From Candidatus Saccharimonadales bacterium (GTDB lineage Bacteria; Patescibacteriota; Saccharimonadia; Saccharimonadales; UBA4665): a DNA stretch of 64,000 nt. The DNA lies in contig DASYZQ010000008.1 of the NCBI GenBank assembly GCA_035946175.1, forward strand, positions 1,177 through 65,176. The letters run 5' to 3'. Below are positions 1 to 64,000 of the stretch, in pieces (positions within the stretch are counted from its first letter, which is position 1; the number at the start of each line of letters is the position of its first letter). The notes beneath the pieces were generated by a model that saw only the letters and a list, made by a program, of their open reading frames with translations, ran no database searches and was not told where the DNA came from. Made by a program: the position numbers and the translations under genes.

Positions 1-887
1 TCAGTGGCAAGAGTAAACGGCTCAGACCGGCACTGATTATCGCTATTGCCGCCAGCCAAAAACAGAATATCACTAAAACAGTGGTCGCCGCTTGTAGTGC
101 TCTCGAGCTCGTCCATATTGCCACCCTGATCCATGACGATATTATCGACCAGAGCAATAGTCGGCGTGGCGTACCGACCATCAACAGCATAGAAGGTCCC
201 GATCAAGCTATTGTGGTTGGTGACTACCTCTTTTCCCGTGCCATAGCCCTCGCAGCTCAGATCAATAGCGAAGCTGTCAGGCTGGTAGCTACTATCATAG
301 CTGCCCTATGCGACGGCCAGAGCCGAGAATTGGTCGACAGAAACAACACTAAGCGAAGTGAAAAATCCGCCCTCAAAGCTATGCACGACAAGACAGCCAT
401 GCTGTTCGCAGCGGCGTGCGAACTCGGCGGTCTGTGCGCCAATAGTGATCAATCAACCCGCCAGGCATTCAATACCTACGGGAAAGCACTCGGCATGGCT
501 TTCCAGTGCATTGATGATGTACTGGATCTGGTATCAGCGCCCGAACTAACCGGCAAACCAACAGCTCATGACGTCCTGGAGGGAGTGTATACCCTTCCTG
601 TCATTCTGGCGCTCCGTGGACCACACCAGGCGACAGTGGAACGATATCTCACAAGCAAACAGCGTTTGTCAAAACTCACCGAGCTACTTATGCAAGATGG
701 TACCATTGCAGAAACTTTGCGGCGTGCCAAACAATACAATCAACAGGCCCAAAAGGCTATCGGCGCTATTGATCGGGACAGATCGATGATGTCACTTGCC
801 AAATTGCCGGATCACTATCTGCAATGGGCTATGCAACATCTTGTGGCTGAGGGCTACCGCACTCGGCTAGCCAAGGCAATTTCCTAG
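1..887 (+). CDS. polyprenyl diphosphate synthase family protein, 5' end off-window
   Basis: The frame of ORF 81..887 stays open to the window edge (SGKSKRLRPALI from nt 3). Both Asp-rich motifs are present: LIHDDIIDQS and FQCIDDVLD. Confidence 0.85.
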   Translation, partial: SGKSKRLRPALIIAIAASQKQNITKTVVAACSALELVHIATLIHDDIIDQSNSRRGVPTINSIEGPDQAIVVGDYLFSRAIALAAQINSEAVRLVATIIAALCDGQSRELVDRNNTKRSEKSALKAMHDKTAMLFAAACELGGLCANSDQSTRQAFNTYGKALGMAFQCIDDVLDLVSAPELTGKPTAHDVLEGVYTLPVILALRGPHQATVERYLTSKQRLSKLTELLMQDGTIAETLRRAKQYNQQAQKAIGAIDRDRSMMSLAKLPDHYLQWAMQHLVAEGYRTRLAKAIS

Positions 888-2548
888 AAATGCCGTCGAA
901 TATGGCTGAAGCTGTAATCCCAATCAGCCATGGCCTTTTTATGGGGGTTAAAGATACCTTGCGGGTCCATAATCAGCTTAACTTCACGGAAAATAGCCAG
1001 CATCTGCTTACCATACATCTTGCCCAGCCACGGTCCGCGTACCAGCCCATCATTATGTTCGCCGCTCAATGAGCCGTGATATTTGAGCACCAATGCGTTG
1101 ACTTCTCCCATCGCCGGCAGCAGTTTGGCCCGATCGCTTGGGTCCTCAAGCCGCATAAGCGGGATAATATGAAAATTGCCATCTCCCATATGCCCGGCGA
1201 CTGTAGCCAGCAGGTGATACTTCCGGATAATCTGCCGGATCTTTGGCAAAAACTCGGACAGATAGGACGGGTTTACCACCAGATCATCAATGAACGGCGC
1301 GGTGTGCTTGTCCTTAACTTTGCTTCTCAGTAAATTGAAGCTCTGCCGCCGCATCAGCCAGAATTTTTCACTTTTGCCCTCAGTGGCGTCCTCTTCGAAG
1401 CCGTTGATCTCATAACGAGCCCGGTAAACCTTGAGCTCACGGTGCAAGCCAGTGATCTTGGCCCGCACCTCTTCTTCAGTTCGACCATTGAATTCGACCA
1501 TCAGTATCAGCTTGGGGATACCGTGTAGAAGCTGCAGCCCGTCAGGGATCAAACTAATGAGCAAATGAATGAATTTCCGTAACCCCAGAGTCTTCAGGAA
1601 ACTCGGCAAAAAACGGATCGACAGCCATAGTGTGGCATCGTCAAAACTCTCAAAGGTGGCCGGATGAGACTCCAGCACCTTTGGAATGATCTCGCCGAGA
1701 CTATCCAGGTCTTTCAAAAATAGTACCAGCAGACCCGAGTGAGGACGGGCCGGTACCAAATCTAGATGAATATCCGTTACCAAACCAAGCGTACCCTGTG
1801 CTCCAACAATCAGCTTCGTCAAATCAAACACGCCGTGCTGCCGATCCCAGACATCCCACAGATTATAGCCAGTAGAGTTTTTGCTCACCTTCGGTTTTGC
1901 CGCCTTAATCTGCTCGTGGTGCTTGTCTAAAAGATCAAACAGTTTTTTATACAGTCGGCCCTCAAAATCCGGCTGGGCCATTTTCTTGACCAGCTCCCGC
2001 CGGCCGAGTGGCTTGACCGTTCGCTCGATGCCGTCGGCAAAGACAAAGCGCAGGCTACTTACATAATTTTCAGTCTTGCCGAACTCCAGCGACTTTTCGC
2101 CGCCGGAATTATTGTTAACCATACCGCCGACCGTACACAGTTCGCGCGAAGCCGGGTAGCAGGGAAGCAGGGCTTTATGCTTCAAGGTCTGCTTTTCAAA
2201 ATCTCGATACAGCACACCCGGCTGCACCTGGGCGGTCGTGGCTGAAACATCACCAATATCCGTAAAATGCCGACGGAAATCGACAATGATCGAGTCATTG
2301 ATGGCTCCGCCCGACATATCCGTACCCGCTGAACGAGCCGTCAGCGAAAGTTTGGGCATAGTCTTTTTCTTTGTCGCCGTCAGACAGACCAACAGGGCAA
2401 CGTCACGCGCATCCCGGGGGCTGACCACCAACGCCGGCTGGATCTCAAACATCGAAGCATCGTGGCTATAAAGTTCCTTGGTAGCCGAGCTGTCATCAAC
2501 CTCTCCCCGAAAACCAGACTTTATCAAGGTCTGCTTAAACTCATCCAT
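884..2548 (-). CDS. FAD-binding oxidase (GlcD / D-lactate dehydrogenase-like)
   Basis: ORF 884..2755. The N-terminal FAD-binding region and C-terminal GSLSGEHNDGLVR resemble the GlcD family. Start trimmed to ATG 2548 (MDEFKQ) because the longer form overlaps the neighbouring membrane gene. Confidence 0.8.
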   Translation of the reverse strand: MDEFKQTLIKSGFRGEVDDSSATKELYSHDASMFEIQPALVVSPRDARDVALLVCLTATKKKTMPKLSLTARSAGTDMSGGAINDSIIVDFRRHFTDIGDVSATTAQVQPGVLYRDFEKQTLKHKALLPCYPASRELCTVGGMVNNNSGGEKSLEFGKTENYVSSLRFVFADGIERTVKPLGRRELVKKMAQPDFEGRLYKKLFDLLDKHHEQIKAAKPKVSKNSTGYNLWDVWDRQHGVFDLTKLIVGAQGTLGLVTDIHLDLVPARPHSGLLVLFLKDLDSLGEIIPKVLESHPATFESFDDATLWLSIRFLPSFLKTLGLRKFIHLLISLIPDGLQLLHGIPKLILMVEFNGRTEEEVRAKITGLHRELKVYRARYEINGFEEDATEGKSEKFWLMRRQSFNLLRSKVKDKHTAPFIDDLVVNPSYLSEFLPKIRQIIRKYHLLATVAGHMGDGNFHIIPLMRLEDPSDRAKLLPAMGEVNALVLKYHGSLSGEHNDGLVRGPWLGKMYGKQMLAIFREVKLIMDPQGIFNPHKKAMADWDYSFSHIRRHF

Positions 2549-2589
2549 ACTGTTAAGCTTAAGCACTACGTGGCAGATGCGCAAGAAGG

Positions 2590-3174
2590 TTACGACCAAG
2601 CCGCATCGAACAGCCTGGAAATCAGTGGCCGGTAGATAAATACTGTCATACTCAATCCGCAGCCAATGATATACAGCTGAAACACCGATACAGCGCTGAC
2701 AGGATAAGTTATCAGGGTCAGGAAAGCCGCCCCGGCACTGGTCAGATAAAACCACGGTGACTCAGAACGGGGCTGCCGCCATGTTTTTACAAACGCCGGC
2801 ACATAGGCGGCAAAGTCGCCGACGATACCTCCCCAAACTCCAATAATAGGGTTGCTAGTAAGTGCCCAGGCAGTGATACCCAGTAGTGCAATCATAAGGC
2901 AAGCCCAATCGAGTCTGGCCCTGCCGCCTATACCCCGCCATAGGCTCAATCCAAAGATAACAATTCCCTGCAAGCAAAAAATACTCGTCAGCAGTAGCGC
3001 ACCTGGATTGCCGTGTGCGGCTACAGCTCCGACGAATGTAACTGCCAGCACAATCATAAGCGCAAACCGGGTCATCCGGTGCGGCCGAGATTTACCACGA
3101 ACAATGCTAACAATGTAGGTTATCGGGGAGATGAGCGCCAACATAAGGCTGGCAGTAACGAGAGCACCATGCAT
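2590..3174 (-). CDS. polytopic membrane protein, unknown family
   Basis: 194-aa ORF with about 6 hydrophobic segments. It lies 6 nt downstream of the preceding same-strand gene. Confidence 0.55.
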   Translation of the reverse strand: MHGALVTASLMLALISPITYIVSIVRGKSRPHRMTRFALMIVLAVTFVGAVAAHGNPGALLLTSIFCLQGIVIFGLSLWRGIGGRARLDWACLMIALLGITAWALTSNPIIGVWGGIVGDFAAYVPAFVKTWRQPRSESPWFYLTSAGAAFLTLITYPVSAVSVFQLYIIGCGLSMTVFIYRPLISRLFDAAWS

Positions 3175-3180
3175 GGAAGG

Positions 3181-4089
3181 CTACGACCCTACTTTATCCA
3201 ACGTACCCCGCTGGGCATTGTAGTCCCTGATATATGGAATAGCTGCAGCTGCAATTATCGTTATGATACCGACATCTACCACCGACCCGACATGTTCGCT
3301 GAAGAAAAGTATCCCGAACAATACTCCGAATACAATCTCGAGTAGCCCCAAGATACCGGCGACACCAGCCTCCACAAGTTTGAGGCCGGTAATGAACAAC
3401 CAGGAAGCCGCGACCGAGGCTATGGCAAAGAAAACGAGATAGAGCCACTGGGCGTACCAACCAACTGCTGGATGCTGTTCACGAAACACCGACGCCATAA
3501 ATATATTGGCTACGACCGATGTGGCCCAAAGAAACACCGTGGATTGGGTGGCGTTATATGGCAGGTGCTTAACGATAACACTATTGGATGCAATGCTCAG
3601 CCCACTTACCGCTGCCCCTACGAGAGCTAACCACCCTAAATCGGCTATGCTTGGCGTAAAAATCAAATAGAGCCCAATAAGGCCAAGCAGAGTAGCCAGC
3701 CATTTGTCCTTACTAAATCGCTCGCGAGCAAACAACCAACCGAAGAAGAACATGCCTATAACAATACCAGCATAGTTAATAGTTAAAGCTATACCAATAC
3801 CGGCATGTAAGACTGCGTAATAAAATGGCCCCCACGTAAAACATGAAGAGAATAACAGCCCAGCTACATACGGCCAGTGACGCCTCCAATTGATTGGACC
3901 GAGTTGATGCCGAGCTATGGCAACCGGAACCATGATAACCAGAACTAGAATGCTTCGTAATGCCGATGCCGTATAACCGCCAAAAAAGTTACCCATCAAT
4001 GTCGTCCAAATACCATAGCTCGCATAAAACAGTGAGGAAAGCACTATGATGCTGGCGCCAAGAGGTGCATTGAGCCTACGTTTGATCAT
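3181..4089 (-). CDS. EamA/DMT-superfamily transporter
   Basis: 302 aa with about 10 TM segments in a duplicated 5+5 arrangement typical of EamA proteins. Confidence 0.7.
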   Translation of the reverse strand: MIKRRLNAPLGASIIVLSSLFYASYGIWTTLMGNFFGGYTASALRSILVLVIMVPVAIARHQLGPINWRRHWPYVAGLLFSSCFTWGPFYYAVLHAGIGIALTINYAGIVIGMFFFGWLFARERFSKDKWLATLLGLIGLYLIFTPSIADLGWLALVGAAVSGLSIASNSVIVKHLPYNATQSTVFLWATSVVANIFMASVFREQHPAVGWYAQWLYLVFFAIASVAASWLFITGLKLVEAGVAGILGLLEIVFGVLFGILFFSEHVGSVVDVGIITIIAAAAIPYIRDYNAQRGTLDKVGS

Positions 4090-4107
4090 ACCTACATAAG
4101 AAAAGCA

Positions 4108-4446
4108 CTATTTTGCATAAGCTACCAGCAGAAATGCTGTAAGGGCCAGGAAGATACCAGCATACGCCAGAGGTGCCAGAATTTCTCGAAACAGCAGGAA
4201 GCCGAGCATATTAACCAATACCAAGCTCATTGCCGAAAAGAGCGTCATAGTGCGACTCAGATCAAGCCGCGTAAACACATACAATTGTCCGAATACCGCC
4301 GGGATGCGCACAGCAATATACAGAGCAAACCACCATGACATAAACGTGGCCATATGAAACCCGAGTTTTGGCATATTGATCCTAGCCAGAACATCACTTA
4401 TTGTGAATAGGAGCTGGCTAACAATAATAACCGCCACAAAGTTCAT
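4108..4446 (-). CDS. small 4-TM DMT/SMR-like membrane protein
   Basis: 112 aa, four hydrophobic helices, directly upstream of the EamA gene on the same strand. Confidence 0.55.
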   Translation of the reverse strand: MNFVAVIIVSQLLFTISDVLARINMPKLGFHMATFMSWWFALYIAVRIPAVFGQLYVFTRLDLSRTMTLFSAMSLVLVNMLGFLLFREILAPLAYAGIFLALTAFLLVAYAK

Positions 4447-4454
4447 CGTTATTT

Positions 4455-4479
4455 ATCATACCCTAAAGATTGCTATAAT
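4455..4479. promoter_or_regulatory. back-to-back -10 boxes for divergent, apparently leaderless genes
   Basis: Minus-strand TATGAT (4460..4455) lies 8 nt from ATG 4446. Plus-strand TATAAT (4474..4479) lies 7 nt from ATG 4487. The whole divergent spacer is 40 nt. Confidence 0.5.
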
Positions 4480-4486
4480 CATAAGC

Positions 4487-5686
4487 ATGGTGGTCCAAAA
4501 TAAACAGCGAATTCTGATCGTCGGCGGCGGCTTTGGTGGCATCAAAGCAGCTCTGGATTTATGTAAAAACAGCCGATTCGAAATCACATTACTCTCGGAC
4601 AGCCCCAATTTCCGCTATAACCCAGCGCTCTACCACACAGCCACTGGTGGAATCCGCGCCGAATCCAACATCCCGCTATTTACTATCTTCCGTGACAAGG
4701 CAGTCACACTGGCCAGAGGCAGAGCAATCAAGCTTGATCGGGCAAGCAAAACAGTTTATGACGATAAAAATAAAGCCTATTCGTACGACATCCTCATCCT
4801 GGCACTTGGCATGGTCACCAACTATTTCGGCATACATGGATTAGCCGAGTACTCATACGGCATCAAATCGATTAAAGAGGCGGAGCGTTTCAAACGCCAC
4901 ATTCACCAGCAGCTGACCAATGAGCATAAGCCGGATCTCAACTATATCATAGTTGGCGGTGGCCCCACCGGCATAGAACTTGCCGGGGCGTTGCCTGAAT
5001 ATCTGCACCGCATTGCCCAGGCCCATAGTATCAAGCACAAAGCGATTCGCATCGAACTCGTGGAAGCCAACCGCCACCTAGTACCACGGTTGCCGAAATC
5101 CACGGGCAAAGCCATTGAGCGCCAGCTGCGCCGGCTTGGTGTTACACTTATCTTGGGCAAAAAAGTAGAAGGCGAAACCGCCTCAGCGCTCATGATTGAC
5201 GGCAAACCCCTGCCCAGTCACACCGTCATTTGGACAGCAGGCATGGCCAACGCCCCGTTCTACACAGAGAACAACTTTCAGCTTAATGAGCATGGTAAGG
5301 TAGCGGTCGACCAGTACCTCCAAACAGAATCGGGTATCTTTGTACTCGGCGATAACAACAGTACTCCATATAGCGGCATGGCTCAAACCGCGATATATGA
5401 TGGACATTTTGTTGCCCAAAATCTGATACGTCAAAGCGAGCAAAAAAAGCCGAAAGCTTACAGGCCAAAAAAACCCGTCTACGTCATGCCGGCAGGGCCC
5501 AAATGGGCAGCCGTCCTATGGGGAAGATGGCAGTTTCATGGTCGCATAGGCTGGTTGCTCCGAAGCCTGGCTGACTTATGGGCTCTTCATGATGTTGAAC
5601 CGTGGTGGCAAGCGGCCGAACAGTGGATGACCGAATTCGGTACCGAAGAACAGTGTCCCACTTGCGCCACGTGGCAGGATAGTTGA
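4487..5686 (+). CDS. ndh: type II NADH dehydrogenase (NDH-2) / FAD-dependent pyridine nucleotide-disulfide oxidoreductase
   Basis: Two Rossmann motifs, ILIVGGGFGGIKAAL and YIIVGGGPTGIELAG. Start moved to ATG 4487 (MVVQNKQR), just before the first GxGxxG. Confidence 0.85.
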   Translation: MVVQNKQRILIVGGGFGGIKAALDLCKNSRFEITLLSDSPNFRYNPALYHTATGGIRAESNIPLFTIFRDKAVTLARGRAIKLDRASKTVYDDKNKAYSYDILILALGMVTNYFGIHGLAEYSYGIKSIKEAERFKRHIHQQLTNEHKPDLNYIIVGGGPTGIELAGALPEYLHRIAQAHSIKHKAIRIELVEANRHLVPRLPKSTGKAIERQLRRLGVTLILGKKVEGETASALMIDGKPLPSHTVIWTAGMANAPFYTENNFQLNEHGKVAVDQYLQTESGIFVLGDNNSTPYSGMAQTAIYDGHFVAQNLIRQSEQKKPKAYRPKKPVYVMPAGPKWAAVLWGRWQFHGRIGWLLRSLADLWALHDVEPWWQAAEQWMTEFGTEEQCPTCATWQDS

Positions 5687-5756
5687 AAAAGCCTTGGACG
5701 ACCGTGATATAGTAGCGCAAATTTACAGGTGACTGAGCGAATAAACAAGATATCAT

Positions 5757-5786
5757 CTCTAGCATAGACCAATTCGTATGCTAGAG
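5757..5786 (+). promoter_or_regulatory. perfect 10-bp inverted repeat (CTCTAGCATA-10 nt-TATGCTAGAG)
   Basis: Read directly. It lies between the NDH-2 stop (5686) and the MazG start (5826) and has no T-run, so it is a weak terminator or an operator. Confidence 0.35.
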
Positions 5787-5825
5787 TATGGACGACAACT
5801 ACGTTTAATTTAGAGAGGGGGATAC

Positions 5826-6158
5826 ATGACTTTTGACGAATACCAGAAACAAGCCCTGACAACTGCCAAAAATAACTACGACCCAATTATGGAGAAAACC
5901 ATTTGGGCTATGGGTGTTGCCGGTGAAGCAGGCGAGGTTGTAGAGAAATGGAAGAAAATAGTTGCCTATAAAGATGGCGTTGTAACAGAAGAGGACAAAG
6001 CAGAGCTGGCTAAAGAATTAGGCGACGTCGTATGGTATATAGCCGTTATGGCTCACTCACTCGGTTTATCCTTCGAGGATGTCATGCAACGCAATGTAGC
6101 CAAACTCAAAGACCGCCAAAAGCGAGGGGTGATTACCGGGCAAGGGGATAATCGGTAG
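5826..6158 (+). CDS. MazG-like nucleotide pyrophosphohydrolase
   Basis: 110 aa with a GEAGEVVEKWKK acidic motif and a second ELGDVVWY helix. SD GAGGGGGA lies upstream. Confidence 0.8.
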   Translation: MTFDEYQKQALTTAKNNYDPIMEKTIWAMGVAGEAGEVVEKWKKIVAYKDGVVTEEDKAELAKELGDVVWYIAVMAHSLGLSFEDVMQRNVAKLKDRQKRGVITGQGDNR

Positions 6159-6262
6159 CGTACCCGTACATGCCTGGCGTCCTACGTTCTCACCGAGTAT
6201 AGACAGATTGACAGCCTACTAACTACAAGCTAATAGGCCAAATATGATTGATCTCACTGGAG

Positions 6263-6778
6263 CTACAGCATTTTCTCGAGTGTATTGAGGTTACGTACCG
6301 TCGTCACCCCCTTATACTTCGGCTGCGCTAACAGTTTAGCGAACACTGTGTCAGTTGAATGACCCTTCGGCACATGCCAGTAGACCGCGTAATCACGGGC
6401 AACGATATCCTCAACATCCGTATCGATCTCGGCTCGATGCGAAGCAAGCTCGTCAGCGACCGCTTGTGATGCACACAGAACTGCATAGCGATGAGCATCC
6501 GCATCGTCAAGAAATGGATAGGCTGCTACGGTACTGCCCAGGGCATCCCTCGGATAAATAAGCACAAACGCCTCGTAGTGAAACTCCTCATGCAGAGTCT
6601 TTTCTAAAATGTGCTTGAGTTCAACTGCTGGTAGCGGAGAATCAAGCGTAATATTACCAGTCTGCACATAGGTCTGTACATCACTGACAGGCAAACTGGT
6701 CAAGCAATCCTTTAATGCGATCATAGGAACCTTGATCCCCCCAACGTTGATACCACGTAAGAATATTGCGTATTTCAT
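6263..6778 (-). CDS. DUF1697 family protein
   Basis: The N-terminus MKYAIFLRGINVGG is the family hallmark as I recall it. Confidence 0.7.
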   Translation of the reverse strand: MKYAIFLRGINVGGIKVPMIALKDCLTSLPVSDVQTYVQTGNITLDSPLPAVELKHILEKTLHEEFHYEAFVLIYPRDALGSTVAAYPFLDDADAHRYAVLCASQAVADELASHRAEIDTDVEDIVARDYAVYWHVPKGHSTDTVFAKLLAQPKYKGVTTVRNLNTLEKML

Positions 6779-6788
6779 GTAAAACGAC

Positions 6789-7253
6789 TTATTCGTCCTT
6801 TAGCTCAAGCTCCTTGGGATCAATATTGAGATGCTTGGCAATTACCTGCAATTGATGGTCAACGCTATTATCGTTGGCTATAATCTGTTGCTCAAGTATG
6901 ACGTCGTTATCCAGAGCCTGTTTTATATGCAATATCAAGGTAGTCAGCGCATCCTGGGCCCGATTGGCAGCAGCAGCAACCAAGAAACCAATAAAAAGTT
7001 CCGCAACGGTTGTTATGAGGTTCAGCGGGAAATTAAAACCTTGAGAGGTAAACCATGTTGGTAACCATGACCCGCTGGCCAGATGCGGCCCACCAAAAGC
7101 AAATATACACGTCCAGATAACGACAAGAATAAACCAGAATGCAATGTTCGGCGGTTTGCCCATCGCCTCGCTGATCCAGTTGGCAAACCTAAGAAATGTC
7201 CCCACTTCAGTGACGTCTCGTGGTTTTGGTTTGTTAGTTGTTCTTAGTGCCAT
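6789..7253 (-). CDS. low-affinity iron permease-like membrane protein
   Basis: 154 aa with two TM helices followed by an AAANRAQDAL helix, resembling the PF04120-type family. SD AAGGAG and a TATAAT lie upstream. Confidence 0.45.
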   Translation of the reverse strand: MALRTTNKPKPRDVTEVGTFLRFANWISEAMGKPPNIAFWFILVVIWTCIFAFGGPHLASGSWLPTWFTSQGFNFPLNLITTVAELFIGFLVAAAANRAQDALTTLILHIKQALDNDVILEQQIIANDNSVDHQLQVIAKHLNIDPKELELKDE

Positions 7254-7420
7254 GCTATCTCCTTGTGTACTTTCATTATAACTGGTGACATACCGATATT
7301 AAGCACAACTACTGCGGCTACATCCAGACAATAACCCCATTATTTGATAGTTTAATTTTAGCAAGTGCAGTCTTTGCGCGATTGCACGAGAAAGGATCAT
7401 GCTGATACAATTACCGTACT

Positions 7421-7669
7421 ATGAACGAAGACGTTGTCCAAGATCTGAAACAATTTATCAGTACAACTGTCTCACAACAGACTGCGTCACTGCAAGACAG
7501 CATACATTTAGATTTACAAAGACTCGACCAAAAACTTACATCACAGATAGGGGACTTATCTCATAGTGTTGCAGATGCAATCGAGACATCAAATGAAGTC
7601 AACGACCGCACCAAGACCCTCGATGATCATGAGCGTCGTATTGCCCGTCTCGAACAACGTCTTGCCTGA
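7421..7669 (+). CDS. hypothetical coiled-coil protein
   Basis: 82-aa ORF with heptad-like acidic/Gln-rich sequence. TACAAT lies 9 nt upstream of the ATG. Confidence 0.4.
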   Translation: MNEDVVQDLKQFISTTVSQQTASLQDSIHLDLQRLDQKLTSQIGDLSHSVADAIETSNEVNDRTKTLDDHERRIARLEQRLA

Positions 7670-7736
7670 GACCCTCTGCTTTTCTCACGAAAAATTGTAA
7701 CCTTTTTGCTCCAAAAACAAGCTAAACCAGGGGTGC

Positions 7737-9506
7737 TCAGAATATGATCCGGACACCACCGAGTTCATCATAATTGTAGGGGTGGTGGTTATGAATGGAG
7801 CCGATTAGGATACGGTTTTTACGGACTTTGAATTGCTTGGATATATCATCAATGACCTCAGGGCCAAACGGTTTGTCGTTGTATACCAAAGACAACTGCA
7901 ACTTCGGATAAATCCCGGCCTTCTGTAGATATGGCAGCGTCTCAGCAATCTCTTTGTAGGGATGGTCCGTCTTATCGGTGTCTTGATCCTTACAGACAAC
8001 AAGCGTCACCTTACGCCCCGTCTCATTCCGATAGATATAGTTGAGAATTCGAGATAAGCGATTTGTGTTATGAAGTAGTACCACAAACTTGCCTTGGATT
8101 AGATCATTGAATGTATGTTCAATATATCGATTAAGGAGGGGTATCTGTCGCGTTGTTCGCAGTAAAAAGCCCAAAACCGCATCTTCGTAGATCACGCATA
8201 GCACTACGATAAACGAAGGGATGAAGTACATACAGAAATAGACAAAGTTACGCGGATCCAAATAGATATTGCCAATAACTCCAATCGCGGTAGCTGAGAA
8301 GGCTAGAATGGCAAAAATAGCCGGCGCCTTGAAGCTGCGTTTTAGTTCACTCCGATTGAGCTTGAGAATGAGATTACCAAGCGCGAACGAGCTCATGACC
8401 CCCAAGAAGGCAATAGTGTAGACTCCGGCCAATGACAGCAGATTACCCTTGGTCACCAATAGGATGGAGCTACAGAGCAAGAAGAAAACCAAGACAATGT
8501 ACGGATATGAACCCCGCTTATTTTCTCGAGTCAAGATATTTGGCAGACAGGCATCGCCAGCCATCCGATGCATCAATCCGCTAACACCCACAAATGCCGT
8601 TAAGACGGCCCCCCACAGCACCACGAAGGCGTCAATACTAACCAAATACTCAAACGGTTTGCCGCCAATAACCCGGGCAGCATCTGCCAGCAGAAAGTTA
8701 TCTGCCGCTCCAACGGCGTGGAGTGACATGGTATTTAGAACAACCAGCGCTATAAGAGGATTAAAAATGGTAACACCGATCAGCATATTGCGAAGGGTTT
8801 TCCGGAACGTGCCTTTCTTTTGCTCTTCGACGAAGTTAGCTGAACTCTCAAAACCAGATACCCCCAGAAGTGATGCCGAGAAACCAAGAACCAAGGTTAT
8901 GATCAAACCCTTACTCGACACAATGCCAGACGTGTGATGCATGTTGCTGGCCAAGTATGATGCGCCACCGTGGAAGGCATAGACCGCGCCGAGAATCAAA
9001 AACGCTATGAGTGTCAGCACATGGAACGAAAAGATACCCAGAGCCACACGGGCTGAATCCTTAATACCCCCCACCACAAGCAACCCCAATACCGCCAGTA
9101 GCCCAATCGTCATCGGCATAATCGGGAACGTAAGGATACGGCTTAAGTATTCAACGCCGACGTTACCGGATAACACTGCCGTCGCCATGTAAGACAAAAT
9201 AGTCATGGTACCGGCTGTAGCCGCAAAGGTCTTGGAAGTGCCGTTGAGCAGACAGTTATAAGCCCCGCCGTTTAGAGGTAGGGCTTCGACGACTTCGGTA
9301 TATACTGCCTTATAAAGGAAAAGTACCAGACATATAAAAAGTAAAATCACCGGTGCATAAACACCGGTGAACATAATAGCAACTCCCGAAACGTAGAGTG
9401 CCGAGCTTAAAATATCATTACCACAAATCGCGGTTGCAAGAAACTGACCAAGCTTTTGACCGTGGCCACCACGGGCAATACGCCCATTTTTGGTACCTGT
9501 ACCCAT
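7737..9506 (-). CDS. APC-family amino acid/polyamine permease with C-terminal soluble domain
   Basis: 589 aa with about 12 TM segments and a soluble tail of about 140 aa. Confidence 0.75.
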   Translation of the reverse strand: MGTGTKNGRIARGGHGQKLGQFLATAICGNDILSSALYVSGVAIMFTGVYAPVILLFICLVLFLYKAVYTEVVEALPLNGGAYNCLLNGTSKTFAATAGTMTILSYMATAVLSGNVGVEYLSRILTFPIMPMTIGLLAVLGLLVVGGIKDSARVALGIFSFHVLTLIAFLILGAVYAFHGGASYLASNMHHTSGIVSSKGLIITLVLGFSASLLGVSGFESSANFVEEQKKGTFRKTLRNMLIGVTIFNPLIALVVLNTMSLHAVGAADNFLLADAARVIGGKPFEYLVSIDAFVVLWGAVLTAFVGVSGLMHRMAGDACLPNILTRENKRGSYPYIVLVFFLLCSSILLVTKGNLLSLAGVYTIAFLGVMSSFALGNLILKLNRSELKRSFKAPAIFAILAFSATAIGVIGNIYLDPRNFVYFCMYFIPSFIVVLCVIYEDAVLGFLLRTTRQIPLLNRYIEHTFNDLIQGKFVVLLHNTNRLSRILNYIYRNETGRKVTLVVCKDQDTDKTDHPYKEIAETLPYLQKAGIYPKLQLSLVYNDKPFGPEVIDDISKQFKVRKNRILIGSIHNHHPYNYDELGGVRIIF

Positions 9507-9723
9507 AATGGTTAGTTGACCTTTACTATGAATTAGGAGTTAATAAAGTTTAACGTGTGCGATTGTAGGCCTGCCAGGCCCATTCGTCAATAAGAAAATG
9601 TTTCATTTTTGTGTTGAAACATAGTCAAATACGCTGTAGCTCAAATGTCGTTAGTACTTACTTTTATCAGGAAGCCTTGGATTTAGCACTGCCGACCAGC
9701 ACGCCATGGAGTGGCTTGGGTTA

Positions 9724-9752
9724 TTGCACAGCAAGGCAACCTGGCCTATACT
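9724..9752 (+). promoter_or_regulatory. sigma70-like promoter TTGCAC-17 nt-TATACT
   Basis: Read directly. The -10 box ends 11 nt before ATG 9764. Confidence 0.45.
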
Positions 9753-9763
9753 GCTGAACACTG

Positions 9764-9895
9764 ATGAGCCTGTGGCAAAAGATCAAGCTCTATTTCGGGA
9801 AATGTCCCATGTGTGGAGGCAGGGTGATACGCTGGAATTGGCAAAAAGCCGTCTGCACCAAATGCGGACGATCATGGCGGGTCAGCGGGCTCTGA
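9764..9895 (+). CDS. 43-aa zinc-ribbon mini-protein (not in the ORF track)
   Basis: MSLWQKIKLYFGKCPMCGGRVIRWNWQKAVCTKCGRSWRVSGL, with CPxCG and CxxCG pairs 13 residues apart and its own promoter. Confidence 0.4.
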   Translation: MSLWQKIKLYFGKCPMCGGRVIRWNWQKAVCTKCGRSWRVSGL

Positions 9896-10053
9896 GGGGC
9901 ACTGTATTATAACCTCCGCGAACAACGAGAATCTTAACAGAGATCTGAGGCAATTTGTTGCTACGCCTAAAACTAGGGTCAGCTTAAAAGACGCTCTTAC
10001 AAATACATTCTTAAGGCTTCAGATATAATAGCTCACATAAGGAGGGTGTTCTT

Positions 10054-13000
10054 CTGGATAATTATCAGGCGGCGCTAACGCGTCTCAACCCCAACCAACG
10101 CCGGGCCGTTGAGAAGCTGGATGGTCCAGTATTAGTTATCGCCGGACCCGGTACCGGCAAAACCCAACTACTTACCGCCCGTATTGCCCGTATTCTGGCC
10201 ACCACTGACACATTGCCAGAGAACATTCTATGCCTTACCTTCACCGATTCGGCAGTAAGCACCATGCGGGAACGGCTCAACCAGCTGATTGGCGCTACCG
10301 CCTACGACGTCACTATAAGTACCTATCACGCTTTTGGCAGTGAACTGATTCGCCGATGGCCAGACTATTTCCTACAGCTCAGCGACATGGAACCGGTTAA
10401 CGATTTGGGCATTGATCAAATCTTTCGGGAAATCATCGGGGAATTGCCGTACACTAACCCACTCAAATACTCTGACAACTACATCAAAGAGGTGCAGACC
10501 ATCATTAGTGATGCCAAACGAGCTTTGTTGACACCCGACGATCTGCTAGCCGTAGCCGAGCAAAATCAGACATTCTTAGATCAGGCCAACCCTGTTACTG
10601 CTCAGTGCCTCGAAGCTGTCAGTCGTATGGATAAAACAGTTATCCCGCACTTTGCCAGGCTAGGCAAAGAGCTTCGATCCCTCATAACCGACAAATCCCC
10701 GGTAGGCCGGGTCACCCCCCTAGCCCAACTAACTGTACAAGAACTCGATACGGCTGTGGCTGAGGCTGAAACGCTTGGCAAGCAAACACCACTGACGGCC
10801 TGGAAAAATAAGTGGTTAGAAAAAGATGTACAAAATCATTTTGTTTTATCGAGCAAAAAAGCCCAACAAAAGCTACGCGCCGTGGCTGAGGTTTATCGAC
10901 GCTACTTAGCTGAACTGCAGGCCAGAGAGCTCTACGACTATGACGATATGATTCTCCAAGCTGTAGCAGCCCTCCAAAGTCATGATGACTTCCGTTATTC
11001 CTTGCAAGAACGCTACCTATACATCCTACTCGACGAGTTTCAGGACACTAATGGTGCCCAATTCCGCCTGGTAGAACTACTGACTGACAATCCGGTCAAT
11101 GAGGGCCGCCCTAACGTACTGGCGGTTGGTGATGATGACCAGGCCATTTATGCCTTCCAGGGGGCCAATTACTCCAACATGTTGCAATTCCAGCAAACGT
11201 ACCGCGACGTCGCATTAGTACCACTAACCCAGAACTACCGCTCCCAGCCAGCTATTCTGCACACCGCCCGCGGCATCGCCGAACAGATTGAATCTCGTCT
11301 TCATCACCACTTCCCTCAAATCGAAAAAACCCTAACCGCAGAAGCCCGGGCTAAGAAGACATCAATTCTTGAACGCCGAGAAGCGCAAAGCGATGTCGAA
11401 CAATTTGCCTGGGTTACTGATCGTATTAAGCAATTACACGCCAAGAGTATGCCGCTCCGTGAGATTGCAATACTGGCCCCTCAGCATAAATACCTCGAGC
11501 CAATGGTAGCTTTTCTGCAGCAAGCCGGTCTACCGCTGCGCTATGAGAAACGCGAGAATATCTTAGACGACCCGACAGTTAGTGAACTACTATCAATGGC
11601 GGAATTAGCCCTCGCCATTGATAAACAGCCGGAACTCGCCGATAGCCTCTGGCCTCAAATACTGAGCTATCGGTGTTGGAATTTACCAACCAGCCTTATA
11701 TGGCAGATGAGCTGGCAGGCTCAAGACGACAAGCAACACTGGAGTGACGTATTACTAGGTAACGAGGTTACCCGTTCCATAGCGCTATTTTTTATCCGAC
11801 TTGGGCAATTGACAGCCAGCGAACCATTGGAAGTCGCACTCGACTACCTTATCGGGGTGAGCGAACTAGAGCTTCTGGAAGCTGACGGGCCAGACGCCTA
11901 CTGTTCACCATTTTACGAGTATCACTTTGGCCAACCGCTTAAAGCTGCCAGCTTAACTCAGCAGGTGGCAGCCGAGAAACCAACAGCCAGTTTCGGCACG
12001 TTTTGGCGGTTACTATCCCATCTGACGGTACTAAGAGCCCATCTGCGAGACTACCAGCACGGTCGCTCTGAAACCCTAAAACTCGACGATCTGATTGAAT
12101 TTGTAGCTGCCCACCGGGCAGCAGACATTAAGATCTTAGATACCAGCCCCTACCAAGAGGCTGATGATGCCGTTCAGCTGATGACCACTTTCAAATCCAA
12201 GGGCCAAGAATTTGAAGCGGTGTTCGTGCTAGCTTGCAATGATGACGTGTGGGGGAGCAGCACTCGTACTCAGAGCAATCGACTGACCTTACCGGCCAAC
12301 CTGCAGTTTATTCGCTACGGTGGAGCTACGAACGACGAACGACTACGATTGTTTTACGTAGCGCTGACCCGGGCCAAATCTCATCTATATCTAGTCAATT
12401 ACACCACTACCTACAGCGGTCGTACGGCAACCCGGCTACGCTACCTGGATGAGCGCCGCGATGAACAAAATCGGCTCATAAGTCCGCTACTGCCCGAGAA
12501 ACAGCAATTGGTGCTGCCGGCTAGCGATGGCACACTTCCCCCGGAAGCAGCGGAACTGACTGCCTATTGGCTACAGCGTCACAGAGCTGCACTCAGTGAA
12601 CAATCCCTCAAAAGCTTACTGCGTACTCGGCTGCAAGATTACCAACTCAGTCCCACAGATATTGGCAGTTTCATAGATCTGGTGCATAGCGGACCGGAGG
12701 ATTTTCTGCTAGAACGATTACTCCGCTTTCCCAGAAGTCCAGCACCCGAAATGCAATACGGGCAAGCTATTCATGACACCTTGCAGTGGATTCACTTGCA
12801 AAATAAGGCAACCGGAAAACTGCCCAGTCTAAAAGCCGCTCATTCCCGATTCCAGTCCCGTCTGGTTCGTATGCCGCTAAGCGGCCAACAGCAAGATCAG
12901 TTTGAGCACCGTGGCAAAACAGCTCTTAGTGCCTATCTGGCGCAGCGGGCCGATACGATCGCGCCGGGCAATGAGTGTGAGTATAACTTCCGTGGGGAAG

Positions 13001-13428
13001 GGGTTTTTGTTGGCAAAGCTCACATGAGTGGCAAGATCGATAAGCTCATAGTTGACCAAAAGAATAAACAGCTCACGATCGTCGACTACAAGACCGGCAA
13101 AGCTCACCACCGTTGGCAACGGGATATTAAGCTCCATAAGTATCGGCAGCAATTGTATCTATATAAGTCACTGGCCGAGCGATCGCACAGCTTTGCCGGA
13201 TATAAGGTAGTCGATGCTTACGTTGAGTTTGTTGAGCCCGATGAAGAGGGAATGATTCAGGAGCTCCACCTGCATCTCGATAGCCAAGAGCAGCAAACAA
13301 TAGAGCAATTGGCACAAGCTGTCTGGCAATGCATCCAATCGCTGACGTTCCCAGATACCACATCGTATAAATCGGACCTCAGCGGAGTTGAGACATTTGA
13401 GCAATGGCTTGCTAACATACCCGAATAA
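10054..13428 (+). CDS. UvrD/PcrA-type helicase fused to a C-terminal PD-(D/E)XK (RecB-like) nuclease (AddA/AdnB-like)
   Basis: Walker A VIAGPGTGKTQL (about 10135-10170), DEFQD motif II, and a C-terminal GKIDKL...VDYKTGK...QQLYLY nuclease motif. The N-terminus needs a CTG at 10054, 7 nt after GGAGGG. Confidence 0.8.
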   Translation: MDNYQAALTRLNPNQRRAVEKLDGPVLVIAGPGTGKTQLLTARIARILATTDTLPENILCLTFTDSAVSTMRERLNQLIGATAYDVTISTYHAFGSELIRRWPDYFLQLSDMEPVNDLGIDQIFREIIGELPYTNPLKYSDNYIKEVQTIISDAKRALLTPDDLLAVAEQNQTFLDQANPVTAQCLEAVSRMDKTVIPHFARLGKELRSLITDKSPVGRVTPLAQLTVQELDTAVAEAETLGKQTPLTAWKNKWLEKDVQNHFVLSSKKAQQKLRAVAEVYRRYLAELQARELYDYDDMILQAVAALQSHDDFRYSLQERYLYILLDEFQDTNGAQFRLVELLTDNPVNEGRPNVLAVGDDDQAIYAFQGANYSNMLQFQQTYRDVALVPLTQNYRSQPAILHTARGIAEQIESRLHHHFPQIEKTLTAEARAKKTSILERREAQSDVEQFAWVTDRIKQLHAKSMPLREIAILAPQHKYLEPMVAFLQQAGLPLRYEKRENILDDPTVSELLSMAELALAIDKQPELADSLWPQILSYRCWNLPTSLIWQMSWQAQDDKQHWSDVLLGNEVTRSIALFFIRLGQLTASEPLEVALDYLIGVSELELLEADGPDAYCSPFYEYHFGQPLKAASLTQQVAAEKPTASFGTFWRLLSHLTVLRAHLRDYQHGRSETLKLDDLIEFVAAHRAADIKILDTSPYQEADDAVQLMTTFKSKGQEFEAVFVLACNDDVWGSSTRTQSNRLTLPANLQFIRYGGATNDERLRLFYVALTRAKSHLYLVNYTTTYSGRTATRLRYLDERRDEQNRLISPLLPEKQQLVLPASDGTLPPEAAELTAYWLQRHRAALSEQSLKSLLRTRLQDYQLSPTDIGSFIDLVHSGPEDFLLERLLRFPRSPAPEMQYGQAIHDTLQWIHLQNKATGKLPSLKAAHSRFQSRLVRMPLSGQQQDQFEHRGKTALSAYLAQRADTIAPGNECEYNFRGEGVFVGKAHMSGKIDKLIVDQKNKQLTIVDYKTGKAHHRWQRDIKLHKYRQQLYLYKSLAERSHSFAGYKVVDAYVEFVEPDEEGMIQELHLHLDSQEQQTIEQLAQAVWQCIQSLTFPDTTSYKSDLSGVETFEQWLANIPE

Positions 13429-13459
13429 TAGATACGCATAACGATTAGAAAAGTGCAGA

Positions 13460-14491
13460 CTATTTCCAGGCCGCTAGAAATTGTCTCTCATGGCGCTTGA
13501 CGACCTTGTCAGAACCGAGCAGCCCATGCTTTGACATGTCAGGCGAATATCTGCTCGCCGGAACAGTGCGCCCTAAGGCTTCAGCCATGGCCCGGACATG
13601 GTGCGGAGCCCCACCGCAACATATACCTATATAATTGACCCCTATATCCTTAGCTTCCATGGCAAATTCGGCCATTTCCCCCCGTGTGCATAAGAAGGAA
13701 TCTAGGGATAACGGAAAGGCATTCACGCCCTTATACTTCAGAACATGAAAGTTAGGATGCCTAGATGTCGTATGGTATGGCACTGGCTGTGCCGCAATGG
13801 GGCAAGAGACAGTTTTACGCAGTCTTCTTAGAAGTGGTAGCATCGTTTTAGGTCCACGTATGCAGTTAAATCCAACTACATCGGCACCGTTCGCTTCGAG
13901 CAACCGGCAGCCCTCCACCCAATCATAGCCATCTTTGCTCTTAGGGTATGCCGCACCAAAGGTGACTAATGCCGGCAGTTGATATTTCTTTATAACCCCC
14001 AAAGCAATGAGCGCCTCGCCTATATATCCAATGGTCTCAGCGATAATAAAATCGGCGCCCTCTTCGGCGGCCCAGCGTACTTGCTCATCATACATTTGAC
14101 GAACGATAGCCGAAGTATGCTTTTTGTTAGCCGGATCATACACCCAGGTATTACAGATATTGCCAGCAACGAGAACATCGTTCCCTTCGGCAATCTCTTT
14201 CGCGATTCGAACCGCTTGCCGATTCAGCTGTTCCAAGTCCTTTTCTCGGTCAATAATGCGCAACTTATCCCGGTGCGCATAGTAGGTGAATGCCACCAAT
14301 ACCTCACTGCCAGCTCGCAAAAACTCTCTATGTAACTGGCGCAGCGCGTCCGGATGGTCTAAAACCACTTCAGGCACATACGCTCCAGCCTTAACGTAAC
14401 CGCGTCTCTCAAGTTCAAATAGGTAGCCTTCGGCCCCAAGTACAGTGCCTTCTTGTAACCTCTCCACTAAGCCATGCTTTATGTGTGACAT
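13460..14491 (-). CDS. betaine-homocysteine S-methyltransferase-type (Pfam S-methyl_trans) methionine-forming enzyme
   Basis: ERRGYVKAGAYVPE and LRQLHREFLRAGS closely resemble BHMT. Zn ligands GFNC and ICCGG are present. ATG 14491 (MSHIKHG) is preferred over TTG 14506. Confidence 0.85.
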   Translation of the reverse strand: MSHIKHGLVERLQEGTVLGAEGYLFELERRGYVKAGAYVPEVVLDHPDALRQLHREFLRAGSEVLVAFTYYAHRDKLRIIDREKDLEQLNRQAVRIAKEIAEGNDVLVAGNICNTWVYDPANKKHTSAIVRQMYDEQVRWAAEEGADFIIAETIGYIGEALIALGVIKKYQLPALVTFGAAYPKSKDGYDWVEGCRLLEANGADVVGFNCIRGPKTMLPLLRRLRKTVSCPIAAQPVPYHTTSRHPNFHVLKYKGVNAFPLSLDSFLCTRGEMAEFAMEAKDIGVNYIGICCGGAPHHVRAMAEALGRTVPASRYSPDMSKHGLLGSDKVVKRHERQFLAAWK

Positions 14492-14528
14492 AACAAATTT
14501 CCCCAAGAAGAATTATTTGAATACAATC

Positions 14529-14596
14529 AAAAAACTGGCCCTAGGCCGGTTATTGTATTCAGATATTCTATAACGATCAGGATATCGGCCTAGGGC
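14529..14596 (-). terminator. candidate attenuator terminator in the methyltransferase leader
   Basis: An 11-bp stem with 9 GC pairs (14596..14586 pairs with 14548..14538), then CAG and UUUUUU (14534..14529). It lies between a promoter and the gene start. Confidence 0.5.
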
Positions 14597-14639
14597 ACAG
14601 CATAACCATCATCATAATCTGTGAGTTGCAAACAAACAT
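14577..14639 (-). CDS. candidate Met-rich leader peptide MFVCNSQIMMMVMLCPRPIS
   Basis: 20 codons, with 4 of the 5 codons 9-13 being AUG. Codons 15-18 form the 5' arm of the terminator stem. Confidence 0.45.
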   Translation of the reverse strand: MFVCNSQIMMMVMLCPRPIS

Positions 14640-14646
14640 GAGCTGA

Positions 14647-14675
14647 AGTATACAGCGGCCTGACGTATTGGACAA
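14647..14675 (-). promoter_or_regulatory. candidate promoter TTGTCC-17 nt-TATACT, 7 nt before the leader-peptide ATG
   Basis: Read on the minus strand. This geometry implies a leaderless transcript. Confidence 0.4.
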
Positions 14676-14713
14676 TGTTAGAGCGAAAGACATTTTTTAC
14701 GATTTGAGGTTCT

Positions 14714-14742
14714 TTGCGCTTCTACTTCGACTCCGATACAAT
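14714..14742 (+). promoter_or_regulatory. candidate promoter TTGCGC-17 nt-TACAAT for the CNNM gene
   Basis: Read directly, about 65 nt upstream of ATG 14808 (SD GAGGAAAG). Confidence 0.4.
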
Positions 14743-14807
14743 AAAAAGCCTATGGTTGCAGTGCAACTGGCGAGAGTAGGACGACAAACGAGGAAAGTGC
14801 AATTGTT

Positions 14808-15788
14808 ATGGTAACTGTGATTGCCGTTATCGCGCTCGTCGTTTTTTCAGCAATTTGTTCAGGTCTTAATGTCGGCTTGGTATCACTCGACGAAGGGGAC
14901 GTCCGACGCAAGGCCAAGCTCGGCAATAAGTTCGCCCGCCAAGTACTACCGCTTCGCACTAACCTGCATCTTAGTTTAGCCGGTATTCTGCTATCAAATA
15001 TCGCGAGCATTACCGGCACATCACTGGTATTGAATAACCGATTTAATGGCGTTGTTGCCGAGATCGCCAGCACGCTGCTTATCGTCATCTTCGGCGAGAT
15101 TCTACCGCAGGCCCTCTTTGCGCGTTACGCGCTTAGGTTCTGCGCCCGTCTGGCACCGTTGCTGCGTCTTATGATCGTTGTCACATACCCAATCGCTAAA
15201 CCGCTACAGCTGCTGTTGGACCGATTATTCCCATATGAGCAGCCACATCTGCAGACGCGCAGAGAGCTGGGTCTTATCATGGCCGAGCATGCGGCAGCCG
15301 AGGAAAGTGAACTTGACGAAGATGAAGTTGAAATTATTCGTGGTGCTTTGCTGTTGAGCGAAAAACGAGTACAGGACATAACGACGGAGCTACGGAAGGT
15401 CTACTGGATGAGCCCAGAGACATCCATCAATGCAAGCAAGATTGACGAGATCAAGCAAAAAGGCTGGAGCCGTATTCCAATTCTCAACCGTCAACGAACA
15501 ACCTGTTTTGGTATCTTGCTCATGAAAGATCTCGTCGATATCGACTTCGATAACCACACCCACAAGGTTGAAGACCTGCCGCTCTATCCCACCCAAATCG
15601 TCGGCAGTCGAACAGCGCTGGATACGCTGTTCCGAAAGTTTATCAATGGCGGTATACATCTCTTTCCGGTCGAGCAGAATGACCAGATTATCGGTATTGT
15701 TACTATTGAAGATCTACTTGAAGAGATTGTCGGTCATGAAATTGAAGATGAAACTGATCGCCTTCGGAAAAAACATCGACACAGTTAA
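14808..15788 (+). CDS. CNNM/DUF21 transmembrane domain plus CBS-pair protein (CorB/TlyC-like)
   Basis: N-terminal FSAICSGLNVGLVSLD DUF21 signature, followed by a CBS pair. Confidence 0.85.
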   Translation: MVTVIAVIALVVFSAICSGLNVGLVSLDEGDVRRKAKLGNKFARQVLPLRTNLHLSLAGILLSNIASITGTSLVLNNRFNGVVAEIASTLLIVIFGEILPQALFARYALRFCARLAPLLRLMIVVTYPIAKPLQLLLDRLFPYEQPHLQTRRELGLIMAEHAAAEESELDEDEVEIIRGALLLSEKRVQDITTELRKVYWMSPETSINASKIDEIKQKGWSRIPILNRQRTTCFGILLMKDLVDIDFDNHTHKVEDLPLYPTQIVGSRTALDTLFRKFINGGIHLFPVEQNDQIIGIVTIEDLLEEIVGHEIEDETDRLRKKHRHS

Positions 15789-15923
15789 ATCACCCCCTCT
15801 ATGTAATAGCTGCAGTCTTCATAACCTATAAAAAATCAGACAGCAGCCTTGTTAGATCTTTAACATGTCGTCGTTGCAGCTTTTGTTACATTAAGTCATT
15901 GTCCGTTCATGCAGGAGGTACGT

Positions 15924-17201
15924 ATGGAACAGCGGCTCAAACGGCTCGGGACCAGCACATTCGTCCGCCACAATGCTATCTTCTTCATCGGAGCACTTGC
16001 TATCGGCTTTTTAAACTATTTGTACTACCCGGTGCTTGGCCGCCTGCTTCAACCAGGCAGTTTCGGTGAGCTGCAGGCACTGGTCTCGATATTCACCCAG
16101 ATTGCTATCTTCCTAAGCGTCCTGGGACTTATGACAGTTACTATCGTTACCAATTATTCTAATAATGCCCAACGTAATCGTGTTATCGTGGAACTGGAGA
16201 AGTTATCCTTATTGCTCGTATTCGGGCTTGTGGCGGCTACCGTACTGAGTGCCAATATGCTCAAACACTTCTTTCAATTTCACTCAACGGCACCATTTCT
16301 AGTACTGGCATTCGCCATCGCAGCCAGCGTACCGCTCATGTTTCGAAGTTCCTACCTACGGGGGCGACAGCACTTTGGCCTAGCCGCCTGGATAGGCGTG
16401 ATCGCTTCCGCCGCCGACTTAGTGCTCGCAGCCGCCTTGGTATTGGCCGGGTGGGGCACCACGGGCGCCATTACCGGTCTGCTTCTCGGGCAGGCCATTG
16501 CTTGTGGAGTCGCCATTATCTGGGCTCGACGGCAGGGTTTCACTGCACCACTGTACGGTTCTGTCCGGCTGCCTAACGTCCGACTCATAGCACCTGAACT
16601 ACGCTACGCACTGTTGGTGTTTATCAGTTCGCTGGTAATGACCGCCATGTATAGCATTGATACTGTAGTAGTGAAACATTATTTCGACAGCCGTACCGCT
16701 GGGCTGTATGCCGGTATAGCTACCGTAGCCCGAATCGTCTTTTTCCTGAGTGCCTCGGTCGGTCAGGTCTTATTGCCCACTGTTCGATTAGACAGTCCTG
16801 TGAGGCATAATCAATTGGTCCTATTCAAGTCCTTGCTACTGCTGAGTGCAATTGGCGGCAGTACCTTGGTCATCTTTGCACTACTGCCGAGAATGGTCAT
16901 CGGTCTACTCATGGGCGGAACGTATTTGAGGTATGCCGGGCTGCTGCCACGGCTTAGCCTCGTTATCTTTCTAGTATCACTGCTCAACTTATTTGTAACC
17001 TATCACCTGGCATTGCGCCATTACGCCATCGGCTTGGTGGTGATACTCGGCAGTATCGTGACCTACGCACAGTTGCGAGCCCATCACCAAACCCTGCCAG
17101 CCGTAATCAATAGCTTGCTCTACGGCTGTTTAGCAATGTTCGCGGCGGTCGGGCTATGGCTCAGCAGTGTCAAGTTGCGCTATGCCTATAGAAGCACGTA
17201 A
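15924..17201 (+). CDS. polysaccharide flippase (MOP/Wzx-like)
   Basis: 12-14 TM segments. AGGAGG at 15913-15918 precedes ATG 15924, so ATG 15909 is rejected. Confidence 0.7.
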   Translation: MEQRLKRLGTSTFVRHNAIFFIGALAIGFLNYLYYPVLGRLLQPGSFGELQALVSIFTQIAIFLSVLGLMTVTIVTNYSNNAQRNRVIVELEKLSLLLVFGLVAATVLSANMLKHFFQFHSTAPFLVLAFAIAASVPLMFRSSYLRGRQHFGLAAWIGVIASAADLVLAAALVLAGWGTTGAITGLLLGQAIACGVAIIWARRQGFTAPLYGSVRLPNVRLIAPELRYALLVFISSLVMTAMYSIDTVVVKHYFDSRTAGLYAGIATVARIVFFLSASVGQVLLPTVRLDSPVRHNQLVLFKSLLLLSAIGGSTLVIFALLPRMVIGLLMGGTYLRYAGLLPRLSLVIFLVSLLNLFVTYHLALRHYAIGLVVILGSIVTYAQLRAHHQTLPAVINSLLYGCLAMFAAVGLWLSSVKLRYAYRST

Positions 17202-17222
17202 TAAAAGAAAGGGAAGACGCCT

Positions 17223-18221
17223 ATGCAACAACTTATTTCGATCATTGTGCCAGTATATAACGAGGCTCCAAGTCTGCCGGATTTTTGCAGTGAAATCACC
17301 AAATACACGCACCGGCTGCCGTTCCGGTTCGAATGTATCTTTGTGGATGATGGCAGCAGCGATGATTCGCCTGCAATGCTGAGAAACCTTGCTCAAAGAC
17401 GTCATGGCATACGCTACATCCAACTATCCCGTAATTTCGGTAAGGAGGCAGCGGTATCGGCCGGGCTGCACGCCGCCAGCGGTGACGCGGCTATTATTCT
17501 CGATGCCGATCTGCAGCACCCGCCTCGGCTCATCCGTCAATTTATCACCAAGTGGCAACACGGTGCTGATGTCGTCGTCGGCGTTAAGCACTACAGTGCC
17601 AATGAGGGTTGGTTTAAGCGCTTCAGCTCACATTTGTTCTACCGCATGCTTGGGATGATTTCGCACACCAACATTACACCGCATGCCAGCGATTTCCGGC
17701 TGGTCGATCGGCGAGTTATGAATGAATTCCGTAATCTCCGCGAGCATAATCGCATGACGCGCGGGCTGATTGACTGGCTCGGCTTTAAGCGTGACTACGT
17801 CGAGTTCGTGGCACCTCCACGCCGACATGGTGAACGGGGATATTCATACCGCAAACTTATTAATCTAGCCATGAATAACTTTACAGCTTACAGCTTAGTG
17901 CCCCTGAAGCTGGCCGGGTATGTCGGTACATTTATTCTCATTTTTGCCGGGGTGTTGAGCTCAACTGTTTATATTGATCAGATCATGCTTCATGATCCGC
18001 TGCGCCTGAAAGTAACCGGCACTGCCATGCTGGCGCTCATGCTGCTATTTCTTGTTGGCGTAGTGCTGGCATGCCTCGGGCTGATTGCGCTCTATATCGC
18101 ACATATTCATGATGAGGTAGTCGACCGACCACTCTATGTCGTCCGCAGTCATGATGACGAAGCAACTGCCGAGTCTGAGACAATCGACCAAGAGCCAGTC
18201 AAGCTGGAGATGGACAGGTGA
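17223..18221 (+). CDS. GT2 polyprenyl-phosphate glycosyltransferase (GtrB/ArnC/DPM1-like) with 2 C-terminal TM helices
   Basis: IIVPVYNE, FVDDGSSD and LDADLQH motifs. Confidence 0.85.
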   Translation: MQQLISIIVPVYNEAPSLPDFCSEITKYTHRLPFRFECIFVDDGSSDDSPAMLRNLAQRRHGIRYIQLSRNFGKEAAVSAGLHAASGDAAIILDADLQHPPRLIRQFITKWQHGADVVVGVKHYSANEGWFKRFSSHLFYRMLGMISHTNITPHASDFRLVDRRVMNEFRNLREHNRMTRGLIDWLGFKRDYVEFVAPPRRHGERGYSYRKLINLAMNNFTAYSLVPLKLAGYVGTFILIFAGVLSSTVYIDQIMLHDPLRLKVTGTAMLALMLLFLVGVVLACLGLIALYIAHIHDEVVDRPLYVVRSHDDEATAESETIDQEPVKLEMDR

Positions 18222-19330
18222 ATATACTCTGGCTGACCTGGAAGGATCATCAGCACCCGGAAGCCGGCGGCGCCGAAGTGGTTTTGCGGCAACTATCCTG
18301 GCGGCTGCGTCAGGATGGGCATCACGTGACTTGGCTCACTTGCGGTTATCCGGGCGCGCCGGCTCGGCAGCAACTGGAAGGCATCGATATTATCCGGGTA
18401 GGCTCAAACCGATACCTGCATTCGTTTCAGGCACTAGCATACTATCTGAAAAATCTCCGGGGAAAATATGATGTCATCATTGAAGTTGTCAATACGGCGC
18501 CCTATTTCGGGGTATTTTTCGGCGGGAAGGCCCGCGGCTTTTTATTCTACCACCAGCTGGCTCGTGGGATATGGTTCTATGAGACAAAACCGCCATTGAG
18601 CCAGTTTGGTTACTTCGTGTTCGAACCGCTCGCAACTCGGCTTCTGAGCCGGGCACCAGTGAAAGTCATTACTGTATCGGAAAGTACCCGCGCTGATCTT
18701 ATACACTATGGCTTTCGGCCCCAGAACATCAACATCATATCCGAAGGCTTTGAGAGTAAACCAGCGGCCCGCCTGAATGCTATAAAGTTCCCGCAACCAA
18801 CCATCCTATCTTTTGGAGCAATTCGCAGCATGAAGCGCACCATGGATCAAATCGAAGCATTTGAACTGGCTAAAAAGCGCCTGCCGGATTTACAGCTGAT
18901 CGTCGCCGGTAATGCCGCCGGGCCCTACGGGCAACAGGTGTTGGCTCGCATCCGGTCCAGCCCGTTCGCTGCCGACATACAGTACCTAGGTAAAATCAAT
19001 GATGCCGAGAAATTCCGCCTCATGCGCCGCGTACATGCAACCATGCAAACGGCCCTGAAAGAGGGGTGGGGCATTACCATTATCGAGGCAGCTTCTCAAG
19101 GCACACCGGCTGTCGTCTATGACGTCGACGGGCTGCGTGACAGCGTCAAACATAGACAGACAGGTCTTGTTACAGAGCCAAAGCCAGCTGCACTGGCAAA
19201 GGCTATTGTTGAATTGCTTACAGATAGCATGCTCTACCAACGTCTGCGCCGAGCTGGCTGGCAGTGGAGCAAACAGCTTACGTTCGACCGTTCCTATGAA
19301 CAGCTAAAGACAATTCTGGAGGTCCCATGA
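18218..19330 (+). CDS. GT4 (GT-B) glycosyltransferase
   Basis: EGWGITIIEAASQGTPAV is an E-x7-E region. The GTG start overlaps the upstream stop. Confidence 0.85.
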   Translation: MNILWLTWKDHQHPEAGGAEVVLRQLSWRLRQDGHHVTWLTCGYPGAPARQQLEGIDIIRVGSNRYLHSFQALAYYLKNLRGKYDVIIEVVNTAPYFGVFFGGKARGFLFYHQLARGIWFYETKPPLSQFGYFVFEPLATRLLSRAPVKVITVSESTRADLIHYGFRPQNINIISEGFESKPAARLNAIKFPQPTILSFGAIRSMKRTMDQIEAFELAKKRLPDLQLIVAGNAAGPYGQQVLARIRSSPFAADIQYLGKINDAEKFRLMRRVHATMQTALKEGWGITIIEAASQGTPAVVYDVDGLRDSVKHRQTGLVTEPKPAALAKAIVELLTDSMLYQRLRRAGWQWSKQLTFDRSYEQLKTILEVP

Positions 19331-20166
19331 AACAGCCGCTCGTTAGCGTCATCGTCACGACGCGTAATAATGAATCGACTCTGGAGGCGTGTCTACGCTC
19401 TATCGCCACGCAAAGCTACAATCCGATTGAACTTATTGTCGTAGATAATTTTTCGACCGACCAGACCATTGCAATAGCCCGAGGCTACACTACGCGAGTT
19501 TTCCAACGCGGACCGGAACGAACCGCCCAGCGTAATTTCGCCGTAGGGCAAGCTAAAGGCAGCTATGTGCTGATCGTGGACTCGGACATGGAATTGAACA
19601 AATCGGTTGTCTCGGCCTGCGTCCAAACCGTCCAAACCACTCCTCATACTCAGGCTGTTATTATTCCTGAGGAGTCGTTTGGCGAAGGTTTCTGGGCGCA
19701 ATGTAAACGCTTAGAGCGATCCTTCTATGTTGGCGTTGACGCCATTGAAGCTGCCCGATTTTTCGCCCGGTCACTCTATAAACAGTTGGGTGGTTATAGC
19801 GAGGCATTTTTTGCTGGCGAGGACTGGGATTTATCACGCCGGGCAGCAAAGCTGACCAACATAACCCGTGTTGACGAATACATCCGGCATAATGAGGGCC
19901 ATCCTCACTTTAGCTCAACTGTGCACAAAAAATATTTCTATGCCAAGCAGGCACGTGCCTTCTTTTCGGCCAATCCGAACAGCTCGGCATTGACCGATCA
20001 GTCAGGACCGCTAGCTCGTTATCGGCTATTTTTCTCAAACCCAGCCAAACTTTTTAAAAATCCCATACTGGGTGCGAGCATGCTGCTTCTTAAAACGTGC
20101 GAGTTCGGCGGTGGCGCCTTAGGCTATCTAACCAGTCGGGAGAAAGCGGGGGCAGCCAATGAATAG
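19327..20166 (+). CDS. GT2 glycosyltransferase
   Basis: VSVIVTTRNNE and IVDSDM (DxD) motifs. ATGA overlap with the upstream gene. Confidence 0.85.
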   Translation: MKQPLVSVIVTTRNNESTLEACLRSIATQSYNPIELIVVDNFSTDQTIAIARGYTTRVFQRGPERTAQRNFAVGQAKGSYVLIVDSDMELNKSVVSACVQTVQTTPHTQAVIIPEESFGEGFWAQCKRLERSFYVGVDAIEAARFFARSLYKQLGGYSEAFFAGEDWDLSRRAAKLTNITRVDEYIRHNEGHPHFSSTVHKKYFYAKQARAFFSANPNSSALTDQSGPLARYRLFFSNPAKLFKNPILGASMLLLKTCEFGGGALGYLTSREKAGAANE

Positions 20167-21088
20167 GCCGTTGGTAAGCATCATCATACCCACATACAGA
20201 CGACAGACGGCACTGCAGCGATTATTACGTTCAGTCACCGACTCAGACTACCCCAAAGAATCAATAGAGGTAGTCATCGTCGACAACGGCCGAGAGGAGA
20301 CGCTACAGCCAGCTCTCGAATCAGTCTATAAACCACTGCGTATCATTACTCCCCCGGAAAATCTCTTTTCCAACCCGGCGCGCCGGATGGGCGCAGCCGT
20401 AGCACTCGGCACATACGTGTTTCTGCTAGATGACGATAACACGCTGGATCCCCAGTGCCTATTGGCTCTAATCAACACGCTGGAAAACAATCCAGATATC
20501 GGTGCGGTAGGACCGCTCATGCTGGAAGGAGACAGTGAGAAAATTTGGTGCGCCGGGGCCCGCGTTTCGCGTCTAGGAACCACGCATCATCTCTATCAGG
20601 GTGAACAGCTTCGGCCCGGGCAGTTGCCTGACGTTATTACGGACATCGACTACTTTCCCAACGCTTGTATGGTTCGCCGAACTGTACTGCAAGCAGTACC
20701 GCTTGACGAAGTCAATTTCCCCCATAATTGGGCTGAGATCGATTTCGGCTTGCGGATCCGCCAGGCGGGCTACCAGATTGCCTGCATCACACACGCCATC
20801 GACCATCACCACATCGGTTATGGTGGCAGCCTGACCCGGCTCGGTAGCACCAAGACATATGATCAGGCAAAGTCCCGACTACTTTTTCGCAAACGTCATA
20901 AGGCCGGTGTCAGCGACTGGATGATTTTTTGGTTGCTTATCTTTCCGGCTTCCTCGGCTGTCTATGTCTGGCACATCATGCGGCTGACTGATCATCGGTT
21001 GAGCGTGCTGAATGCATATGCCCGGGGTACCATGGATGGGCTGCGGCAGCCACTGGAGACAATACCTCAGCTTGGAGAAGGGATATGA
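20159..21088 (+). CDS. GT2 glycosyltransferase
   Basis: VSIIIPTYRR and LLDDDN motifs. 8-nt overlap with the upstream gene. Confidence 0.85.
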   Translation: MNRPLVSIIIPTYRRQTALQRLLRSVTDSDYPKESIEVVIVDNGREETLQPALESVYKPLRIITPPENLFSNPARRMGAAVALGTYVFLLDDDNTLDPQCLLALINTLENNPDIGAVGPLMLEGDSEKIWCAGARVSRLGTTHHLYQGEQLRPGQLPDVITDIDYFPNACMVRRTVLQAVPLDEVNFPHNWAEIDFGLRIRQAGYQIACITHAIDHHHIGYGGSLTRLGSTKTYDQAKSRLLFRKRHKAGVSDWMIFWLLIFPASSAVYVWHIMRLTDHRLSVLNAYARGTMDGLRQPLETIPQLGEGI

Positions 21089-22353
21089 AGATACTCTTTT
21101 TACCAGCCCACTATGTCTTCGATGATCACCAATATGGAACGGAACCGGACCATGCCTATAACATCGTCAACCGTATCGCTTCTCTCCACCCCGATTCATT
21201 AGTCGTCACCGGCCGGAAAAATATATTGAAAGCGACAAACTATCGGATTATGGAACTACAGCCCCATAAGGCCGGCTTCAATATGTCGTTTCAAAACGCG
21301 CTGATATTCAATATTCGCTATACCGTGGCTATGGTACGCATCCTACGGAAAGAACAGTTTGACCTCATCCACCATGTCCGACCTTTCGAGCTTGGCTCAA
21401 CGTTTAATATGGCCATACTGCTCGGCGTTCACAAAAGAGTCCCCTTTGTCGTTGGTTCTTTCTGCTCACCGTATGCCAAAGGGAAAGCAGATCCCGCTAA
21501 TTACGATAAGCCCCAAAATCGAATCAAGAAACTTGCCGGAACAGCTCTGGGTCAGCTGATAAGTCTGGGGCTGGGACCGCTCTGCACGGCAACGCTTAAA
21601 AAGGCGGACGCCATTTTTGTCGTTAATCGACATACCCGCGAGCTGGTACTAGGTCGATCCCCTCAGAGCCGGATCGTTATTATGCCGCCAGGTAAGGACA
21701 GGGATACATACCGCTATAATGCCCACAAAAAGTATCACCGGGATAAGCTCACCTTCATCTCCGTCGGTAATCTCATACCACGCAAAGGTTTTGATCAACT
21801 CATCGCAGCTTTCGGCAACGTTGCCGCCAACTATCCGGAAGCTCGGCTGTTGATTGTCGGTGGTGGTTTTGCTGCAGACATGTTGCAGGATGATGCCAGA
21901 CGCCACGGGGTGGCCAAACAGGTTATTTTCACCGGCCGGATGGCAAACAGCGACATGCCGGCATTATACGCCCAGGCGGATATATATGCCGCTATGCCTA
22001 TCGAGGAGGCCTTCGGCCATACCTACATAGAAGCCATGGCATCAGGCCTGCCGATAATCGCCACGGCAACAATCGGGGCAACTGAGATTATCGGCGGCGA
22101 GCCGTTCGGCAAGCTCATTACCTGTGGCGACACTACGGCTATGGCCGCTCATATGGGACATTTTCTGCGTCATCCCAAGACGATTCCTCGGCTGGCTCGC
22201 CTTGCTAGGGCCAAATTTGAAAAGTACTATGCCTGGAGCGGTATCATTCCGCGCTACCTTGAAACCTATCAAGCCGTATTGGATAAGCGGATAACGCCGG
22301 ACCAGCTGCCAATCAAAGCACCGCTATCAGTAGAGGGCGAGCTACCAAATTAA
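21085..22353 (+). CDS. GT4 glycosyltransferase
   Basis: EAFGHTYIEAMASGLPII motif. ATGA overlap with the upstream gene. Confidence 0.85.
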   Translation: MKILFLPAHYVFDDHQYGTEPDHAYNIVNRIASLHPDSLVVTGRKNILKATNYRIMELQPHKAGFNMSFQNALIFNIRYTVAMVRILRKEQFDLIHHVRPFELGSTFNMAILLGVHKRVPFVVGSFCSPYAKGKADPANYDKPQNRIKKLAGTALGQLISLGLGPLCTATLKKADAIFVVNRHTRELVLGRSPQSRIVIMPPGKDRDTYRYNAHKKYHRDKLTFISVGNLIPRKGFDQLIAAFGNVAANYPEARLLIVGGGFAADMLQDDARRHGVAKQVIFTGRMANSDMPALYAQADIYAAMPIEEAFGHTYIEAMASGLPIIATATIGATEIIGGEPFGKLITCGDTTAMAAHMGHFLRHPKTIPRLARLARAKFEKYYAWSGIIPRYLETYQAVLDKRITPDQLPIKAPLSVEGELPN

Positions 22354-25300
22354 TGTTCCCCTTAGATCGCGGCGGGCGGAAGCAGATACCGTTAGCTATG
22401 GCCATACTTGAAAGACCACAGTGGCAGCACAGCATTGAACGTATAACAACAATCCGGCACCGTCTCAACTGGTGGCTGATGGGCGGGCTACTGATTGCCA
22501 TAGCGACTCACGCCAATTGGATCTTCGGACATGGTATCTTGAGCTATGAAGATTGGAGCTATATCTACCCTCGAGCGCTTAAAGAATTATTCGCTCTACC
22601 GTATGCCTGGGACCCAAAGGGGCTTGGACAGCTCAACTTAACCGCAGCAGTCTATCCACTCAATCTCGTCGCAGGATTGTTGGCCCACCTCGGCGCAACC
22701 TACGCCACCACCGAACGGCTGACATTCATGTGGCCGACCTTAATAGCTGGTTTCGCCAGCCCATTTTATCTGATTCGCTATCTCACCAAGTCCAACAAAG
22801 CCGGCTTCATTGCCGGGCTGATCTACCAATACAATGTCATTAGCCTACTGGAGCAGACTCAACACCTTACCATATTCGGCGCGGAAGCCTTTGCGCCATT
22901 GGCTTTGCTCTTTCTGATACGGGCCTTTCGCGAACGAACGGCCGTTGATGTAGCCAAAGCCGGGCTATTCGGCTTCGTGGTGTGCTGGTATGACTTCCGT
23001 ATTTTTTATATCTTGTCTCTTATAGTCATCCCGTTCGCCGGCTTAGAGCTACTACGAGGTGTCTATTCACTACGATCATGGATATTACGTACACTGACAG
23101 TGCTTGGTGGGTTGCTGGTAACGATGCTACTCAATACCTTCTGGTTCATCGCGGTAGGCCTTGGCGGGCAGGTAAGCTCGAATGCAATTTTCAATCGTGG
23201 TCTATTTGGCTATCAGTACCTGAGTCTGATGAATGCCCTGGCACTCTATCACTCTTTTTGGACCACGATCGGGCCCCAGTGGTTTACCATTCACTCACCC
23301 AGCCTCTATTTTTGGATACTGCCGTGCCTGGCGGTTTATGCCATCATCTCAGCACGCGATAAATTCACTGTGCTTTTGTTTGCCACGTTGGGGCTTATCG
23401 GCATCTTTTTGACCAAGGAAATAGCCGTTCCGTTCGGAGAAGTCTATCTATGGTTGTTCGGCCATCTGCCCGGCTTCAACGCATTTCGGGACGCCAGTAA
23501 GTTCTACTTCCTTATATCGCTCAGCTACGCCGGGCTTATCGGCAGCCTATTTGCCAACCACCTATCGAAAAGAACTACACGCCGCTACTTCAATAGCACT
23601 TATCTACTGCTTGCGCTGATCGTCCTTGTACTGGGGGCCAATCTTTTACCACTGGCAAGGGGTTACATGGGTTCGCTCTTCGTCACCCGGCACATACCCA
23701 ATGACTACCAGATCATTTCGCAAAAATTACTTCAAAATAACTCCTACTTCCGGACTCTTTGGGTCCCGCAGCCGTCGCGCTGGTCCGAATACAACCTGCT
23801 GCACCCGCAGCTCAGTCTTGCCGGACTCGACCAGAACTACATTGATCCGAACCCCACTCCGGCCATTTTTCCCACCGGTTCAAGCCAACTTATGGCCTCG
23901 GGAGACTTTGCCCATCTCCTATCCGCAGCCTCTGTCCGTTATGTCATCGTACCACTACGCGACACCGCTAACGATGATGATTTCTTTCCGTCATATGGTA
24001 ACGACCGCCAGTATTTCATTAACGCCCTGAATAACCTCGGCTTCCTAAGGCGTATCAATATTGGCACGAAACAGCTCGTAGTGTATGAAAATACCACATT
24101 TCGGCCCTATGTAACTACTGATAGCTCGATTACAGATATACCACTAAGCTCGGAGATCCCTTCGCTGTGGCCGCTTGTAAGTCGTAGCAGCCCTGATTTT
24201 GCAGTCTCAGGCACCGCCAACCCTCAAGATGGATCGATTCGGCCGCTGTTTGATGCCCAGATGGGTAATCCGGATCAGACCAGCGGGCTGCAGGAGCGCA
24301 CCCAGCTGCCAGCCAATAGCTACCTATACACTGTCCCGACCGCTCGTGATATCACATACCAGATAGTCAAGGGAGGCCTCCAGTTTTCGGATATGGCGGC
24401 AGGCGGGGCGCTGACAATGAATGGTACGGCGATTGATACGATACATCCGTCCCTGCCAAAACTGAACCCCATTCCACTAAGCCCGAAGAGCACCTATTTC
24501 GTCGGAGCCGGCTCAAGTTTGCAGCCAATTGATCTAAGCAGCACAAAACAGCAGTATATCGGCAACGTCAGTGGGCCAATAATGCTTTACAGTAGCGATA
24601 CTGCCAATCTGCTACCGGATGCGTCATTTGAATCGGGCCTCTGGCAAAAGACCGTCGGTGACTGCAATAACTATGATAATGAGTCCATTATTGCCATGTC
24701 TCTCAGCAACCAAGCCACCGATGGTAACCATGCGCTGGAACTCGATTCGCTCAAACATACAGCCTGCACCGAAGAGCAGGCGATAGGACTCAGCGCCAAT
24801 CAAACCTACTTGTTTCGTTTCGACTACGAGAATCAGGGCGGGCAAAAGGTCGGTTATAAGATATACTTCAACGATCCGGCACATACGACGATCAGTCAAG
24901 ATTTGCCAACTAACGGCCTACACTGGCGAACGCTGTTGCGAAGCATTACTATCCCCGCAGAGGCAACTACGCTCAGGTTGCAAGTATTCGGCTATCCTGA
25001 CAGCAACGGCCGGTACAACTCGCAGAGTTTTTATGATAACTTCCGCTTGAATCGGCTCTCCCCACTACTGAACCTGCCAGGAGTGAGCGGCACTAGCGGT
25101 ATGACCAAACTGTCAGCCGAGCCTGTTGAATTCAGCTTTCACAATCAGAACTACTCGAGTCAAAATCTTATCCCCAATGGCTCATTTAGCCACGGCCTCT
25201 GGCAAAAGACCGTCGGTGACTGCAATAACTATGACGCAAACCCCCAGATAAGTATGAGACTCTATAACGGTGCAATGGAGCTGGCTGCCACGCGCCATAC

Positions 25301-26090
25301 CGCCTGCAGTGGGGTACAAGCGCTGCCAGTGAACGCTAACGCCACATATCTGCTCAGTTTCGATTACCAGAGCCCCGATAATGCCAATGCCAGTTACAAC
25401 GTCAGCTATGACGACCCGCGCCAGACAGCACTCACCAATCAGTTAGCAGTCTCTAATAGCAACTGGCGGCATTACGCCGCCACCCTCACGGTGCCCAGCG
25501 GGGCATCAACCATATCATTGACAGCCTACGCCGCCCCACACAGCTATGGTAATCTGCAATCGATCATCCGATATAACCATTTTCGTCTAGTGCACGTGCC
25601 GCCAGTATTCAGTCGCTACTACCTCGTAACCAAGCCAGCTGCCCAGACCGCGCTACCACAACATGTCAGCTACCATATTGACAGCCCGACCAAAAATATC
25701 ATTCGAGTCACCGGCGCAAGTTCACCATTCTATCTAAACTTAAGCGAGGCCTACGATCCGCATTGGCAATTAGTGCTCGATAACACTGCTGTCCAAGGAG
25801 CCGATGGTTGGCTGCCATTGGGCCACCCGACTATAGTTCGCGATCATTACGAGCTGAACGACTTCATGAACAGCTGGCGGATTGACCCCACGCAGCTCTG
25901 CGACGCGGCGACGGCTGGCTGTCAGCAGGAGGCTAACGGCTCGTATGATCTGACACTGATCGCCGATTTTACGCCTCAGCATTGGAATGACGCCGGGCTA
26001 CTTATTAGTTCAACCTTCTTGCTGGTTATAGTCATCTACCTACTGAGATCTAAAAAACCGTCAACAAGGACGTACCGGGCACGCCTATGA
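22353..26090 (+). CDS. 1245-aa polytopic (GT-C/AftD-like?) membrane protein with two CBM4_9-like modules and a C-terminal TM anchor
   Basis: About 13 TM segments in the first ~430 aa. The module pair DASFESGLWQKTVGDCNNYD / PNGSFSHGLWQKTVGDCNNYD is duplicated. A terminal hydrophobic helix is present. Confidence 0.65.
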   Translation: MFPLDRGGRKQIPLAMAILERPQWQHSIERITTIRHRLNWWLMGGLLIAIATHANWIFGHGILSYEDWSYIYPRALKELFALPYAWDPKGLGQLNLTAAVYPLNLVAGLLAHLGATYATTERLTFMWPTLIAGFASPFYLIRYLTKSNKAGFIAGLIYQYNVISLLEQTQHLTIFGAEAFAPLALLFLIRAFRERTAVDVAKAGLFGFVVCWYDFRIFYILSLIVIPFAGLELLRGVYSLRSWILRTLTVLGGLLVTMLLNTFWFIAVGLGGQVSSNAIFNRGLFGYQYLSLMNALALYHSFWTTIGPQWFTIHSPSLYFWILPCLAVYAIISARDKFTVLLFATLGLIGIFLTKEIAVPFGEVYLWLFGHLPGFNAFRDASKFYFLISLSYAGLIGSLFANHLSKRTTRRYFNSTYLLLALIVLVLGANLLPLARGYMGSLFVTRHIPNDYQIISQKLLQNNSYFRTLWVPQPSRWSEYNLLHPQLSLAGLDQNYIDPNPTPAIFPTGSSQLMASGDFAHLLSAASVRYVIVPLRDTANDDDFFPSYGNDRQYFINALNNLGFLRRINIGTKQLVVYENTTFRPYVTTDSSITDIPLSSEIPSLWPLVSRSSPDFAVSGTANPQDGSIRPLFDAQMGNPDQTSGLQERTQLPANSYLYTVPTARDITYQIVKGGLQFSDMAAGGALTMNGTAIDTIHPSLPKLNPIPLSPKSTYFVGAGSSLQPIDLSSTKQQYIGNVSGPIMLYSSDTANLLPDASFESGLWQKTVGDCNNYDNESIIAMSLSNQATDGNHALELDSLKHTACTEEQAIGLSANQTYLFRFDYENQGGQKVGYKIYFNDPAHTTISQDLPTNGLHWRTLLRSITIPAEATTLRLQVFGYPDSNGRYNSQSFYDNFRLNRLSPLLNLPGVSGTSGMTKLSAEPVEFSFHNQNYSSQNLIPNGSFSHGLWQKTVGDCNNYDANPQISMRLYNGAMELAATRHTACSGVQALPVNANATYLLSFDYQSPDNANASYNVSYDDPRQTALTNQLAVSNSNWRHYAATLTVPSGASTISLTAYAAPHSYGNLQSIIRYNHFRLVHVPPVFSRYYLVTKPAAQTALPQHVSYHIDSPTKNIIRVTGASSPFYLNLSEAYDPHWQLVLDNTAVQGADGWLPLGHPTIVRDHYELNDFMNSWRIDPTQLCDAATAGCQQEANGSYDLTLIADFTPQHWNDAGLLISSTFLLVIVIYLLRSKKPSTRTYRARL
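24636..24676. repeat. 41-nt exact repeat, copy A
   Basis: GGCCTCTGGCAAAAGACCGTCGGTGACTGCAATAACTATGA, identical to 25194..25234 (offset 558 nt, in frame). Confidence 0.95.
25194..25234. repeat. 41-nt exact repeat, copy B
   Basis: Identical to 24636..24676. Confidence 0.95.
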
Positions 26091-27754
26091 AACGAAAACA
26101 TTTCTGGCAGCGAGTAGGGAAGCACGACGGTGCAATCTACGGATTCTACAGCCTCATAGCGCTAGGTGTACTACTGCCGTTACTGCAGCCCGGCTTTGTA
26201 CTGACGCTTGATATGGTATTCACACCGACCATCCGCATGCCGGCTGCAATGAGTAATACTTATCTGTTTGCCACTACGCTGCATCTGCTTAACCGTCTAG
26301 TGGCGAGTGATGTACTTGAGAAGTTGCTGCTACTGCTGATCATCTGGTTGGCTGGTGTCGGTATGCATCGCCTGGTACGGAGTTTAGCCACGCAGCCCTC
26401 CGACCACCTGCAGACGGTAAGCGCCTACTTCGCCGGCCTGTTATATGCAGTGAATCCTTTCAGCTATGAGCGTTTTATGGCCGGACAGTATGAACTGCTC
26501 CTTGGTTACGCATTACTGCCCTGGTTCGTGAACAGCCTACTGGACTGGCTCAGCAGACCGACCCGCAAGTCAACAATTATACTCAGTGCTTGGGCGATAG
26601 GCATCAGTATAGTATCAATCCATGCTGTCGGCTTTATGGTGCTTCTAAGCGTCATTGGGCTCATGGTAAAGCTATGGCAGCAGCGCCACAGCCCAGATGT
26701 TGTCTGGAGGCTGACCCAGGCTACAGCCGGATTGATCTGCTTATACCTCATTGCCAGCAGCTACTGGTTGGTACCGCTACTGCTTGGCCATGGCAAGTCA
26801 GCTTCGGTGATTTCCAGCTTTACCACGAGTGACCAGACCGCCTTTGCAACCATCGGCAGAAACAGTATCGAAAAAATAGGTAATGTGTTGCGCCTACAGG
26901 GCTTCTGGGCTGAAAACCGTAATCTATTCATTCTGCCACAGACGCATCTGCCTGTTTGGCGCCTAATTGGCACACTGCTCTGGGTTGTTATTGTCATCGG
27001 GGCTATGAGCCTCTGGCGCCATGGTCAAAAGCTGCTCGTTATATGCCTTGGGTTCACTAGTCTGCTGTCAATCATTTTGGCAATCGGCACATTCAATAGC
27101 TTTCTGGTGAGTCATATCCCACTATTCGCCGGCTACCGCGAACCGCAGAAGTTCGTAGCCCTGGTGGCTCTGGCTGACTGTGCGTTTGCCGGTCAAGGCT
27201 TTGCCGTTATCAGTGGCGCTATCTGCCGATATAGCGGCAGAATCTTAGGCTGGCTCGCTGCAGCAGCCCTGTTCGCTATTCCCGCTATCTGGGTCCATCC
27301 AATATGGTGGGGATTCGGCAGACAACTGATAGCCACTCAGTATCCCGGTGATTGGTACACCATGAATACCCGGCTTGATCGTGATCATAGCTCGTTTCGG
27401 ACCCTGTTCCTGCCGTGGCATCTGTATATGCCATTTGCGTTTGCCGGTCGAATCATCGCCAACCCGGCACCACAGTTTTTCGATAAACCTATACTCATCA
27501 GCAACGACCCGGAATTTGCCGGTGCCAGCGTCATACCTGACGTCCGAGCCTCCCGCCTCACCACCATCCTGATAGAAGCAGGCAATCAGGCCGATCTTGG
27601 TAAACAGCTAGCCGCCTATCATATCAAATATGTACTGCTGTCACTTGACTACGATTACCTGTCATATGGCTATCTTGACCGGCAGCCAAGTTTAAGGGTC
27701 ATAGCCCAGAGCACCAGTCTAAGATTATATCTAAACGAAGACTTCAGGGAGTAA
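26087..27754 (+). CDS. 555-aa polytopic membrane protein (possible glycan polymerase/transferase)
   Basis: About 12 TM segments plus a C-terminal soluble part. ATGA overlap with the upstream gene. Confidence 0.55.
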   Translation: MKRKHFWQRVGKHDGAIYGFYSLIALGVLLPLLQPGFVLTLDMVFTPTIRMPAAMSNTYLFATTLHLLNRLVASDVLEKLLLLLIIWLAGVGMHRLVRSLATQPSDHLQTVSAYFAGLLYAVNPFSYERFMAGQYELLLGYALLPWFVNSLLDWLSRPTRKSTIILSAWAIGISIVSIHAVGFMVLLSVIGLMVKLWQQRHSPDVVWRLTQATAGLICLYLIASSYWLVPLLLGHGKSASVISSFTTSDQTAFATIGRNSIEKIGNVLRLQGFWAENRNLFILPQTHLPVWRLIGTLLWVVIVIGAMSLWRHGQKLLVICLGFTSLLSIILAIGTFNSFLVSHIPLFAGYREPQKFVALVALADCAFAGQGFAVISGAICRYSGRILGWLAAAALFAIPAIWVHPIWWGFGRQLIATQYPGDWYTMNTRLDRDHSSFRTLFLPWHLYMPFAFAGRIIANPAPQFFDKPILISNDPEFAGASVIPDVRASRLTTILIEAGNQADLGKQLAAYHIKYVLLSLDYDYLSYGYLDRQPSLRVIAQSTSLRLYLNEDFRE

Positions 27755-27759
27755 AGCCT

Positions 27760-28320
27760 ATGCGCCAACGAGTCGATCCCTTCATACCAGTCCGCAAGCC
27801 CATGTCGCCGAGCCTTCAAGGGCCATACGGAACTCAGTACTTCGCCAAACGGCCGCTCAGCCCACCACGGTCAATGGATGGCATCCAGCAGCGACCGCCA
27901 GTAATTAGGCCACCACTGCGCCCAAGGCCATTGATGCCGATCAAGGCCCCGCTTGTCAAGCCGAAACCACCACAACCCAAACATCCAACCACTAAGCACC
28001 GCATTCAGCTCCGGCCCAAATTAACAAAAACGCCATTGCTGGTGTGGGCCATTGGAGCCGTCTGTTTCGGTCTGTTTATTCAATCACTCATTTTCGGGGA
28101 ACTCGCTATTGTCATATATATAGGACTTTCGTTATGGCGACGTATCTCCAGCAGCAAAACGTATATTCTGGCGCTCATTACACTAGTCACCACTGGTGTC
28201 AGCCTGGCAATTCACGGTGGTCCCACCATGCTCAGTAACAACTTCGCTGTTTACGCATTCCTACTACTTCTTGGCGGTACGCTCAGTCTAGCCCGGGAGG
28301 TGCGTCATGAAAATCAATGA
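27760..28320 (+). CDS. Pro/Lys-rich N-terminus plus 3-TM membrane protein
   Basis: 186 aa. SD AGGGAG is present and the gene sits last in the co-directional block. Confidence 0.5.
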   Translation: MRQRVDPFIPVRKPMSPSLQGPYGTQYFAKRPLSPPRSMDGIQQRPPVIRPPLRPRPLMPIKAPLVKPKPPQPKHPTTKHRIQLRPKLTKTPLLVWAIGAVCFGLFIQSLIFGELAIVIYIGLSLWRRISSSKTYILALITLVTTGVSLAIHGGPTMLSNNFAVYAFLLLLGGTLSLAREVRHENQ

Positions 28321-28476
28321 TCTACAGCAAATATCCATAGTAGTATTTACATCAAATAGCCCATACAACAGGTTGGGCATCGTTTGCTGTGGATAATAAC
28401 TGTCCATTCGATTTGTGCCCTCTAAAACGCTTATAGTAAAATAAAACCTTGTGCAATTAACGAAAGGGGGAAGCCA

Positions 28477-28830
28477 ATGAATATAAAATCCCAAACGTTA
28501 ACAGCAAAGCACCTCTTGGGCAAAAAGCTCATGGTAAGTGGGATTGCGGTCGCGACGACAGCGTTCGTCGGGTTAGGAGGAGTTGCCGCCGCGCAATCGG
28601 TGAATGCTCCAGAATCGGCTACACCAGCAATTGTGGCGGAATGTAAAAATCCTCAGTTCAGGCAAGCTCATAATTTTCCCAATGTAGGCAAGTGTGTCAG
28701 CACACTGGAACACACTATGGGCCATGGCCACGGTTACGGCAGCAATACAACCGTAAACGCGAACGTTAATGTGAACGTTAATGGTAGCCATGATTATGTA
28801 AGCGTCGTGCTCAACTTCTTCGGGCTTTAA
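28477..28830 (+). CDS. small secreted/anchored protein (signal-like helix, 2 Cys, GHGHGYG, NANVNVNVNG)
   Basis: SD AAGGGGGA 6 nt upstream, and a strong terminator follows. Confidence 0.55.
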   Translation: MNIKSQTLTAKHLLGKKLMVSGIAVATTAFVGLGGVAAAQSVNAPESATPAIVAECKNPQFRQAHNFPNVGKCVSTLEHTMGHGHGYGSNTTVNANVNVNVNGSHDYVSVVLNFFGL

Positions 28831-28855
28831 TAGTAAAATACCCCTAAGAAGTTTT

Positions 28856-28890
28856 AATACCCCCTCGAGTTATCTCAGGGGGTATTTTAT
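28856..28890 (+). terminator. rho-independent terminator
   Basis: AATACCCCCT-11 nt-AGGGGGTATT followed by TTAT. It sits between convergent genes. Confidence 0.7.
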
Positions 28891-29015
28891 ATTCTTGCAA
28901 AGACAACTCTACTTTTATCCTTGAGCTGGGCAACGAGGCGCATTCCAAGCAGCTTGGTATATACCGACTGCCTCGTTAAGTTAATCTATCCCACCTATAG
29001 CTTCATGAGGAGGTT

Positions 29016-29492
29016 TTATTCATTCGTTGCAGCTTGCTGCCCAGCGTTTTCGATTACAAACTCCAGATCACAGCGATGGCAATACCAAAGCTTATTCCAG
29101 CGTTTCATCTGCACAGAACGTTGCCGGGAATTGATAGCAATACGGACAATAAACACTATCAGGAACAAATTAATAAATACTGCTCCTGTATTGTATCCTA
29201 GAGGAAGACGGCCACTGGCGGTTTGTTGTATATGATGGTGAATAGTACTCCATAAAAAGTCCATAGCCGAGAAGGATATCAGCGCCGTAAAAATCTGCTG
29301 AGAGGTCTTATTCTCTGGCGGGGACATTCGACTCGCCAATGCCGTTTGATGGCTAGAATGATGAGAATGTGTATAGCTTGGGCCGAAAAAGCTAGTACTG
29401 CGACTTTTGCCCGTACTATGAGTCGTACCTGTTTTATAAATTGCAGCTGCTGACTGTACCTGGTCTATTTGATGGCATTGGGGGCACTGCAT
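29016..29492 (-). CDS. membrane protein bracketed by CxxC pairs (CPQC at N-terminus, CHRC near C-terminus)
   Basis: 158 aa with 2 hydrophobic helices. SD AGGAG lies 7 nt upstream. Confidence 0.5.
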   Translation of the reverse strand: MQCPQCHQIDQVQSAAAIYKTGTTHSTGKSRSTSFFGPSYTHSHHSSHQTALASRMSPPENKTSQQIFTALISFSAMDFLWSTIHHHIQQTASGRLPLGYNTGAVFINLFLIVFIVRIAINSRQRSVQMKRWNKLWYCHRCDLEFVIENAGQQAATNE

Positions 29493-29681
29493 GCGGGTCT
29501 CCTTTTAATATACTTTAAGTAAAGTATACTCAATTGCTGCTAATAAATTAAAGCGGTGTGGCTTGAAAATATGGACTTTGCAGCTATGTGCAGCGTCGAG
29601 TTCCTCAGAACTAACCCCGATATTCTCTAGGTGGTAACACCTTTCCGATGAATTGCTGTCAAGAATAATACTGACAGCCAC

Positions 29682-29709
29682 GACAGTAACCGGATGCCAG
29701 GCTAGTTCC
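29682..29709. repeat. 28-nt exact direct repeat, copy A (spans the stop codon of the 29702 gene)
   Basis: GACAGTAACCGGATGCCAGGCTAGTTCC, identical to 29849..29876. Confidence 0.95.
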
Positions 29710-30217
29710 GAAACTGTTCCGTAGTACACATGGGCCCATTCGCAGGCCAGATACCTACGCCTGGGACAGGAGCATAGTTGGCTCCAGCACTGGCGTGTAC
29801 CGCATTGATCCAGCTATAGTACTGAGCTGTATATGGGCCAGTTGCTGGGACAGTAACCGGATGCCAGGCTAGTTCCAACCAGTAGTGATTGACATAAGCA
29901 CCGTTACCGTCTGTTCCGACTGTATTTGGGCCATCACATTTTATCTGACCCAGTACTGAGTAAGTCCCTTTGGCGATACTATAGGGTGGATAAACATCAC
30001 AGGTGTTTGTATTGGGGTACCAACACAGTGGTGCGGTATCCCAGGTACTTATTCTGGTTCCTTGGGCGTGGGAATATCTCAGGAAATATACCCCGACTGC
30101 TCCGAATCCGCATACGAAAACAACTATAGTGATCATGCGGATATTTTGGTTTAACCAACGACGCACTTTTCCTGTTTTCTTATTCGCATTTCCTTTTGGT
30201 ATTTTTCTATTTGCCAT
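29702..30217 (-). CDS. basic N-terminus, TM-anchored Cys-containing extracytoplasmic protein
   Basis: ORF 29702..30247 begins with TTG. The first ATG (30217, MANRKIPKG) has AAAGGAAAA upstream. Confidence 0.5.
   Translation of the reverse strand: MANRKIPKGNANKKTGKVRRWLNQNIRMITIVVFVCGFGAVGVYFLRYSHAQGTRISTWDTAPLCWYPNTNTCDVYPPYSIAKGTYSVLGQIKCDGPNTVGTDGNGAYVNHYWLELAWHPVTVPATGPYTAQYYSWINAVHASAGANYAPVPGVGIWPANGPMCTTEQFRN
29849..29876. repeat. 28-nt exact direct repeat, copy B (internal, encodes ELAWHPVTV)
   Basis: Identical to 29682..29709. Confidence 0.95.
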
Positions 30218-30484
30218 TGGTGATTTTCCTTTCGCCTGTAGATTCAATATTTTTGGATAATATCATGCTTATGTTTCCTACATCAAACAGAAATAAGCAG
30301 AAACAGGGTGTTGATATAGGGCATACCCCACAAAACAGTTTGGCTTATCATATTCGATATAATCATATTCAACGGAGACAGCAGCCACCTTACCACCTCA
30401 TCTCTTCGGTAGCCTTGCAACCTTCTTAAGTTTTTAACCTCTAGCAATTTTGCATAAACTATTATCTTGTTATACTTACCCCCT

Positions 30485-30961
30485 ATGGACAAACTACGTA
30501 GCCCAAAAGACCCGAATATTGCTACGAAACTTACGGCTGCAGCACTACTCCTGGGGGTACTGGCAGGGTGCGGTACCATTACGGGCAAATCAAGTAGCCC
30601 AAGGACTGGTGGTTGCACCCAGGGCCGACAGAGAGTCAAAATAGTACCATTCAGTTCTGCATCGCCGATCGGCGATGCAGAGCCATTCATAAATTGGCCG
30701 AATATTAGGCAAGATGCTGGCAATGTCAATGGAGATGAAGAAGCCGTCGTGGTCAATTATGACGACGGCACCGTGACTAGATCACAGGCTGAGCAAAAGG
30801 CAAGAGCAGTGGCTAGGGAGGCTTCATTGGAGCTCGGCATACCAGAAGACCCGGCTGCCACTGGAGCAGTAATAGGCCCAGCAGATATTGGCAACATATT
30901 GATTGGCAAGGGAGCTAGGATCAATCAATTTATCGCCAATAACGGTTGCCTTACACAATAA
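30485..30961 (+). CDS. lipoprotein
   Basis: Lipobox LLLGVLAGC after a basic N-terminus. TATACT (30471-30476) lies 8 nt before ATG 30485. Confidence 0.6.
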   Translation: MDKLRSPKDPNIATKLTAAALLLGVLAGCGTITGKSSSPRTGGCTQGRQRVKIVPFSSASPIGDAEPFINWPNIRQDAGNVNGDEEAVVVNYDDGTVTRSQAEQKARAVAREASLELGIPEDPAATGAVIGPADIGNILIGKGARINQFIANNGCLTQ

Positions 30962-31156
30962 ATCGCCCGACCCGGGCGTCAATTTCCCACTCCAAGACCC
31001 GATAAGTCGTGCCATTATAACCATTGAAATCATTTTGTGCATAAACCACTCTCCAAGGCAGAATAACGTGGCAGGGTGGAGTGCAGCCGACGGGAGCAAG
31101 CAATATTTGCAGTAGCCCCAACGCAAGGGTAGAGTAAAAAGTAGGAGAATATCTTA

Positions 31157-31810
31157 GTGTATCCGGCAGTTGGCAAAAAAGTTGCTGAGTTTTTCACAAA
31201 CTATCCCCCTCGGCGGTTTGCGAAAGGTGAACTACTCATCCGAGCCGAGGAAGAGCCGCGCGGCATCTTTTATATTACGAAAGGGCATGTTAACCAATAT
31301 GACATATCCCTTAGTGGTATTGATGTCTTTGTTAATGTATTCAAGCCACCGGCATTTTTCCCGATGTCTTGGGCTATGAACAAAACACCGAATCACTATT
31401 TTTTTGAAGCCGCTACTTTCGTAACCGCGCGACTCGCACCACCAGATGAGACGGTCGCTTTCCTCAAAAAGAACCCCGATGTTCTTTTTGATTTGCTAGC
31501 TCGGGTATATAGAGGGACTGATGGTATGCAACGCCGTCTTGCTCATATTGTCGGCGGGGATTCGAAAAGCCGGGTGATCTTTGAATTACTCAATGCAGCT
31601 GCCCGTTTTGGGGTAGACGAAAAAGCTGCTCAGGCAGTATTCATCCCGCTTAGACAAGGTGAGCTCGCCCAGCACGCCGGATTAACTCGTGAGACAGTTA
31701 GCCGTACTATGCAACAGCTTAAAGATTCAGGACTCGCAGAAGCCGCTCGTGGCGGAATTGTGATCCACAATGTTGCCGGTCTTGAATCAATGCTTGGCAG
31801 TCAGTTATAA
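31157..31810 (+). CDS. Crp/Fnr-family transcriptional regulator
   Basis: cNMP-binding-like barrel plus a C-terminal HTH (LTRETVSRTMQQLKDSGL). GTG start with AGGAG upstream. Confidence 0.85.
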   Translation: MYPAVGKKVAEFFTNYPPRRFAKGELLIRAEEEPRGIFYITKGHVNQYDISLSGIDVFVNVFKPPAFFPMSWAMNKTPNHYFFEAATFVTARLAPPDETVAFLKKNPDVLFDLLARVYRGTDGMQRRLAHIVGGDSKSRVIFELLNAAARFGVDEKAAQAVFIPLRQGELAQHAGLTRETVSRTMQQLKDSGLAEAARGGIVIHNVAGLESMLGSQL

Positions 31811-31827
31811 CGAAGGGTAGCCGTTTC

Positions 31828-33387
31828 TCAAAGCCTAAGATGCATACCGTGATGCATCATTAAAATACCAGATTGTCCTTTACTACGCTTTCGCTGGTGC
31901 TTGGCTTGTTTGAGAAGTTGTGGGCGCAATAGAAAGGCACCAACAGCTCCAATACAAATAATGAATAATCCATATCCTATTCCTGACACTTGGGTGCTAG
32001 AAGGCTTCTTCTTTTGGGGAGTTGCTGCTGGAGTTGCCAATAGGTCATGACGGGCTGAGTGGGATGCTGGGGTAACTGATCGGGGTAAGGTAGGCGAGGT
32101 CGTATGTTGAGCATGCTGACTTGTTACCGCTGGAGATGAATTGGGGCCATTCGTCCCACCAGTGCTGCTAGTTGAAGATGTACCGGGTGCTGTCCCCGGT
32201 GACGGTGTTGATGGGGTTGATGAAGCCGGAGGGGTCGGTGCTTGGAAAACAAAAGCATATTGACTTAACATACCGAGAAGGGGGTCTCCAGGGTTTATAT
32301 CGTAAGAACAAGTTGTAGTATTGCCAGGCACAAAATCCCAAGGGATAAAACCGGCTACTCCTGCCCGAAACATAGCGGTAAGTTTGGCCTGCATTTGTGA
32401 GACCCGCTGATCAAGCGTATCGCATCCACTTGCCTGATTGCTAGCATGAATCCCTACCTCACCAACGATAAGTGGTTTATTAATCTGATTCATCTGGTTT
32501 ATTCTGACCTGCAAACCGTTGTATTGATCACCGGGAAGTGGCGAACCATCTGCGTTGTAATCGTGATAGCTAGCCACATTGATATACTGACTGTTGTTCA
32601 CCATTTGGTAATCACTGCCGGAAGTACCACACTGGCCACTGCCAATTAGACCGGAACTAATAAGATGATTGGCGTCGATATGTTTAATTTCCGCCCCAAC
32701 AGCATTAAAGAAACTGAGCAGTGCATTGGCGGCGGCAGTCTCACTGTTACAAGTCTTGTTGGTCCAACACGATGATCCGTTCGTCGGGGTGGAACAGCTC
32801 GAAGCTTCCGGTTCATTGACCGGCTCCCACATAGCGACCGTCGAGTTATTTACGTAGTGAGTAACGATCTGCTGTACGTAAGCGGCATACGATAAAGGAT
32901 CCGCCGAAGAGTTGTAGTCAGCCGTATAACCCCCCTGGTACCAAGCCAGCCCATGCCAATAGTTATCATCGCATACTCCGCCCTGATCGCTTAGTGTCAG
33001 AATCAATTTAATATTATGAGCGCTTGCGGCATTTACAACTCGGTCAAGATACGTCCAATCAATTTGCCGCGTGTTTACATTTACTGCCATCGAACCCTGA
33101 AAAGCCCACATTCTCACCATAGAGTATGGCTGTAATGAACTAAAAAAATCATTTAATTGTTGATCGGTGAATGTCGACCCACAACCACTATTACCCCCAT
33201 GGTCGCTAGCCAGCTCGTAGGCATTAATCCCTGTAAACCGATAGACCTGACCCTCATAGTAAAGTTTATTACTTTGTTGACTAATAAAGGAGGAACCTTG
33301 AGCCTCAGCGGAATTTCCACAGATAGGAATAAGTTGAAAAACTACAAAAACTAGTACGATAAAAAATATGCTTCTGTGCCGTTTCAT
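31828..33387 (-). CDS. GH5 (mannanase/cellulase-like) with signal peptide, P/S/T linker and C-terminal TM anchor
   Basis: MWEPVNEPE is the acid/base motif and IVGEVGI the nucleophile motif. A PTPPASSTPSTPSPGT linker is followed by a hydrophobic helix and a KR tail. Confidence 0.8.
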   Translation of the reverse strand: MKRHRSIFFIVLVFVVFQLIPICGNSAEAQGSSFISQQSNKLYYEGQVYRFTGINAYELASDHGGNSGCGSTFTDQQLNDFFSSLQPYSMVRMWAFQGSMAVNVNTRQIDWTYLDRVVNAASAHNIKLILTLSDQGGVCDDNYWHGLAWYQGGYTADYNSSADPLSYAAYVQQIVTHYVNNSTVAMWEPVNEPEASSCSTPTNGSSCWTNKTCNSETAAANALLSFFNAVGAEIKHIDANHLISSGLIGSGQCGTSGSDYQMVNNSQYINVASYHDYNADGSPLPGDQYNGLQVRINQMNQINKPLIVGEVGIHASNQASGCDTLDQRVSQMQAKLTAMFRAGVAGFIPWDFVPGNTTTCSYDINPGDPLLGMLSQYAFVFQAPTPPASSTPSTPSPGTAPGTSSTSSTGGTNGPNSSPAVTSQHAQHTTSPTLPRSVTPASHSARHDLLATPAATPQKKKPSSTQVSGIGYGLFIICIGAVGAFLLRPQLLKQAKHQRKRSKGQSGILMMHHGMHLRL

Positions 33388-33737
33388 TTTTTGTGTTCTA
33401 CTCCCTTTGATATGTTTGTTTCGCGCCGCAGAAGAAGAGTATACGCTATAATAAACATTAGCATAAGGCTACGTTAATGTCTGTAGCCTGTTATGAGGTA
33501 GAGTAGTCGCATAGCTTTCGGCATTCTGACCTTAACGGATATTATCCGGCACATAAGGACGCCGTAGCCGATTACACCACCCTGCGGCTCAGATCAAGGC
33601 TTGTGGGATGGTACTGATGGATATGCCAAGCGGATACATATCTACATCAACAGGAGTTTTACTTATTGTATAGTCTATGTGAATTATGTTAATATTAGAT
33701 CGAATCATTTATAACAACGAAGTAGTCGTAAGTTACT

Positions 33738-35942
33738 ATGTCAGAGAGTCGGGACAGTAGACCCGTATTATCGATTGTAGTGCCTGTATACAACGAGGAA
33801 GATAATATCGTTCCTCTGGTTCAGGCAATCCATAATGCGCTCGCTATGAGTGCTATCACATACGAGATAATTTTTGTTGATGATCACTCAGAAGACAAAA
33901 CCGTCGAGCGAATTCGCGCTTTAATGGGAACATCCCCTGTGCAGCTCTACGCTAAAGAGGGCGTTCACGGGAAAGCTCAATCATTAATTGAAGGGTTTGG
34001 GCATATTCACGGGCAGTATATCGCCATGATTGACGGGGATTTGCAGTACAATCCGCGCTACATACCGGCTATGCTCAAACCTTTAATGGATGGCACATAT
34101 GATGTCATGGTTGCCAACCGTAAGTCGCTTCATGATGATAGTAAGTTGCGACGCATAGCAAGCTACTCATTTCGAATTATCTTTGGACGATTGCTGTGGA
34201 ATATGCGCATGGATATCCAGTCCGGGCTTAAGGTATTCCGCGCCGATATCCTGCAACGAATTGCTGTTGATTCCAAGCCTTGGACCTTTGACTTGGAATT
34301 TTTGCTTAAGGCGAAAAATGCTGGCTACAAAATTGGTGAAGTTAATATCGATTTTGGCGTAAGAACCGCCGGCAAAACAAAGCTAAGGGTTCTATCAGCA
34401 AGTTACCAAATTGGTAAAGAAACTATGCGCCTTAGATTTAACCCGCCCAATTACATACCCTTCAATAAAACCGATAGTCCTAGGGATGGCTTTCACTACA
34501 GGGGTAAAGCCTATGAACCATATAACCAGCTAAATATTCACGAGACTGCTGTCCACCGTTTTTCTACCCGTCAATCCATTATCGGGGTATTTTTCGCTTT
34601 GGCCATAATTATCGGACTTATCTTCGACTTTCATGCAGTATTCGTGATTGCCATAGCAGCCCTCACAACTCTGTACCTAGGCGACTTGGTGCTGAGTCTA
34701 ATAATGGTGACTAGGAGCTACTACGGCATTGGCGCTGAGGCTGTCACCGAAGATGAAATTGCGTCACGCCAGTCCTGGCCTGTATATACAATCTTTTGCC
34801 CGCTGTATAAGGAATCGGCCATTCTTTCGCAGTTTGTGAGTGCTATGACCAAGTTGGAATATCCCAAAAATAAATTAGAAGTGATGCTACTTCTGGAATC
34901 CGATGATATAGATACGATTGCGGCAGCCCGGGACATGCAATTACCGCATTATTTCAAAATCGTTGTCGTACCGGACTCTATGCCCAAAACAAAACCTAAG
35001 GCTTGTAACTATGGGCTCAGTTTAGCAAAAGGTGAATACGCAGTTATTTATGATGCTGAGGATATCCCTGATCCACTGCAACTGAAAAAATCGGTTGTTG
35101 TTTTTAAGCGCTCAGATAGCAAGATTGGTTGCATACAGGCTAAGCTCAATTACTATAACTGGGATCAAAACATCTTAACGCGCTTATTTACTCTCGAGTA
35201 TTCCCTGTGGTTTGATCTTATCCTACCAGGGTTGCAATCAATCAACGCACCTATCCCACTCGGCGGGACATCAAATCATTTTAGAACATCGGATTTGCGC
35301 AAATTCGGCGGCTGGGATCCATTCAATGTCACTGAAGATGCTGATCTCGGTATTCGTTTGGCGAAAAATGGTTATTCCACACTGATGCTCGATTCAGTCA
35401 CAATGGAGGAAGCAAATAGTCATTATCGGAATTGGATTCGCCAACGATCGCGTTGGATTAAGGGTTATATTCAAACATACTTCGTGCATACGAGGAAAAT
35501 GACTATCAAACAAAGCCGCCGTAACTTTTCAATCTTCCATTTAATTATCGGCGGCAAGGTGCTGTCATCTTTGATAAACCCAATTCTATGGCTGTTGACC
35601 ATAAGCTATTTCCTTTTTGATCATAAGGTCGGTAGCTACATACATTCATTGTATAGCCCGGTAGTCCTCTATATCGGAATTATTGCCCTGATTGTCGGCA
35701 ACTTCTTGTATCTTTATATGTATATGCTAGGGGCGGCAAAGCGTAATCACAGCGAACTTATAATAGCCGCACTGTTGGTGCCGTTCTACTGGCTGATGAT
35801 CAGCATAGCTACACCCAAAGCAATTAAAGAGTTCATAACCAAACCATTCCACTGGCAAAAAACAATCCATGGTCTCCACCTCGCTCACATGCGACTGGAG
35901 ATCGATGATACTCACTCCCTAGCGAATGTAGAGGCAGAATGA
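33738..35942 (+). CDS. fusion of a DPM1/GtrB-like GT2 domain with a processive membrane GT2 synthase (QxxRW class)
   Basis: Domain 1: VVPVYNEED, FVDDHSED, IDGDLQY. Domain 2: YDAEDIPDP, TEDADLG, QRSRW, with TM helices on both sides. Confidence 0.85.
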   Translation: MSESRDSRPVLSIVVPVYNEEDNIVPLVQAIHNALAMSAITYEIIFVDDHSEDKTVERIRALMGTSPVQLYAKEGVHGKAQSLIEGFGHIHGQYIAMIDGDLQYNPRYIPAMLKPLMDGTYDVMVANRKSLHDDSKLRRIASYSFRIIFGRLLWNMRMDIQSGLKVFRADILQRIAVDSKPWTFDLEFLLKAKNAGYKIGEVNIDFGVRTAGKTKLRVLSASYQIGKETMRLRFNPPNYIPFNKTDSPRDGFHYRGKAYEPYNQLNIHETAVHRFSTRQSIIGVFFALAIIIGLIFDFHAVFVIAIAALTTLYLGDLVLSLIMVTRSYYGIGAEAVTEDEIASRQSWPVYTIFCPLYKESAILSQFVSAMTKLEYPKNKLEVMLLLESDDIDTIAAARDMQLPHYFKIVVVPDSMPKTKPKACNYGLSLAKGEYAVIYDAEDIPDPLQLKKSVVVFKRSDSKIGCIQAKLNYYNWDQNILTRLFTLEYSLWFDLILPGLQSINAPIPLGGTSNHFRTSDLRKFGGWDPFNVTEDADLGIRLAKNGYSTLMLDSVTMEEANSHYRNWIRQRSRWIKGYIQTYFVHTRKMTIKQSRRNFSIFHLIIGGKVLSSLINPILWLLTISYFLFDHKVGSYIHSLYSPVVLYIGIIALIVGNFLYLYMYMLGAAKRNHSELIIAALLVPFYWLMISIATPKAIKEFITKPFHWQKTIHGLHLAHMRLEIDDTHSLANVEAE

Positions 35943-38494
35943 CCCGCAAACGTCAACTATCTATCGGGGTGGGTGCAATCATTGCCAGCAGCATTATTGC
36001 TTGGGTTGTAACCTACGCGCATCATTTGGTTACCACTTATAGCGATGCAATGTCGCGCCTGGATATTGCACGAATGGTAGTCGATAACCTGCAGCCGGGG
36101 CTGGCACAGCTTGGTAGTGTTTGGTTGCCCCTCAATCAACTCTTCAGCCTACCGCTCATATGGAATACCTGGGCTTGGCATAGTGGTTTTGCCGGTAGCT
36201 TCATATCGATGGCGTCCTATGTAGTGGCGACTGTCTACGTCTTTAAAATCATACGAGAGCTTACCAGTAACCAGCTCGCCGCAGGACTCGGTGCGTTAGC
36301 CTTTGGGCTAAACCCAAACCTGCTGTATTTACAATCTACACCCCTAACTGAGCCACTGTTCTTAGCCCTAATGATTACTGGGACATGCTACCTCATACGT
36401 TACCTTAAAACGCGTGATCCAAAATTTCTAGCACTTGCCGCTGTTCTATTGGCTCTACAAGTTCTGACGCGCTATGATGGCTGGTTCATCGCCGGCATAG
36501 ATACGCTCGTTCTGCTCGGGGCAGAGCTAATAGTCTACAAGCAGGCGATCAAGAAGGTTATTGGAACTCTTACTCTATTTTTAACCCCGGCTCTGATAGC
36601 CATGCTTTTATGGTTCTTATGGAATTATCTAATTTTTGGGAATATTCTGTACTCGTTCACTGGGCCATATTCAGCACATGCTCAGCAAGCTGTTATTCAG
36701 GCACGAAGTGGTCTTATTACCAAAAACAACCTACTTATCTCATCAAAGGCCTTTGGCCTTGATGCTCTCCTTAATATTGGGGTATTCGTTACCTTGGCCG
36801 GCATTGCCGGCTGGGCATTATATCTTATTAGAACGAACACATTGCCGATAAAGATGCGACTGTTAATCGCCAACCTACTGCTTGCCGCTATCGCGTTCAA
36901 TATTATCGCCCTCTTCATAGGCTTTTCTATCCTGAACATCCCCGAGCTGCACTGGGCCCCATCGCATACGTTGGCTGGTGAGTATTTTAATGTACGCTAC
37001 GGTATAACCGCCCTTCCTTTCGTAGCAGTTGGCTTCGGATTGTTAGCCGCAAAATTACGGCCGTCGTTTAGGCTGCTTCTGATCCCGTTGGTATTCTTGC
37101 AATTTGGGCTATTAGTCGGAGGAGGGCTGATTACTGTCAAAGATGGGACTATCGGCAGTAGTGCTTTTCTGAATCAGGATATCGCTGCAGCGATTAAGGC
37201 TGACGTTGCCAAAAATGATCGGGTTGTCATGTCCAGTTCAGTTTTTAACGGCGTGATGTTTGAAAGTGGGCTTAATCTCAAACAATACATCCATGAAGGA
37301 GTGAGCAGGGAATGGCAGGCAGCAATTGCTGACCCAACCTTGTATGCAAAATGGGTAGTAACTGCCAACGGTAATTTCGGCGATCCAGTATATAACAGTT
37401 TGGTAACCAAAGAGAGAAGCGTATTCTTACGATCTTACAAATTAGTATATGCCGGGCAACATGCCAACTTATATATGCGATTGGCGCCATATGATCAGTT
37501 CATAGGTATAGCGCACAACCAACTGGAATTCAACGACACCACCTTCCAAATACGAGGCGTTAACTCCTACGATCTCGCCTATCAGAGCAATGCGCAAATT
37601 GCTGACACGTTTAAAGCGCTACAGCAGGCCCACGTCAATACAGTACGTTTCTGGCTTTTTGGGGATGGCATTGCTAACGGGTTTCAGCCGAGTGCTGGTA
37701 TTTTGAATGAGAAAAGTCTCGAAAAAACGGACTACATTTTAGCGCAGGCATATAACTATCGTATACGAGTGATGCCAACACTCGTCAACAACTTCAACGA
37801 CTACGGCGGAGCAAACCAATATGTTTCATGGGTCGGCTTGGACAATGCTCACGACCAATTCTTTACCAATCCGACTATCATTGCACTCTATGAGAATTAC
37901 CTAAACCATATACTGTCACGCAATAACCATCTGCGTGGTATCGAGTATAGTAACGATCCGACCATCGCCGCTTGGGATATTATGAATGAGCCACGCACTG
38001 ACAACGGCAATACGGCACCAATTGCCACCTGGGCGAATCAAATTGCGCGGTATATAAAACAGAAAGACTCCAATCATCTGGTAACTATTAGTCTGGATAA
38101 ACCCACAGCCGACAGCGGCGAGAGCACCATCTGTGCTAGCCAATACCTTGATTTCTGCTCAATGCATATCTACCCACAGGATCCCGGCATCGCGTCATAT
38201 ACTTCTTACCCGCAAGAGCTGCAAGCAATAACCAAGTACAAACAGATCGCCAGCAGCATTAAGAAACCGGCCGTTGTCAGCGAAATCGGCATATCCAAGG
38301 CGTATCAACCATTTAATCAGCCACCACTGCCAGTCCTTAGTGACTCCTTACAGGCTATCAACAAAGACGGATACAGCGGTTGGCTAATATGGAATTGGTC
38401 TCAAAATCCTGATAGCTCCTTTGGGTTTTCGCCAGATGGCACCAATGGGTTGTACACCCAAAATGACCTCGAAGGGCTGACGGCCCTTCGATGA
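35939..38494 (+). CDS. polytopic (GT-C/PMT-like?) N-terminal domain fused to a C-terminal GH5 domain
   Basis: About 12 TM segments in aa 1-400. C-terminal IRGVNSYDL, VRFWLFGDG, WDIMNEPR and VVSEIG motifs. ATGA overlap with the synthase gene. Confidence 0.75.
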   Translation: MTRKRQLSIGVGAIIASSIIAWVVTYAHHLVTTYSDAMSRLDIARMVVDNLQPGLAQLGSVWLPLNQLFSLPLIWNTWAWHSGFAGSFISMASYVVATVYVFKIIRELTSNQLAAGLGALAFGLNPNLLYLQSTPLTEPLFLALMITGTCYLIRYLKTRDPKFLALAAVLLALQVLTRYDGWFIAGIDTLVLLGAELIVYKQAIKKVIGTLTLFLTPALIAMLLWFLWNYLIFGNILYSFTGPYSAHAQQAVIQARSGLITKNNLLISSKAFGLDALLNIGVFVTLAGIAGWALYLIRTNTLPIKMRLLIANLLLAAIAFNIIALFIGFSILNIPELHWAPSHTLAGEYFNVRYGITALPFVAVGFGLLAAKLRPSFRLLLIPLVFLQFGLLVGGGLITVKDGTIGSSAFLNQDIAAAIKADVAKNDRVVMSSSVFNGVMFESGLNLKQYIHEGVSREWQAAIADPTLYAKWVVTANGNFGDPVYNSLVTKERSVFLRSYKLVYAGQHANLYMRLAPYDQFIGIAHNQLEFNDTTFQIRGVNSYDLAYQSNAQIADTFKALQQAHVNTVRFWLFGDGIANGFQPSAGILNEKSLEKTDYILAQAYNYRIRVMPTLVNNFNDYGGANQYVSWVGLDNAHDQFFTNPTIIALYENYLNHILSRNNHLRGIEYSNDPTIAAWDIMNEPRTDNGNTAPIATWANQIARYIKQKDSNHLVTISLDKPTADSGESTICASQYLDFCSMHIYPQDPGIASYTSYPQELQAITKYKQIASSIKKPAVVSEIGISKAYQPFNQPPLPVLSDSLQAINKDGYSGWLIWNWSQNPDSSFGFSPDGTNGLYTQNDLEGLTALR

Positions 38495-38603
38495 GCAGTG
38501 AATTCGGACACATCTTTGTTAAATTTCACATTTTATCTTGCGTTACTGTTAATCTCTGATACAGTCTAAGATAATATCAATTATTACAAGGTTAGGTTAT
38601 TAC

Positions 38604-40493
38604 ATGAAACGGATACTACTATTTGGATTACCACTTGCTTTGGCCGTACTGGTAGGGGCTGCTGCAGTATTTGCAAAAACGGTCAATGCTAGCTCACCAA
38701 CACCTCTAGGGGGCATGAATCTATCTGGTTATTGCACGAGCCAGTCACAAGGCAGTGCCACATTAAATGGTGCTGTTTGGGATTGCAGTAACAACAATCA
38801 GCCCATCGACATGAATGCAGCCTGTGTTTGGCAATATAACATTACTGGGGCGTATGCTTCCGAGACCAGACCAAATGATCCGTATTCGTATGAATGCTTT
38901 TCAAACACAACACCGCCAACCGATTTAGGAGGGATGAGCTTAGATCAGTACTGCAGCGCCATCAATGAAGGTCCCTATTCTTACTTAAACGGACAGGTAT
39001 GGAGTTGTACCGGAAATGGTCAGCCCATCGACATGAATGCAGCCTGTGTTTGGCAATATAACATTACTGGGGCGTATGCCGCTGAATCAGTGCCCGGTAA
39101 TGTATATACTTACAACTGTTATTCCCAAGGCACGACACCACCACCCAACGCAACCGATGACTGGCCAACATATAAGTATGGAGCAACTCGTAGCAGCTAC
39201 AACAACCAAGAGACAATCATCAATGCCAGCTCAGCAGCTAATCTCAAGCAAATTCTAGACATTGCTCCGGCAGCGCCAGGAGCCGTTATTTCAGATCAAC
39301 CTGCTGTTGTTAACAACGTCATGTACTATGGTGACTGGTCAGGCAATTTTTATGCAAAAAATATCAATGGTACTGTTCTGTGGAGTAAAAATTTAGGAGT
39401 TATGACACCCCCAGCAGCCAATAGCTGTAGTCCAAAAAGTCTCGGTGTTGTCAGTAGCCCAAGTGTCAGAACAATAAGTGTCAATGGTGTCGGAACCCCC
39501 ATCGTCTATATAACCGGTGCGGATGGATTTATGTATGCGCTTTACGCAAGCAACGGCAACGTCTTATGGAGGACTCAGTTGACTGATCCAACAACCGGAG
39601 GTCTGCTTTGGGACTCACCTGCCGAATACGACGGAAGTGTATTTGTCGGGCTAGCATCATATGGTGACTGCCCACTCGTGCAAGGCAAAGAATTTAAATT
39701 GAACTGGCGGACAGGGGCGATGCAGGCAGTAGCCAAACTCGTACCGGATGGTTGTGTTGGAGCAGGTGAATGGGCATCACCGACTATTGATCAAACCAAC
39801 AATAAGATCTATATCTCAACCGGCACCCAAGATAATTCATGCAAGGTAAACGGGCAACCCTACGTAGAACCAAACGCCCTGGCAATCGTAGAGCTTGATC
39901 TGAACCTTAATATACTAGGCTCATGGCGAATACCGTCATCAGAACAGGGTATCGATAGTGATTTCGGTGTTTCACCGGCACTCACAACTGCCACGATTAA
40001 CGGCGTATCGACACAATTAGTGTCAGGCGGCAATAAGAATGGACGTTATTACATATTTAAGCGTGATGCACTATCAGCAGGCCCAATAACAGATAAGGTC
40101 TTAGGCCAAGGTGGTACTTGCCCTGATTGTGGCAATGGGACTATTTCATCGTCCGCAACTGATGGCAAGGTACTATATCAGGGTACCGGCAGCACTACGG
40201 TTAATGGCGTAAGCTATAAATCAACGATCGTAGCCATGAATCCGGCCAATGGGGCAATCATATGGCAACATGGGTTTGCTCATGCGGTTGTTGCGACACC
40301 AACACTACTTCAGGGTGTACTCATAGTGCCAGAGGGCAATAATCTTGATCTTATCAATACCGCAAACGGCAATGAAATACGACAGGTTACTCCTCCAGGA
40401 GCAGGTTCAGTATTCGACGCACCGGCAGCCGTAGCCCGCGGCAGAATATTCTTAGGTGACCTGAATGGCAACTTCTACGAATTTGGCGTTTAA
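38604..40493 (+). CDS. secreted PQQ/BamB-like beta-propeller protein with two N-terminal 74-aa Cys-rich modules
   Basis: Signal peptide, duplicated QPIDMNAACVWQYNITGAYA modules, and repeated propeller blades (GNFYAKN..., GFMYALYASNGNVLW, GNFYEFGV). Confidence 0.75.
   Translation: MKRILLFGLPLALAVLVGAAAVFAKTVNASSPTPLGGMNLSGYCTSQSQGSATLNGAVWDCSNNNQPIDMNAACVWQYNITGAYASETRPNDPYSYECFSNTTPPTDLGGMSLDQYCSAINEGPYSYLNGQVWSCTGNGQPIDMNAACVWQYNITGAYAAESVPGNVYTYNCYSQGTTPPPNATDDWPTYKYGATRSSYNNQETIINASSAANLKQILDIAPAAPGAVISDQPAVVNNVMYYGDWSGNFYAKNINGTVLWSKNLGVMTPPAANSCSPKSLGVVSSPSVRTISVNGVGTPIVYITGADGFMYALYASNGNVLWRTQLTDPTTGGLLWDSPAEYDGSVFVGLASYGDCPLVQGKEFKLNWRTGAMQAVAKLVPDGCVGAGEWASPTIDQTNNKIYISTGTQDNSCKVNGQPYVEPNALAIVELDLNLNILGSWRIPSSEQGIDSDFGVSPALTTATINGVSTQLVSGGNKNGRYYIFKRDALSAGPITDKVLGQGGTCPDCGNGTISSSATDGKVLYQGTGSTTVNGVSYKSTIVAMNPANGAIIWQHGFAHAVVATPTLLQGVLIVPEGNNLDLINTANGNEIRQVTPPGAGSVFDAPAAVARGRIFLGDLNGNFYEFGV
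38798..38857. repeat. 60-nt exact repeat, copy A
   Basis: TCAGCCCATCGACATGAATGCAGCCTGTGTTTGGCAATATAACATTACTGGGGCGTATGC, identical to 39020..39079 (offset 222 nt). Confidence 0.95.
39020..39079. repeat. 60-nt exact repeat, copy B
   Basis: Identical to 38798..38857. Confidence 0.95.
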
Positions 40494-40527
40494 GTAAAAC
40501 TCAGCAGACGGTGATCATCCGATTTGT

Positions 40528-41109
40528 CTACCGGAAGTGTACGAGCATCATAAATGCCAGCACCATTCCTAATAGGAACCACCAAAACGTATCTGCTCCT
40601 GACTGTATGATCCGGTGTAATATGTGCTGACCAGTTTTACCAACTCGCAGATCAGCTTCATTAAGTCGCAGCAAACTCCAGTTGATCATAAGCAGCCCCG
40701 CGAAACAAAATAGACAAAGAATGCAGAGCGTATGAATGTGGTAGGTGCTTTGCCAGAGAAACCACGAGCCAAAACAAACGAAGAATAAGGCCAGCCCTTG
40801 CAGCGTCAGACGTAGCCGGCGTGCTATCGTGCTGCCGCTGACACCCGCTAAACCAGCACCCAGAAGCAGCGTGAAAAACGTTATACACATCAACGCATTC
40901 GGAAAGCCGAATATCGAACTCTGCCAGGCATTGAGAACATTAGAGCAGCTAAAAACACCGTTAATATTACAGGTAAGCACTGCGTGGGGATTTTTCAGCA
41001 GGATAACATATTCGACCATCTCCAGAAAAGAGGCGATAAGGCCAAGGGCAGCACCGGAAACCAAAATCGAATAGAGAAAGCGTTTGTTCATATGCAAAGA
41101 ATGTAGCAT
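40528..41109 (-). CDS. vitamin K epoxide reductase (VKOR) family protein
   Basis: Loop Cys pair (LTCNINGVFSCSNVL), the FGFPNA motif, and CILC in a TM helix. Confidence 0.75.
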   Translation of the reverse strand: MLHSLHMNKRFLYSILVSGAALGLIASFLEMVEYVILLKNPHAVLTCNINGVFSCSNVLNAWQSSIFGFPNALMCITFFTLLLGAGLAGVSGSTIARRLRLTLQGLALFFVCFGSWFLWQSTYHIHTLCILCLFCFAGLLMINWSLLRLNEADLRVGKTGQHILHRIIQSGADTFWWFLLGMVLAFMMLVHFR

Positions 41110-41211
41110 ATAACCCCTGCCACACTTGTGACCCAGATCAAAATCTTATGAATAGTACATTGACGGATATACTCCGAAAGCAGATGCTACTCACTCGGAG
41201 CCCGGGTTGTT

Positions 41212-42414
41212 TTATCTAAGTATTTGTTCAAATGTGTAATATGCTGGCTTCTTGCTTCCGTCACTTTGCAAAAGCCCGAAAAATTTCTCATTGGTAGAGG
41301 GATCTGCCCCACTGTCTTTGTAGGTATACCAGAACAATGGCCCTAACCAGGAAGATGACCGCACATAAGCAACCGCCTGCTGAGCCATAATAGCTTGGAG
41401 CGCCTCATCGACATGATCTGGAGAAGTATTGGTGTTGTATCCTTTCTGGGTTGCTTCTGCACCTGGACCGTTAGTAGGAGCACCGTATTCGGTGAGCCAG
41501 AGAAGTTTTTTACTATCACCGTTCGTGATCATAATATTCCGTAGACTATCTTGTGTATTGTCGATCATCGACCAACCGCTCCAGCCTGCTGTCTGGTCTG
41601 GCAGGGCAGGAAAGGAGTATGGATGATAGCCAACGGCATTAAAGTAGGGCCCGGCACCATACTTGTAGACATCGGCGAGAAAGGCTGGAGCGGCAATACT
41701 TTGCGAAAACTGATCCATTACTCCGAGGCCGCCGCTTATAACCGTCGCCTGGGGCTCTACCGACCTTATAGCCGGATAGACCGCCTTTAGAAGTGCCGCG
41801 TAAGCCCTTGGATCCGGCGCTGGCCGCCAAAACCCCATAAGGTTAGGTTCGTTCCATATCTCCCAGTCGTGCACTCCTTGAGGTTTGAAGTGAAGTACTG
41901 CTGCTTGTGCAAAAGAGGCAAACTGTGCCGGATCTGCAGGCGCGCACTTATCCGTGCTATCACAGTTCGCCAGCCTCGCCCACTGAGGAGCGTAGGCAAG
42001 CGTAGGAAGGACGTGAAGCTTGTATCGTGAGGCCGTATCGACGATACCATCATACGCTGACCAGTCATAACCGTTCGGACCGTCAGCCTGTACTGTCTCC
42101 CACTGTATGTCAAAACGAATCCAGGTAAAACCGAGGTGGGCTACATCGGCAAGTTCGGATGCCAACTCAGAGCTAGATAGATACTGGAGCGTGCCGCCGA
42201 ACGACATGCCAAATGCTGCCCGTCTTACCGGCGAAGCATGGGTGGTACTTGTTTTCTGGTTTGCCACAGAAGACCCACTGTTCACAACTATATTTGCCGC
42301 GGCTGCTACAGCAAGCAAAAAGGTAAGCGCCATGGCAAGAAGGCCTGGTGTAGGCCGGAACGGCCATAACCCGCTACGCCGCCCCAACGTCATGAGTCTT
42401 TGTTTGTACATCAT
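41212..42414 (-). CDS. clan GH-A (GH5-like) glycoside hydrolase with N-terminal TM anchor
   Basis: WEIWNEPN and LWLTEYG motifs. Start trimmed to ATG 42414 (MMYKQR), because ATG 42504 would leave only 16 nt to the divergent gene. Confidence 0.7.
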   Translation of the reverse strand: MMYKQRLMTLGRRSGLWPFRPTPGLLAMALTFLLAVAAAANIVVNSGSSVANQKTSTTHASPVRRAAFGMSFGGTLQYLSSSELASELADVAHLGFTWIRFDIQWETVQADGPNGYDWSAYDGIVDTASRYKLHVLPTLAYAPQWARLANCDSTDKCAPADPAQFASFAQAAVLHFKPQGVHDWEIWNEPNLMGFWRPAPDPRAYAALLKAVYPAIRSVEPQATVISGGLGVMDQFSQSIAAPAFLADVYKYGAGPYFNAVGYHPYSFPALPDQTAGWSGWSMIDNTQDSLRNIMITNGDSKKLLWLTEYGAPTNGPGAEATQKGYNTNTSPDHVDEALQAIMAQQAVAYVRSSSWLGPLFWYTYKDSGADPSTNEKFFGLLQSDGSKKPAYYTFEQILR

Positions 42415-42520
42415 TGCATTTGTGTTTCGTAAGGATATACTGCCATTATAAGAGGTAGCAAAACAAAAAGAAAGCTTATATAATAAAAATAAGCTAAATT
42501 TCATAAACCAGGGAGATTGT

Positions 42521-43786
42521 GTGAAGCAAAAGCTACTGGCCCTGCGTCAAGATACCTTGTTCAGAAATTCGATTTACTTAATGGTATCCACAGGCATTAT
42601 GGCACTATTGGGCTTCGTGTTTTGGCTGATCAACGCTCGGTTGTTTACGCCTTCCCAGATCGGGGTTGCCACAACATTGATCTCGGCAATGAATCTGATC
42701 TCCTATATCGCACTCTTGGGTTTTAACAGCACGTTCATTAGATTTCTACCAACCTCTAAAGACAGAAGCAATGAAATAAATACCGGCTTACTGCTGTCGA
42801 TTATTATGGCTGCGCTGGTCTCGACTGGCTATATTCTACTCATACCATACATCGCTCCGAAACTTGGCATTGTGCATCACAATCCGTGGTACGCAATCGG
42901 TTTCGTGATTATGGCCGCGTTAGCGGCCATAAATCTACTCACCGACAGCATTTTCATAGCCTACCGGGCGGCAAAATATAATCTGCTGATCGACGGTATT
43001 ATTATGAGTAGCATCAAGTTAGCGCTACCTTTCTTGTTGGTTGGGTTGGGCGCCTATGGGGTATTTGCCGCTTCCGGCTCGGCGGCATCAGTTGCTATGG
43101 CCCTAAGTATCCTCTTCTTGACGCTTAGGTTTAACTATAGACCGGAATTCAAAATACGGACCTCTACACTTAGAAAAGTACTCCATTATTCTTTTTCGAA
43201 TTACGTTGGCAATCTTCTTAACATTGCACCAACCCTGGTATTACCACTGGTCGTGATCAATCATTTGGGAGCAGCCGCGGCCGGCTACTATTATCTAGCG
43301 TTTATGGTCGCCAATCTACTCTATACAGTGGTATATGCCGTATCACAGTCACTTTTTGCTGAAGGCTCATATGCCAACCAAACACTACGGGAACTAGTAA
43401 AGCGCTCCAGCGCCGTAGTTGCGGGTATAATGGTGCCGGGGACAATCATACTATACTTCGGGGCTCACCTAATACTTGGCACCTACGGCAAGAATTATGG
43501 CAGCAAGGCTTCGAGCCTGCTAACCGTACTCGCTCTGGCTGCTCCGGCAGTGGCCATTTATACAATCGTGACAGTACTACTTCGCATCAACAAGCAGGTC
43601 TACTCCCTAATAGTTGTTAATATTATCTATCTCCTTACTATTTCCGGCTTTGCAACGCTGTGGGTAGACAGAGGTCTTAAGTGGATCGGTTATGCCTGGG
43701 CGATGGGGCAGATAACTGCCGGCTTGGCTGGTCTATTAGTGCTTCTGTTGGGGCATAAGTCCAAAGTTCAGGAGGCTATATTGTGA
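42521..43786 (+). CDS. polysaccharide flippase (MOP/Wzx-like)
   Basis: About 12 TM segments. GTG start with GGGAG upstream. Confidence 0.75.
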   Translation: MKQKLLALRQDTLFRNSIYLMVSTGIMALLGFVFWLINARLFTPSQIGVATTLISAMNLISYIALLGFNSTFIRFLPTSKDRSNEINTGLLLSIIMAALVSTGYILLIPYIAPKLGIVHHNPWYAIGFVIMAALAAINLLTDSIFIAYRAAKYNLLIDGIIMSSIKLALPFLLVGLGAYGVFAASGSAASVAMALSILFLTLRFNYRPEFKIRTSTLRKVLHYSFSNYVGNLLNIAPTLVLPLVVINHLGAAAAGYYYLAFMVANLLYTVVYAVSQSLFAEGSYANQTLRELVKRSSAVVAGIMVPGTIILYFGAHLILGTYGKNYGSKASSLLTVLALAAPAVAIYTIVTVLLRINKQVYSLIVVNIIYLLTISGFATLWVDRGLKWIGYAWAMGQITAGLAGLLVLLLGHKSKVQEAIL

Positions 43787-44904
43787 GGCATCTGGTACAA
43801 GTAGTCGCCCTATATAACCCCCCGCACGTAGGTGGCATGGAAATGCGCGCCAGGGATCGGGCAGAGCGACTCACTAAAAGGGATTGGACAGTAGAAACCC
43901 TAACCTCAAGTGAGAAAACCTACCCGCACGTTGTTGAAGACAACAACCTAACTGTGCGTTATCTCAAAAGCAAAGAAATCGCGCGCACGCCGATTATATT
44001 TTCCTTGCCATTTTCCCTTATGAAGATCCCCAAAGACAGTATCGTACAGGTTGAGACGGCCATAGCCTTCTGTCCAGAAATTACGGCATTTATCTGCAAA
44101 CTCAGGGGTATATCATACATTGCGAGGGTACCGCTCGATTCGACTGGCCACAGTAAGCTCAGAGATAAGTTGCTAAGTTACTACCAGAAGTCAGCGCTTA
44201 GGTGGGTATATAAGCATGCGGCGAGGATAATTGTGCTCACCGAGGACGATGTGGTCCACATTTCCGAGAAGTATCACGTTGATCCTAAAAAATTTCGTAT
44301 TATCCCCAATGCGACTGATTTTGTTCCAGTGAAAGCACCTCGGAAGGACTTCCATAAACCTTTCAGGCTATTGTTCGAGGGCAGGATTGCTGGGCAGAAA
44401 AACGTGCCGCTACTACTCGAGTCGCTACGCTACTTCCTTGATACATATGCACTGCCAGTCCATCTGAATATAGTCGGGGACGGCGAGGGAATGCCGACAG
44501 TCAGAGATAAGATAAAGGAGCTATCGCTTCAAAAATACGTCAGTCTGAATGGATTCGTAACCGGTAGAAAGGTCGAAGAATACTTTGAAGATGCCGATGC
44601 CTTCGTCATGAGCTCAACACATGAGTCCTTCCCTCAGACGCTGCTCGAGGCCATGGCTAAAGGCCTCCCCATGATAACAAGCAATATTTTAGGTGTGCGT
44701 ACGGTCGTGAAAGATGGCAAGAGCGGCATTCTGGTAGATCTGGCCAAGGAGAGCTTTGCAAACGCATTCCACCGACTCATAGTTGAAAAAAAGTTATATC
44801 AGAAGCTGGCCAACGGGTCTTTCGAAGAAGCCAAGAAATATAGCTGGGATGCAACTATAGACGCATATCTAGATCTATATACTGAGCTACAGCCCGTAAA
44901 ATAG
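43783..44904 (+). CDS. GT4 glycosyltransferase
   Basis: ESFPQTLLEAMAKGLPMI motif. GTGA overlap with the flippase gene. Confidence 0.85.
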   Translation: MRHLVQVVALYNPPHVGGMEMRARDRAERLTKRDWTVETLTSSEKTYPHVVEDNNLTVRYLKSKEIARTPIIFSLPFSLMKIPKDSIVQVETAIAFCPEITAFICKLRGISYIARVPLDSTGHSKLRDKLLSYYQKSALRWVYKHAARIIVLTEDDVVHISEKYHVDPKKFRIIPNATDFVPVKAPRKDFHKPFRLLFEGRIAGQKNVPLLLESLRYFLDTYALPVHLNIVGDGEGMPTVRDKIKELSLQKYVSLNGFVTGRKVEEYFEDADAFVMSSTHESFPQTLLEAMAKGLPMITSNILGVRTVVKDGKSGILVDLAKESFANAFHRLIVEKKLYQKLANGSFEEAKKYSWDATIDAYLDLYTELQPVK

Positions 44905-44970
44905 TATTTCCCGTTGATCGATTTGTGGCAGCTTGGTTCGAGTGCCGTCGCCTAAGCTAAGGCCAAATAC

Positions 44971-47900
44971 TTACTGATAAACCCGAGCTCCGCCGTTGTT
45001 ATAGATCAGGTTTTTATTGTTGTCGAGAAACTGAATAGGATACGTGTAGGTAACCAAGTCGCCGTTATATAAGAAGGTTGCCTGATGCTTGGTGCTGTCG
45101 GTGTAGCCCAGATAGACGTACGATTTCTGCCTTATAAGACCTGGGGTAATATCGTCCCTGGGTGACAGGTTCGTCAGTGATGTTACTTCTCGGAAAGCAT
45201 AGCGGTCAGTTTGGACTTCTGCCTGGACGCTAGAACCATTGCCGTGTACAAGTCCTGACAGCCAGTTTATGGCCGTAACCTCTGTTGTATGCATATAGTA
45301 CACATCATAATATTGACCACTATTGTTGAGTTGCAGTTCCGGCTGATAGCCCCCGAGCAGCTGGGAGATGGCGCTGGTGGAGGCTAGGAAAAATAAGAGA
45401 GCCAGTGCTGCCGGAGCCATATTTCTAAGTATGTGGGGTCTAAGCCAGGCACTTAAAGCGAAAGTACCAACCATTACGAATAACCCCAGGATCATCAGTG
45501 ATTGCTGGAAAGCTCTGAGCAGCCCATAGGCGATTGACAGATAGGGCAGAACGACTTGGGCAAACACGAATACCGCGCACCCAGCCGTCAGTAGGAAGAA
45601 TTCAGGTTCCAGAGATTTATTGAATTTCTTTTTAAATGCGGTGAATATAAGCCCCACTACCACGAAAACCTGTAGTAGCCTAGCCCAGGCTTGCTTGAGC
45701 ATGATATCAACTGTCTTGACATTGATACCGTATTTCTGGATATGTCGGCCGAGATCTGTAAGTGGCAATATAGTCTGAGGAGCTACCTGGACCGGATACT
45801 GATGAATGGTATTGTTCGAATAAAATACCCCCCCGGCAGCGCGAGAACGGGCCTTGTTGACCACTGATTGTTGATATTCCCGCAATTCTTTCTGTGGATT
45901 AATCGAACCGGAGTAAAAAATACTGTAGAGTACATCAGCAGAGCGGGCATCTTCTTTAAGCCCAGTAGTAAAACTACTTATTGTCTGCCCGATAAGCGAC
46001 GAGGCAGCATTAGACGTATTGGTGAGCACCGTATTCCATGTAAAGCATAGCAACGACACCAAGATGATCATTGGTATGGTTATGTTGGGCTTTGCGAGCT
46101 GGCTACTTTCTCCGAGACCCTCAATGCTGGATTGCCTGAGTCGCCGCCATTGCCTCAACTTTGGGACAATCGGGTACAGTATTAGACGAGCAAAGCCTAG
46201 AAACAGCAATATCGAGACAACCGAATACGTAGTTGAGTAATGTGACAGCACCATACCCAGTGCAAAGACAATAAACAACCACTGACGCTTTCTTATTGCA
46301 ATCCTGCCGTCGAACACGACCAACAACATCAAGATCAGGAACAAAAAGGCAATTTCCTGGCGATTCAGAAATGGCATGTCGGTGAAGAAGGTCGGGAAAG
46401 ATATGAAATAAATGGTAGCTATAAAGGCTTTGGCTTTAGACAAGTACCGACGCATAAAAAGATAGACCAAGACCGGCACTGTAGCAAATATCAGCTGAAA
46501 GAAAACCTTATAGACGTAGGGATCACGAACGTGCAGTAAGTTTGATAATATCGTTGGCAGTATGGTGATACTAAGACAGGCATTGTAGGGATCACGGAAC
46601 GCGCCGATGTTCCATATACCCTGAGCCTTGGCAATTTGGAATACCCGGTACTCACGCTGAATATCGTGGCCGGTGACATACCAGCCCCTCAACGAGGTCA
46701 TCAAAAGCAGCGCCAGACTCATCATAAAAATTGCCCAAGCGATGGTGTTATCCTGAAGGCGCTTGCGAAACAACAGCAGCGCCCCCATATATCCTGCCAT
46801 AAGCAGCAACATGGCAAGCGTAAAGCCATCGGTACCACCATTATTCAGACTGGTAGACCCTATGGCGCTCAAGACGATCAGACTGACTGGCACCAATAGT
46901 GCTGCAATGTCCAGTTTGCTAGGCACCAGATATCGCCAGTGCAGCTGTGGGTTGTAGATTCTAAGCCGGTACCAACTCCAAGAGGCTATAAGCCCATACA
47001 TGGCGCTCAACTCCCATAAGAGCGGTGTCCGAGCAAGCGGCCTGCCCACCCCTAAGTAGGGCAAGATTGCGTTGCAGGCAAGCGTCCAAACCATCAATTC
47101 CAGTACACTTAGGCCAACTATTTGCCCCAACCGATACCAAAACGGCAGCCGCCGACCGACATTCAGGCTTAGATGGGTTAAAAGCCCCGGTACTATAATC
47201 AGTGCCAAAAAACCGACTATATTCAGAAGCCCCAGCGTATTATCGTAGCGCGAGCCTAAGAGCAGGAAAGAGGTCCACACCAATGTCGTGGCAGCCAGTA
47301 GCCGTAGCCGCTGTGTAGTTACAATCTGGGCTTGCCGAACCTTCTTGTAGAGTGTACTAAAGCCGTCGGTCAGCTGCTGCCATGAATATTGCTTAGCCGT
47401 TTCGAAGCTGGCTACCGAAAGTCTATGTAACTTCTTAGAGTCCGGCAGCAGCGCATCCAGCTTGTCGGCAAAGGCCCGCCCACTGTCGCCGTGAACAAGT
47501 TCACCAACACCACGAATAAGTTCACGAATACCAATCACGTTAGCACCAACAATAGGTAGCCCGGCTGCCATAGCCTCTAGCAGAACCAGGGGCATGCCTT
47601 CGCGCTCCGAGGCCAACACAAATACGTCGGCCTGTTTGTAGTATTCCAGTAATTTGGCCGGCGTCTTAGCACCGACAAATCTGACGTTAGTAAGCCTTAA
47701 TTCTGCCGCCAACGCTTTCAGCTCTGCGCCGTCTTCACCATCGCCTACAATGGTCAGTTCGGCTTTAGTCCTGAGCAATGACATGGCTCGGATAAGTAGC
47801 TGTACGCGCTTCTGAGGAGACAGGCGTCCAACATATAGCAGCTTTCGTGGTCCTTTGACGTAACGTCTGGGGTGAAGAAAATACTCCTGGCCGACACCAT

Positions 47901-49545
47901 TGGGGATAATGGCAATCCGCTCTTCAGGCAAATTATACATCTCACAAACAAAAGCTCGCTGATCCCTGGAGAATACGACTACACTGGCTGCATGTCTGAT
48001 CACCATCCTGATTACCGAGGCTTTGTAAACTTTAAAGAGCCAGCCCAAGGGGCCTGAAGGCTGCAAATCTAGGTGAAAGTGCACGATGTAGGGGATACCC
48101 CGCAACTTGGAGACCAACAGTACCAGTTCGGGATAAAAGGCTTGAGTAAGATGCAGATGAATAATCGAACGTTTCGGGATGCGGAAGATAGCTGGTATGA
48201 AGCCAGGTGCGAAGGGCGTGTGGGCGAATTCGAACGCCTTAAAGCGTGTTACTCTAAGGTGATCGCTATCCGCCGAAGCTATAGCTATGTCCGAAGTCAG
48301 CACTTGTATATCAAACCCACGTTCGGCCAGATTTTCGGACAATGATTGGGCAACCCGCTCCATACCACCCAGGTGGCTCGGATAATAGGGCGCCACCTGT
48401 ATCACCATAGGTGTACTCAACCTTGCGAACAGCTCTGCAGTATTATGAACCATGGTGGTGGTCGAGTATTTCCTATGCACCTCAGTTAAACTGTTTCGCG
48501 ATAGCTGCCGGCGCAGCGATTTGCTGCGAAATAGTTCAATTATTTTCTTGGCCAATTGCTGCGGATCGGCCGGTGCCGCCAGCAGCCCTGTTATCTTATC
48601 TTCGACAAGCGTATTCAGTGGCGGGAGATCGGCGACGATTACTGGCAAGGCTGCCCCCCAGGCCTCCAAAAGTACGGTTGGCAGAGCGTCGTTAGCTGTA
48701 TCGGGGTACAAAACGGCGGAGGAGGCGGAGGCTAAAAGATCCAGCTTTTGTCTTCCGGTCACCATGCCAACAAAGCGAACCAAGCGAGTAATGCCGAGTT
48801 GCTGGGCCTGGGCCTCATACTCGGCCCGCATGTCACCATCACCGGCGACCAGCAGTTCAATATCTGGTAAGACTTTTTGAGCAATAGCAACTGCTTCGAT
48901 CAGATAGCCAAGCCCTTTCCAGGCATGAGTATGGTCAAGCGTGGAGATGAAAATAATTCGATGATTACTATTATCAGATACGGCCTGCTTTGTGCTTTCG
49001 ATGTCAATGGCGTTATATATGACCTCCGTTTTTTGAGCGACCTTCTCCGAGAATTGTGACTTGACGTAGTCGGAAACAGTGACTACTTTTTGAGCCATTT
49101 TAAAGGTTTTCTTACCAAGCAATGCCTCATAAACCCGGATAACCATATTAGCGAATGGTGCATCTTTTTTATACAGTGTAGCAGCGTGGTTAGTGAGCAC
49201 GAAGGTCGTACCCTTACTGGCCCGTGCAGCCATATCGGCAAGAAATGGTACCGGAGTATGGGCATTTACCACATCAGGTTGCTCTTCCTTTATAATCCGC
49301 TTTAGAATGTAGTACCACCTAAAATCCATCGGCGTGTTAGAAACCTTACGCTTCCAGGGCAGACGAATAACCTGCAGACCTAGAATCTCTTCACGCTCTA
49401 TCCGCCGCGTGCCGGGCTTCGCAGCTGTACTGACAACTACTACATCATGCCCGCTCTTTTTCAGGCCCTGGGCCAGGTTCATCACATAAGTCTGCACACC
49501 GCCGACCGACGGATAGAAGTAAGGGCTAACGATCAAAATCTTCAT
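44971..49545 (-). CDS. 1524-aa fusion: GT4 + GT4 + large polytopic membrane domain (DUF2206/GT-C/polymerase-like?)
   Basis: Two GT-B starts (MKILIVSPYFYPSVGG and MVIQVAPYYPSHLGG), each with an E-x7-E region. From about aa 750 there are at least 18 hydrophobic segments, then a soluble tail. Confidence 0.8.
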   Translation of the reverse strand: MKILIVSPYFYPSVGGVQTYVMNLAQGLKKSGHDVVVVSTAAKPGTRRIEREEILGLQVIRLPWKRKVSNTPMDFRWYYILKRIIKEEQPDVVNAHTPVPFLADMAARASKGTTFVLTNHAATLYKKDAPFANMVIRVYEALLGKKTFKMAQKVVTVSDYVKSQFSEKVAQKTEVIYNAIDIESTKQAVSDNSNHRIIFISTLDHTHAWKGLGYLIEAVAIAQKVLPDIELLVAGDGDMRAEYEAQAQQLGITRLVRFVGMVTGRQKLDLLASASSAVLYPDTANDALPTVLLEAWGAALPVIVADLPPLNTLVEDKITGLLAAPADPQQLAKKIIELFRSKSLRRQLSRNSLTEVHRKYSTTTMVHNTAELFARLSTPMVIQVAPYYPSHLGGMERVAQSLSENLAERGFDIQVLTSDIAIASADSDHLRVTRFKAFEFAHTPFAPGFIPAIFRIPKRSIIHLHLTQAFYPELVLLVSKLRGIPYIVHFHLDLQPSGPLGWLFKVYKASVIRMVIRHAASVVVFSRDQRAFVCEMYNLPEERIAIIPNGVGQEYFLHPRRYVKGPRKLLYVGRLSPQKRVQLLIRAMSLLRTKAELTIVGDGEDGAELKALAAELRLTNVRFVGAKTPAKLLEYYKQADVFVLASEREGMPLVLLEAMAAGLPIVGANVIGIRELIRGVGELVHGDSGRAFADKLDALLPDSKKLHRLSVASFETAKQYSWQQLTDGFSTLYKKVRQAQIVTTQRLRLLAATTLVWTSFLLLGSRYDNTLGLLNIVGFLALIIVPGLLTHLSLNVGRRLPFWYRLGQIVGLSVLELMVWTLACNAILPYLGVGRPLARTPLLWELSAMYGLIASWSWYRLRIYNPQLHWRYLVPSKLDIAALLVPVSLIVLSAIGSTSLNNGGTDGFTLAMLLLMAGYMGALLLFRKRLQDNTIAWAIFMMSLALLLMTSLRGWYVTGHDIQREYRVFQIAKAQGIWNIGAFRDPYNACLSITILPTILSNLLHVRDPYVYKVFFQLIFATVPVLVYLFMRRYLSKAKAFIATIYFISFPTFFTDMPFLNRQEIAFLFLILMLLVVFDGRIAIRKRQWLFIVFALGMVLSHYSTTYSVVSILLFLGFARLILYPIVPKLRQWRRLRQSSIEGLGESSQLAKPNITIPMIILVSLLCFTWNTVLTNTSNAASSLIGQTISSFTTGLKEDARSADVLYSIFYSGSINPQKELREYQQSVVNKARSRAAGGVFYSNNTIHQYPVQVAPQTILPLTDLGRHIQKYGINVKTVDIMLKQAWARLLQVFVVVGLIFTAFKKKFNKSLEPEFFLLTAGCAVFVFAQVVLPYLSIAYGLLRAFQQSLMILGLFVMVGTFALSAWLRPHILRNMAPAALALLFFLASTSAISQLLGGYQPELQLNNSGQYYDVYYMHTTEVTAINWLSGLVHGNGSSVQAEVQTDRYAFREVTSLTNLSPRDDITPGLIRQKSYVYLGYTDSTKHQATFLYNGDLVTYTYPIQFLDNNKNLIYNNGGARVYQ

Positions 49546-51389
49546 GACCTACCCCCGGTGGTTTCAAGAGCCTCCTGAAGCAACCGATCTGTCTTATCTG
49601 CCTGCAAATGCCAGCTTAAGTGCCGCTCCGCCTTGTTGCGGCCCGCCCTGCCTAACTGTCGCGCCTTTTTAGGATGATCTAGCAGATAGATTATTTTCTC
49701 GGTTAAAACACGACTTTCAGCCGGAGCTATCAGATAGCCGGTACGGCCTTCATCAATAACGTTGGGCAGGCCACCGACCTTCGTGCCGATCACCGGTAAC
49801 CCAGAAGCCATGGCTTCCAAGACCACCATGCCAAATGATTCGTTGAGAGAAGGTAGCACAAAAACCGAAGCCTGACGGTAGACCGCTGCTAGCCCGTTGC
49901 CATGCTTGACGCCATGAAAATGGACATGCCCAGAAAGCCCAATCCTGTTGGCCAAATTCTTGAAATAGGCCTGGCCGTCGTCGGCACCAACCAGATGAAG
50001 CTTCGTCTTAGGATGCGTTTTTATGATCTCAGCCATTGCTCTTAGCAAATAGGAAACTCCTTTATGATTGTCCGAGCGCCTCAAGCTGCCCACATACAGA
50101 ACAGTATACTGAGGCAAGTCCTTAGCAGGTGAAAACTGATCAATATCGACCCCGGGGCTGATAGTCCGCGACTTATCTTTAAAAGCTTTCAGAGATTCCC
50201 GCACGATGTCCGAGGGGCAAATGATGCGTACCGCGCTTCTAAGGGTCATAGGTAGTACATGGTGCTCATAGAGCCCGATCAGCCAGTCAGTTTTTAGTTT
50301 GTGCTTCTTCATACTAAGCATATGATACGTAATAACCACCGGAGTTCGTCGAGCAATGCGTATAGCCACATCGGCAAACAACGGTACAGGCGCATGGGCG
50401 TTAATAATTGTCACATTCTCATGCTTGATAATCCGCCGTAGTTGTAATGGCCATAGCGGGCTAAACGGAGTATTTGAAATTTTGATCCAGTAGGGAAGAC
50501 GATAAACAGTCAACCCAGCGTAGGCGGTTTTTGCAGGACGTAGGCCCCGCCTACCCGATGTTGCGACGCATACTGACCATCCATACTTACTTTTGAGTTG
50601 TTTGGCGATATTATATGCATAATATTCTTGGCCCCCTGCATGTGGTGGAAAGTATGGAGCAGCTATAAGAAGCCGCTTTGGCCGATAGTTCGGCAACTCA
50701 CCATTAGTAGCATATAGGGCTCGCTTCCGGCCCCCAATGTATCGCAGTACATTTTCAAGTTTTTCCCAGTCTTTGTGCTTATCTATCTCCCAGGAATGGC
50801 CCCACAAATGGAATATGCCGCCTTCCTTTATCACGCGATCAAACATGGCTTTGGCGAGATTATCCCACTGGAAGTAGCGAATCGTCTTTACAGGGCTAAA
50901 TCCGGCAAAGCGGGCGATCTTCCACAAATCCTGAAAGTGGTTATAGGTATTAACTGTTGTATCTGCTTCAAGCAGCGAGCCTTTCAAATTAAATGAATGT
51001 CGACGTATGCTACGTGCATAGGTAAAGCCAGCCGCCCCAACCATTGCCACATGTCGTGCTTCGTAATTGCCGCCCGGATAGCAAAAGCTGGTAAGCTTGG
51101 ATTTTGTCAAATGCTCCAAATACTTTTTTGATTCGACGATCTCTCTTTTGGCCTGGCTATCGGAGAGCTGAGGCAAACGTGGATGTGTCATAGTATGCGC
51201 CCCGATCTCAAAATCCTTACTAATAGCTCTTATATCTTCATCCTGCAGACGATCATGAGCTGCAAATTCTCTATCTCTCGGGGAGATATAAAATGTACCC
51301 TTTATATTATATTTCCGAAGCAATGCCGCAAGACGCATATCAAGCTTATGCCCATCATCCCAGCTCGTAGTAATGAGTACTTGCTTCAT
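49542..51389 (-). CDS. fusion: polysaccharide deacetylase (CE4/NodB) + GT4 glycosyltransferase
   Basis: N-terminal TTSWDDGH and GAHTMTHP motifs. C-terminal PYFPPHAGG and ESFGMVVLEAMASGLPVI motifs. ATG 51389 is preferred over TTG 51395. Confidence 0.85.
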   Translation of the reverse strand: MKQVLITTSWDDGHKLDMRLAALLRKYNIKGTFYISPRDREFAAHDRLQDEDIRAISKDFEIGAHTMTHPRLPQLSDSQAKREIVESKKYLEHLTKSKLTSFCYPGGNYEARHVAMVGAAGFTYARSIRRHSFNLKGSLLEADTTVNTYNHFQDLWKIARFAGFSPVKTIRYFQWDNLAKAMFDRVIKEGGIFHLWGHSWEIDKHKDWEKLENVLRYIGGRKRALYATNGELPNYRPKRLLIAAPYFPPHAGGQEYYAYNIAKQLKSKYGWSVCVATSGRRGLRPAKTAYAGLTVYRLPYWIKISNTPFSPLWPLQLRRIIKHENVTIINAHAPVPLFADVAIRIARRTPVVITYHMLSMKKHKLKTDWLIGLYEHHVLPMTLRSAVRIICPSDIVRESLKAFKDKSRTISPGVDIDQFSPAKDLPQYTVLYVGSLRRSDNHKGVSYLLRAMAEIIKTHPKTKLHLVGADDGQAYFKNLANRIGLSGHVHFHGVKHGNGLAAVYRQASVFVLPSLNESFGMVVLEAMASGLPVIGTKVGGLPNVIDEGRTGYLIAPAESRVLTEKIIYLLDHPKKARQLGRAGRNKAERHLSWHLQADKTDRLLQEALETTGGRS

Positions 51390-51397
51390 GATCAACC

Positions 51398-52552
51398 CTA
51401 CCCCTCGCTAATAACTTCATCATACAACTTGTTAAGTCGTCGGATAACACCCGGCCAAGCAAAATAGCTATTGGCATAGGCGAGCGAATATTCACTCATT
51501 TCTTTATATCGCTTATCGTCTTTAATAATTGAGGCCAATGCATCTTTGATGACTACAGGGCTACGATCCTCAAGCAACCAGACAAGCCCCTTTTGTAAGT
51601 TATACCTTTTATATCCTTCGTCGTCCTTCATGACGACCGGTAGCCCCGACGCCATAGCCTCCTGCACGCTCAGCGGAAAGCCCTCTCCTTCGGAAGGCAG
51701 CGCGAATATGTCGGCCGCCCGATATACTTCGGCGAGCTTATGCTGAGGTAGTTCGCCTAGAAACGCTAGATCATTGCTGTTTTTACGCTTTGTCGTACCG
51801 CCTACAAAAACGAGCTGGTATAACTCACTGCTGGAGGCAAGCAACTGATCGAAACCTTTTTTCGGCACATACCGCCCGACGAAAAGGACAATTGGCCTAT
51901 CTTGTGACAAGCTATACTTTTTACGGATAGAATCCCTTTCTTGATCTGCTGCCGGGCGAAATAACTCCGTATCGACACCATTCGGCAACTGTACAATTTT
52001 GGCGGAGTTGACCCTATGGGCGATCAGGAAGGCCTCTACCCGATCGTTCAATGTCAGTATGCGGCTACTGAAACGGAAGACTCCTGCGCCGGTCGTAGCA
52101 TATACTGCCTTCTCAATAAGATTAACCAACTTACTACTATGGGGAATGAGTGCCACATGCTGTGTGAGAACAACGGGTTTCTTAGATAGTCTGGCAGCGA
52201 CCAGGGCTACAAGTGAGGAAAGGTAAAATGCATCATGAATATGCACAATGTCAGCCTGCTTAGCTTCTTTAATCAGGACCCCCAAAAGCCGGGGGGAAAA
52301 TACAGGGAAAGGGATACCCTGCTTTTGCAAACCATTCCAGGCTTTCACCCTAATAACTCGCACGCCGTCCGCTATCGTGCTCTTCTCGCCAGGCGAGACG
52401 CTACTTGTTACCACTGCCACCGTACACCCCGCGGTGGCCAGATATTTCGCCTGATGTTGGGCAACATATTCTATTCCGCCTAGATGAGGTGGGTAATAGT
52501 GACTTACGATGAGCACCTTCCGGGATCTTTTTCGCGTGGCAGTAGCCGTCAT
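51398..52552 (-). CDS. GT4 glycosyltransferase
   Basis: SHYYPPHLGG and EGFPLSVQEAMASGLPVV motifs. Confidence 0.85.
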   Translation of the reverse strand: MTATATRKRSRKVLIVSHYYPPHLGGIEYVAQHQAKYLATAGCTVAVVTSSVSPGEKSTIADGVRVIRVKAWNGLQKQGIPFPVFSPRLLGVLIKEAKQADIVHIHDAFYLSSLVALVAARLSKKPVVLTQHVALIPHSSKLVNLIEKAVYATTGAGVFRFSSRILTLNDRVEAFLIAHRVNSAKIVQLPNGVDTELFRPAADQERDSIRKKYSLSQDRPIVLFVGRYVPKKGFDQLLASSSELYQLVFVGGTTKRKNSNDLAFLGELPQHKLAEVYRAADIFALPSEGEGFPLSVQEAMASGLPVVMKDDEGYKRYNLQKGLVWLLEDRSPVVIKDALASIIKDDKRYKEMSEYSLAYANSYFAWPGVIRRLNKLYDEVISEG

Positions 52553-52559
52553 AGCGTCC

Positions 52560-53282
52560 TCAACCTGCGGAGTCAGACCCAGTATCTAGTTCAGGCCGTG
52601 CATTGCTAGCCGATAGACGCTTCTTGAAGAGTTCAGACATGGTCCGCCAAGCATCGACCACCGATAATTTTACCTCCCCAACTCGTTGTCGGTAGACAAT
52701 AGGTACTTCTGCACAACGAAAGCCTTTCAGAAAAGCCTCTACCTTTATCTCTTGGGAGAAGGGCATACCATTGTGCTTGACTTCAAGGTGCTGCCATACT
52801 GTTCGTCTGAATATCCACATGCCTGATTGAGAATCTCTAAACGGTGTGCGAAATAGTATACGCATTGTCAGACTCAGCACGTAGTTCCCGAATATATGCG
52901 TCGGCTGCATGGCGCGGGGGTAGAGCTTGCTCAGACGATTAGTGGTTATGAAATCCAGATCCTCAGCATGCAGCTTAGCCAAAATTTCGGGCAATGCATC
53001 AAACGGATATGTCGTGTCCGCGTCACCTGTAGCAATAATGTCACCCTGAGCATTTTCAAAACCTGCCTTATATGCATTCCCGTAGCCTCGCTTTGGTTGA
53101 TAGACAACTCGTGCTCCGTGGGCACGAGCAATTTTGGCTGTAAGATCTGATGAAGCATTATCAACAACAAGCTTTTCAACTTCATAACCGGCCGTTCGTA
53201 GAGCTTCTATAGGTATACTGTCTAGAGTCGGGCCAATGCCATCTTCTTCGTTATATGCAGGGATGACAATAGTAATCTTCAT
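52560..53282 (-). CDS. GT2 glycosyltransferase (Dol-P/polyprenyl-P sugar synthase-like, soluble)
   Basis: IVIPAYNEEDGI, VVDNASSD and TGDADTTY motifs. Confidence 0.85.
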   Translation of the reverse strand: MKITIVIPAYNEEDGIGPTLDSIPIEALRTAGYEVEKLVVDNASSDLTAKIARAHGARVVYQPKRGYGNAYKAGFENAQGDIIATGDADTTYPFDALPEILAKLHAEDLDFITTNRLSKLYPRAMQPTHIFGNYVLSLTMRILFRTPFRDSQSGMWIFRRTVWQHLEVKHNGMPFSQEIKVEAFLKGFRCAEVPIVYRQRVGEVKLSVVDAWRTMSELFKKRLSASNARPELDTGSDSAG

Positions 53283-53758
53283 TTCTCTACATCCACCCAG
53301 AAATGAATAGCTTCTGGCATATCAATTAATTGCACGTTCAGTTCACTACGGCCGGTGGTCACCGGTACCGTGATAGTATCCCTTAGACTGACTGTTTTAC
53401 CATTTGGTAGTGCCACTTGGTGCTGGCCCAGTTCTGTTCCGCTACCTTGAGCATCTACAAAAGTGGTGCGGTAGGTATATACCATATCCTTTGCTTCAAG
53501 ATTGTTGATAGTGAAGCCGACCGAAAGTGACTGTCCGGCCTTGGTGACAAGAGGCAGAGTAGTAGGGTCGGTGAAGTACAGTTCGGTTAAACGTTCAGGC
53601 TGGTGTGTCGTTGCGTTTACAAATGTTTGAGTATTTCTGGCCCAATTGAGAAAAACGGCTATACCGATAAATAAAAAGATAGCTACTAACGCGTAGAGAA
53701 TTTTAGCCATAGTATGGTTATCCCGAATAGCCATTTTTGCCTTCTGGTTACTACCCAT
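53279..53758 (-). CDS. TM-anchored beta-rich protein (DUF1616-like?), first gene of the minus-strand glycan operon
   Basis: 159 aa with one TM helix, then LYFTDP...FTINNLE. ATGA overlap with the GT2 gene. Confidence 0.45.
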   Translation of the reverse strand: MGSNQKAKMAIRDNHTMAKILYALVAIFLFIGIAVFLNWARNTQTFVNATTHQPERLTELYFTDPTTLPLVTKAGQSLSVGFTINNLEAKDMVYTYRTTFVDAQGSGTELGQHQVALPNGKTVSLRDTITVPVTTGRSELNVQLIDMPEAIHFWVDVEK

Positions 53759-53916
53759 GGTTACGCAACGACACCAGCTAACAAGTTCACTGGTTATGTC
53801 TGATATACAATACTATAAATGCACATAAACGGCAAACGAATGTTGTTATGATGCATTCCGTTACGATATTCTGCTTTTTTGTAAGGCTTTGTAAGGTGAG
53901 GTGATCTCTTGGCGCA

Positions 53917-54609
53917 TTACACTTTCATAAAATGAAAAAACTGCCCCCGGCCAGTGTTTGGCAGTGCCGAACTGGGCAGGTATGCAACTGTGGCTGCCGC
54001 ATAGGCTGCTCCAGCAGTCCAGGACCAACTATTGTTAAACGTACCAGTCGATGAAGCAATTTGGTAGCCAACATCCATATCCGCGGTTATCGAGCTGGTA
54101 TCCTGCCTGGTGTAGCCGGCTGGAGATGTAATGGTCTCGCTCGTACCGCCACCGATAGCTACACCAGTAATAATCAGATCGGCTGGGCGGGTAGTAGATG
54201 CAGATAGTGCACAGACAGAAGACGTATTGGTAGTAGTCGAGGAGTTGGTACCGGCCCGATCAACCACAAAACCCGAGCTTGGCAGACCAGAGAACTCCAT
54301 TGTAATCATACCGTTGTTATTGATACTGGCGCTCCAATTAAGGGTCAGGTGGGCCGTGCTCCCGTACGCATTTAAGACCTGGGTGTGGGCAATATAGATG
54401 CCCGGGCCTGAAGCAAATGCGGAAGCGTCGGTCACCCAGCTGTTGCCCGCGGGATCGGTTATAGACGTAAGGGTACCGGCCCCACCTGACTTGATGACAG
54501 CGATGAGCATATTACCTACGCTGGGCCTGGTATTAATTGGTACTATAGTAGTTGTTCCACCCGAGCTGCCAGTCCACGTATTTGTTGTCTGGGTTACGTA
54601 GCTAATCAC
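53917..54609 (-). CDS. Ser/Thr/Gly-rich beta-sandwich-like hypothetical protein
   Basis: 230 aa. GTG start 3 nt after the stop of the tailspike-like gene. Confidence 0.5.
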   Translation of the reverse strand: MISYVTQTTNTWTGSSGGTTTIVPINTRPSVGNMLIAVIKSGGAGTLTSITDPAGNSWVTDASAFASGPGIYIAHTQVLNAYGSTAHLTLNWSASINNNGMITMEFSGLPSSGFVVDRAGTNSSTTTNTSSVCALSASTTRPADLIITGVAIGGGTSETITSPAGYTRQDTSSITADMDVGYQIASSTGTFNNSWSWTAGAAYAAATVAYLPSSALPNTGRGQFFHFMKV

Positions 54610-54612
54610 GTT

Positions 54613-56562
54613 TTAGTACCCTGTCGCATCCAATGCCAACAGTACCCAGACCGCCTTGGCGGCGTTGTACTGAAAACCGAAGGTGGTTGTTAAATTAGCC
54701 GGCTGGGCACCGGTCGGTAAGGTGCAAATACCGCTGGATATGTAGGCCATATTCCAGCTCGGCGCAAAACCAGTCGTACCGCTGACAATGCGAAGTATCA
54801 GCGTCTGGCCATCAATCGGAGTACCTGTCGGAGCAGCCACGGTAAAGTTAGCACTAGGGCCTGAAATTATAGCTATATCTGTCGTATCACCGTTCGGGGT
54901 GTAGATGTTAACAACAGCGGTTAGAGTAGTAGAACGGACTGCTCGCATATTTTGCCAGCCCCCATTAATCCGAGCATACAGACGGGTATCAGTTGTATCG
55001 AGCGCCAGCGTACCGTTCAGCGGCGTGTGGGCAAATGAGCTATCGCTAACTGCACCAGCAATTTGGCGTAAAGGTTGGCTACCGGAAAAAGCCGGCAGCG
55101 TTCCGGTGTATTGGGTGCCGATGCTACCGACGCAGTTCTCGAAGGTAACGTCTCCAGCGCCACCGCTGAAAAAGACATGTGCACTACCTGGAACGGTATT
55201 ATAGTGGCCCCTTACATTACGTACCACGGTGTCCACATCGGTATAGACGTTAACCCCAATCCAGACAGTGTTTATTGAACCGTTGGCTATATGCACATTC
55301 TCCAGCACCGAGGCTGAGGTCGCCGCCCAGTGAATAAGTGTCTGGTTCGTCGAGAACCCGGTACCGAAAGCTCCGGCATATACATACAACCCGTCAACCA
55401 GAATCTGAAAGGTTCCGGCGTTAACCTTAAAGAACGGGCCACCAAGTATAGAGTGTGTCTCCATCTTGCAGTCAACGAAATACAGACCATTCGGGTTATT
55501 CGTATTATTGATCCCCTGGGATATCCATATGGCACCGACAGTGAAGCCTTCGAAGCGGCATGATTTGAAATGTATTTGGTTGACTGAATCAGAGCTAAAA
55601 CCGAAGCCCGCACCAGCGGCGCTGTTTCGTAGTTGCACGTTCGGTGTGGTAGTGCCTATGCCTCCGCCGCAACTCTCGATGACAATATTATCAAAACGTG
55701 AGTCCCAGAACTCGGCAGTATCGATACAAACATCAAGGTTCCCGTTTATATACACATCCTGAAAGGTCAGGTTATCGCAGTAATAGAGCTGCAAGATTAA
55801 GCCGGTCGTATTGTTACCCAGCAGCCCTAGCTCTCTGATACCGCAGTACTTGACGTGCGTAGCGCCGCTAATATCCGAGGAAGAACCCGACATGCTCAGC
55901 ATGATACCGTTGCCATTCTTTTTGAGCACGCTCGCTTTGCGATCTGCCCCAACCAAAAGAGTATTTGCACCCGTAATGCTTAGAGCCGGGGCAGAGGTAG
56001 GCGTAACCAGGTACGTTCCGGCCGGAAAGTAGACGACACCACCACCGGCAGTCTGAACGACATTGATTGCCGATTGTATGGAGGCGGTATCATCAGTCGA
56101 GCCATCACCCTTGGCACCATAGTCTTTGACGTTGAAGACGAGATCTCCTTTATGAACCGCGTTCGTATCAGCCAAAGTGCCCCAGCTGGCAGCACTGCTG
56201 GCGGTCGCTACTAAAGCCTGACCGGATGAAGGTATCCCACTCACGCTAATGCCATTGAGCTTGGTTACTGTGGGGTTGGGATAGCTGCCGGATAGGTCGC
56301 CACCAGCTGCCTGATTGCCAGCCATGACCGTACCGGCCGCGGTGCCTACGTTTTGGGTAGCAGCCGTACCCAGTCCTAAGTTGCTTCTCGCACTACTGAC
56401 ACTACCGATGTCGCTAAGATTGTTGCTGGCAATAAGCGCACCGACTTCAGTAAGAGCGGTACTACTAAGTGTGCCGTCGGCATTATGGGACACGCTGAGA
56501 TAATCATTGAGGATGTTACCCCAGACATTGTCATCCGAGCCGGGGAGGGGAAGTCGCGACAT
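54613..56562 (-). CDS. phage tailspike / pectate-lyase-3-like right-handed beta-helix protein (putative glycan depolymerase)
   Basis: FNVKDYGAKGDGSTDDTASIQSAIN is the Pectate_lyase_3 signature. The N-terminal LPLPGSDDNVWGNILNDYL and GDLSGSYPNPTV are tail-fibre-like. SD AAGGAAAA. Confidence 0.75.
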   Translation of the reverse strand: MSRLPLPGSDDNVWGNILNDYLSVSHNADGTLSSTALTEVGALIASNNLSDIGSVSSARSNLGLGTAATQNVGTAAGTVMAGNQAAGGDLSGSYPNPTVTKLNGISVSGIPSSGQALVATASSAASWGTLADTNAVHKGDLVFNVKDYGAKGDGSTDDTASIQSAINVVQTAGGGVVYFPAGTYLVTPTSAPALSITGANTLLVGADRKASVLKKNGNGIMLSMSGSSSDISGATHVKYCGIRELGLLGNNTTGLILQLYYCDNLTFQDVYINGNLDVCIDTAEFWDSRFDNIVIESCGGGIGTTTPNVQLRNSAAGAGFGFSSDSVNQIHFKSCRFEGFTVGAIWISQGINNTNNPNGLYFVDCKMETHSILGGPFFKVNAGTFQILVDGLYVYAGAFGTGFSTNQTLIHWAATSASVLENVHIANGSINTVWIGVNVYTDVDTVVRNVRGHYNTVPGSAHVFFSGGAGDVTFENCVGSIGTQYTGTLPAFSGSQPLRQIAGAVSDSSFAHTPLNGTLALDTTDTRLYARINGGWQNMRAVRSTTLTAVVNIYTPNGDTTDIAIISGPSANFTVAAPTGTPIDGQTLILRIVSGTTGFAPSWNMAYISSGICTLPTGAQPANLTTTFGFQYNAAKAVWVLLALDATGY

Positions 56563-56741
56563 GCAGATTTTCCTTATGTATCAGGAGCAATACACCTCAT
56601 GAGTAAGGGTGGCAGCTATATGCAACCTGCGCCTGACGCGCCCATGCTAACGCTGGTTCCCCCTAACTGCAAGCGGCAACAACCTCTGCAGACGTTGTAT
56701 TTTTGTATGATATACCCCAAGCGACGTATACTGAAAGCTAT

Positions 56742-57164
56742 ATGCTACAACGTTTTGATGGTTTCAATTATTTCCTGCGCCTGGATAGCAGTGAGCGGCT
56801 TAGTGAGGCGCTGGAACAATTTGCCGCCGAAGCAAAACCTGCTGGCGGCTGGTTAAACGGTCTTGGTACGGCTTCCGAGGCTACGCTCGGTTTTTATGGT
56901 CTGGAAAACAAATCCTACCACTGGCAAATCATTTCACGCCCCATGGAAGTGGTCTCACTGACTGGCAACCTGGCGCTGGATGAGACAGGCAAGCCGGTAT
57001 ACCACCTACACGGTGTATTGGCAGGTGATGATTACCAAACTATTGGCGGCCATATTAAGGACCTCGTTGTCGGCGCCACGCTGGAGCTCTTTGTGCACCG
57101 GGCCTACCAGCCGCTGCAACGACACTCAGATAAATCGCTCGGGCTGCAGACTTTAGCCCTCTAA
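56742..57164 (+). CDS. PPC (DUF296) domain protein
   Basis: MLQRFDGFNYFLRLD...VVSLTGNL...HLHGVLAGDDYQTIGGHI matches the PPC fold family. TATACT lies 9 nt before the ATG. Confidence 0.7.
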   Translation: MLQRFDGFNYFLRLDSSERLSEALEQFAAEAKPAGGWLNGLGTASEATLGFYGLENKSYHWQIISRPMEVVSLTGNLALDETGKPVYHLHGVLAGDDYQTIGGHIKDLVVGATLELFVHRAYQPLQRHSDKSLGLQTLAL

Positions 57165-57175
57165 GAAAGCCAGCT

Positions 57176-57616
57176 ATGCCTACCGCACACGATCTCCGCC
57201 CGCTCCTCGACGTCCAGCAAAATCAGCTCAATCTGGTATTCAGCGACAGTGATGCCATTGACAGTAAGGCATTGGCAGTACTCGGTGCCAACGTCGCTAT
57301 CCTGTTGTTCATTGATCAAGCCGCACCGCATCTGGTGCTCTGGAAGTTCCTGACGCTTTATGGGCCGTTTATGTTGTCACTGGTCATGGACGTTATGTCG
57401 GTCTGGCCAAGGCAGTACAAAAGTGCCGCCCCAGACCTCAAAAAATCACCTGATTATTTGACTATGGACACCGGGCCCCTGATACTCCAGATACTCTCTA
57501 ATACGCAAGCCGCTATAGAGCATAACGCCCGTTTGAACAAGAAACGACTGCAGGCCTGTATCGTCTCAATCCTACTGACCAGCTTGGGTTTTATCGGGGT
57601 ATTGCTTATACTATAA
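57176..57616 (+). CDS. small 3-TM protein (DUF5706-like?)
   Basis: N-terminal helix with SDAIDSKALAVLG followed by 3 hydrophobic helices. The family assignment is from memory only. Confidence 0.45.
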   Translation: MPTAHDLRPLLDVQQNQLNLVFSDSDAIDSKALAVLGANVAILLFIDQAAPHLVLWKFLTLYGPFMLSLVMDVMSVWPRQYKSAAPDLKKSPDYLTMDTGPLILQILSNTQAAIEHNARLNKKRLQACIVSILLTSLGFIGVLLIL

Positions 57617-57618
57617 GT

Positions 57619-57750
57619 ATGAGTAAAATCATAGCCAACAGCAAACCAGCCAGGAAGGCGAGCTCCACATCGCCTCAGACCGGCAAGCCACGTATGCTCA
57701 AGCTACCTAAGCCAGATACTAATCTGCTAACCATCACTAAGGGGCTGTAG
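57619..57750 (+). CDS. possible 43-aa basic mini-ORF
   Basis: MSKIIANSKPARKASSTSPQTGKPRMLKLPKPDTNLLTITKGL. Its ATG lies 2 nt after the upstream stop. It is not in the ORF track. Confidence 0.25.
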   Translation: MSKIIANSKPARKASSTSPQTGKPRMLKLPKPDTNLLTITKGL

Positions 57751-57784
57751 ACCTTCACGTATCCATTCGCACAGAGGGTTATAG

Positions 57785-58576
57785 CTAATCAATAGCTTCT
57801 AGCCCTGTGGGGCTTAGTACGAATGTAGACATTGGGCTTACCTTGGCCAGAGCATCTCTGAGTACCATCTGAGTGGCGTCAGCCATCGCAACAAAACCGA
57901 CGGCCAATTTCTTATAGTCTGGGTGGGAGTATATTGAATTCAATGTAGCGCCAAGCGAATTGTAGAATATATCCGCAGGATCCTCCCTACGGAATAGATG
58001 GTGCCCGGTAGAGACAACGAATGAGGTACGATCTACTCCACTCCCCTCCAATTCGAAAACACTGGGTGCAGCTTCAATTGCTGTGTCCGCAATAACACGT
58101 TGGAGCTCGCCAGGCTGGTGGCCTTCACCCAGCACTGACGCGCGTTCAGTAATCATATTGCCGTAATTATGATATGTATTTTCCAGGCCGAACTGCTCTA
58201 GGAACAGGGCACCCACAGGGCTAGGAAATCTGTTTGCCACCATCCAACCGACGCGGCCTAAGTTGCCATCAAATTTACAATCCCCAGACGGATTCTTGCC
58301 ATGCCCCGTCAAATATAACTGCTTCCGGGCATCTTTAATGCCCGCCGGAAGATTAGGTGATATCCCAGCAACGAAGTAAACAGCGCCTGCGCCAATGCCG
58401 CCACCGCCTTCCTGAAGCAAATACTGTTGCCTGGCATAGTCTGGCGCGTCCTGACCGGGCAGGCGCCTATCCAGACACGTCATAACAGGGAGCCCGCCAA
58501 TTCGATAGGGCCGCTGAGTTGAGACTTGACGAGGAAGCCTTTCAGAGAGTTGTTCAATAAGTAAGGATTTTGACAT
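57785..58576 (-). CDS. hypothetical protein (possible distant paralog of 59558..60637)
   Basis: 263-aa ORF with no recognisable family. Confidence 0.5.
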   Translation of the reverse strand: MSKSLLIEQLSERLPRQVSTQRPYRIGGLPVMTCLDRRLPGQDAPDYARQQYLLQEGGGGIGAGAVYFVAGISPNLPAGIKDARKQLYLTGHGKNPSGDCKFDGNLGRVGWMVANRFPSPVGALFLEQFGLENTYHNYGNMITERASVLGEGHQPGELQRVIADTAIEAAPSVFELEGSGVDRTSFVVSTGHHLFRREDPADIFYNSLGATLNSIYSHPDYKKLAVGFVAMADATQMVLRDALAKVSPMSTFVLSPTGLEAID

Positions 58577-58650
58577 CCGTACAAAATATCATATGGTAGG
58601 AAAAAATGCCAGCCTTTTTGTTATAGCTCGAGCATTCGGACGCAGTATCT

Positions 58651-58682
58651 AAAAATGCCGCCCGGATATGGACGGCATTTTT
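58651..58682 (-). terminator. bidirectional-type rho-independent terminator after the aquaporin gene
   Basis: AAAAATGCCG-12 nt-CGGCATTTTT. Confidence 0.65.
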
Positions 58683-58703
58683 AAGTTTGTATGTATATTT
58701 TGC

Positions 58704-59348
58704 TTATTTCTTTTTCGCAGCGACTTTCGTTTCGGCAGGCGCGAACAGGAGACCATACAGGTTAACCCCCAAAACCGCACCAAGTACTGGACCGAGCACG
58801 TAGGTACCCCAGCCCCACATACGAACACCGAGAGCCACTGCCGGATTAAGAATGGCGGTGGTTGTAGCGGACGCTACCAAGATGCCGACCACCAGAGCGA
58901 CACCGATGACTGAAGCTGCCTTACTATCCTCAAGCTTGTTGTAGGCAACCGCACCCCAGGCCAGGCCAAGTACGGCCGTACCAACTGCTTCAGCGACCAG
59001 GACTTTCGCCGAGTAATGGCCTACGTTTGACCATCCCTGGTTGACATAGTATTTGAACAACCAATAGGCAGCCCAACCGCCGAGCAACTGTGCCGCAACG
59101 TACATCACTGCTGGCATAGTTTTCACACGCCTGGCCGTCCAGAGCGCCACCGTAACTGCTGGATTAAACTGAGCTCCAGAAACTGAGCGGAGCACCAGCA
59201 TCATCGCCACAGCAACCACGCCAGCGACAACGGCTACGAAAAAGGGAAGACCAAGATTAGATTTACTTACCGAAAGATAACCGAGCGTCAAAACGCCGGT
59301 ACCTAGAAATTCAGCCACCACCATGGCGACTTTTTTGCGATCTAACAT
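58704..59348 (-). CDS. aqpZ: MIP-family channel (aquaporin/glycerol facilitator)
   Basis: Two NPA boxes (QFNPAVTVA and ILNPAVALG) and 6 TM segments. SD GGAGGG. Confidence 0.9.
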   Translation of the reverse strand: MLDRKKVAMVVAEFLGTGVLTLGYLSVSKSNLGLPFFVAVVAGVVAVAMMLVLRSVSGAQFNPAVTVALWTARRVKTMPAVMYVAAQLLGGWAAYWLFKYYVNQGWSNVGHYSAKVLVAEAVGTAVLGLAWGAVAYNKLEDSKAASVIGVALVVGILVASATTTAILNPAVALGVRMWGWGTYVLGPVLGAVLGVNLYGLLFAPAETKVAAKKK

Positions 59349-59459
59349 ACGAACCCTCCGTATTTAAGTACTTAATAGAAAGCGTAGCGTAAAGCATCAC
59401 ACTTGTAAAGCCCTTACGCTTATGGGCTGCCTGGGGTAGGCTTACCATGACCCCAGTCA

Positions 59460-59489
59460 TTGACATAAGCGGCGAAATAGGCGTAGTAT
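59460..59489 (+). promoter_or_regulatory. promoter TTGACA-18 nt-TAGTAT
   Basis: Read directly. It lies upstream of the 59558 gene. Confidence 0.45.
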
Positions 59490-59557
59490 ACGTACCGAAA
59501 AGAGCACTACATCGGCTTGCCTGATTGAGTGAGGCACGGTTTAGTGGTTTTTATTTT

Positions 59558-60637
59558 ATGAGTGTTCAAAAATCTAACACCCCGCATATTTATGGTGGGA
59601 AGCCCTCTGTCCGGGGAGCCTATCTAAGTCCTGAATTCCTCGCTACTCGGGAGAGTTGCTGGTCGCCTATAGACGACAAATTAGTTTTTGTCGGTTGCGG
59701 TGACGATCGACCACCGACACCTGAGTCAGCCACCCCCCTACAGGGCGTCGCGGGAGTGCTGGACCCTCGCATAGGTTATGCCAGCGTCTACGGCGGTGTG
59801 GCCGGGGAAGCTAAAAACGTCCTTGTGGTCGGTGCTGCCCTCTATGGTCCTCAGTTTATTACCGATCTCGGCGGTTTTGACGGCATTATGGCGCAGCTCA
59901 TTCGCCGCAGCCGGAACCCGCAGAGCCTGCATAGTGCCGTTGGCAACGAAGCTGACCAACGGCATCTTTGTATGCAAGGCAACAACCCCATCGGTTGTGC
60001 GTACTGTGGAGGGACCGGCCTCACATCAGCGTTGCTTACTGACTCCAAAGAGGAACTTATTCATGCTATAGCCTTCGAGGATCAAAAATATGTCTTCGGG
60101 AGTGATCAGGGTTTTGCCGAGCTGCTCCGTGGCCACCAGACGGTATTGGATCACGCCACGAATGGGAAGGGTAGCGCTTTTGCCTTCGGTCGCGACAGCT
60201 ATGTAATCTATCTACAGCGGTACCCGGACAAGCTGCATTTGATGATGCTTGACGGCAGTCATGCGCCTGCTAAGCATTCCGGAGTTATTACCAATTTCTC
60301 CCTCTCTGAGATCGGCAGTGCTCATAAAGCCCATGGGCAGGGATTAGATTTCTACCGTCTGGATGTCGCTGTTGTGACGGATAGTGTATTACAGGCCCTA
60401 GAAAGCCCCCTGCAGGATATTAACCCCAGCTACAAATTGCCAGCGGAACTGCTGATGCGGGCCTTCCTGCTTGATGCCGTGCCAGTACGCGCCGTATTAG
60501 CCGCCAATGATAGCAATCCCGAATTTCATGGTATTCACGATCCCCGTAATCTGCCCATCGGCGTGCGGGGTGATCAGTTCCAGGCCAGACAGATACTCGA
60601 ACAGCGCCAAGCCAGCGGTTATTACCTAAGCTCATAA
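59558..60637 (+). CDS. hypothetical protein, Cys/His-containing
   Basis: ORF 59525..60637. The first ATG is at 59558 (MSVQKSN). No family recognised. Confidence 0.5.
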   Translation: MSVQKSNTPHIYGGKPSVRGAYLSPEFLATRESCWSPIDDKLVFVGCGDDRPPTPESATPLQGVAGVLDPRIGYASVYGGVAGEAKNVLVVGAALYGPQFITDLGGFDGIMAQLIRRSRNPQSLHSAVGNEADQRHLCMQGNNPIGCAYCGGTGLTSALLTDSKEELIHAIAFEDQKYVFGSDQGFAELLRGHQTVLDHATNGKGSAFAFGRDSYVIYLQRYPDKLHLMMLDGSHAPAKHSGVITNFSLSEIGSAHKAHGQGLDFYRLDVAVVTDSVLQALESPLQDINPSYKLPAELLMRAFLLDAVPVRAVLAANDSNPEFHGIHDPRNLPIGVRGDQFQARQILEQRQASGYYLSS

Positions 60638-60744
60638 TCCAAACCCCTCATGACGCATATCTCATAGATAGGGTGAGATATGTCGCTTACGGTGAGAGGG
60701 TAACTCCGTACACTCATAGGAACAGATAATGTAGGAGTTGCCCG

Positions 60745-61026
60745 ATGAAAGACTCAGATCTTACACCAGACATAGTCGATATCTCGACTGAACTAGCTCT
60801 CTACGATTTGTTTACTGACCCCGACAGAACACCTTATAATATCCTTTGGGACAGATTTACACGTCAAGACCCCCGAGCTGCAAAGGCCCTGCTTGCTTTT
60901 GCCATCCTAAACAGCCAGGGAGACCCAATAGTTCGTGACGCTATGCTGTCAGCAGGCGTCCGGGTCGCCTCGCTCTATCGCTCAATGGTCCGCCAAGAAG
61001 CTTGCGTTAAATCATCTATACAGTAA
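60745..61026 (+). CDS. hypothetical 93-aa protein
   Basis: AGGAG lies 7 nt upstream of the ATG. Confidence 0.45.
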   Translation: MKDSDLTPDIVDISTELALYDLFTDPDRTPYNILWDRFTRQDPRAAKALLAFAILNSQGDPIVRDAMLSAGVRVASLYRSMVRQEACVKSSIQ

Positions 61027-61076
61027 GGCTATATAGCTGCAGCAATGCCAAAGAGGCCTGTCAACGAATAGCAAGA

Positions 61077-61913
61077 TTATGATTTAGATCTTTGATGAAC
61101 AGTTTCCGGGGGCGTTTCGCCATGTCCTGGTATAGGTTGGCCTTGTCGCCAAAGCATCTCAAAAAATTGTCGCATAGCATCAGCAATCTCTTGATTATAG
61201 ACTTCAACACCGAAGACTTCACCATCCCGCCAGTTGAAATAAGCTACTACGTCGTCGTAGATCAGGGTCGAGTGTGTTATTGGAAAGATGCTTTGGGGGA
61301 TATAGCGACCCTCCCAAAATTTGAGTTTTTCGTTGTCATGGTTGCCATACCACCGGCGCTGCGACAGCAAAAAATGATCGCCAGCAATGCTGCGAAACTT
61401 TATATCGCGCTCATTGCAGCGTTCCACCCAGCGTTCGAAAAAAACTAGGTTAGTTCGAGTCTGCATATTTTCATAAAGAATGGACAGGACCTCAGAGGTG
61501 GATTTTGTCTGATTCCACAACATTTGTTTTACGCCATCGGGCCCGCGGTAAAACTGCACATGTGTCAACGGTGAGTGCACTGCTGCAGGTTGATAAGCAT
61601 CCTGCAAACGCACAAGCTCCTGCTGTAAGTCGCGAATCTCTTGTTCGCGTTTTGTGAGCAAAACCTGTAAATTGCCAATCGGTGCCGCCCTATAGATCCG
61701 CCGTTTATACTCCGTCTCGATTTCTATCAGATTGTAATCAGTTAGCGTATCCAGCAAACGATATAGCCTCGTGCGTTCGATGCGGGCATTACGCGCCAAC
61801 TGCAGTAGACTCTGCCGCCCATAGGCATGCAGGGCCAGATAGACGTCGGCAACTTCAGGTTCAAGGCCCAGCTTAGCGAAATACTCATGTATAGGACTAA
61901 TATCGTCGGACAT
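61077..61913 (-). CDS. TrmB-family transcriptional regulator
   Basis: N-terminal winged HTH (YLALHAYGRQSLLQLARNARIERTRLYRLLDTL), a coiled linker and a C-terminal sensor-like domain. Confidence 0.75.
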   Translation of the reverse strand: MSDDISPIHEYFAKLGLEPEVADVYLALHAYGRQSLLQLARNARIERTRLYRLLDTLTDYNLIEIETEYKRRIYRAAPIGNLQVLLTKREQEIRDLQQELVRLQDAYQPAAVHSPLTHVQFYRGPDGVKQMLWNQTKSTSEVLSILYENMQTRTNLVFFERWVERCNERDIKFRSIAGDHFLLSQRRWYGNHDNEKLKFWEGRYIPQSIFPITHSTLIYDDVVAYFNWRDGEVFGVEVYNQEIADAMRQFFEMLWRQGQPIPGHGETPPETVHQRSKS

Positions 61914-61941
61914 GACGTCTATTGTCTAATGAGTGTGCACC

Positions 61942-61951
61942 GTTGCGCAAC
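61942..61951. promoter_or_regulatory. perfect 10-bp palindrome GTTGCGCAAC in the TrmB divergent region
   Basis: Read directly. A second palindrome, CAACGTTG, is at 61990..61997. Confidence 0.35.
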
Positions 61952-62028
61952 CAATATATTAGCCAGGGCTTTGCCAGTTACACTCCGAGCAACGTTGGAT
62001 TTAACCCAACGATCAAGGCAGACAGAAT

Positions 62029-63054
62029 ATGGCAAACTATGAATTAGCACAAATGCAAGGCGATGCACTTATCGTAGCGGCCACTATAAACGAGATTGAA
62101 CAACTCAACGCAGAGGATGGCGAAACGTGGCATAGGGCCCAGACCGACGCCGCCAGCTATATCGACAGCCTCTACAATGAATTTGTACCAAATATTGAAC
62201 CCCAGGCCCGTAGTTTAGGCAAGGCATTGGGATCGGTTGGTTTAGCGCTGGCCGAAATCCGCTATGGCCGAGATGAACACCACCCCAAATTGTACAGCGG
62301 TAGCTACGAGCACAATGTCCTAGCTACCTATCATCATGGAGCACACCCGCGACGTTTCCTGCACGGCATGCTGCAATACATGGCAGCAATTAATGTGATT
62401 CGGCCGGGCACATATGATGACATAGCCCTGAGCCAATCCCCGGGTATTGCAGGGCTACATGACGGCATCATGGGCAATGGTCGCGGCAACGACGAACGGC
62501 AAAGTGGCCTACTGGCAGCGGTAATGATGCCTGGCATGGGCTTCTCATCAGGCGCCGTCGAAACGACATTGGCAGCAATCGATGCCACAACTTGGAGTGA
62601 TGAACAACGAGCACAAGCTGTTGACGCCGCTAAACCACACATAATATATCAGCGGGCTGCTGGCGTCGGTGACCTTTTCAGCCTATTTACAAGACGAGGC
62701 CCCTACGAAACTGCCTGCTTGGGCGTAGAAGAACTCTGCAAGCAAAGTCATGGCCAAATTTTTACTCAGGAGGCCTATACCCGTGGTTTCCCCCTCGAAG
62801 GAACCCCGATAGACGAGTGTATGGAATTTATTGACAAATCCGAAGCGCTGCAAGCAGCATTCGGTGGCTTCATGCAAGGCCAAAGCACGTTCTATCATGA
62901 CTTTGCTCCGGCTGATCCAGCCCTCGATGACATGTTCCCCGGCCGGACAGACAATTTCGGGCTCATGCAGGAAATAGACCACGCCTACCGCACTGGAAGG
63001 TTCAATGCGATTGGCATACTGGGCGTCACTCGCGACTATATGCAGAATGATTGA
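62029..63054 (+). CDS. hypothetical His-rich protein (possible HD-like metal-dependent hydrolase)
   Basis: YHHGAHPRRFLHGML and AGLHDGIMG motifs only. The assignment is weak. Confidence 0.4.
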   Translation: MANYELAQMQGDALIVAATINEIEQLNAEDGETWHRAQTDAASYIDSLYNEFVPNIEPQARSLGKALGSVGLALAEIRYGRDEHHPKLYSGSYEHNVLATYHHGAHPRRFLHGMLQYMAAINVIRPGTYDDIALSQSPGIAGLHDGIMGNGRGNDERQSGLLAAVMMPGMGFSSGAVETTLAAIDATTWSDEQRAQAVDAAKPHIIYQRAAGVGDLFSLFTRRGPYETACLGVEELCKQSHGQIFTQEAYTRGFPLEGTPIDECMEFIDKSEALQAAFGGFMQGQSTFYHDFAPADPALDDMFPGRTDNFGLMQEIDHAYRTGRFNAIGILGVTRDYMQND

Positions 63055-63100
63055 TTTGCTAAGCTAGTGTATGGAACTCAGAAACGTAGAGGAGGGAAAT

Positions 63101-64000
63101 ATGCGAGCAGCAGAGATTCAAAGCTATGGTGGCAGCGACGTCATGAAAACGGTTAGCGATGCCGCTAAACCGACAATTGGTCCGGATGAGGTACTAGTGG
63201 CGGTACACGCTGCCGGTATTAACCCATTCGATTGGAAAATACGAGAAGGTCTTGTACGTAAAATGCGTGAACTGAGCTTCCCAGCAATCCTGGGCGGCGA
63301 TTTTGCCGGTACTATTGCTGAGGTTGGATCGAACATAAAAAACCTACAGCCAGGTGCCGCAGTGTATGGCATGGCTGACCCGCTTGGCAACCATGGATCA
63401 TTTGCCGAGTTCACCCCGGTTAAAGCCTCGTCGCTGAGCACTAAACCGATTAAAGTGGACTTCATACAAGCCGCAGCACTACCGCTGGCCAGTGTCAGTG
63501 CCTATAAGGCACTGATTGAACATACGAATCTGCAGAGTGGCCAAAAAGTTCTGATTCATGGCGGAGCTGGGGGCATTGGATCATTTGCCATTCAAATCGC
63601 CAAACATCTCGGTGCCTATGTAGCTACGACTGCAGCAACTGACGAAGTTGACTACGTTAAGGAGCGTGGTGCTGATGAGGTCATCGACTACACATCACAG
63701 CAGTTTGAAACCATCCTCAAAGACTATGATGCCATCTACGACACAGTCGGCGGGGAAGTCAACAAGAGGTCTTATCAAGTACTCAAATCGGGCGGTATCC
63801 TAGTCTCAATGGTTGCCCAACCTGATGAAGCCTTAGCCAAGCAATACAATGTCAAGGCGATCAACGAATTCACTCAGGTGACCACTGAGCGCCTCACCAA
63901 GATCACTGAACTCGTCGATCAGGGAATCCTCACCGTCCATGTTGACAAAACCTTTCCGCTTGAACAGGCGGCCGATGCTCTCGCTTATCTACAAAGTGGC
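63101..64000 (+). CDS. zinc-type alcohol dehydrogenase / NADPH:quinone oxidoreductase (MDR family), 3' end off-window
   Basis: Not in the ORF track because it has no stop in the window. GGAGGG at 63091 precedes the ATG. Translation gives MRAAEIQSYGG...AAGINPFDWKIREG...VLIHGGAGGIGSFAIQIAK. Confidence 0.85.
   Translation, partial: MRAAEIQSYGGSDVMKTVSDAAKPTIGPDEVLVAVHAAGINPFDWKIREGLVRKMRELSFPAILGGDFAGTIAEVGSNIKNLQPGAAVYGMADPLGNHGSFAEFTPVKASSLSTKPIKVDFIQAAALPLASVSAYKALIEHTNLQSGQKVLIHGGAGGIGSFAIQIAKHLGAYVATTAATDEVDYVKERGADEVIDYTSQQFETILKDYDAIYDTVGGEVNKRSYQVLKSGGILVSMVAQPDEALAKQYNVKAINEFTQVTTERLTKITELVDQGILTVHVDKTFPLEQAADALAYLQSG

Follow-up and report, generated by a model that had tools for sequence, protein, structure and literature searches.

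A putatively leaderless, methionine-codon-rich ORF upstream of a homocysteine S-methyltransferase gene in Patescibacteria, a candidate methionine attenuator

Attenuation by a translated leader peptide is textbook knowledge for Trp, His, Phe, Leu, Thr, and Ile/Val, while the known forms of methionine gene control are SAM or SAH riboswitches, Met T-boxes, and protein repressors. An attenuator built on a run of AUG codons would therefore fill the methionine gap among the amino acid attenuators. Leader candidates for Cys have been reported (Seliverstov et al. 2005, PMC1262725), and the same comparative survey placed methionine under riboswitch control, with no RNA element for methionine in Actinobacteria (PMC1262725). 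In Streptomyces lividans TK24, a leader named "metL" was annotated upstream of metNIQ (PMC8079986). Like the element described below, it was put forward as a leaderless, methionine-dependent leader peptide, but its peptide MSTTSDRTPATEATTTPGARCMCRRMCAF contains just two internal Met residues, which are not adjacent, its authors report no typical terminator, and the paper offers neither comparative nor experimental support (PMC8079986). Beyond this annotation, no described Met-run attenuator was found in the literature, which was covered mostly without subscription journals. A first-pass annotation of the present DNA had likewise named no characterized AUG-run attenuator; an earlier description is possible.

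The leader and its pairings in the window

The window, the whole 64-kb stretch of DNA that was analyzed, belongs to a Candidatus Saccharimonadales (Patescibacteria) genome and contains a gene for a homocysteine S-methyltransferase family protein of 343 aa (13460..14491; Pfam PF02574, E = 5e-42); this gene and all features described below lie on the minus strand. The product was 100% identical to an NCBI protein from a Candidatus Saccharimonadales MAG, and among the NCBIfam models those of the BHMT and MetH types matched it below threshold only. A Shine-Dalgarno-like GGGGAAA that probably serves the gene was read from the sequence at 14498..14504. Upstream of it, between two divergent genes, lies the leader element. 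The sole promoter-like site in a scan of the minus-strand intergenic region consisted of a -35-like hexamer TTGTCC (14670..14675) and a -10-like hexamer TATACT (14647..14652), with 9/12 matches and a 17-nt spacer, the latter hexamer ending 7 nt before the leader ATG at 14639. This layout was as claimed in the first-pass annotation when the minus strand was read again, and the position of the putative -10 box implies a leaderless or near-leaderless transcript.

The ATG at 14639 opens a 20-codon leader ORF, MFVCNSQIMMMVMLCPRPIS followed by TGA (14577..14639), to which 16 analogous ORFs in related loci correspond. Its putative regulatory run comprises AUG at codons 9, 10, 11, and 13 (14601..14615), so that both the ORF and the annotated four AUG among codons 9 to 13 were present where they had been placed. 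Elsewhere in 873 kb, searched in six frames, at least 4 AUG per 7 in-frame codons occurred about 10 times. In the program-made ORF list, the frame begins at an upstream in-frame ATG, 14693 (38 aa); this start was rejected, since the only promoter-like site lies downstream of it and relatives did not conserve the extra codons.

Codons 15 to 18 contain the segment GCCCUAGGCCG (14586..14596), termed R2, which lies 6 to 7 nt before the stop codon and is perfectly complementary over 11 bp to CGGCCUAGGGC (14538..14548), with 37 nt between the arms. The existence, coordinates, and 9 GC pairs of this previously annotated stem were borne out by an inverted-repeat search; among the 25 longest pairs listed, few were spaced perfect repeats of at least 11 nt with arms at most 60 nt apart. 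The 3' arm spans R3, a loop, and 3 of the 4 nt of R4. R3 and R4 themselves form a predicted intrinsic terminator hairpin (14533..14551), recognized in folds and also flagged as a palindrome by a scan of the plus strand. Its core is GGCC (14547..14544), a UAG loop, and GGCC (14540..14537), extended by AAC/GUU across a C.A mismatch. The hairpin is weak in the window, the core alone giving -4.6 kcal/mol and the extended form -7.2 kcal/mol, and this copy may be leaky. A U6 run lies at 14529..14534, 45 nt after the leader stop codon. The annotated succession of CAG and U6 after the 11-bp stem was confirmed, the distance from U6 to the ATG at 14491 being 37 nt where about 40 nt had been given.

A second pairing of 9 bp, which had been annotated as mutually exclusive with the 11-bp stem, proved to be real and longer, but it does not compete with the terminator in the classical manner. 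In the inverted-repeat search, UAUCUGAAUACAAU (14552..14565) and AUUGUAUUCAAAUA (14514..14527, downstream of the U-run) were paired at 13/14 nt (14565..14552 with 14527..14514), and this outer stem covaries in the related loci L161 and L001. It is an outer extension within which both the U-run and the terminator hairpin lie. Inside one 85-nt leader stretch, two of the longest spaced repeats of the 64-kb window are interleaved.

Other identities for the element were examined within the window. The sequence GCCCTAGGCCG was found there only at the two stem arms, and its matches with at most 2 mismatches numbered 13 versus 17 expected by chance; a dispersed repeat (REP or MITE-like palindrome) was rejected because the arm sequence had no further copies in the window. 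Rfam 15 gave no match to the whole window at the gathering score, and at E values up to 10 the region 14400-14900 gave only chance matches (snR40 and SpF22). These scans ruled out a SAM/SAH riboswitch, a T-box, or a known leader family in the window.

Recurrence of the leader in related loci

Collection of the upstream regions of related orthologs, a check suggested in the first-pass annotation, yielded Met runs with competing stems at 17 places. Fifteen of these copies lie upstream of PF02574 orthologs or their operon (the window, L081, L082, L001, L004, L005, L006, L008, L161 to L164, L166, L171, and L172) and two upstream of other genes, namely, a DUF2000 gene in L001 and an unknown gene in L171. 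The window, L161, and L001 were assigned to one subtype, the window subtype, and the other 14 leaders to subtypes B and C. A relaxed scan of 902 kb in six frames detected 122 Met runs, of which 16 had a nearby stop codon and terminator; all 16 were these leaders, and within the window there was no second Met leader. No Met-run mini-ORF was found in the upstream regions of about 150 more distant ortholog loci.

The leader ORFs ranged from 15 to 26 codons in length, and all 17 contained 3 to 5 AUG within 4 to 7 codons. The promoters resembled those of sigma-70: TTGACA-like -35 hexamers were present in 11 to 12 of the 13 leaders examined, and the start codon followed the -10 box at a distance of 6 to 10 nt in 11 of the 13, or in 12 if L162 starts at an in-frame GTG. 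R2 was recognized as a G-rich segment in the last codons, ending 3 to 12 nt before the stop codon (16/17), and the stop codon was separated from the U-run by 40 to 54 nt (17/17). A hairpin-plus-U-run terminator was found in every leader, with energies of -7.8 to -14.7 kcal/mol in the 16 leaders other than that of the window. In L161 and L001, the two leaders closest in structure to that of the window, the terminator reads CCGGCC-UAG-GGCCGG (-12.6 and -14.6 kcal/mol), with C-G where the window has its C.A mismatch, and forms a 6- to 7-bp hairpin immediately before a U-rich tract. This geometry stayed constant while the leader sequences were very divergent across the 17 copies. In most leader peptides, an Arg codon precedes the C terminus.

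The mini-ORF might also act otherwise, as a nascent-peptide sensor of Met or SAM, as a Met-rich small protein, or by control of translation or mRNA stability. The Arg codon would fit such a role, but its presence is explained by the RNA, where it forms the start of the G-rich R2, and the peptides were not conserved except for the Met run. Conservation of the outer stem in the window subtype is another point in favor of such a role, as its 3' arm follows the U-run and so cannot serve termination there. The mycobacterial leaderless polycysteine sORFs, moreover, work on translation (bioRxiv 10.1101/834739). For the present leaders, no Shine-Dalgarno-sequestering pairing was noticed in the folds, which were run for other purposes, and all 17 have a terminator at a fixed distance together with a competing antiterminator. 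A function of this other kind was judged quite improbable.

The genes behind the leaders were found to fit the metabolism of the sensed amino acid. Besides the PF02574 genes themselves, a MetC-like PF01053 gene shares the operon with the PF02574 ortholog in L001 and L161; tblastn of the 64-kb window detected no DUF2000, MetC-like, or partner methyltransferase gene. Orthologs also carry SAM-I riboswitches (RF00162), which occupy the same position as the Met leader in L011 (45.5 bits), L172 (46.2 bits), L009 (41.0 bits), and L170 (40.2 bits). In L172, a Met leader and a SAM-I riboswitch stand in tandem.

The proposed switch and tests of its pairings

In the first-pass annotation, the 11-bp stem with its 37-nt loop was taken to be the terminator, and a ribosome paused on the Met run was thought to mask its 5' arm. 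The stem is perfect, it is followed by U6 after 3 nt, it dominates both the MFE and the centroid structure of the free leader, and the short hairpin nested in it is, as noted, weak in the window. A 37-nt loop and a 3-nt spacer are, however, atypical of intrinsic terminators, and the related loci contradict the assignment. Throughout the other subtypes (14 leaders), R2 and R3 form a helix that stops short of R4, at least 10 nt from the U-run, and a separate canonical terminator comes after it; L161 and L001 likewise own a good hairpin adjoining the U-rich tract. Since the homologous helix does not extend into the 3' arm of the terminator, the 11-bp stem was reassigned as the antiterminator, and the terminator as the short GGCC-UAG-GGCC hairpin nested in its 3' arm and adjacent to the U-run. 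The masking step also failed on geometry. With codons 9 to 11 in the A site, the 5' arm starts 13 to 19 nt downstream of the A-site codon and is left free, and at codon 13 it is covered partly, while a ribosome at the stop codon would mask the arm too, leaving no clear "off" state. It is thus unlikely that the stem is the terminator, although some terminator activity may reside in it in the window subtype, where it ends 3 nt before the U-run.

The idea at the center of the annotation, a leaderless Met-rich ORF serving as an attenuator, was strongly supported by the 17 recurrences, their restriction to this gene neighborhood, and the alternation with SAM-I, while its structural and mechanistic details were not. 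The leader probably attenuates transcription by way of the ribosome, with the supply of charged elongator tRNA-Met as its measure of methionine, and comparison of the leader sequences supports this reading well. Transcription would start at or beside the AUG at 14639, as judged from the promoter geometry, and a ribosome, coupled to the polymerase, would translate the 20 codons of the leader without the aid of a Shine-Dalgarno sequence. Ample Met-tRNA would let the ribosome pass the AUG codons, reach the UGA at 14579, and cover R2 (14596..14586), so that the R3:R4 hairpin would form beside the U-run and RNA polymerase would terminate about 40 nt short of the enzyme gene. Under a shortage of Met-tRNA, the ribosome is predicted to stall with AUG codon 9, 10, or 11 in the A site, where R2 would stay exposed and could pair with the emerging R3, loop, and R4 to give the 11-bp stem. 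The terminator would thereby be blocked, and the polymerase would read through into the methionine-making homocysteine S-methyltransferase gene. The predicted physiology, read-through upon methionine limitation, is the same as in the first-pass annotation.

Folds constrained by the position of the ribosome behaved as a switch. With the ribosome at the stop codon, the terminator pair probability was at least 0.97 in 17/17 leaders; with the ribosome stalled at the first Met codons, it was at most 0.25 in 14/17, and 0.00 in the window. In the remaining three, L081, L164, and L004, the stalled-ribosome equilibrium fold kept the terminator with a probability of 0.5 to 0.98, and antitermination there would have to be kinetic. 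When the RNA was truncated before R4, R3 was paired to R2 in 17/17. The truncated folds containing R2:R3 had energies of -12 to -24 kcal/mol versus -4.6 to -14.7 kcal/mol for the terminators, R2:R3 being stronger than R3:R4 in all 17 leaders. The subtypes differed in the free RNA. Most leaders of subtypes B and C had a terminator probability of 0.9 to 0.99, while that of the window, L161, and L001 was 0.00, and their free RNA formed the antiterminator. No effective 1:2 protector or pause hairpin was found in folds of these three leaders, and for this reason their untranslated RNA is predicted to adopt the antiterminator. A lack of fMet-tRNA, and hence failed initiation, would then lead to read-through as well.

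The leaders were aligned with MAFFT in sets of 13 and 17, and RNAalifold on the 13-leader alignment returned only 3 consensus pairs. No usable consensus structure was obtained because the pairing register differs between subtypes, and column-wise covariation across the family was not demonstrable from the MAFFT/RNAalifold alignment. In the window, L161, and L001, R2, R3, and R4 are identical in sequence, so that covariation of the key helix is absent from those three loci. Per-locus shuffle tests and a register-free duplex test were therefore used in place of a covariance model. Between 0 and 7 of 300 dinucleotide shuffles equaled the truncated R2:R3 fold. Cognate R2-R3 duplexes had a mean energy of -18.1 kcal/mol versus -10.4 kcal/mol for cross-subtype combinations, and in 15/17 leaders the cognate R3 bound better than every foreign R3. 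In this register-free sense R2 and R3 co-vary, and both tests favor a selected R2:R3 pairing.

The same tests bear on whether the element regulates anything, as it might instead be a constitutive 5'-UTR structure or a terminator for neighboring transcription, with the Met-rich ORF a coincidence. Divergent flanking genes mean that no terminator is needed at this position, and coincidence would have to account for 17 independent copies with different sequences that were absent from controls, as well as for the signs of selection on R2:R3. The 169-nt leader as a whole beats its shuffles only modestly (z = -2.0), which is in keeping with a nonregulatory structure, but this explanation was considered very improbable.

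Implications and comparison with known systems

Patescibacteria are ultrasmall epibionts whose regulation is poorly understood, and the attenuator proposed here would rank among the first cis-regulatory mechanisms defined in them. Genetic tools are now available for Saccharibacteria (PMC10633639). We lean, by a little more than even, toward regarding the leaders as an undescribed class of Met-specific leaderless attenuators that controls a Met regulon in Patescibacteria, is interchangeable with SAM-I, and in the window subtype lacks the 1:2 hairpin. If this is correct, the regulon would be small, ribosome-sensed, and present in Saccharimonadales and other Patescibacteria, and it would comprise homocysteine S-methyltransferase, alone or together with a class-I methyltransferase, plus a MetC-like lyase, DUF2000, and an unknown Rossmann-like protein. 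The position of DUF2000 and the unknown gene behind the same leader would link them functionally to methionine metabolism; the literature, covered mostly without subscription journals, yielded nothing on DUF2000.

A methionine attenuator raises the mechanistic question that the sensed amino acid is also required to start translation of the sensor. In the window subtype, initiation failing for want of fMet-tRNA and elongation stalling for want of Met-tRNA would both result in read-through, and the missing 1:2 hairpin would thus solve the problem posed by methionine as the initiator amino acid. The exchange of Met leaders with SAM-I, together with the tandem in L172, would constitute a natural experiment on sensing of the SAM pool versus the charged-tRNA pool. 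In sister Patescibacteria, the SAM-I riboswitch governs the orthologous gene or operon, likewise via an intrinsic terminator and with the same logic of repression when the methionine/SAM pool is full. It differs in that its aptamer senses SAM directly and needs no translation, whereas the window has no aptamer according to Rfam.

The mycobacterial polycysteine sORFs (Canestrari et al.) resemble the Met leaders in being short ORFs with a codon run for one sulfur amino acid and in placing several loci of the cognate pathway under one type of element (a "ribulon"). They are leaderless, as the Met leaders may be, and a stalling ribosome turns their genes on, as is predicted for the Met leaders. 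In contrast to them, all Met leaders carry a hairpin-plus-U-run terminator and a competing antiterminator; stalling on polycysteine frees a downstream ribosome-binding site, whereas the Met leader would act on transcription termination (10.1101/834739).

With the classical attenuators of Proteobacteria (trpL, hisL, pheL, leuL, thrL, and ilvL), the Met leaders share a short ORF with a run of cognate codons, an intrinsic terminator before a biosynthetic gene, an antiterminator that uses the 5' arm of the terminator, and, as proposed, selection of the structure by ribosome position. Subtypes B and C also share the pairing of the regulatory codons with the stop-codon region (1:2). The Met leaders differ in the amino acid that they would sense, in appearing leaderless rather than Shine-Dalgarno-led, in their occurrence in a Patescibacteria lineage without a match to an Rfam family, and in that read-through, not super-attenuation, is predicted for untranslated RNA of the window subtype.

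The leader region and its relatives

On the minus strand, 316 nt separate the homocysteine S-methyltransferase gene (PF02574; 14491..13460, minus strand) from the divergent CNNM/CBS gene (14808..15788, plus strand). The methyltransferase matches a Candidatus Saccharimonadales MAG protein at 100% identity. Every feature listed in the first-pass annotation was present in the minus-strand spacer on inspection: a promoter-like site (TTGTCC, 17 nt, TATACT, then 7 nt to an ATG at 14639), a 20-codon leader ORF opening at that ATG (MFVCNSQIMMMVMLCPRPIS; AUG at codons 9, 10, 11, and 13), two perfectly complementary 11-nt arms (14596..14586 with 14548..14538), and CAG followed by U6 (14534..14529). The second pairing, described there as 9 bp, was also found but is longer, matching at 13 of 14 nt (14565..14552 with 14527..14514). 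A 38-aa reading from an in-frame ATG at 14691-14693, which begins 54 nt before the leader start, was rejected: that ATG precedes the promoter-like site, and related leaders do not conserve the added codons.

These features stand out in this sequence: two spaced inverted repeats that rank among the longest of the 64-kb window interleave in this region. The arm sequence of the 11-bp stem was not repeated elsewhere in the window, and a search of the leader region against Rfam 15 recognised no family. Also ranking among the longest in the window are two overlapping inverted repeats at 28834-28896, one of 20 nt at 80% complementarity and one of 11 nt, perfect (AAGAAGTTTTAATACCCCCT / AGGGGGTATTTTATATTCTT), possibly forming a terminator or some other alternative-structure element.

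Loci carrying relatives of the enzyme were collected from genome and metagenome collections (160) and by exact protein look-up (12), and at least four AUG in seven in-frame codons were sought in the 400 nt before the gene. Of the closer relatives (70 to 83% identity), only seven had such a run (L081, L082, L001, L004, L005, L006, and L008). None was found in approximately 150 more distantly related loci (from Chloroflexota, Ktedonobacteria, Methanosarcinales, and others), the negative control. Exact look-up gave seven further leaders (L161, L162, L163, L164, L166, L171, and L172), that of L171 lying upstream of a methyltransferase-enzyme operon, and a six-frame scan of all collected sequence added two copies before other genes (L001 and L171), for a total of 17 Met leaders, that is, Met-codon-rich mini-ORFs with an antiterminator/terminator. 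Their peptides include MIALKATRAMMMPMYMPSPRPIS, MVTNQSLTVEMMQMMYSSDCRGLLHA, MTASIAMMQMMMNSTKRRGLFS, MNKLSAKMMAMMMTPLRGNSL, and MTNNTRNMMMAMMPHREAEF. A relaxed scan (Met run, stop within 20 codons, terminator 15 to 85 nt later) found 122 Met runs in 902 kb; stop and terminator followed in only 16, all of them Met leaders.

Four MAG records with Patescibacteria-type enzyme genes (L005, L008, L009, and L020) are titled "uncultured Gammaproteobacteria". L005 and L008 carry Met leaders and L009 a SAM-I riboswitch (RF00162), elements also found in Patescibacteria-labelled contigs, and the taxonomic labels of these records look doubtful. The Methanosarcinales loci L012 to L018 have in common a highly conserved region approximately 200 nt upstream of the gene (...AAATTAAAAAGTCTCAAAAACACTTCGTAAACCTTAATAT...GGTGGAGAAATAGATCGGAAAAAAGGAC...), which could be an archaeal promoter with a structured 5' UTR.

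Genes and riboswitches associated with the leaders

The genes under the leaders fit methionine metabolism: besides the PF02574 enzyme, there are a MetC-like PF01053 lyase, found downstream in L001 and L161, and a methyltransferase that recurs as a partner. The latter, of class I (Methyltransf_25/11), very often adjoins the enzyme gene in either order on the same strand (L162, L163, L165, L167 to L172, L081, and L082), which suggests that the two form a conserved functional pair. In L165, the enzyme gene follows an S-adenosylhomocysteine hydrolase gene. The second leader of L001 (2254-2380; TTGATA-17-TAGAAT, 7 nt, an ORF encoding MTNNTRNMMMAMMPHREAEF, and the terminator CCUCCG...CGGAGG plus U6) lies upstream of a DUF2000 gene (PF09391; 2393-2806), itself upstream of the leader-enzyme-MetC-like unit. 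The position of this leader links the uncharacterised DUF2000 family to methionine metabolism; a literature search on DUF2000 found nothing. The extra leader of L171 (2595-2715; MDNIIINMMKMMQFPQKEDLL, terminator AAGCCUCC...GGGAGGCUUUUUU) precedes a gene (2720-3172) that runs off the contig, has no Pfam match, and carries a GLGAGNLG Rossmann-like motif.

The swap of one pathway regulator for another at orthologous genes is a classical comparative signature of a regulatory element. In sister Patescibacteria, orthologous genes or operons carried a SAM-I riboswitch followed by a terminator at the position of the Met leader. Two scored above the Rfam threshold of 44.4 bits (L011, 45.5; L172, 46.2) and two just under it (L009, 41.0 bits, E = 4e-8; L170, 40.2 bits, E = 2e-6), while L167 and L168 were SAM-I-like by eye only. 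In L172 (~790-1110), one enzyme gene is preceded by a Met leader (MRIASTTFVMNMMAS) and a SAM-I riboswitch in tandem, both having a promoter-like site and a terminator of their own.

Leader anatomy and the modelled fold switch

The leader nucleotide sequences formed three barely alignable subtypes: the window subtype (window, L161, and L001) and subtypes B and C (the other 14). Their geometry was constant. The -10 hexamer of a sigma-70-like promoter ended 6 to 10 nt before the start codon in 11 of the 13 leaders examined, a count that rises to 12 if the L162 ORF opens with an in-frame GTG located 6 nt past the -10 box. As this leaves no room for a Shine-Dalgarno sequence, the leader ORF, judged from sequence, is probably leaderless. 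A G-rich segment in the last ORF codons (R2) began 10 to 17 nt after the Met run and ended 3 to 12 nt before the stop codon in 16/17 leaders. The terminator hairpin (R3:R4) was followed directly by the U-run, 40 to 54 nt past the stop codon. R4 has approximately the sequence of the R2 core, and R3 is complementary to both, e.g., GGGAGG / CCUCCC / GGGAGG, CCGAGG / CCUCGG / CCGAGG, and, in the window, CUAGGCC / GGCC(UAG) / GGCC.

Each leader was folded from its start codon up to the base preceding the U-run, and 28 nt were barred from pairing to mimic a ribosome. With the A site at the stop codon, the terminator-pair probability was at least 0.97 in all 17 leaders (window, 0.99); with the A site at either of the first two Met codons in the run, it was at most 0.25 in 14 (window, 0.00), R3 being paired to R2 instead. 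When the RNA was cut just before R4, mimicking transcription in progress, R2 sequestered R3 in 17/17. In every leader, the fold containing R2:R3 (-12 to -24 kcal/mol) had a lower energy than the terminator (-4.6 to -14.7), and dinucleotide shuffles of the upstream segment did as well in only 0 to 7 of 300 trials per locus. In a register-free test, cognate R2-R3 duplexes averaged -18.1 kcal/mol versus -10.4 across subtypes, and 15 of the 17 leaders paired better with their own R3 than with any foreign one. The antiterminator co-varies at the whole-helix level. In most B and C leaders the AUG run also pairs with the stop-codon region (1:2 pairing), so that their untranslated RNA would terminate, as in trp. 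Free RNA of the window subtype folds into the antiterminator, and here initiation failure under methionine starvation would also lead to read-through.

The 11-bp stem had been taken as the terminator. By homology and geometry it is instead the antiterminator: the B and C counterpart of this helix stops before R4, and an ordinary terminator comes next. In the window subtype, the complementarity of R2 extends beyond R3 to the loop and part of R4; the stem therefore ends 3 nt before the U-run and, with its 37-nt loop, resembled a terminator. The hairpin adjoining the U-run in the window is GGCC-UAG-GGCC (minus strand), which with an AAC/GUU extension across a C.A mismatch reaches -7.2 kcal/mol. 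Since the corresponding CCGGCC-UAG-GGCCGG of L161 and L001 is more stable (-12.6 and -14.6 kcal/mol), the window copy is the weakest of the 17 terminators and possibly leaky. A ribosome paused at Met codons 9 to 11 had been thought to mask the 5' arm of the stem. The arm starts 13 to 19 nt downstream of the A-site codon and so stays free, and it is a ribosome at UGA that covers it. This reverses the earlier masking argument, while the proposed physiological outcome stays as it was.

The second pairing, previously viewed as an alternative to the terminator stem, is an outer stem enclosing the terminator hairpin and U-run (14514-14527 / 14552-14565). It was conserved with three compensatory pairs in L161 and L001, the only other loci of the subtype. 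It was 93% paired, versus at most 48% when slid, in a test of low power, as 32 of 500 shuffles reached the observed value. The composite hairpins of the subtype had energies of -16.8 to -24.1 kcal/mol (z-scores, -4.1 to -5.6). Because the 3' arm is transcribed only once the U-run has been passed, the outer stem cannot aid termination there; candidate roles are resetting of read-through RNA, mRNA stabilisation, and a processing site.

Comparison with known systems

The original observation was confirmed in sequence, and its interpretation held for the nature of the element but not for the terminator helix or the action of the ribosome. The element is likely to be a methionine-sensing, ribosome-mediated transcription attenuator; all of its mechanistic steps beyond sequence, thermodynamics, and comparison are ones that we infer. 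In the searchable literature, which is incomplete so that an earlier description may exist elsewhere, the one related entry was an untested "metL" annotation in Streptomyces lividans, whose two Met residues are scattered and which lacks a terminator (PMC8079986); no Met-run attenuator turned up in the other searches. According to one comparative paper, methionine falls under riboswitches and not attenuators (PMC1262725). In its logic, the element most resembles the mycobacterial leaderless polycysteine sORF, which acts on translation, not termination (10.1101/834739; PMC1262725). The Met leader would work like the classical leader-peptide attenuators, and their testable defining features were found in it, except that the window subtype lacks the 1:2 hairpin. 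It differs from them in three respects: which amino acid is sensed, a start that is probably leaderless, and the lineage of the host.

Follow-up and report, generated by a model that had tools for sequence, protein, structure and literature searches.

What does a bacterium assemble with a double glycosyltransferase, a membrane protein that ends in a glycanase and a secreted propeller encoded side by side? The locus belongs to a soil Saccharimonadales (CPR) bacterium and was analysed in a window of 64,000 nucleotides from a Candidatus Saccharimonadales MAG.

Gene order and recurrence of the fusions

The features considered are as follows, with the evidence for each in parentheses.

31828..33387, minus strand: up519, signal peptide, divergent GH5 domain, linker and C-terminal TM anchor (translation, PDB sequence matches, orthologues)
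33738-35942, plus strand: gene 1 (ORF, 734 aa)
33738..34445, plus strand: gene 1 residues 1-236, polyprenyl-phosphate glycosyltransferase (PPGT) domain, GT2, DPMS/GtrB/ArnC-like (Pfam, PDB sequence matches, Foldseek)
34566..34724, plus strand: gene 1 residues 277-329, hydrophobic helical linker between two cytoplasmic GT-A domains (AF2 helix, hydropathy)
34755..35507, plus strand: gene 1 residues 340-590, synthase-type GT-A domain (Pfam, NCBIfam, invariant columns, Foldseek)
35517..35840, plus strand: gene 1 residues 594-701, C-terminal TM helices past the QRSRW interface helix (AF2 helices, invariant columns)
35939-38494, plus strand: gene 2 (ORF, 851 aa)
35939..37483, plus strand: gene 2 residues 1-515, GT-C fold glycosyltransferase, ArnT/PMT_2-like (AF2, Foldseek, PMT_2 in family, invariant columns, topology)
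37484..38494, plus strand: gene 2 residues 516-851, extracytoplasmic GH5 domain of beta-mannanase (GH5_7-like) type (PDB sequence, Foldseek, invariant columns, PF26410)
38604-40493, plus strand: gene 3 (ORF, 629 aa)
38604..38678, plus strand: gene 3 signal peptide or signal anchor, MKRILLFGLPLALAVLVGAAAVFA (translation; single N-terminal hydrophobic segment)
38679..39164, plus strand: gene 3 residues 26-187, two tandem Cys-rich modules (Pfam null, protein search, module contexts)
39165..40493, plus strand: gene 3 residues 188-629, PQQ_2/BamB-type beta-propeller (Pfam PQQ_2, PDB, homologue contigs)
40528..41109, minus strand: VKOR-family disulfide-forming membrane protein (Pfam VKOR, 7.5e-24)

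A previous sequence-only reading had grouped genes 1 to 3 into one operon. The three ORFs are real. An ATGA overlap between genes 1 and 2 can be read directly in the sequence (gcagaATGAcccgc), and translation of gene 2 is coupled to that of the synthase gene. Gene 3, however, starts only after an AT-rich spacer of 109 nt, which lies between it and gene 2 and comes after a stem-loop at 38469-38491; because demonstrable coupling extends to genes 1 and 2 only, a three-gene operon is unproven. Every motif quoted in that reading was found in the translations of genes 1 and 2, and the fusions are not assembly chimeras, as the same architectures turn up in many assemblies made independently (NCBI, JGI, ENA and Logan). 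The homologues of gene 1 fall into 120 clusters or more (49-73% identity), almost all of full length, and both halves of gene 2 (GT-C and GH5) are present in about 85 of its best 120 clusters. The description of both fusions as unusual therefore does not hold as a claim of rarity; each recurs across many lineages, mostly Patescibacteria.

Three glycosyltransferases in two proteins

Gene 1 is a DPMS/GtrB/ArnC-like PPGT fused to a membrane GT2 with a BcsA/HAS fold. In the N-terminal half, which matches Glycos_transf_2 in Pfam (residues 12-168), D48-D49 and D99-x-D101-LQY are invariant, the latter within an IDGDLQY motif. Its best solved relative is Dol-P-Man synthase (5mlz DPMS, 1.2e-21), ahead of GtrB (2.5e-15) and ArnC (8e-14) among PDB sequences, and Foldseek also aligned it to 5mlz (5.8e-16, rmsd 3.4 over 238 columns); the top NCBIfam match is AglJ, a Dol-P-hexose initiating enzyme (8e-25). 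The linker that follows is, judging from the model, probably a TM hairpin.

For the second GT2, the searches bore out the processive-synthase fold and motifs proposed earlier. Residues 350-639 match Glyco_tranf_2_3 (2.2e-34) and Glyco_trans_2_3, with Glyco_transf_21 also matched in gene 1; the domain carries YDAEDIPD, NVTEDADLG and QRSRW, and D439-x-x-D442, T532-E533-D534 and Q569-R-S-R-W573 are invariant across 24 homologues. NCBIfam matches to PgaC_IcaA (1.2e-34, score 119.9 against a cut-off of 422.3) and CelA (6e-25, score 87 against 699) fall so far under their cut-offs that no product can be transferred by homology. By Foldseek this half resembles BcsA (1e-16) and HAS (TMt 0.53-0.56), and the best TM-score belongs to PcManGT (TMt 0.71), reportedly first described as a non-processive enzyme of the N-glycan pathway. 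PcManGT was deposited simply as a mannosyltransferase, and its structure was solved with GDP-Man bound (PMC12595478). Invariant aromatic or polar residues are unusually abundant in the C-terminal TM helices of gene 1 (W618, Y624, F656, Y658, Y660, Y662, Y684, W685), which precede an invariant P-x-x-W-x-K-T-x-H-G tail. The synthase half may be processive, a property that neither its fold nor QxxRW proves.

Gene 2 had been described as an anonymous polytopic domain of about 12 TM segments fused to a GH5 domain. The C-terminal GH5 stands, but the membrane half has about 11 TM helices and is itself the third glycosyltransferase of the locus, with a GT-C fold. The AF2 model (pLDDT 90.8) aligned with ArnT 5f15 in Foldseek (E 6e-8, 605 columns), and 18 of 20 members of the GT-C family match Pfam PMT_2. 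With the N-terminus inside and the C-terminus outside, the 11-TM topology directs every conserved polar motif outward, into extracytoplasmic loops (D36/R45/D49, Q132/T134/E138, R178-Y-D180, S245-Q250 and N351/R353/Y354); residues 405-515 form a small soluble domain. Beyond the generic PMT_2, the true PMT family was unmatched in all searches, as were STT3, PglB and AglB. One standalone relative is named 'glycosyltransferase family 39' by NCBI.

This identity alters the logic of the system. With a GT-C in gene 2 and a DPM1-like domain in gene 1, the locus combines a donor-maker with a donor-user, and the Bcs machinery, with its BcsB/BcsC scaffold, is the wrong template. [quoted passage not shown] No flippase gene lies inside the cluster. 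A Wzx gene is located 2 kb downstream of it, and in one relative (L084) a GtrA flippase gene adjoins the synthase/GT-C pair.

The linkage of these enzymes recurs in other genomes and across phyla. The synthase is encoded by at least 595 species representatives, and a GT-C homologue follows it downstream on the same strand in 58 of the 80 species-representative loci examined; 12 of the 22 loci without one have less than 3.5 kb of downstream sequence. GH5 occurs in 6 of the 80: the conserved core is synthase plus GT-C, and GH5 is an optional add-on. The domains are also fused in every combination, as PPGT-synthase (19 loci), PPGT-synthase-GT4 (17) and synthase-PPGT (2), and synthase and GT-C form one protein in six Chloroflexota loci (Ktedonobacteria), including that of cultured Thermogemmatispora aurantia. 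A 'long form' of the operon in Microgenomates adds a GT4, two GT2s, a CE4 deacetylase and a kinase-like protein, and between its giant glycosyltransferase and the GT-C there is no Wzx, Wzy or ABC exporter.

Extracellular hydrolases and the propeller protein

The GH5 domain of gene 2 (Pfam Cellulase, residues 532-823) contains WDIMNEPR and VVSEIG and, with R570, N683-E684, H743, Y745, E782 and W818 invariant, is catalytically intact by its residues. Its best 16 PDB sequence matches are all beta-mannanases or mannosidases (8gf3 at 1.4e-39, 9m20, 1rh9 and 3pz9 among them), as are its best 31 Foldseek matches (TMt up to 0.80), and PF26410 'GH5_mannosidase' is precomputed on an identical database entry (P0001). 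A putative fourth member of the gene set, missed earlier, is up519, which adjoins gene 1 upstream and is divergently transcribed, outside the stretch then described. It is predicted to be a surface-anchored, beta-mannanase-like GH5, with an NEP acid/base, a GEVG nucleophile and an S/T/P-rich linker of about 100 aa; it shares 24% identity with the gene 2 domain (E 1e-14), its PDB sequence matches are all beta-mannanases or a beta-mannosidase (best 1qno, 7e-9), and orthologues lie in the same cluster in three relatives (L081, L082 and L083). With both GH5s falling among beta-mannanases, the earlier view that the sequence does not reveal the product was too pessimistic.

Gene 3 has the composition originally proposed, a secreted PQQ/BamB-type propeller with two Cys-rich modules that lack a credible Pfam match at E <= 10. 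The propeller scores 39.1 against a cut-off of 27.6 for PQQ_2, with PQQ also matched, and matches BamB and methanol dehydrogenase in the PDB just weakly. Close homologues share contigs with homologues of genes 1 and 2, yet of the 80 species-level loci just one has it, and its recurrence is confined to a narrow clade of Saccharimonadales. Rather than the scaffold of a conserved system, as suggested earlier, it is an accessory specific to that clade. Each module spans about 70 aa with four Cys, with T/P-rich (TTPP) linkers between them. The module is a rare mobile domain (202 representatives at E <= 1e-3 among 1.84 billion proteins). In other contexts it sits on tyrosinase, phosphoesterase, propeller and fn3/Ig proteins, and its function is probably binding. 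As it is fused to the up519-like GH5 in two relatives (L082 and L083), the gene 3 modules probably bind the same polymer as that enzyme. The VKOR-family protein may serve the Cys-rich secreted proteins as an accessory; this link is weak, and the gene is absent from four relatives (L081, L082, L084 and L085).

A candidate pathway and its alternatives

In general terms, the locus is probably one envelope-glycan assembly module that uses a polyprenyl-P-sugar. A more specific scheme, which we put forward tentatively, is that the C-terminal half of gene 1, an inverting GT2 (D, DxD, TED, QRSRW), would polymerise a beta-linked backbone from nucleotide sugar at the cytoplasmic face and thread it through its own TM helices, while the N-terminal half would attach one sugar to polyprenyl phosphate, with mannose or a different hexose the likeliest choice. 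After flipping by a GtrA- or Wzx-type flippase, this lipid-sugar would be used by the GT-C at the outer face to attach alpha-linked branches to the polymer as it emerges; guilt by association suggests this synthase product as the acceptor of the GT-C. The fused GH5 and up519 would cleave or reshape the beta-backbone so as to control its length, release it or remodel the wall, and gene 3 would be a clade-specific extracellular partner. An inverting GT2 yields a beta-glycan, which is a GH5 substrate, whereas an inverting GT-C acting on a beta-polyprenyl-P-sugar yields an alpha-branch, which is not.

One may instead postulate that the PPGT primes polyprenyl-P-hexose, that the synthase-like GT2 (with the GT4 and GT2s of the long form) elongates and translocates the chain, and that the GT-C, as ligase or oligosaccharyltransferase, moves it whole onto a protein, wall or lipid acceptor, with GH5 setting chain length, as in Dol-P-based archaeal N-glycosylation (AglJ then AglB) or the synthase-dependent O-antigen pathway that WaaL completes. 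A single polypeptide holding initiator and elongator would then be natural, as would the synthase-GT-C fusion, and the AglJ match and the several cytoplasmic glycosyltransferases of exporter-free long-form operons fit as well. We consider this unlikely, however, given that the enzymes which the GT-C resembles, those of the ArnT/PMT_2 type, take single sugars from monophosphate carriers, that characterised bacterial pairs likewise move single residues (PMC8035078), and that oligosaccharyltransferases of the STT3 type were unmatched. A lipoglycan resembling lipomannan, for which the synthase-like GT2 would be a GT21/PcManGT-like lipid glycosyltransferase making a glycolipid anchor that the GT-C extends outside from polyprenyl-P-sugar, is quite improbable. 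The Glyco_transf_21 match, the PcManGT TM-score and GT4 fusions that recall PimA/PimB-type steps speak for it, as does the Gram-positive-type envelope of CPR bacteria, in which lipoglycans are common; the GT-C polymer would nevertheless be alpha-linked and no substrate for the fused GH5, and the aromatic-rich TM helices past QRSRW suit a glycan channel better than a lipid glycosyltransferase.

Protein O-glycosylation, in which a Ppm1-like PPGT and a Pmt-like GT-C would place O-linked mannose on secreted proteins, up519 and gene 3 for instance, while the synthase and GH5s act separately, is very unlikely: the family 39 name, the kinship of the PPGT to Dol-P-Man synthase and the S/T/P and TTPP linkers would agree with it, but the true PMT family is unmatched, and both the cross-phylum linkage and fusion of GT-C with synthase and the GH5 fusion would go unexplained. 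It is more doubtful still that the GH5s digest environmental plant or fungal beta-mannan as food beside incidental glycosyltransferases. CPR bacteria rely on scavenged sugars and two mannanase-type domains are exposed at the surface here; the cluster, however, contains no sugar transporter or downstream catabolic genes, and GH5 is covalently fused to the GT-C in most of the best clusters, in a protein coupled to the synthase gene.

Returning to the branched, synthase-made polymer, the mannanase type of both GH5s makes a beta-1,4-mannan-like or glucomannan-like backbone the likeliest; as GH5 occurs in so few loci, this may hold for the present sub-clade only. A mannan-like backbone with alpha-branches would give a galactomannan-like architecture, and in Microgenomates the long-form gene content may mean that the glycan is N-acetylated or more complex.

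Composition of the gene cluster

Three open reading frames lie where the sequence-only reading had placed a three-gene operon, and the ATGA overlap between the first two, together with every motif that it had quoted, was found again in the sequence and in the translations. The genes and the domains assigned to them are as follows:

31828-33387 (-), up519, 519 aa: signal peptide, divergent GH5, long S/T/P-rich linker, and C-terminal TM anchor; directly upstream of gene 1 and divergent from it
33738-35942 (+), gene 1, 734 aa: polyprenyl-phosphate GT2 (PPGT) half followed by a synthase-type GT2 half
Gene 1 residues 12-168: Glycos_transf_2 (Pfam)
Gene 1 residues 350-639: Glyco_tranf_2_3 and Glyco_trans_2_3 (Pfam)
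35939-38494 (+), gene 2, 851 aa: GT-C domain (residues 1-515) followed by GH5 (residues 516-851)
38604-40493 (+), gene 3, 629 aa: signal peptide, two Cys-rich modules of ~70 aa each, and a PQQ_2-type propeller

The operon claim stands only in part; clear coupling is confined to genes 1 and 2, and gene 3 is set apart by a stem-loop (38469-38491) followed by a 109-nt AT-rich spacer. Consensus promoter and terminator scans gave counts no better than those in shuffled sequence and so are no guide to operon boundaries, and riboswitch, RNA, and tRNA scans across the window gave no match. Assembly chimerism was ruled out as the origin of the two fusions, as both are present in many independent assemblies. 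Proteins identical to the products of genes 1-3 carry the NCBI names "glycosyltransferase", "cellulase family glycosylhydrolase", and "hypothetical protein", respectively.

The N-terminal half of gene 1 is closest to the polyprenyl-phosphate glycosyltransferase type, and transfer of a sugar to polyprenyl phosphate is predicted for it from sequence and model. Its nearest PDB sequences are the Pyrococcus Dol-P-Man synthase (5mlz, 1.2e-21), GtrB (2.5e-15), and ArnC (8e-14), and in NCBIfam it matches AglJ (8e-25), the best matches being mannose (DPMS) and hexose (AglJ) enzymes. In an alignment of 24 homologues with a mean column identity of 60%, D99-x-D101-LQY within the IDGDLQY motif is invariant and D48/D49 are conserved. 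The AF2 model of gene 1 (pLDDT 81.9) has the PPGT arrangement of a DxD-bearing GT-A fold followed by juxtamembrane and then TM helices; the fold resembles DPMS, GtrB, and ArnC (Foldseek rmsd 2.8-3.5 Å over ~230 columns), and the membrane tether comprises a helix at 218-234 and a hydrophobic helix at 277-329.

In the C-terminal half, D390, D439/D442, T532-E533-D534, and Q569-R-S-R-W573 show no or almost no variation among the same 24 homologues, and the C-terminal TM helices contain many invariant aromatic and polar residues. The model places a GT-A domain on interface helices and a TM bundle, as in the synthase fold, with Foldseek matches to BcsA (1e-16; 4p00 at 2.2e-16) and to the hyaluronan synthases 8smn and 7sp7 (TMt 0.53-0.56, 438-458 columns). 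The best match by TM-score (TMt 0.71) is PcManGT from Pyrobaculum calidifontis (6yv7/6yv9), which has the same compact cellulose-synthase-like fold at 19-20% identity but is archaeal and has neither a fused PPGT nor a GT-C partner. The structure of PcManGT was solved with GDP-Man bound (PMC12595478). The description of gene 1 as a DPM1/GtrB-like GT2 joined to a GT2 of the processive class is therefore upheld in domains, fold, and motifs; processivity itself does not follow from these, since fold and motifs also occur in enzymes without known processivity such as PcManGT. Membership in the PgaC_IcaA, CelA, or NodC equivalogs would fix the product. The nearest NCBIfam models are PgaC_IcaA (1.2e-34) and CelA (6e-25), but gene 1 falls far below the cut-offs of all three (119.9 bits vs 422.3, 87.3 vs 699.1, and 34 vs 550, respectively).

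The membrane part of gene 2, which had been described simply as a polytopic domain of about 12 TM segments, is a GT-C-type domain with 11. The 515-residue N-terminal part (AF2 pLDDT 90.8) has the ArnT/PMT-like multi-pass fold with a C-terminal extracytoplasmic domain and an acidic first outer loop, and matches ArnT (5f15) with a Foldseek E of 6e-8, a probability of 1.00, 605 aligned columns, and TMt 0.57. This link comes from fold comparison only, as the GT-C family profile had no match among PDB sequences. PMT_2 (PF13231) was matched in 18 of 20 family members (best 3.1e-8), and many homologues carry precomputed PF13231; the window protein itself gave only a faint Mannosyl_trans4 match in Pfam. 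One standalone relative is labelled GT39 by NCBI, and none of the curated NCBIfam models covers the family. Model helices and the positive-inside rule indicate that the N-terminus is inside and the C-terminus outside, a topology that puts all of the conserved polar motifs on the outer face and the GH5 domain outside the cell. These motifs are D36/R45/D49 in the loop after TM1, Q132/T134/E138, R178-Y-D180, S245-Q250, and N351/R353/Y354; D36 is nearly invariant, and R45, D49, and R178-Y-D180 are invariant.

The GH5 domain of gene 2 proved more telling about the product than the sequence-only reading had held, because its nearest solved relatives are all mannan-active. The domain is intact (PF00150, 39 bits vs 23.5), a (beta/alpha)8 fold with the NEP acid/base and the Glu nucleophile in place and with R570, N683-E684, H743, Y745, E782, and W818 invariant in 38 homologues. 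Its best 16 PDB sequence matches (1.4e-39 to 1.4e-8) are exclusively beta-mannanases and beta-mannosidases, the nearest being BlMan5_7 (8gf3, 1.4e-39) and the soybean (9m20), tomato (LeMAN4a, 1rh9, 5.6e-35), and Thermotoga (3pz9) enzymes. The best 31 structural matches in Foldseek are likewise all beta-mannanases or mannosidases, with TMt 0.75-0.80 to 8gf3, 1rh9, 3pz9, and 4qp0, and the precomputed Pfam family on the database entry identical to gene 2 is "GH5_mannosidase". By its nearest solved relatives the domain is a putative GH5 subfamily 7-type beta-mannanase, with predicted activity on beta-1,4-mannan.

The protein up519, unannotated by Pfam, has a GH5 domain related to that of gene 2 (24% identity, E 1e-14), and its matches among solved structures are beta-mannan-active enzymes without exception. 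Orthologues occur in the clusters of relatives, and in two of these (L082 and L083) the C-terminus bears a Cys-rich module like those of gene 3.

Gene 3 has the signal peptide, paired Cys-rich modules, and propeller that had been read from its sequence. The propeller is recognised by Pfam (PQQ_2, 39.1 bits vs 27.6; PQQ, 30.7 vs 26.7), but its matches to BamB and PQQ dehydrogenases are weak, with a best PDB sequence match of 8e-6 and NCBIfam scores far below the cut-offs for the BamB equivalog TIGR03300 (39.3 vs 285.2) and PQQ_enz_alc_DH (35.2 vs 480). Nothing credible matched the Cys-rich modules in Pfam at E <= 10. The module is rare, with 202 matches at E <= 1e-3 among 1.84 billion representative proteins, and mobile, being found on tyrosinases, a phosphoesterase, propellers, and fn3/Ig proteins. 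A VKOR-family disulfide-bond-forming protein (40528-41109, -) adjoins the Cys-rich gene 3, although this adjacency is not kept in the relatives examined.

Recurrence and fusion of the glycosyltransferases

A scan with a gene 1 profile over one genome per GTDB species revealed a relative of gene 1 in at least 595 species, and 80 loci were analysed. Most belong to Patescibacteria, and the others to Dormibacterota, Chloroflexota, Ktedonobacteria, some Actinomycetota, and some Bacillota. A GT-C homologue in the same orientation lies no more than 1.2 kb downstream at 25 of the 80 loci and 1.6-9.8 kb downstream at 33; of the 22 loci without a downstream GT-C, 12 have less than 3.5 kb of downstream sequence. 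The synthase occurs alone at 30 loci, as a PPGT-synthase at 19, as a PPGT-synthase-GT4 giant at 17, as a synthase-GT4 at 7, and in the swapped order synthase-PPGT at 2. At six Chloroflexota loci the synthase and GT-C form one protein, and this fusion was confirmed by Pfam in the cultured Thermogemmatispora aurantia (1130 aa) and in a Ktedonobacterales MAG. Two Ktedonobacteria loci with this single polypeptide, each preceded by a separate PPGT-like gene, and two with giant ORFs are:

L059, 10733-14125 (Thermogemmatispora aurantia A1-2, NZ_BKZV01000001.1): synthase-GT-C single polypeptide; with the PPGT gene, 9899-14125
L066, 10726-14598: synthase-GT-C single polypeptide
L021, 9920-14626, and L016, 9941-14806 (Woesebacteria / Patescibacteria): giant ORFs of 1568-1621 aa, with PPGT, synthase, a ~450-aa unannotated stretch, and GT4

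The fusion gene is followed in L059 by a Ser/Thr kinase-WD40 protein and in L066 by a propeller protein with a ConA-like (DUF1349/GH43_C2) domain. In the long form found in Microgenomates, a kinase-like gene comes after the giant glycosyltransferase, and then come two GT2s, a CE4 deacetylase, a protein of unknown type, and the GT-C; in L021 and L016 the kinase-like gene is of the APH/choline-kinase type and the unknown protein has 511 aa.

The hydrolase and the propeller have narrower distributions. GH5 accompanies the GT-C at 6 of the 80 loci, and the best 120 gene 2 clusters include ~85 full GT-C-GH5 fusions and 35 standalone GT-Cs of ~520 aa. The propeller was found at only one of the 80 species-level loci, yet it recurs in the nearest clade. 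The locus L081 contains genes 1, 2, and 3 and an up519-like GH5, and L082 and L083 contain the three genes together with an up519-like GH5 that has the C-terminal Cys-rich module. A further relative, L084 (61% identity), has no propeller and a GtrA-family gene adjoining the gene pair, and a Pacebacteria locus has the gene 1/gene 2 pair only. The window was also searched for a dedicated GtrA flippase; the L084 protein had no tblastn match there, and none of the small ORFs screened by hydropathy made a convincing candidate. In L081, a stretch at 1344-4234 (-), some 3.5 kb upstream of the cluster, encodes a PGI/PMI-type SIS protein and a phosphomannomutase/phosphoglucomutase, which may be coincidence or a hint of mannose supply.

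A candidate glycan pathway and its alternatives

Linkage across phyla and fusions in every pairwise combination place the PPGT, the synthase-type GT2, and the GT-C in one pathway, and the repetition of these fusions argues that the three enzymes work jointly. We consider it likely that they form one envelope-glycan assembly module that uses polyprenyl-P-sugar. A specific mechanism, predicted throughout and put forward tentatively, at somewhat under even confidence as a whole, is one in which the C-terminal half of gene 1 would make and export a beta-linked backbone, probably mannan-like, and the N-terminal half would be the source of a lipid-linked branch sugar that the GT-C of gene 2 would attach outside the cell. 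Trimming or remodelling of the backbone would fall to two GH5 domains, one fused to the GT-C and one in the anchored up519, and gene 3 and the shared Cys-rich modules would bind the polymer. An inverting GT2 synthase yields a beta-glycan that GH5 can cleave, whereas an inverting GT-C acting on a beta-polyprenyl-P-sugar yields an alpha-linked residue that GH5 cannot, and it is this stereochemistry that assigns the backbone to the synthase and the branches to the GT-C.

The same enzymes may be arranged otherwise. Synthesis could be primed on a lipid and the chain transferred en bloc by the GT-C, a reading that we regard as improbable. The assembly of a lipoglycan appears more doubtful still. Protein O-mannosylation, which would make the GT-C a counterpart of the PMT enzymes, is slightly less credible again; no model of the PMT family proper was matched in Pfam and NCBIfam scans of gene 2 and its family. 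Catabolism of mannan, in which the two mannanase-type GH5 domains would serve degradation, we judge very unlikely.

Returning to backbone synthesis with extracellular branching, the arrangement resembles several known systems in part. Three-component systems decorate wall polymers, and several of their known GT-Cs are PMT_2 members (PMC8035078); in the larger GT-Cs, extracellular domains bind carbohydrate, and those of smaller size may rely on a partner for acceptor binding (PMC8035078). GtrA/B/C, CsbB-GtcA-YfhO, GtlA-GtcA-GtlB, GacI/J-GacK-GacL, ArnC-ArnE/F-ArnT, and Ppm1-Pmt share with the module a GT-A (GT2) that makes polyprenyl-P-monosaccharide and a multi-pass GT-C with an acidic outer-loop motif acting outside the cell, and in L084 even the adjoining GtrA. 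In the present cluster, by contrast, a synthase-type GT2 is joined to the GT-A and a glycoside hydrolase to the GT-C, the cluster has no flippase, and the GT-C family lacks a curated model; the acceptor, which in the known systems is teichoic acid, rhamnan, O-antigen, or lipid A, would presumably be a polymer made by the synthase.

The Bcs, Pga/Ica PNAG (PgaC/IcaA with CE4), hyaluronan synthase, and NodC/chitin synthase systems have the same membrane-integrated inverting GT2, with D, DxD, TED, and QxxRW motifs and TM helices after the interface helix. A parallel with Bcs had been proposed for the cluster, and the encoding of a dedicated glycanase alongside the synthase is indeed a shared trait, although BcsZ is GH8 and the enzyme here is a GH5 of the mannanase type. 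PilZ, BcsB, BcsC, and GH8 are absent from genes 1-3 and their neighbours, as are PgaA and PgaB homologues from the cluster, and we conclude that this is not a Bcs system. Gene 3 was likewise rejected as a general Bcs-like scaffold given its restriction among the species-level loci, its weak BamB match, and the lack of an outer membrane in CPR cells. The partner of the synthase here is instead a GT-C enzyme in a monoderm-type CPR cell; we know of no described synthase system with such a partner, nor of the combination of three glycosyltransferases in any synthase-dependent system.

The predicted chemistry is also that of plant galactomannan and glucomannan machinery (CslA, GT34, and GH5_7 enzymes such as LeMAN4a), namely a backbone of beta-mannan type made by a GT2, single alpha-linked sugars as branches, and a mannanase of the GH5_7 type; mannan is inferred here, and the likeness of gene 1 to CslA holds at the general level of GT2 synthases. 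Branching would use a lipid-linked donor outside the cell, whereas plants use a Golgi GT34 with UDP-Gal. In its predicted workings the module resembles a synthase-dependent pathway crossed with extracellular glycosylation of the Gtr/Csb/Gac type, to which a plant-like mannanase has been added, and all of its parts are from known superfamilies. No description of a CPR synthase-GT-C-GH5 system was found in the literature searched.

CPR, or Patescibacteria, represent a large share of bacterial diversity and live attached to host cells, and to our knowledge almost nothing is known of their surface glycans. With the synthase in at least 595 species and a GT-C at most loci examined, the module is among the more widespread CPR envelope gene sets. 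A bolder proposal, which we hold at low confidence, is that Patescibacteria, Chloroflexota, and Dormibacterota share an unrecognised class of envelope-glycan pathway, in which a cellulose-synthase-like GT2 with an obligatory outward-facing GT-C (covalently fused in Ktedonobacteria) would physically couple backbone synthesis and translocation to outer modification fed by lipid-linked sugar; the product in Saccharimonadales would be a branched beta-mannan, which mannanases of the GH5_7 type, tethered to the GT-C or anchored at the surface, would mature and a new Cys-rich carbohydrate-binding module would bind. If the product is indeed a branched beta-mannan, a class of polymer known chiefly from plants would gain a bacterial route, along with new enzymes in the form of a chimera of GT-C and GH5 and a novel binding module, and we know of no earlier bacterial beta-mannan synthase system. 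The cultured Thermogemmatispora aurantia, which carries a PPGT and the fused synthase-GT-C, makes the hypothesis directly testable.

Other glycan loci in the window

The gene at 41212-42504 (-) was considered as a third mannanase and rejected; it is GH5 by Pfam label, but its solved relatives are PslG (4zn2, 1e-25) and GH39 xylosidases, and it has no significant similarity to the GH5 of gene 2. It is PslG-like (GH39-type) and probably the glycanase of the adjacent Wzx/GT4 cluster, outside the mannanase set. At the window start are a polyprenyl synthetase gene (81-887, +) and, at 3181-4446 (-), an EamA transporter with a 112-aa protein of 3-4 TM helices (4108-4446); these are too distant from the cluster to be linked to polyprenyl-P-sugar handling.

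The window overall is a dense envelope-glycan island. At 44971-49545 (-), a 1524-aa protein combines two complete GT4 units with another GT-C-like membrane domain (PMT_2/DUF2206), distinct from that of gene 2. After it come a fusion of CE4 deacetylase and GT4 (49542-51395), one GT4 and one GT2, and, at 54613-56562, a protein resembling pectate lyases, which makes this another glycan locus rich in fusions. A second Wzx-type cluster at 15909-26090 (+) encodes a flippase and five GT2/GT4 genes, the last of its genes encoding a 1245-aa CBM_4_9 protein. GC content falls to 0.44-0.49 over 28001-46000, a stretch that includes the cluster, whereas the flanks at 16-28 kb and 54-60 kb have 0.51-0.525; the dip could be the sign of a glycan island that was acquired horizontally or is evolving fast.

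What the first reader, a model, noticed from the sequence alone, without database searches (positions are those of the whole stretch)
44971..53758. Minus-strand glycan operon ending in a 1524-aa GT4+GT4+polytopic megaprotein and containing a CE4+GT4 fusion
Five co-directional genes show overlapping or near-touching stops and starts (ATGA at 53279-53282 and 49542-49545). In order they are a TM-anchored beta-rich protein, a soluble Dol-P-sugar-synthase-like GT2, a GT4, a polysaccharide-deacetylase+GT4 fusion, and a single polypeptide with two complete GT-B domains followed by at least 18 TM segments. Placing two transferases and a putative polymerase/translocase in one chain, and a deacetylase on a transferase, suggests an assembly-line arrangement that is uncommon in characterised O-antigen/EPS loci. 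Several components recall archaeal surface-glycosylation gene sets: the Dol-P-type GT2, the DUF2206-like polytopic domain, the DUF1616-like small protein, and a TrmB regulator nearby. That resemblance is from memory and needs checking.
Basis: partly seen in the sequence, partly recalled or inferred. Interest (0 to 1): 0.6.

Follow-up and report, generated by a model that had tools for sequence, protein, structure and literature searches.

The report
Fused glycosyltransferases in conserved DUF2206 glycan cassette
A soil Saccharimonadales (ultra-small CPR) bacterium carries a real 1524-residue protein that joins two cytoplasmic sugar transferases to an outward-facing membrane glycosyltransferase of an unstudied family (DUF2206); it is one fusion state of a gene cassette shared by Patescibacteria and Actinomycetota that probably builds a partly de-acetylated surface glycan without the usual starter and polymerase enzymes.

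Summary
Five co-directional minus-strand genes, with ATGA overlaps at 53279-53282 and 49542-49545, encode:
- a TM-anchored beta-sandwich protein (DUF1616-like);
- a soluble DPM1/ArnC-class GT2;
- a GT4;
- a cytoplasmic CE4+GT4 fusion;
- a 1524-aa GT4+GT4+DUF2206 protein.

An independent Logan contig and a second soil sample show no indels, so the long ORF is intact.

The membrane domain has about 17 TM helices, not 18 or more. It folds confidently (pLDDT 88.6). It matches GT-C class A enzymes (AftA, STT3/PglB/AglB, DPY19, ArnT) and not Wzy/WaaL. All invariant polar motifs lie on the outer face.

The cassette is syntenic in 80 genomes of Patescibacteria and Actinomycetota. It also includes GT4, Wzx and a PslG-like hydrolase at 41212-44904. 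Neighbouring genes are fused in many different combinations. In the nearest relatives the megaprotein is two overlapping genes.

A phosphoglycosyltransferase lies near the cassette in only 1 of 80 loci.

Best reading: a Wps/Gac/Agl-like pathway. GT2 primes polyprenyl monophosphate, the GT4s and CE4 elaborate the glycan, Wzx flips it, and DUF2206 transfers or polymerises it outside.

The archaeal resemblance holds at family level only. All nearest relatives found are bacterial.

The parts
53279..53758 (-). 159-aa accessory protein. It has a short basic N-terminus, one long TM helix (about residues 11-50) and an extracytoplasmic Ig/Fn3/CARDB-like beta-sandwich. It is DUF1616-like. Conserved motifs are QPExxTELYF and FSFTIHNxEG, with N86 and Y94 invariant.
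   Evidence: (pLDDT 90.5). Present in 42 of 80 loci. Adjacent to the GT2 in 26 of 43 occurrences, and fused to Wzx in L074.
52560..53282 (-). 240-aa soluble GT2 of the polyprenyl-phosphate sugar-synthase class (DPM1/AglJ/ArnC/GacI-like). It has a DAD motif at residue 87 and no TM helix. Its start overlaps the upstream stop (ATGA).
51398..52552 (-). 384-aa GT4 (GT-B) glycosyltransferase with an EX7E motif. It is cytoplasmic.
   Evidence: Orthologues sit at the same position in related loci.
50676..51395 (-). CE4 (NodB) deacetylase domain of the 617-aa fusion protein. The start is probably the ATG at 51389. The catalytic and metal motifs TTSWDDGH, HTxxH, FCYPGG and HxWGH are invariant in 48 of 48 orthologues. 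There is no signal peptide, so the domain is cytoplasmic.
49542..50675 (-). GT4 domain of the CE4+GT4 fusion, with an EX7E motif. The stop overlaps the megaprotein start (ATGA).
   Evidence: The same CE4+GT4 fusion occurs in L001-L004, L007, L009, L025, L050 and L064.
48412..49545 (-). First GT4 domain of the megaprotein (aa 1-378). It is a DX7E subtype (DALPTVLLEA).
47326..48411 (-). Second GT4 domain of the megaprotein (aa 379-740), with an EX7E motif. This is the module that always lies next to the DUF2206 gene in relatives, or is fused to it.
44971..47325 (-). DUF2206 membrane domain (aa 741-1524, plus the stop codon). It has a GT-C class A fold with about 17 TM helices, N-in and C-out. 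It carries a large outer loop and a C-terminal beta-rich outer domain. The invariant outward-facing motifs are RGWxxxGHDxQxE (D961, E965), DMPFLNRQE and HY.
   Evidence: (pLDDT 88.6, pTM 0.91).
43783..44904 (+). 373-aa GT4, convergent with the operon. It belongs to the conserved cassette.
42521..43786 (+). 421-aa Wzx-type (Polysacc_synt) flippase. It belongs to the conserved cassette and is present in 73 of 80 loci.
41212..42504 (-). 430-aa clan GH-A hydrolase. By Pfam it is GH5-like. By sequence its nearest solved structure is PslG of the Pseudomonas Psl pathway (E 1e-25). It is present in 56 of 80 loci.

Best explanation
The locus is one copy of a conserved, unstudied surface-glycan cassette. 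The cassette comprises a small DUF1616-like protein, a GT2, three to five GT4 modules, a CE4, a DUF2206 GT-C, a Wzx and a PslG-like hydrolase.

Proposed mechanism (shown or inferred is marked at each step):
1. The soluble DPM1/GacI-class GT2 puts the first sugar, probably a HexNAc, on polyprenyl monophosphate at the cytoplasmic face. This is inferred from family class and from the absence of a linked phosphoglycosyltransferase.
2. The GT4 modules extend this lipid-linked glycan from NDP-sugars, and the cytoplasmic CE4 removes one N-acetyl group. The cytoplasmic location is shown. The substrate is inferred.
3. Wzx flips the lipid-linked oligosaccharide (inferred).
4. The DUF2206 domain uses the flipped lipid-linked glycan to polymerise it and/or transfer it to a wall, lipid or protein acceptor. 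That the domain is a GT-C class A enzyme with conserved acidic and polar motifs all on the outer face is shown. The donor and acceptor are inferred.
5. The membrane-tethered PslG-like hydrolase trims or releases the product (inferred).

The 1524-aa protein arose by fusion of two adjacent, translationally coupled genes, GT4-GT4 and DUF2206. These remain separate in the nearest relatives (shown). The fusion ties the last cytoplasmic steps physically to the outward step.
For: Domains.

GT-C class A fold: the model has pLDDT 88.6 and pTM 0.91. Foldseek gives probability 1.0 to AftA, STT3, PglB, AglB, DPY19, AftD and ArnT. It gives no hit to Wzy, WaaL or RodA.

Topology: 17 helices obey the positive-inside rule, and every invariant polar motif lies outside.

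Cassette synteny: components are present in the 80 loci as follows: GT4 in 77, Wzx in 73, GT2 in 65, the hydrolase in 56, CE4 in 47 and the small protein in 42.

Rosetta-stone fusions link all the steps:
- GT2+GT4;
- GT4+CE4, CE4+GT4, GT4+CE4+GT4 and CE4+GT4+GT4;
- GT4+DUF2206, GT4x2+DUF2206 and GT4x3+DUF2206;
- Wzx+small protein.
One search adds GT2+DUF2206 and CE4+DUF2206.

No other polytopic candidate for the outward step exists in the cassette.

A PGT homologue lies near the cassette in only 1 of 80 loci. The genome's single WbaP-like PGT sits on another contig with its own GT4, GlmS and GDP-mannose genes.

GT2 class: ArnC, DPMS and GtrB are the nearest structures.

The CE4 catalytic motifs are invariant.

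Fusion origin: aa 1-736 align with the 746-aa proteins of L002 and L003, and aa 746-1524 align with their separate DUF2206 proteins.

Precedent: the Lactococcus Wps and Streptococcus GacI/J/K/L systems use a C55-P primer, a Wzx flippase and GT-C enzymes (PMC9574508).
Against: Nothing here is biochemical. The lipid carrier, the sugars, the order of steps and the acceptor are all inferred.

The genome does hold one WbaP-like PGT that could prime this pathway in trans.

15 of 80 loci have no GT2 within 10 kb, so GT2 priming cannot be universal.

TM-scores to solved GT-C enzymes are modest (0.35-0.45). The fold class is therefore secure, but the donor type is not.

GT4 (retaining) and GT-C chemistry would mostly give alpha linkages, whereas clan GH-A hydrolases cut beta linkages. 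At least one linkage is unaccounted for.

The role of the small protein is unknown.
Confidence: 0.55

Rival explanations
1. A three- or four-component decoration system. The GT2 makes only polyprenyl-P-monosaccharide. Wzx flips it, as GacK does. DUF2206 adds single sugars outside to a glycan or glycolipid that the GT4 modules build separately. That glycan could sit on a membrane lipid, as in PIM/LM or GPI-like logic, or on an Und-PP carrier primed by the unlinked WbaP-like PGT.
For: - The GT2 belongs to the class that normally pairs with GT-C enzymes as a monosaccharide donor synthase.
- The top fold hit, AftA, uses a polyprenyl-P-monosaccharide.
- Wzx-family GacK flips C55-P-GlcNAc (PMC9574508).
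- The GT2 + CE4 + GT-C trio recalls ArnC/ArnD/ArnT (own knowledge).
- A PGT exists elsewhere in the genome.
- GT4d has weak hits to glycolipid-anchor GT4 families.
Against: - The cassette holds no polymerase, ligase, ABC exporter or synthase for a GT4-built chain other than DUF2206 and Wzx.
- GT2+GT4 fusions occur in ten or more loci, which argues that both act on one substrate.
- DUF2206 co-occurs more tightly with GT4 (77 of 80) and Wzx (73 of 80) than with the GT2 (65 of 80).
Confidence: 0.25
2. A protein oligosaccharyltransferase. DUF2206 transfers the flipped glycan onto surface proteins such as S-layer proteins or pili, as AglB, PglB and STT3 do. The DUF1616-like beta-sandwich protein would be a subunit or a substrate.
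For: - STT3, PglB and AglB are among the best fold matches.
- The architecture is a TM domain followed by a C-terminal outer domain.
- DUF2206 and DUF1616 were first defined in archaea, which N-glycosylate surface proteins. A Haloferax DUF1616 protein is itself an AglB-dependent glycoprotein (PMC8241124).
Against: - No WWDxG motif is present in the protein or in any of the 47 aligned relatives.
- A conserved PslG-like endoglycanase points to a polymer.
- TM-scores are low and do not favour OSTs over AftA.
Confidence: 0.1
3. The cassette was acquired recently from archaea and is an archaeal surface-glycosylation set.
For: - Pfam DUF2206 rings in Methanosarcina acetivorans among the control genomes.
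- The GT2's best named NCBIfam families are archaeal.
- The small protein is DUF1616-like.
Against: - All named nearest relatives are bacterial, for both the membrane domain and the GT2.
- The tree gives two deep bacterial clades, and the window nests inside Saccharimonadota with 98% support.
- The NCBIfam scores are far below the equivalog cut-offs.
Confidence: 0.05
4. The 4.6-kb ORF is an assembly or frameshift artefact that joins two genes.
For: In the closest relatives the two halves are separate genes overlapping by 4 nt, so a single-base error could fuse them.
Against: - An independent contig of X1 and pieces from a second sample, X2, agree with no indel across 44800-53900.
- End-to-end homologues of 1545-1557 aa exist in other lineages: L016, P0020 and P0023-P0025.
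Confidence: 0.02

Closest known systems
Lactococcus lactis PSP pathway (WpsA/B, WpsC-F, WpsG, WpsH, WpsI, WpsJ) and Streptococcus pyogenes GacI/J/K/L (PMC9574508)
   Same: - A TM-less GT-A/GT2 works beside a small membrane protein and primes C55-monophosphate.
- Cytoplasmic GTs extend the glycan.
- A Wzx-family flippase is used.
- GT-C enzymes polymerise and/or transfer outside.
- The module contains no PGT.
   Different: - The GT-C here is DUF2206, a different and uncharacterised family, and there is only one of it.
- The small protein is a single-TM beta-sandwich protein, not the three-TM GacJ/WpsB.
- A cytoplasmic CE4 and a PslG-like hydrolase are added.
- The cytoplasmic GTs are all GT4 and are partly fused to the GT-C.
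- Homology of the parts to Wps or Gac proteins was not tested.
Haloferax volcanii Agl N-glycosylation (AglJ, AglG/I/E, AglB; AglD-AglR-AglS) (own knowledge)
   Same: - An AglJ-like GT2 scores best among named families.
- The glycan is built on a polyprenyl monophosphate.
- A Wzx-like flippase is used.
- A GT-C class A enzyme acts outside.
   Different: - The GT2 scores far below the AglJ equivalog cut-off (117 bits against 325).
- DUF2206 lacks the STT3/AglB WWDxG motif.
- The host is bacterial and the nearest relatives are bacterial.
- The acceptor is unknown.
Pseudomonas aeruginosa Psl pathway (PslA-L) (own knowledge for the pathway; PslG match)
   Same: - A PslG-like membrane-tethered endoglycanase.
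- A GT2 plus several GT4s.
- A Wzx-type flippase.
   Different: - Psl starts with the PGT PslA and uses the Wzy-like PslJ plus PCP/OPX export proteins.
- None of these is in the cassette. DUF2206 takes the place of the polymerase.
Actinoplanes missouriensis imp cluster for the sporangium-matrix polysaccharide (PMC12691653)
   Same: - The parts are three GT4s, one ArnC/DPM-clade GT2, a Wzx, a GT-C-like membrane protein proposed to act as the polymerase, and an adjacent GH5.
- It is shown genetically to make an extracellular polysaccharide of repeating oligosaccharides.
   Different: - ImpE is annotated Alg6_Alg8-like with 11 TM helices.
- The only strong DUF2206 locus in Actinoplanes liguriensis (L073) has a different gene content and order from the published imp cluster.
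- The imp cluster is therefore an analogue, not a shown orthologue.
- The imp cluster has no CE4.
ArnC-ArnD-ArnT lipid A aminoarabinose pathway (own knowledge)
   Same: A GT2 polyprenyl-P sugar synthase, a cytoplasmic-face CE4-family de-acylase acting on a lipid-linked sugar, and a GT-C transferase outside.
   Different: - Arn moves a single sugar.
- It has no GT4 modules, no Wzx and no hydrolase.

Membership tests
Pfam DUF2206 (PF09971) | Match to the family HMM above the gathering score | tested here: met
   74.3 bits against a 35.6 cut-off, in two stretches that cover profile positions 3-100 and 122-368.
GT-C class A glycosyltransferases (ArnT/PglB/PMT/AftA type) | A polytopic fold similar to solved GT-C class A enzymes, with an outward-facing first catalytic loop carrying conserved acidic residues | tested here: met
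   Foldseek probability is 1.0 to AftA, STT3, PglB, AglB, DPY19, AftD and ArnT. The invariant RGW..GHD.Q.E loop lies outside after TM7 by helix parity and the positive-inside rule. No catalysis was tested.
STT3/PglB/AglB oligosaccharyltransferases | A WWDxG motif in the C-terminal outer domain | tested here: not met
   There is no WWD, and no WW at all, in P0001. 0 of 47 aligned relatives have WWD.G. Pfam gave no STT3 hit.
Wzy polymerases / O-antigen ligases (GT-C class B) | A Wzy_C or O-ag_pol_Wzy profile match, or a fold match to WaaL, RodA or Wzy | tested here: not met
   No such Pfam family at E <= 0.01. No such chain among the Foldseek matches.
CE4 / NodB metal-dependent deacetylases | A NodB domain with the Asp-Asp (MT1), His-x-x-x-His (MT2) and catalytic His (MT5) motifs | tested here: met
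   Polysacc_deac_1 scores 72.4 bits. WDDG, HTMTH and HLWGH are invariant in 48 of 48 orthologues. PDB relatives are CE4 deacetylases.
Polyprenyl-phosphate glycosyltransferases of GT2 (DPM1/AglJ/GtrB/ArnC/GacI class) | A GT-A domain with DXD that is closest to known polyprenyl-P sugar synthases, plus activity on C55-P or Dol-P | tested here: inconclusive
   The best NCBIfam hits are Dol-P-hexose transferase (118 bits, cut-off 375) and AglJ (117 bits, cut-off 325). The best PDB hits are ArnC, DPMS and GtrB. A DAD motif is present. All scores are below equivalog cut-offs, and activity cannot be tested here.
GT4 (GT-B, retaining) | Glyco_transf_4 and Glycos_transf_1 domains with an (E/D)X7E motif | tested here: met
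   All five GT4 modules hit both Pfam halves. EX7E is present in four modules, and DX7E in the first module of the megaprotein.
Pfam DUF1616 (PF07760) | Match above the gathering score | tested here: inconclusive
   The window protein scores 26.8 bits, below the 31.6 cut-off. It covers only profile positions 151-282 of 307. 29 of 35 orthologues match at E <= 0.01, with best E 7e-11.
PslG-like endoglycanases (GH39-related, clan GH-A) | Sequence similarity to PslG, with the two catalytic Glu residues of clan GH-A | tested here: inconclusive
   phmmer gives E 1e-25 to PslG (4zn2, 5bx9) over residues 111-429. The Pfam Cellulase hit is weak, at 32 bits. The catalytic residues were not mapped.
Wzx/Wzy-dependent pathways with PGT initiation | A phosphoglycosyltransferase (Bac_transf or WecA type) and a Wzy in the locus | tested here: not met
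   The window has no PGT. A PGT homologue lies within 10 kb of the DUF2206 gene in only 1 of 80 related loci. The genome's only Bac_transf gene is on contig C14, and its only Glycos_transf_4 gene, taken to be MraY-like from its length and family, is on C26.

The most novel reading that the evidence does not exclude
DUF2206 defines a new GT-C family that takes the place of both the Wzy polymerase (or a ligase) and PGT-dependent initiation. The pathway would be self-contained and would run on polyprenyl monophosphate, in an archaeal/Wps style.

The pathway is shared by ultra-small Patescibacteria and by Actinomycetota. These are the two partners of known Saccharibacteria-actinomycete epibiotic pairs. 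Its partly de-N-acetylated glycan could therefore be a surface determinant of epibiont-host recognition or mimicry.

The many fusion states, including this 1524-aa chain, would mark a physically coupled trans-membrane assembly complex.
Probability: 0.3. Interest if true: 0.75.

Novelty: new variant of a known kind. Interest (0 to 1): 0.55.

Why it matters
CPR bacteria have tiny genomes. This one is 1.19 Mb, yet it gives at least 12.5 kb to this cassette and carries two further glycan clusters in the same 64-kb window. Its surface glycans are therefore likely to be central to its lifestyle.

The cassette's key enzyme family, DUF2206, has about 3,700 clusters at 50% identity. Full-text search found no paper that mentions it.

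If it works as proposed, it would extend the GT2-primed, Wzx-flipped, GT-C-finished logic beyond lactococci, streptococci and archaea. It would reach two large monoderm lineages and would add a new GT-C family with a new donor or acceptor.

The natural fusion series gives free information on which steps are neighbours. Several culturable actinomycetes carry the cassette (Streptomyces gilvus, Amycolatopsis halotolerans, Pseudonocardia asaccharolytica, Actinoplanes liguriensis), so the hypothesis can be tested directly.

Tried and rejected
- A sequence search of the membrane domain against PDB gave only chance hits. A fold search was needed.
- Full-text search for DUF2206 found 0 papers. A search for PF09971, DUF1616 and PF07760 found only a motif-mining paper and a Haloferax glycoproteome table.
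- The Actinoplanes imp cluster was considered as an orthologue. I rejected that as unproven. The one strong DUF2206 locus of A. liguriensis has a different gene content and order, with no room for a 5-TM gene.
- Genus-wide and multi-handle genome searches failed on the server.
- A profile-profile comparison of the small protein with the DUF2206 domain found no relation.
- tRNA and Rfam scans were empty.
- The promoter and terminator scan found fewer sites than the shuffles and was not informative.
- The beta-helix gene pair at 53917-56562 and the VKOR gene were tested as cassette members. Neither has a homologue in any of the 80 loci, so I left them out.


Full report
**1. Observation**

The minus strand between 44971 and 53758 carries five uninterrupted ORFs of 159, 240, 384, 617 and 1524 aa at exactly the stated coordinates. 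The two ATGA stop-start overlaps are there. The GT4 and the CE4+GT4 gene are separated by a few bases, and the latter probably starts at the ATG at 51389.

- GT4+GT4+DUF2206 (74 bits, above the cut-off; a weak PMT_2 hit lies in the middle);
- NodB/CE4+GT4;
- GT4;
- a short GT2 whose best named relatives are the haloarchaeal Dol-P-hexose transferase and AglJ, both far below their cut-offs;
- a DUF1616-like small protein.

A 30.4-kb Logan contig from one soil run covers the whole stretch with no difference. 20 pieces from a second soil sample show no indel. End-to-end homologues of 1545-1557 aa exist elsewhere. The long ORF is therefore not an artefact.

**2. The membrane domain**

An alignment of 47 sequences gave an AlphaFold2 model with pLDDT 88.6 and pTM 0.91.

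Foldseek against PDB returns only GT-C class A enzymes at the top, each with probability 1.0 and TM-scores of 0.35-0.45. They are AftA, human and yeast STT3, PglB, AglB, DPY19, AftD, ArnT and ALG9. Nothing of the Wzy, WaaL or RodA class appears. The STT3 signature WWDxG is absent.

Reading the model's helices against hydrophobicity and charge gives 17 TM helices, N-in and C-out. Every positively charged short loop lies inside. Every invariant polar motif lies outside:
- N825/P829;
- N901/N902;
- R953-G-W...G-H-D961-x-Q-x-E965;
- D1056...R1062-Q-E1064;
- H1102-Y.

This is what an outward-acting, lipid-donor-dependent glycosyltransferase should look like.

**3. The other parts**

- CE4. The domain has no signal peptide or TM. 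In relatives it is sometimes sandwiched between two GT-B domains (L008), so it works in the cytoplasm. Its metal and catalytic motifs are invariant in 48 of 48 orthologues.
- GT2. It has no TM helix. Its nearest solved relatives are ArnC, Pyrococcus Dol-P-Man synthase and GtrB.
- The 159-aa protein. It is a long TM helix plus an Ig/Fn3/CARDB-like sandwich (pLDDT 90.5). 29 of 35 orthologues hit DUF1616.
- The hydrolase. The "GH5" gene at 41212-42504 is closest in sequence to PslG, the endoglycanase of the Psl pathway (E 1e-25).

**4. Context and relatives**

The genome is 1.19 Mb in 53 contigs and 97.9% complete. It has a single DUF2206 gene.

A scan of species-representative genomes found 424 relatives of the membrane domain. 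The best 80 are Patescibacteria (Saccharimonadales, Paceibacteria, Adler-, Kaiser-, Yonath- and Woykebacteria), Actinomycetota, a few Acidobacteriota, and one Ktedonobacteraceae. No archaeon is among them.

Searching the window's proteins against the ORFs of these loci shows one conserved, largely collinear cassette: small protein - GT2 - GT4 - CE4 - GT4 - GT4 - DUF2206 - (GT4) - Wzx - hydrolase. Presence in the 80 loci is GT4 77, Wzx 73, GT2 65, hydrolase 56, CE4 47 and small protein 42. The window's cassette therefore runs from 41212 to 53758. The beta-helix pair upstream (53917-56562) is not part of it.

Neighbouring genes are fused in many combinations:
- GT2+GT4;
- GT4+CE4, CE4+GT4, GT4+CE4+GT4 and CE4+GT4+GT4;
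- GT4+GT4;
- GT4+DUF2206 (5 loci), GT4x2+DUF2206 (2 loci) and GT4x3+DUF2206 (1 locus);
- Wzx+small protein.
The protein database adds GT2+DUF2206 and CE4+DUF2206.

Among the best 150 clusters at 50% identity, 14 are longer than 1000 aa, which indicates an added N-terminal region. The family has 3749 clusters at E <= 0.001.

In the window's nearest relatives (L001-L003, 49-55% identical) the DUF2206 gene stands alone. It overlaps an upstream GT4 gene (L001) or a 746-aa GT4-GT4 gene (L002, L003) by 4 nt. P0001 residues 1-736 and 746-1524 align collinearly with the L002 and L003 pairs. The megaprotein is thus a recent, lineage-specific fusion of two coupled genes.

The tree of the domain has an Actinomycetota clade and a Patescibacteria clade. 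The window sits inside a Saccharimonadota group with 98% support. Only 5 of 31 close relatives carry the gene, so the cassette is patchy.

**5. Mechanism**

No phosphoglycosyltransferase lies in the window. A PGT homologue lies near the DUF2206 gene in only 1 of 80 loci. The genome's one WbaP-like PGT is on another contig with its own GT4, GlmS and GDP-mannose genes. The cassette has no Wzy, ligase, ABC exporter or synthase.

The most economical reading follows the Lactococcus Wps and Streptococcus Gac logic (PMC9574508) and the archaeal Agl logic:
1. The TM-less GT2 primes polyprenyl monophosphate.
2. The GT4 modules extend the glycan, and CE4 de-N-acetylates one residue on the cytoplasmic face.
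3. Wzx flips the product.
4. DUF2206 polymerises and/or transfers it outside.
5. The PslG-like enzyme trims it.

The GT2+GT4 fusions argue that GT2 and GT4 act on the same molecule. The tighter co-occurrence of DUF2206 with GT4 and Wzx than with the GT2 argues that DUF2206 handles the GT4-built glycan.

What is shown: the domain identities, the fold class, the topology, the cytoplasmic location of CE4, the conservation of the cassette, and the origin of the fusion. What is inferred: the carrier, the sugars, the order of steps and the acceptor.

The main rival (confidence 0.25) is a Gac-like decoration system in which DUF2206 adds single sugars from a polyprenyl-P-monosaccharide. A protein-OST role (0.1), an archaeal origin (0.05) and an artefact (0.02) are less likely.

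**6. Comparison and novelty**

The closest characterised systems are listed with their similarities and differences in the closest-known section: Wps/Gac, Agl, Psl, the Actinoplanes imp cluster (PMC12691653) and Arn. The locus works like them. It is a member of none of them. It fails the STT3 motif test, the Wzy/ligase test and the test for a locus-encoded PGT.

DUF2206 itself is uncharacterised, and no paper in the library mentions it. I therefore class the locus as a new variant of a known kind. The single-chain GT4-GT4-GT-C architecture is a minority fusion state that recurs in other lineages. It is not a unique invention.

Other agents of this scan have described the same cassette in other genomes and reached similar readings. 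I consulted those notes after forming mine. They are not independent evidence.

**7. Verdict**

The archaeal affinity holds at family level only. Interest is moderate, at 0.55.

Noticed in passing
window 53917-56562: The co-directional 230-aa Ser/Thr/Gly-rich protein and the 649-aa pectate-lyase-like beta-helix protein lie just upstream of the operon. Neither has a homologue in any of the 80 related loci. They look like a strain-specific addition, perhaps a glycan depolymerase or epimerase.
   Followed up: partly
window 48412-49545 (first GT4 module): This module has DALPTVLLEA (DX7E) instead of EX7E. The same subtype occurs in L006, L012, L013, L049 and L065. The nearest relatives L002 and L003 carry an EGFGMVL[LI]EA module at this position. 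This suggests module replacement, and so a different sugar or linkage, between close relatives.
   Followed up: partly
G010:C5:106407-108623 (a same-family relative): The DUF2206 gene is broken into three open frames of 520, 236 and 87 aa. It is probably a pseudogene or a sequencing frameshift in that genome.
   Followed up: no
L010, L014, L056, L065, L080: Bins labelled Acidoferrum, Gammaproteobacteria, Sulfotelmatobacter and Ktedonobacteraceae nest inside the Patescibacteria clade of the DUF2206 tree. The cause is either mis-binned CPR contigs or lateral transfer.
   Followed up: no
L074:7731-9704: One ORF joins a Wzx flippase (residues 76-471) to a copy of the small DUF1616-like beta-sandwich domain (510-640). 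This links the small protein to the flipping or outward step rather than to the GT2.
   Followed up: no
G000:C14:58000-77000 (locus L085): The genome's only WbaP-type phosphoglycosyltransferase sits with one GT4, GlmS, sugar epimerases or dehydratases, a ManC-like nucleotidyltransferase, a phosphomannomutase-like HAD and a GDP-mannose 4,6-dehydratase. This indicates the capacity to make GDP-Man-derived sugars and hexosamine precursors.
   Followed up: partly
window 15909-28320, 33738-40493 and 41212-53758: Three separate glycan clusters lie in one 64-kb window of a 1.19-Mb genome. The first and third each include a Wzx-like Polysacc_synt gene (15909-17201 and 42521-43786). The first also has a 1245-aa protein with a CBM_4_9 hit, and the second an 851-aa protein with a GH5-type domain, which earlier notes of this scan describe as polytopic. 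Together they span about 31.6 kb, roughly 2.7% of the genome.
   Followed up: no
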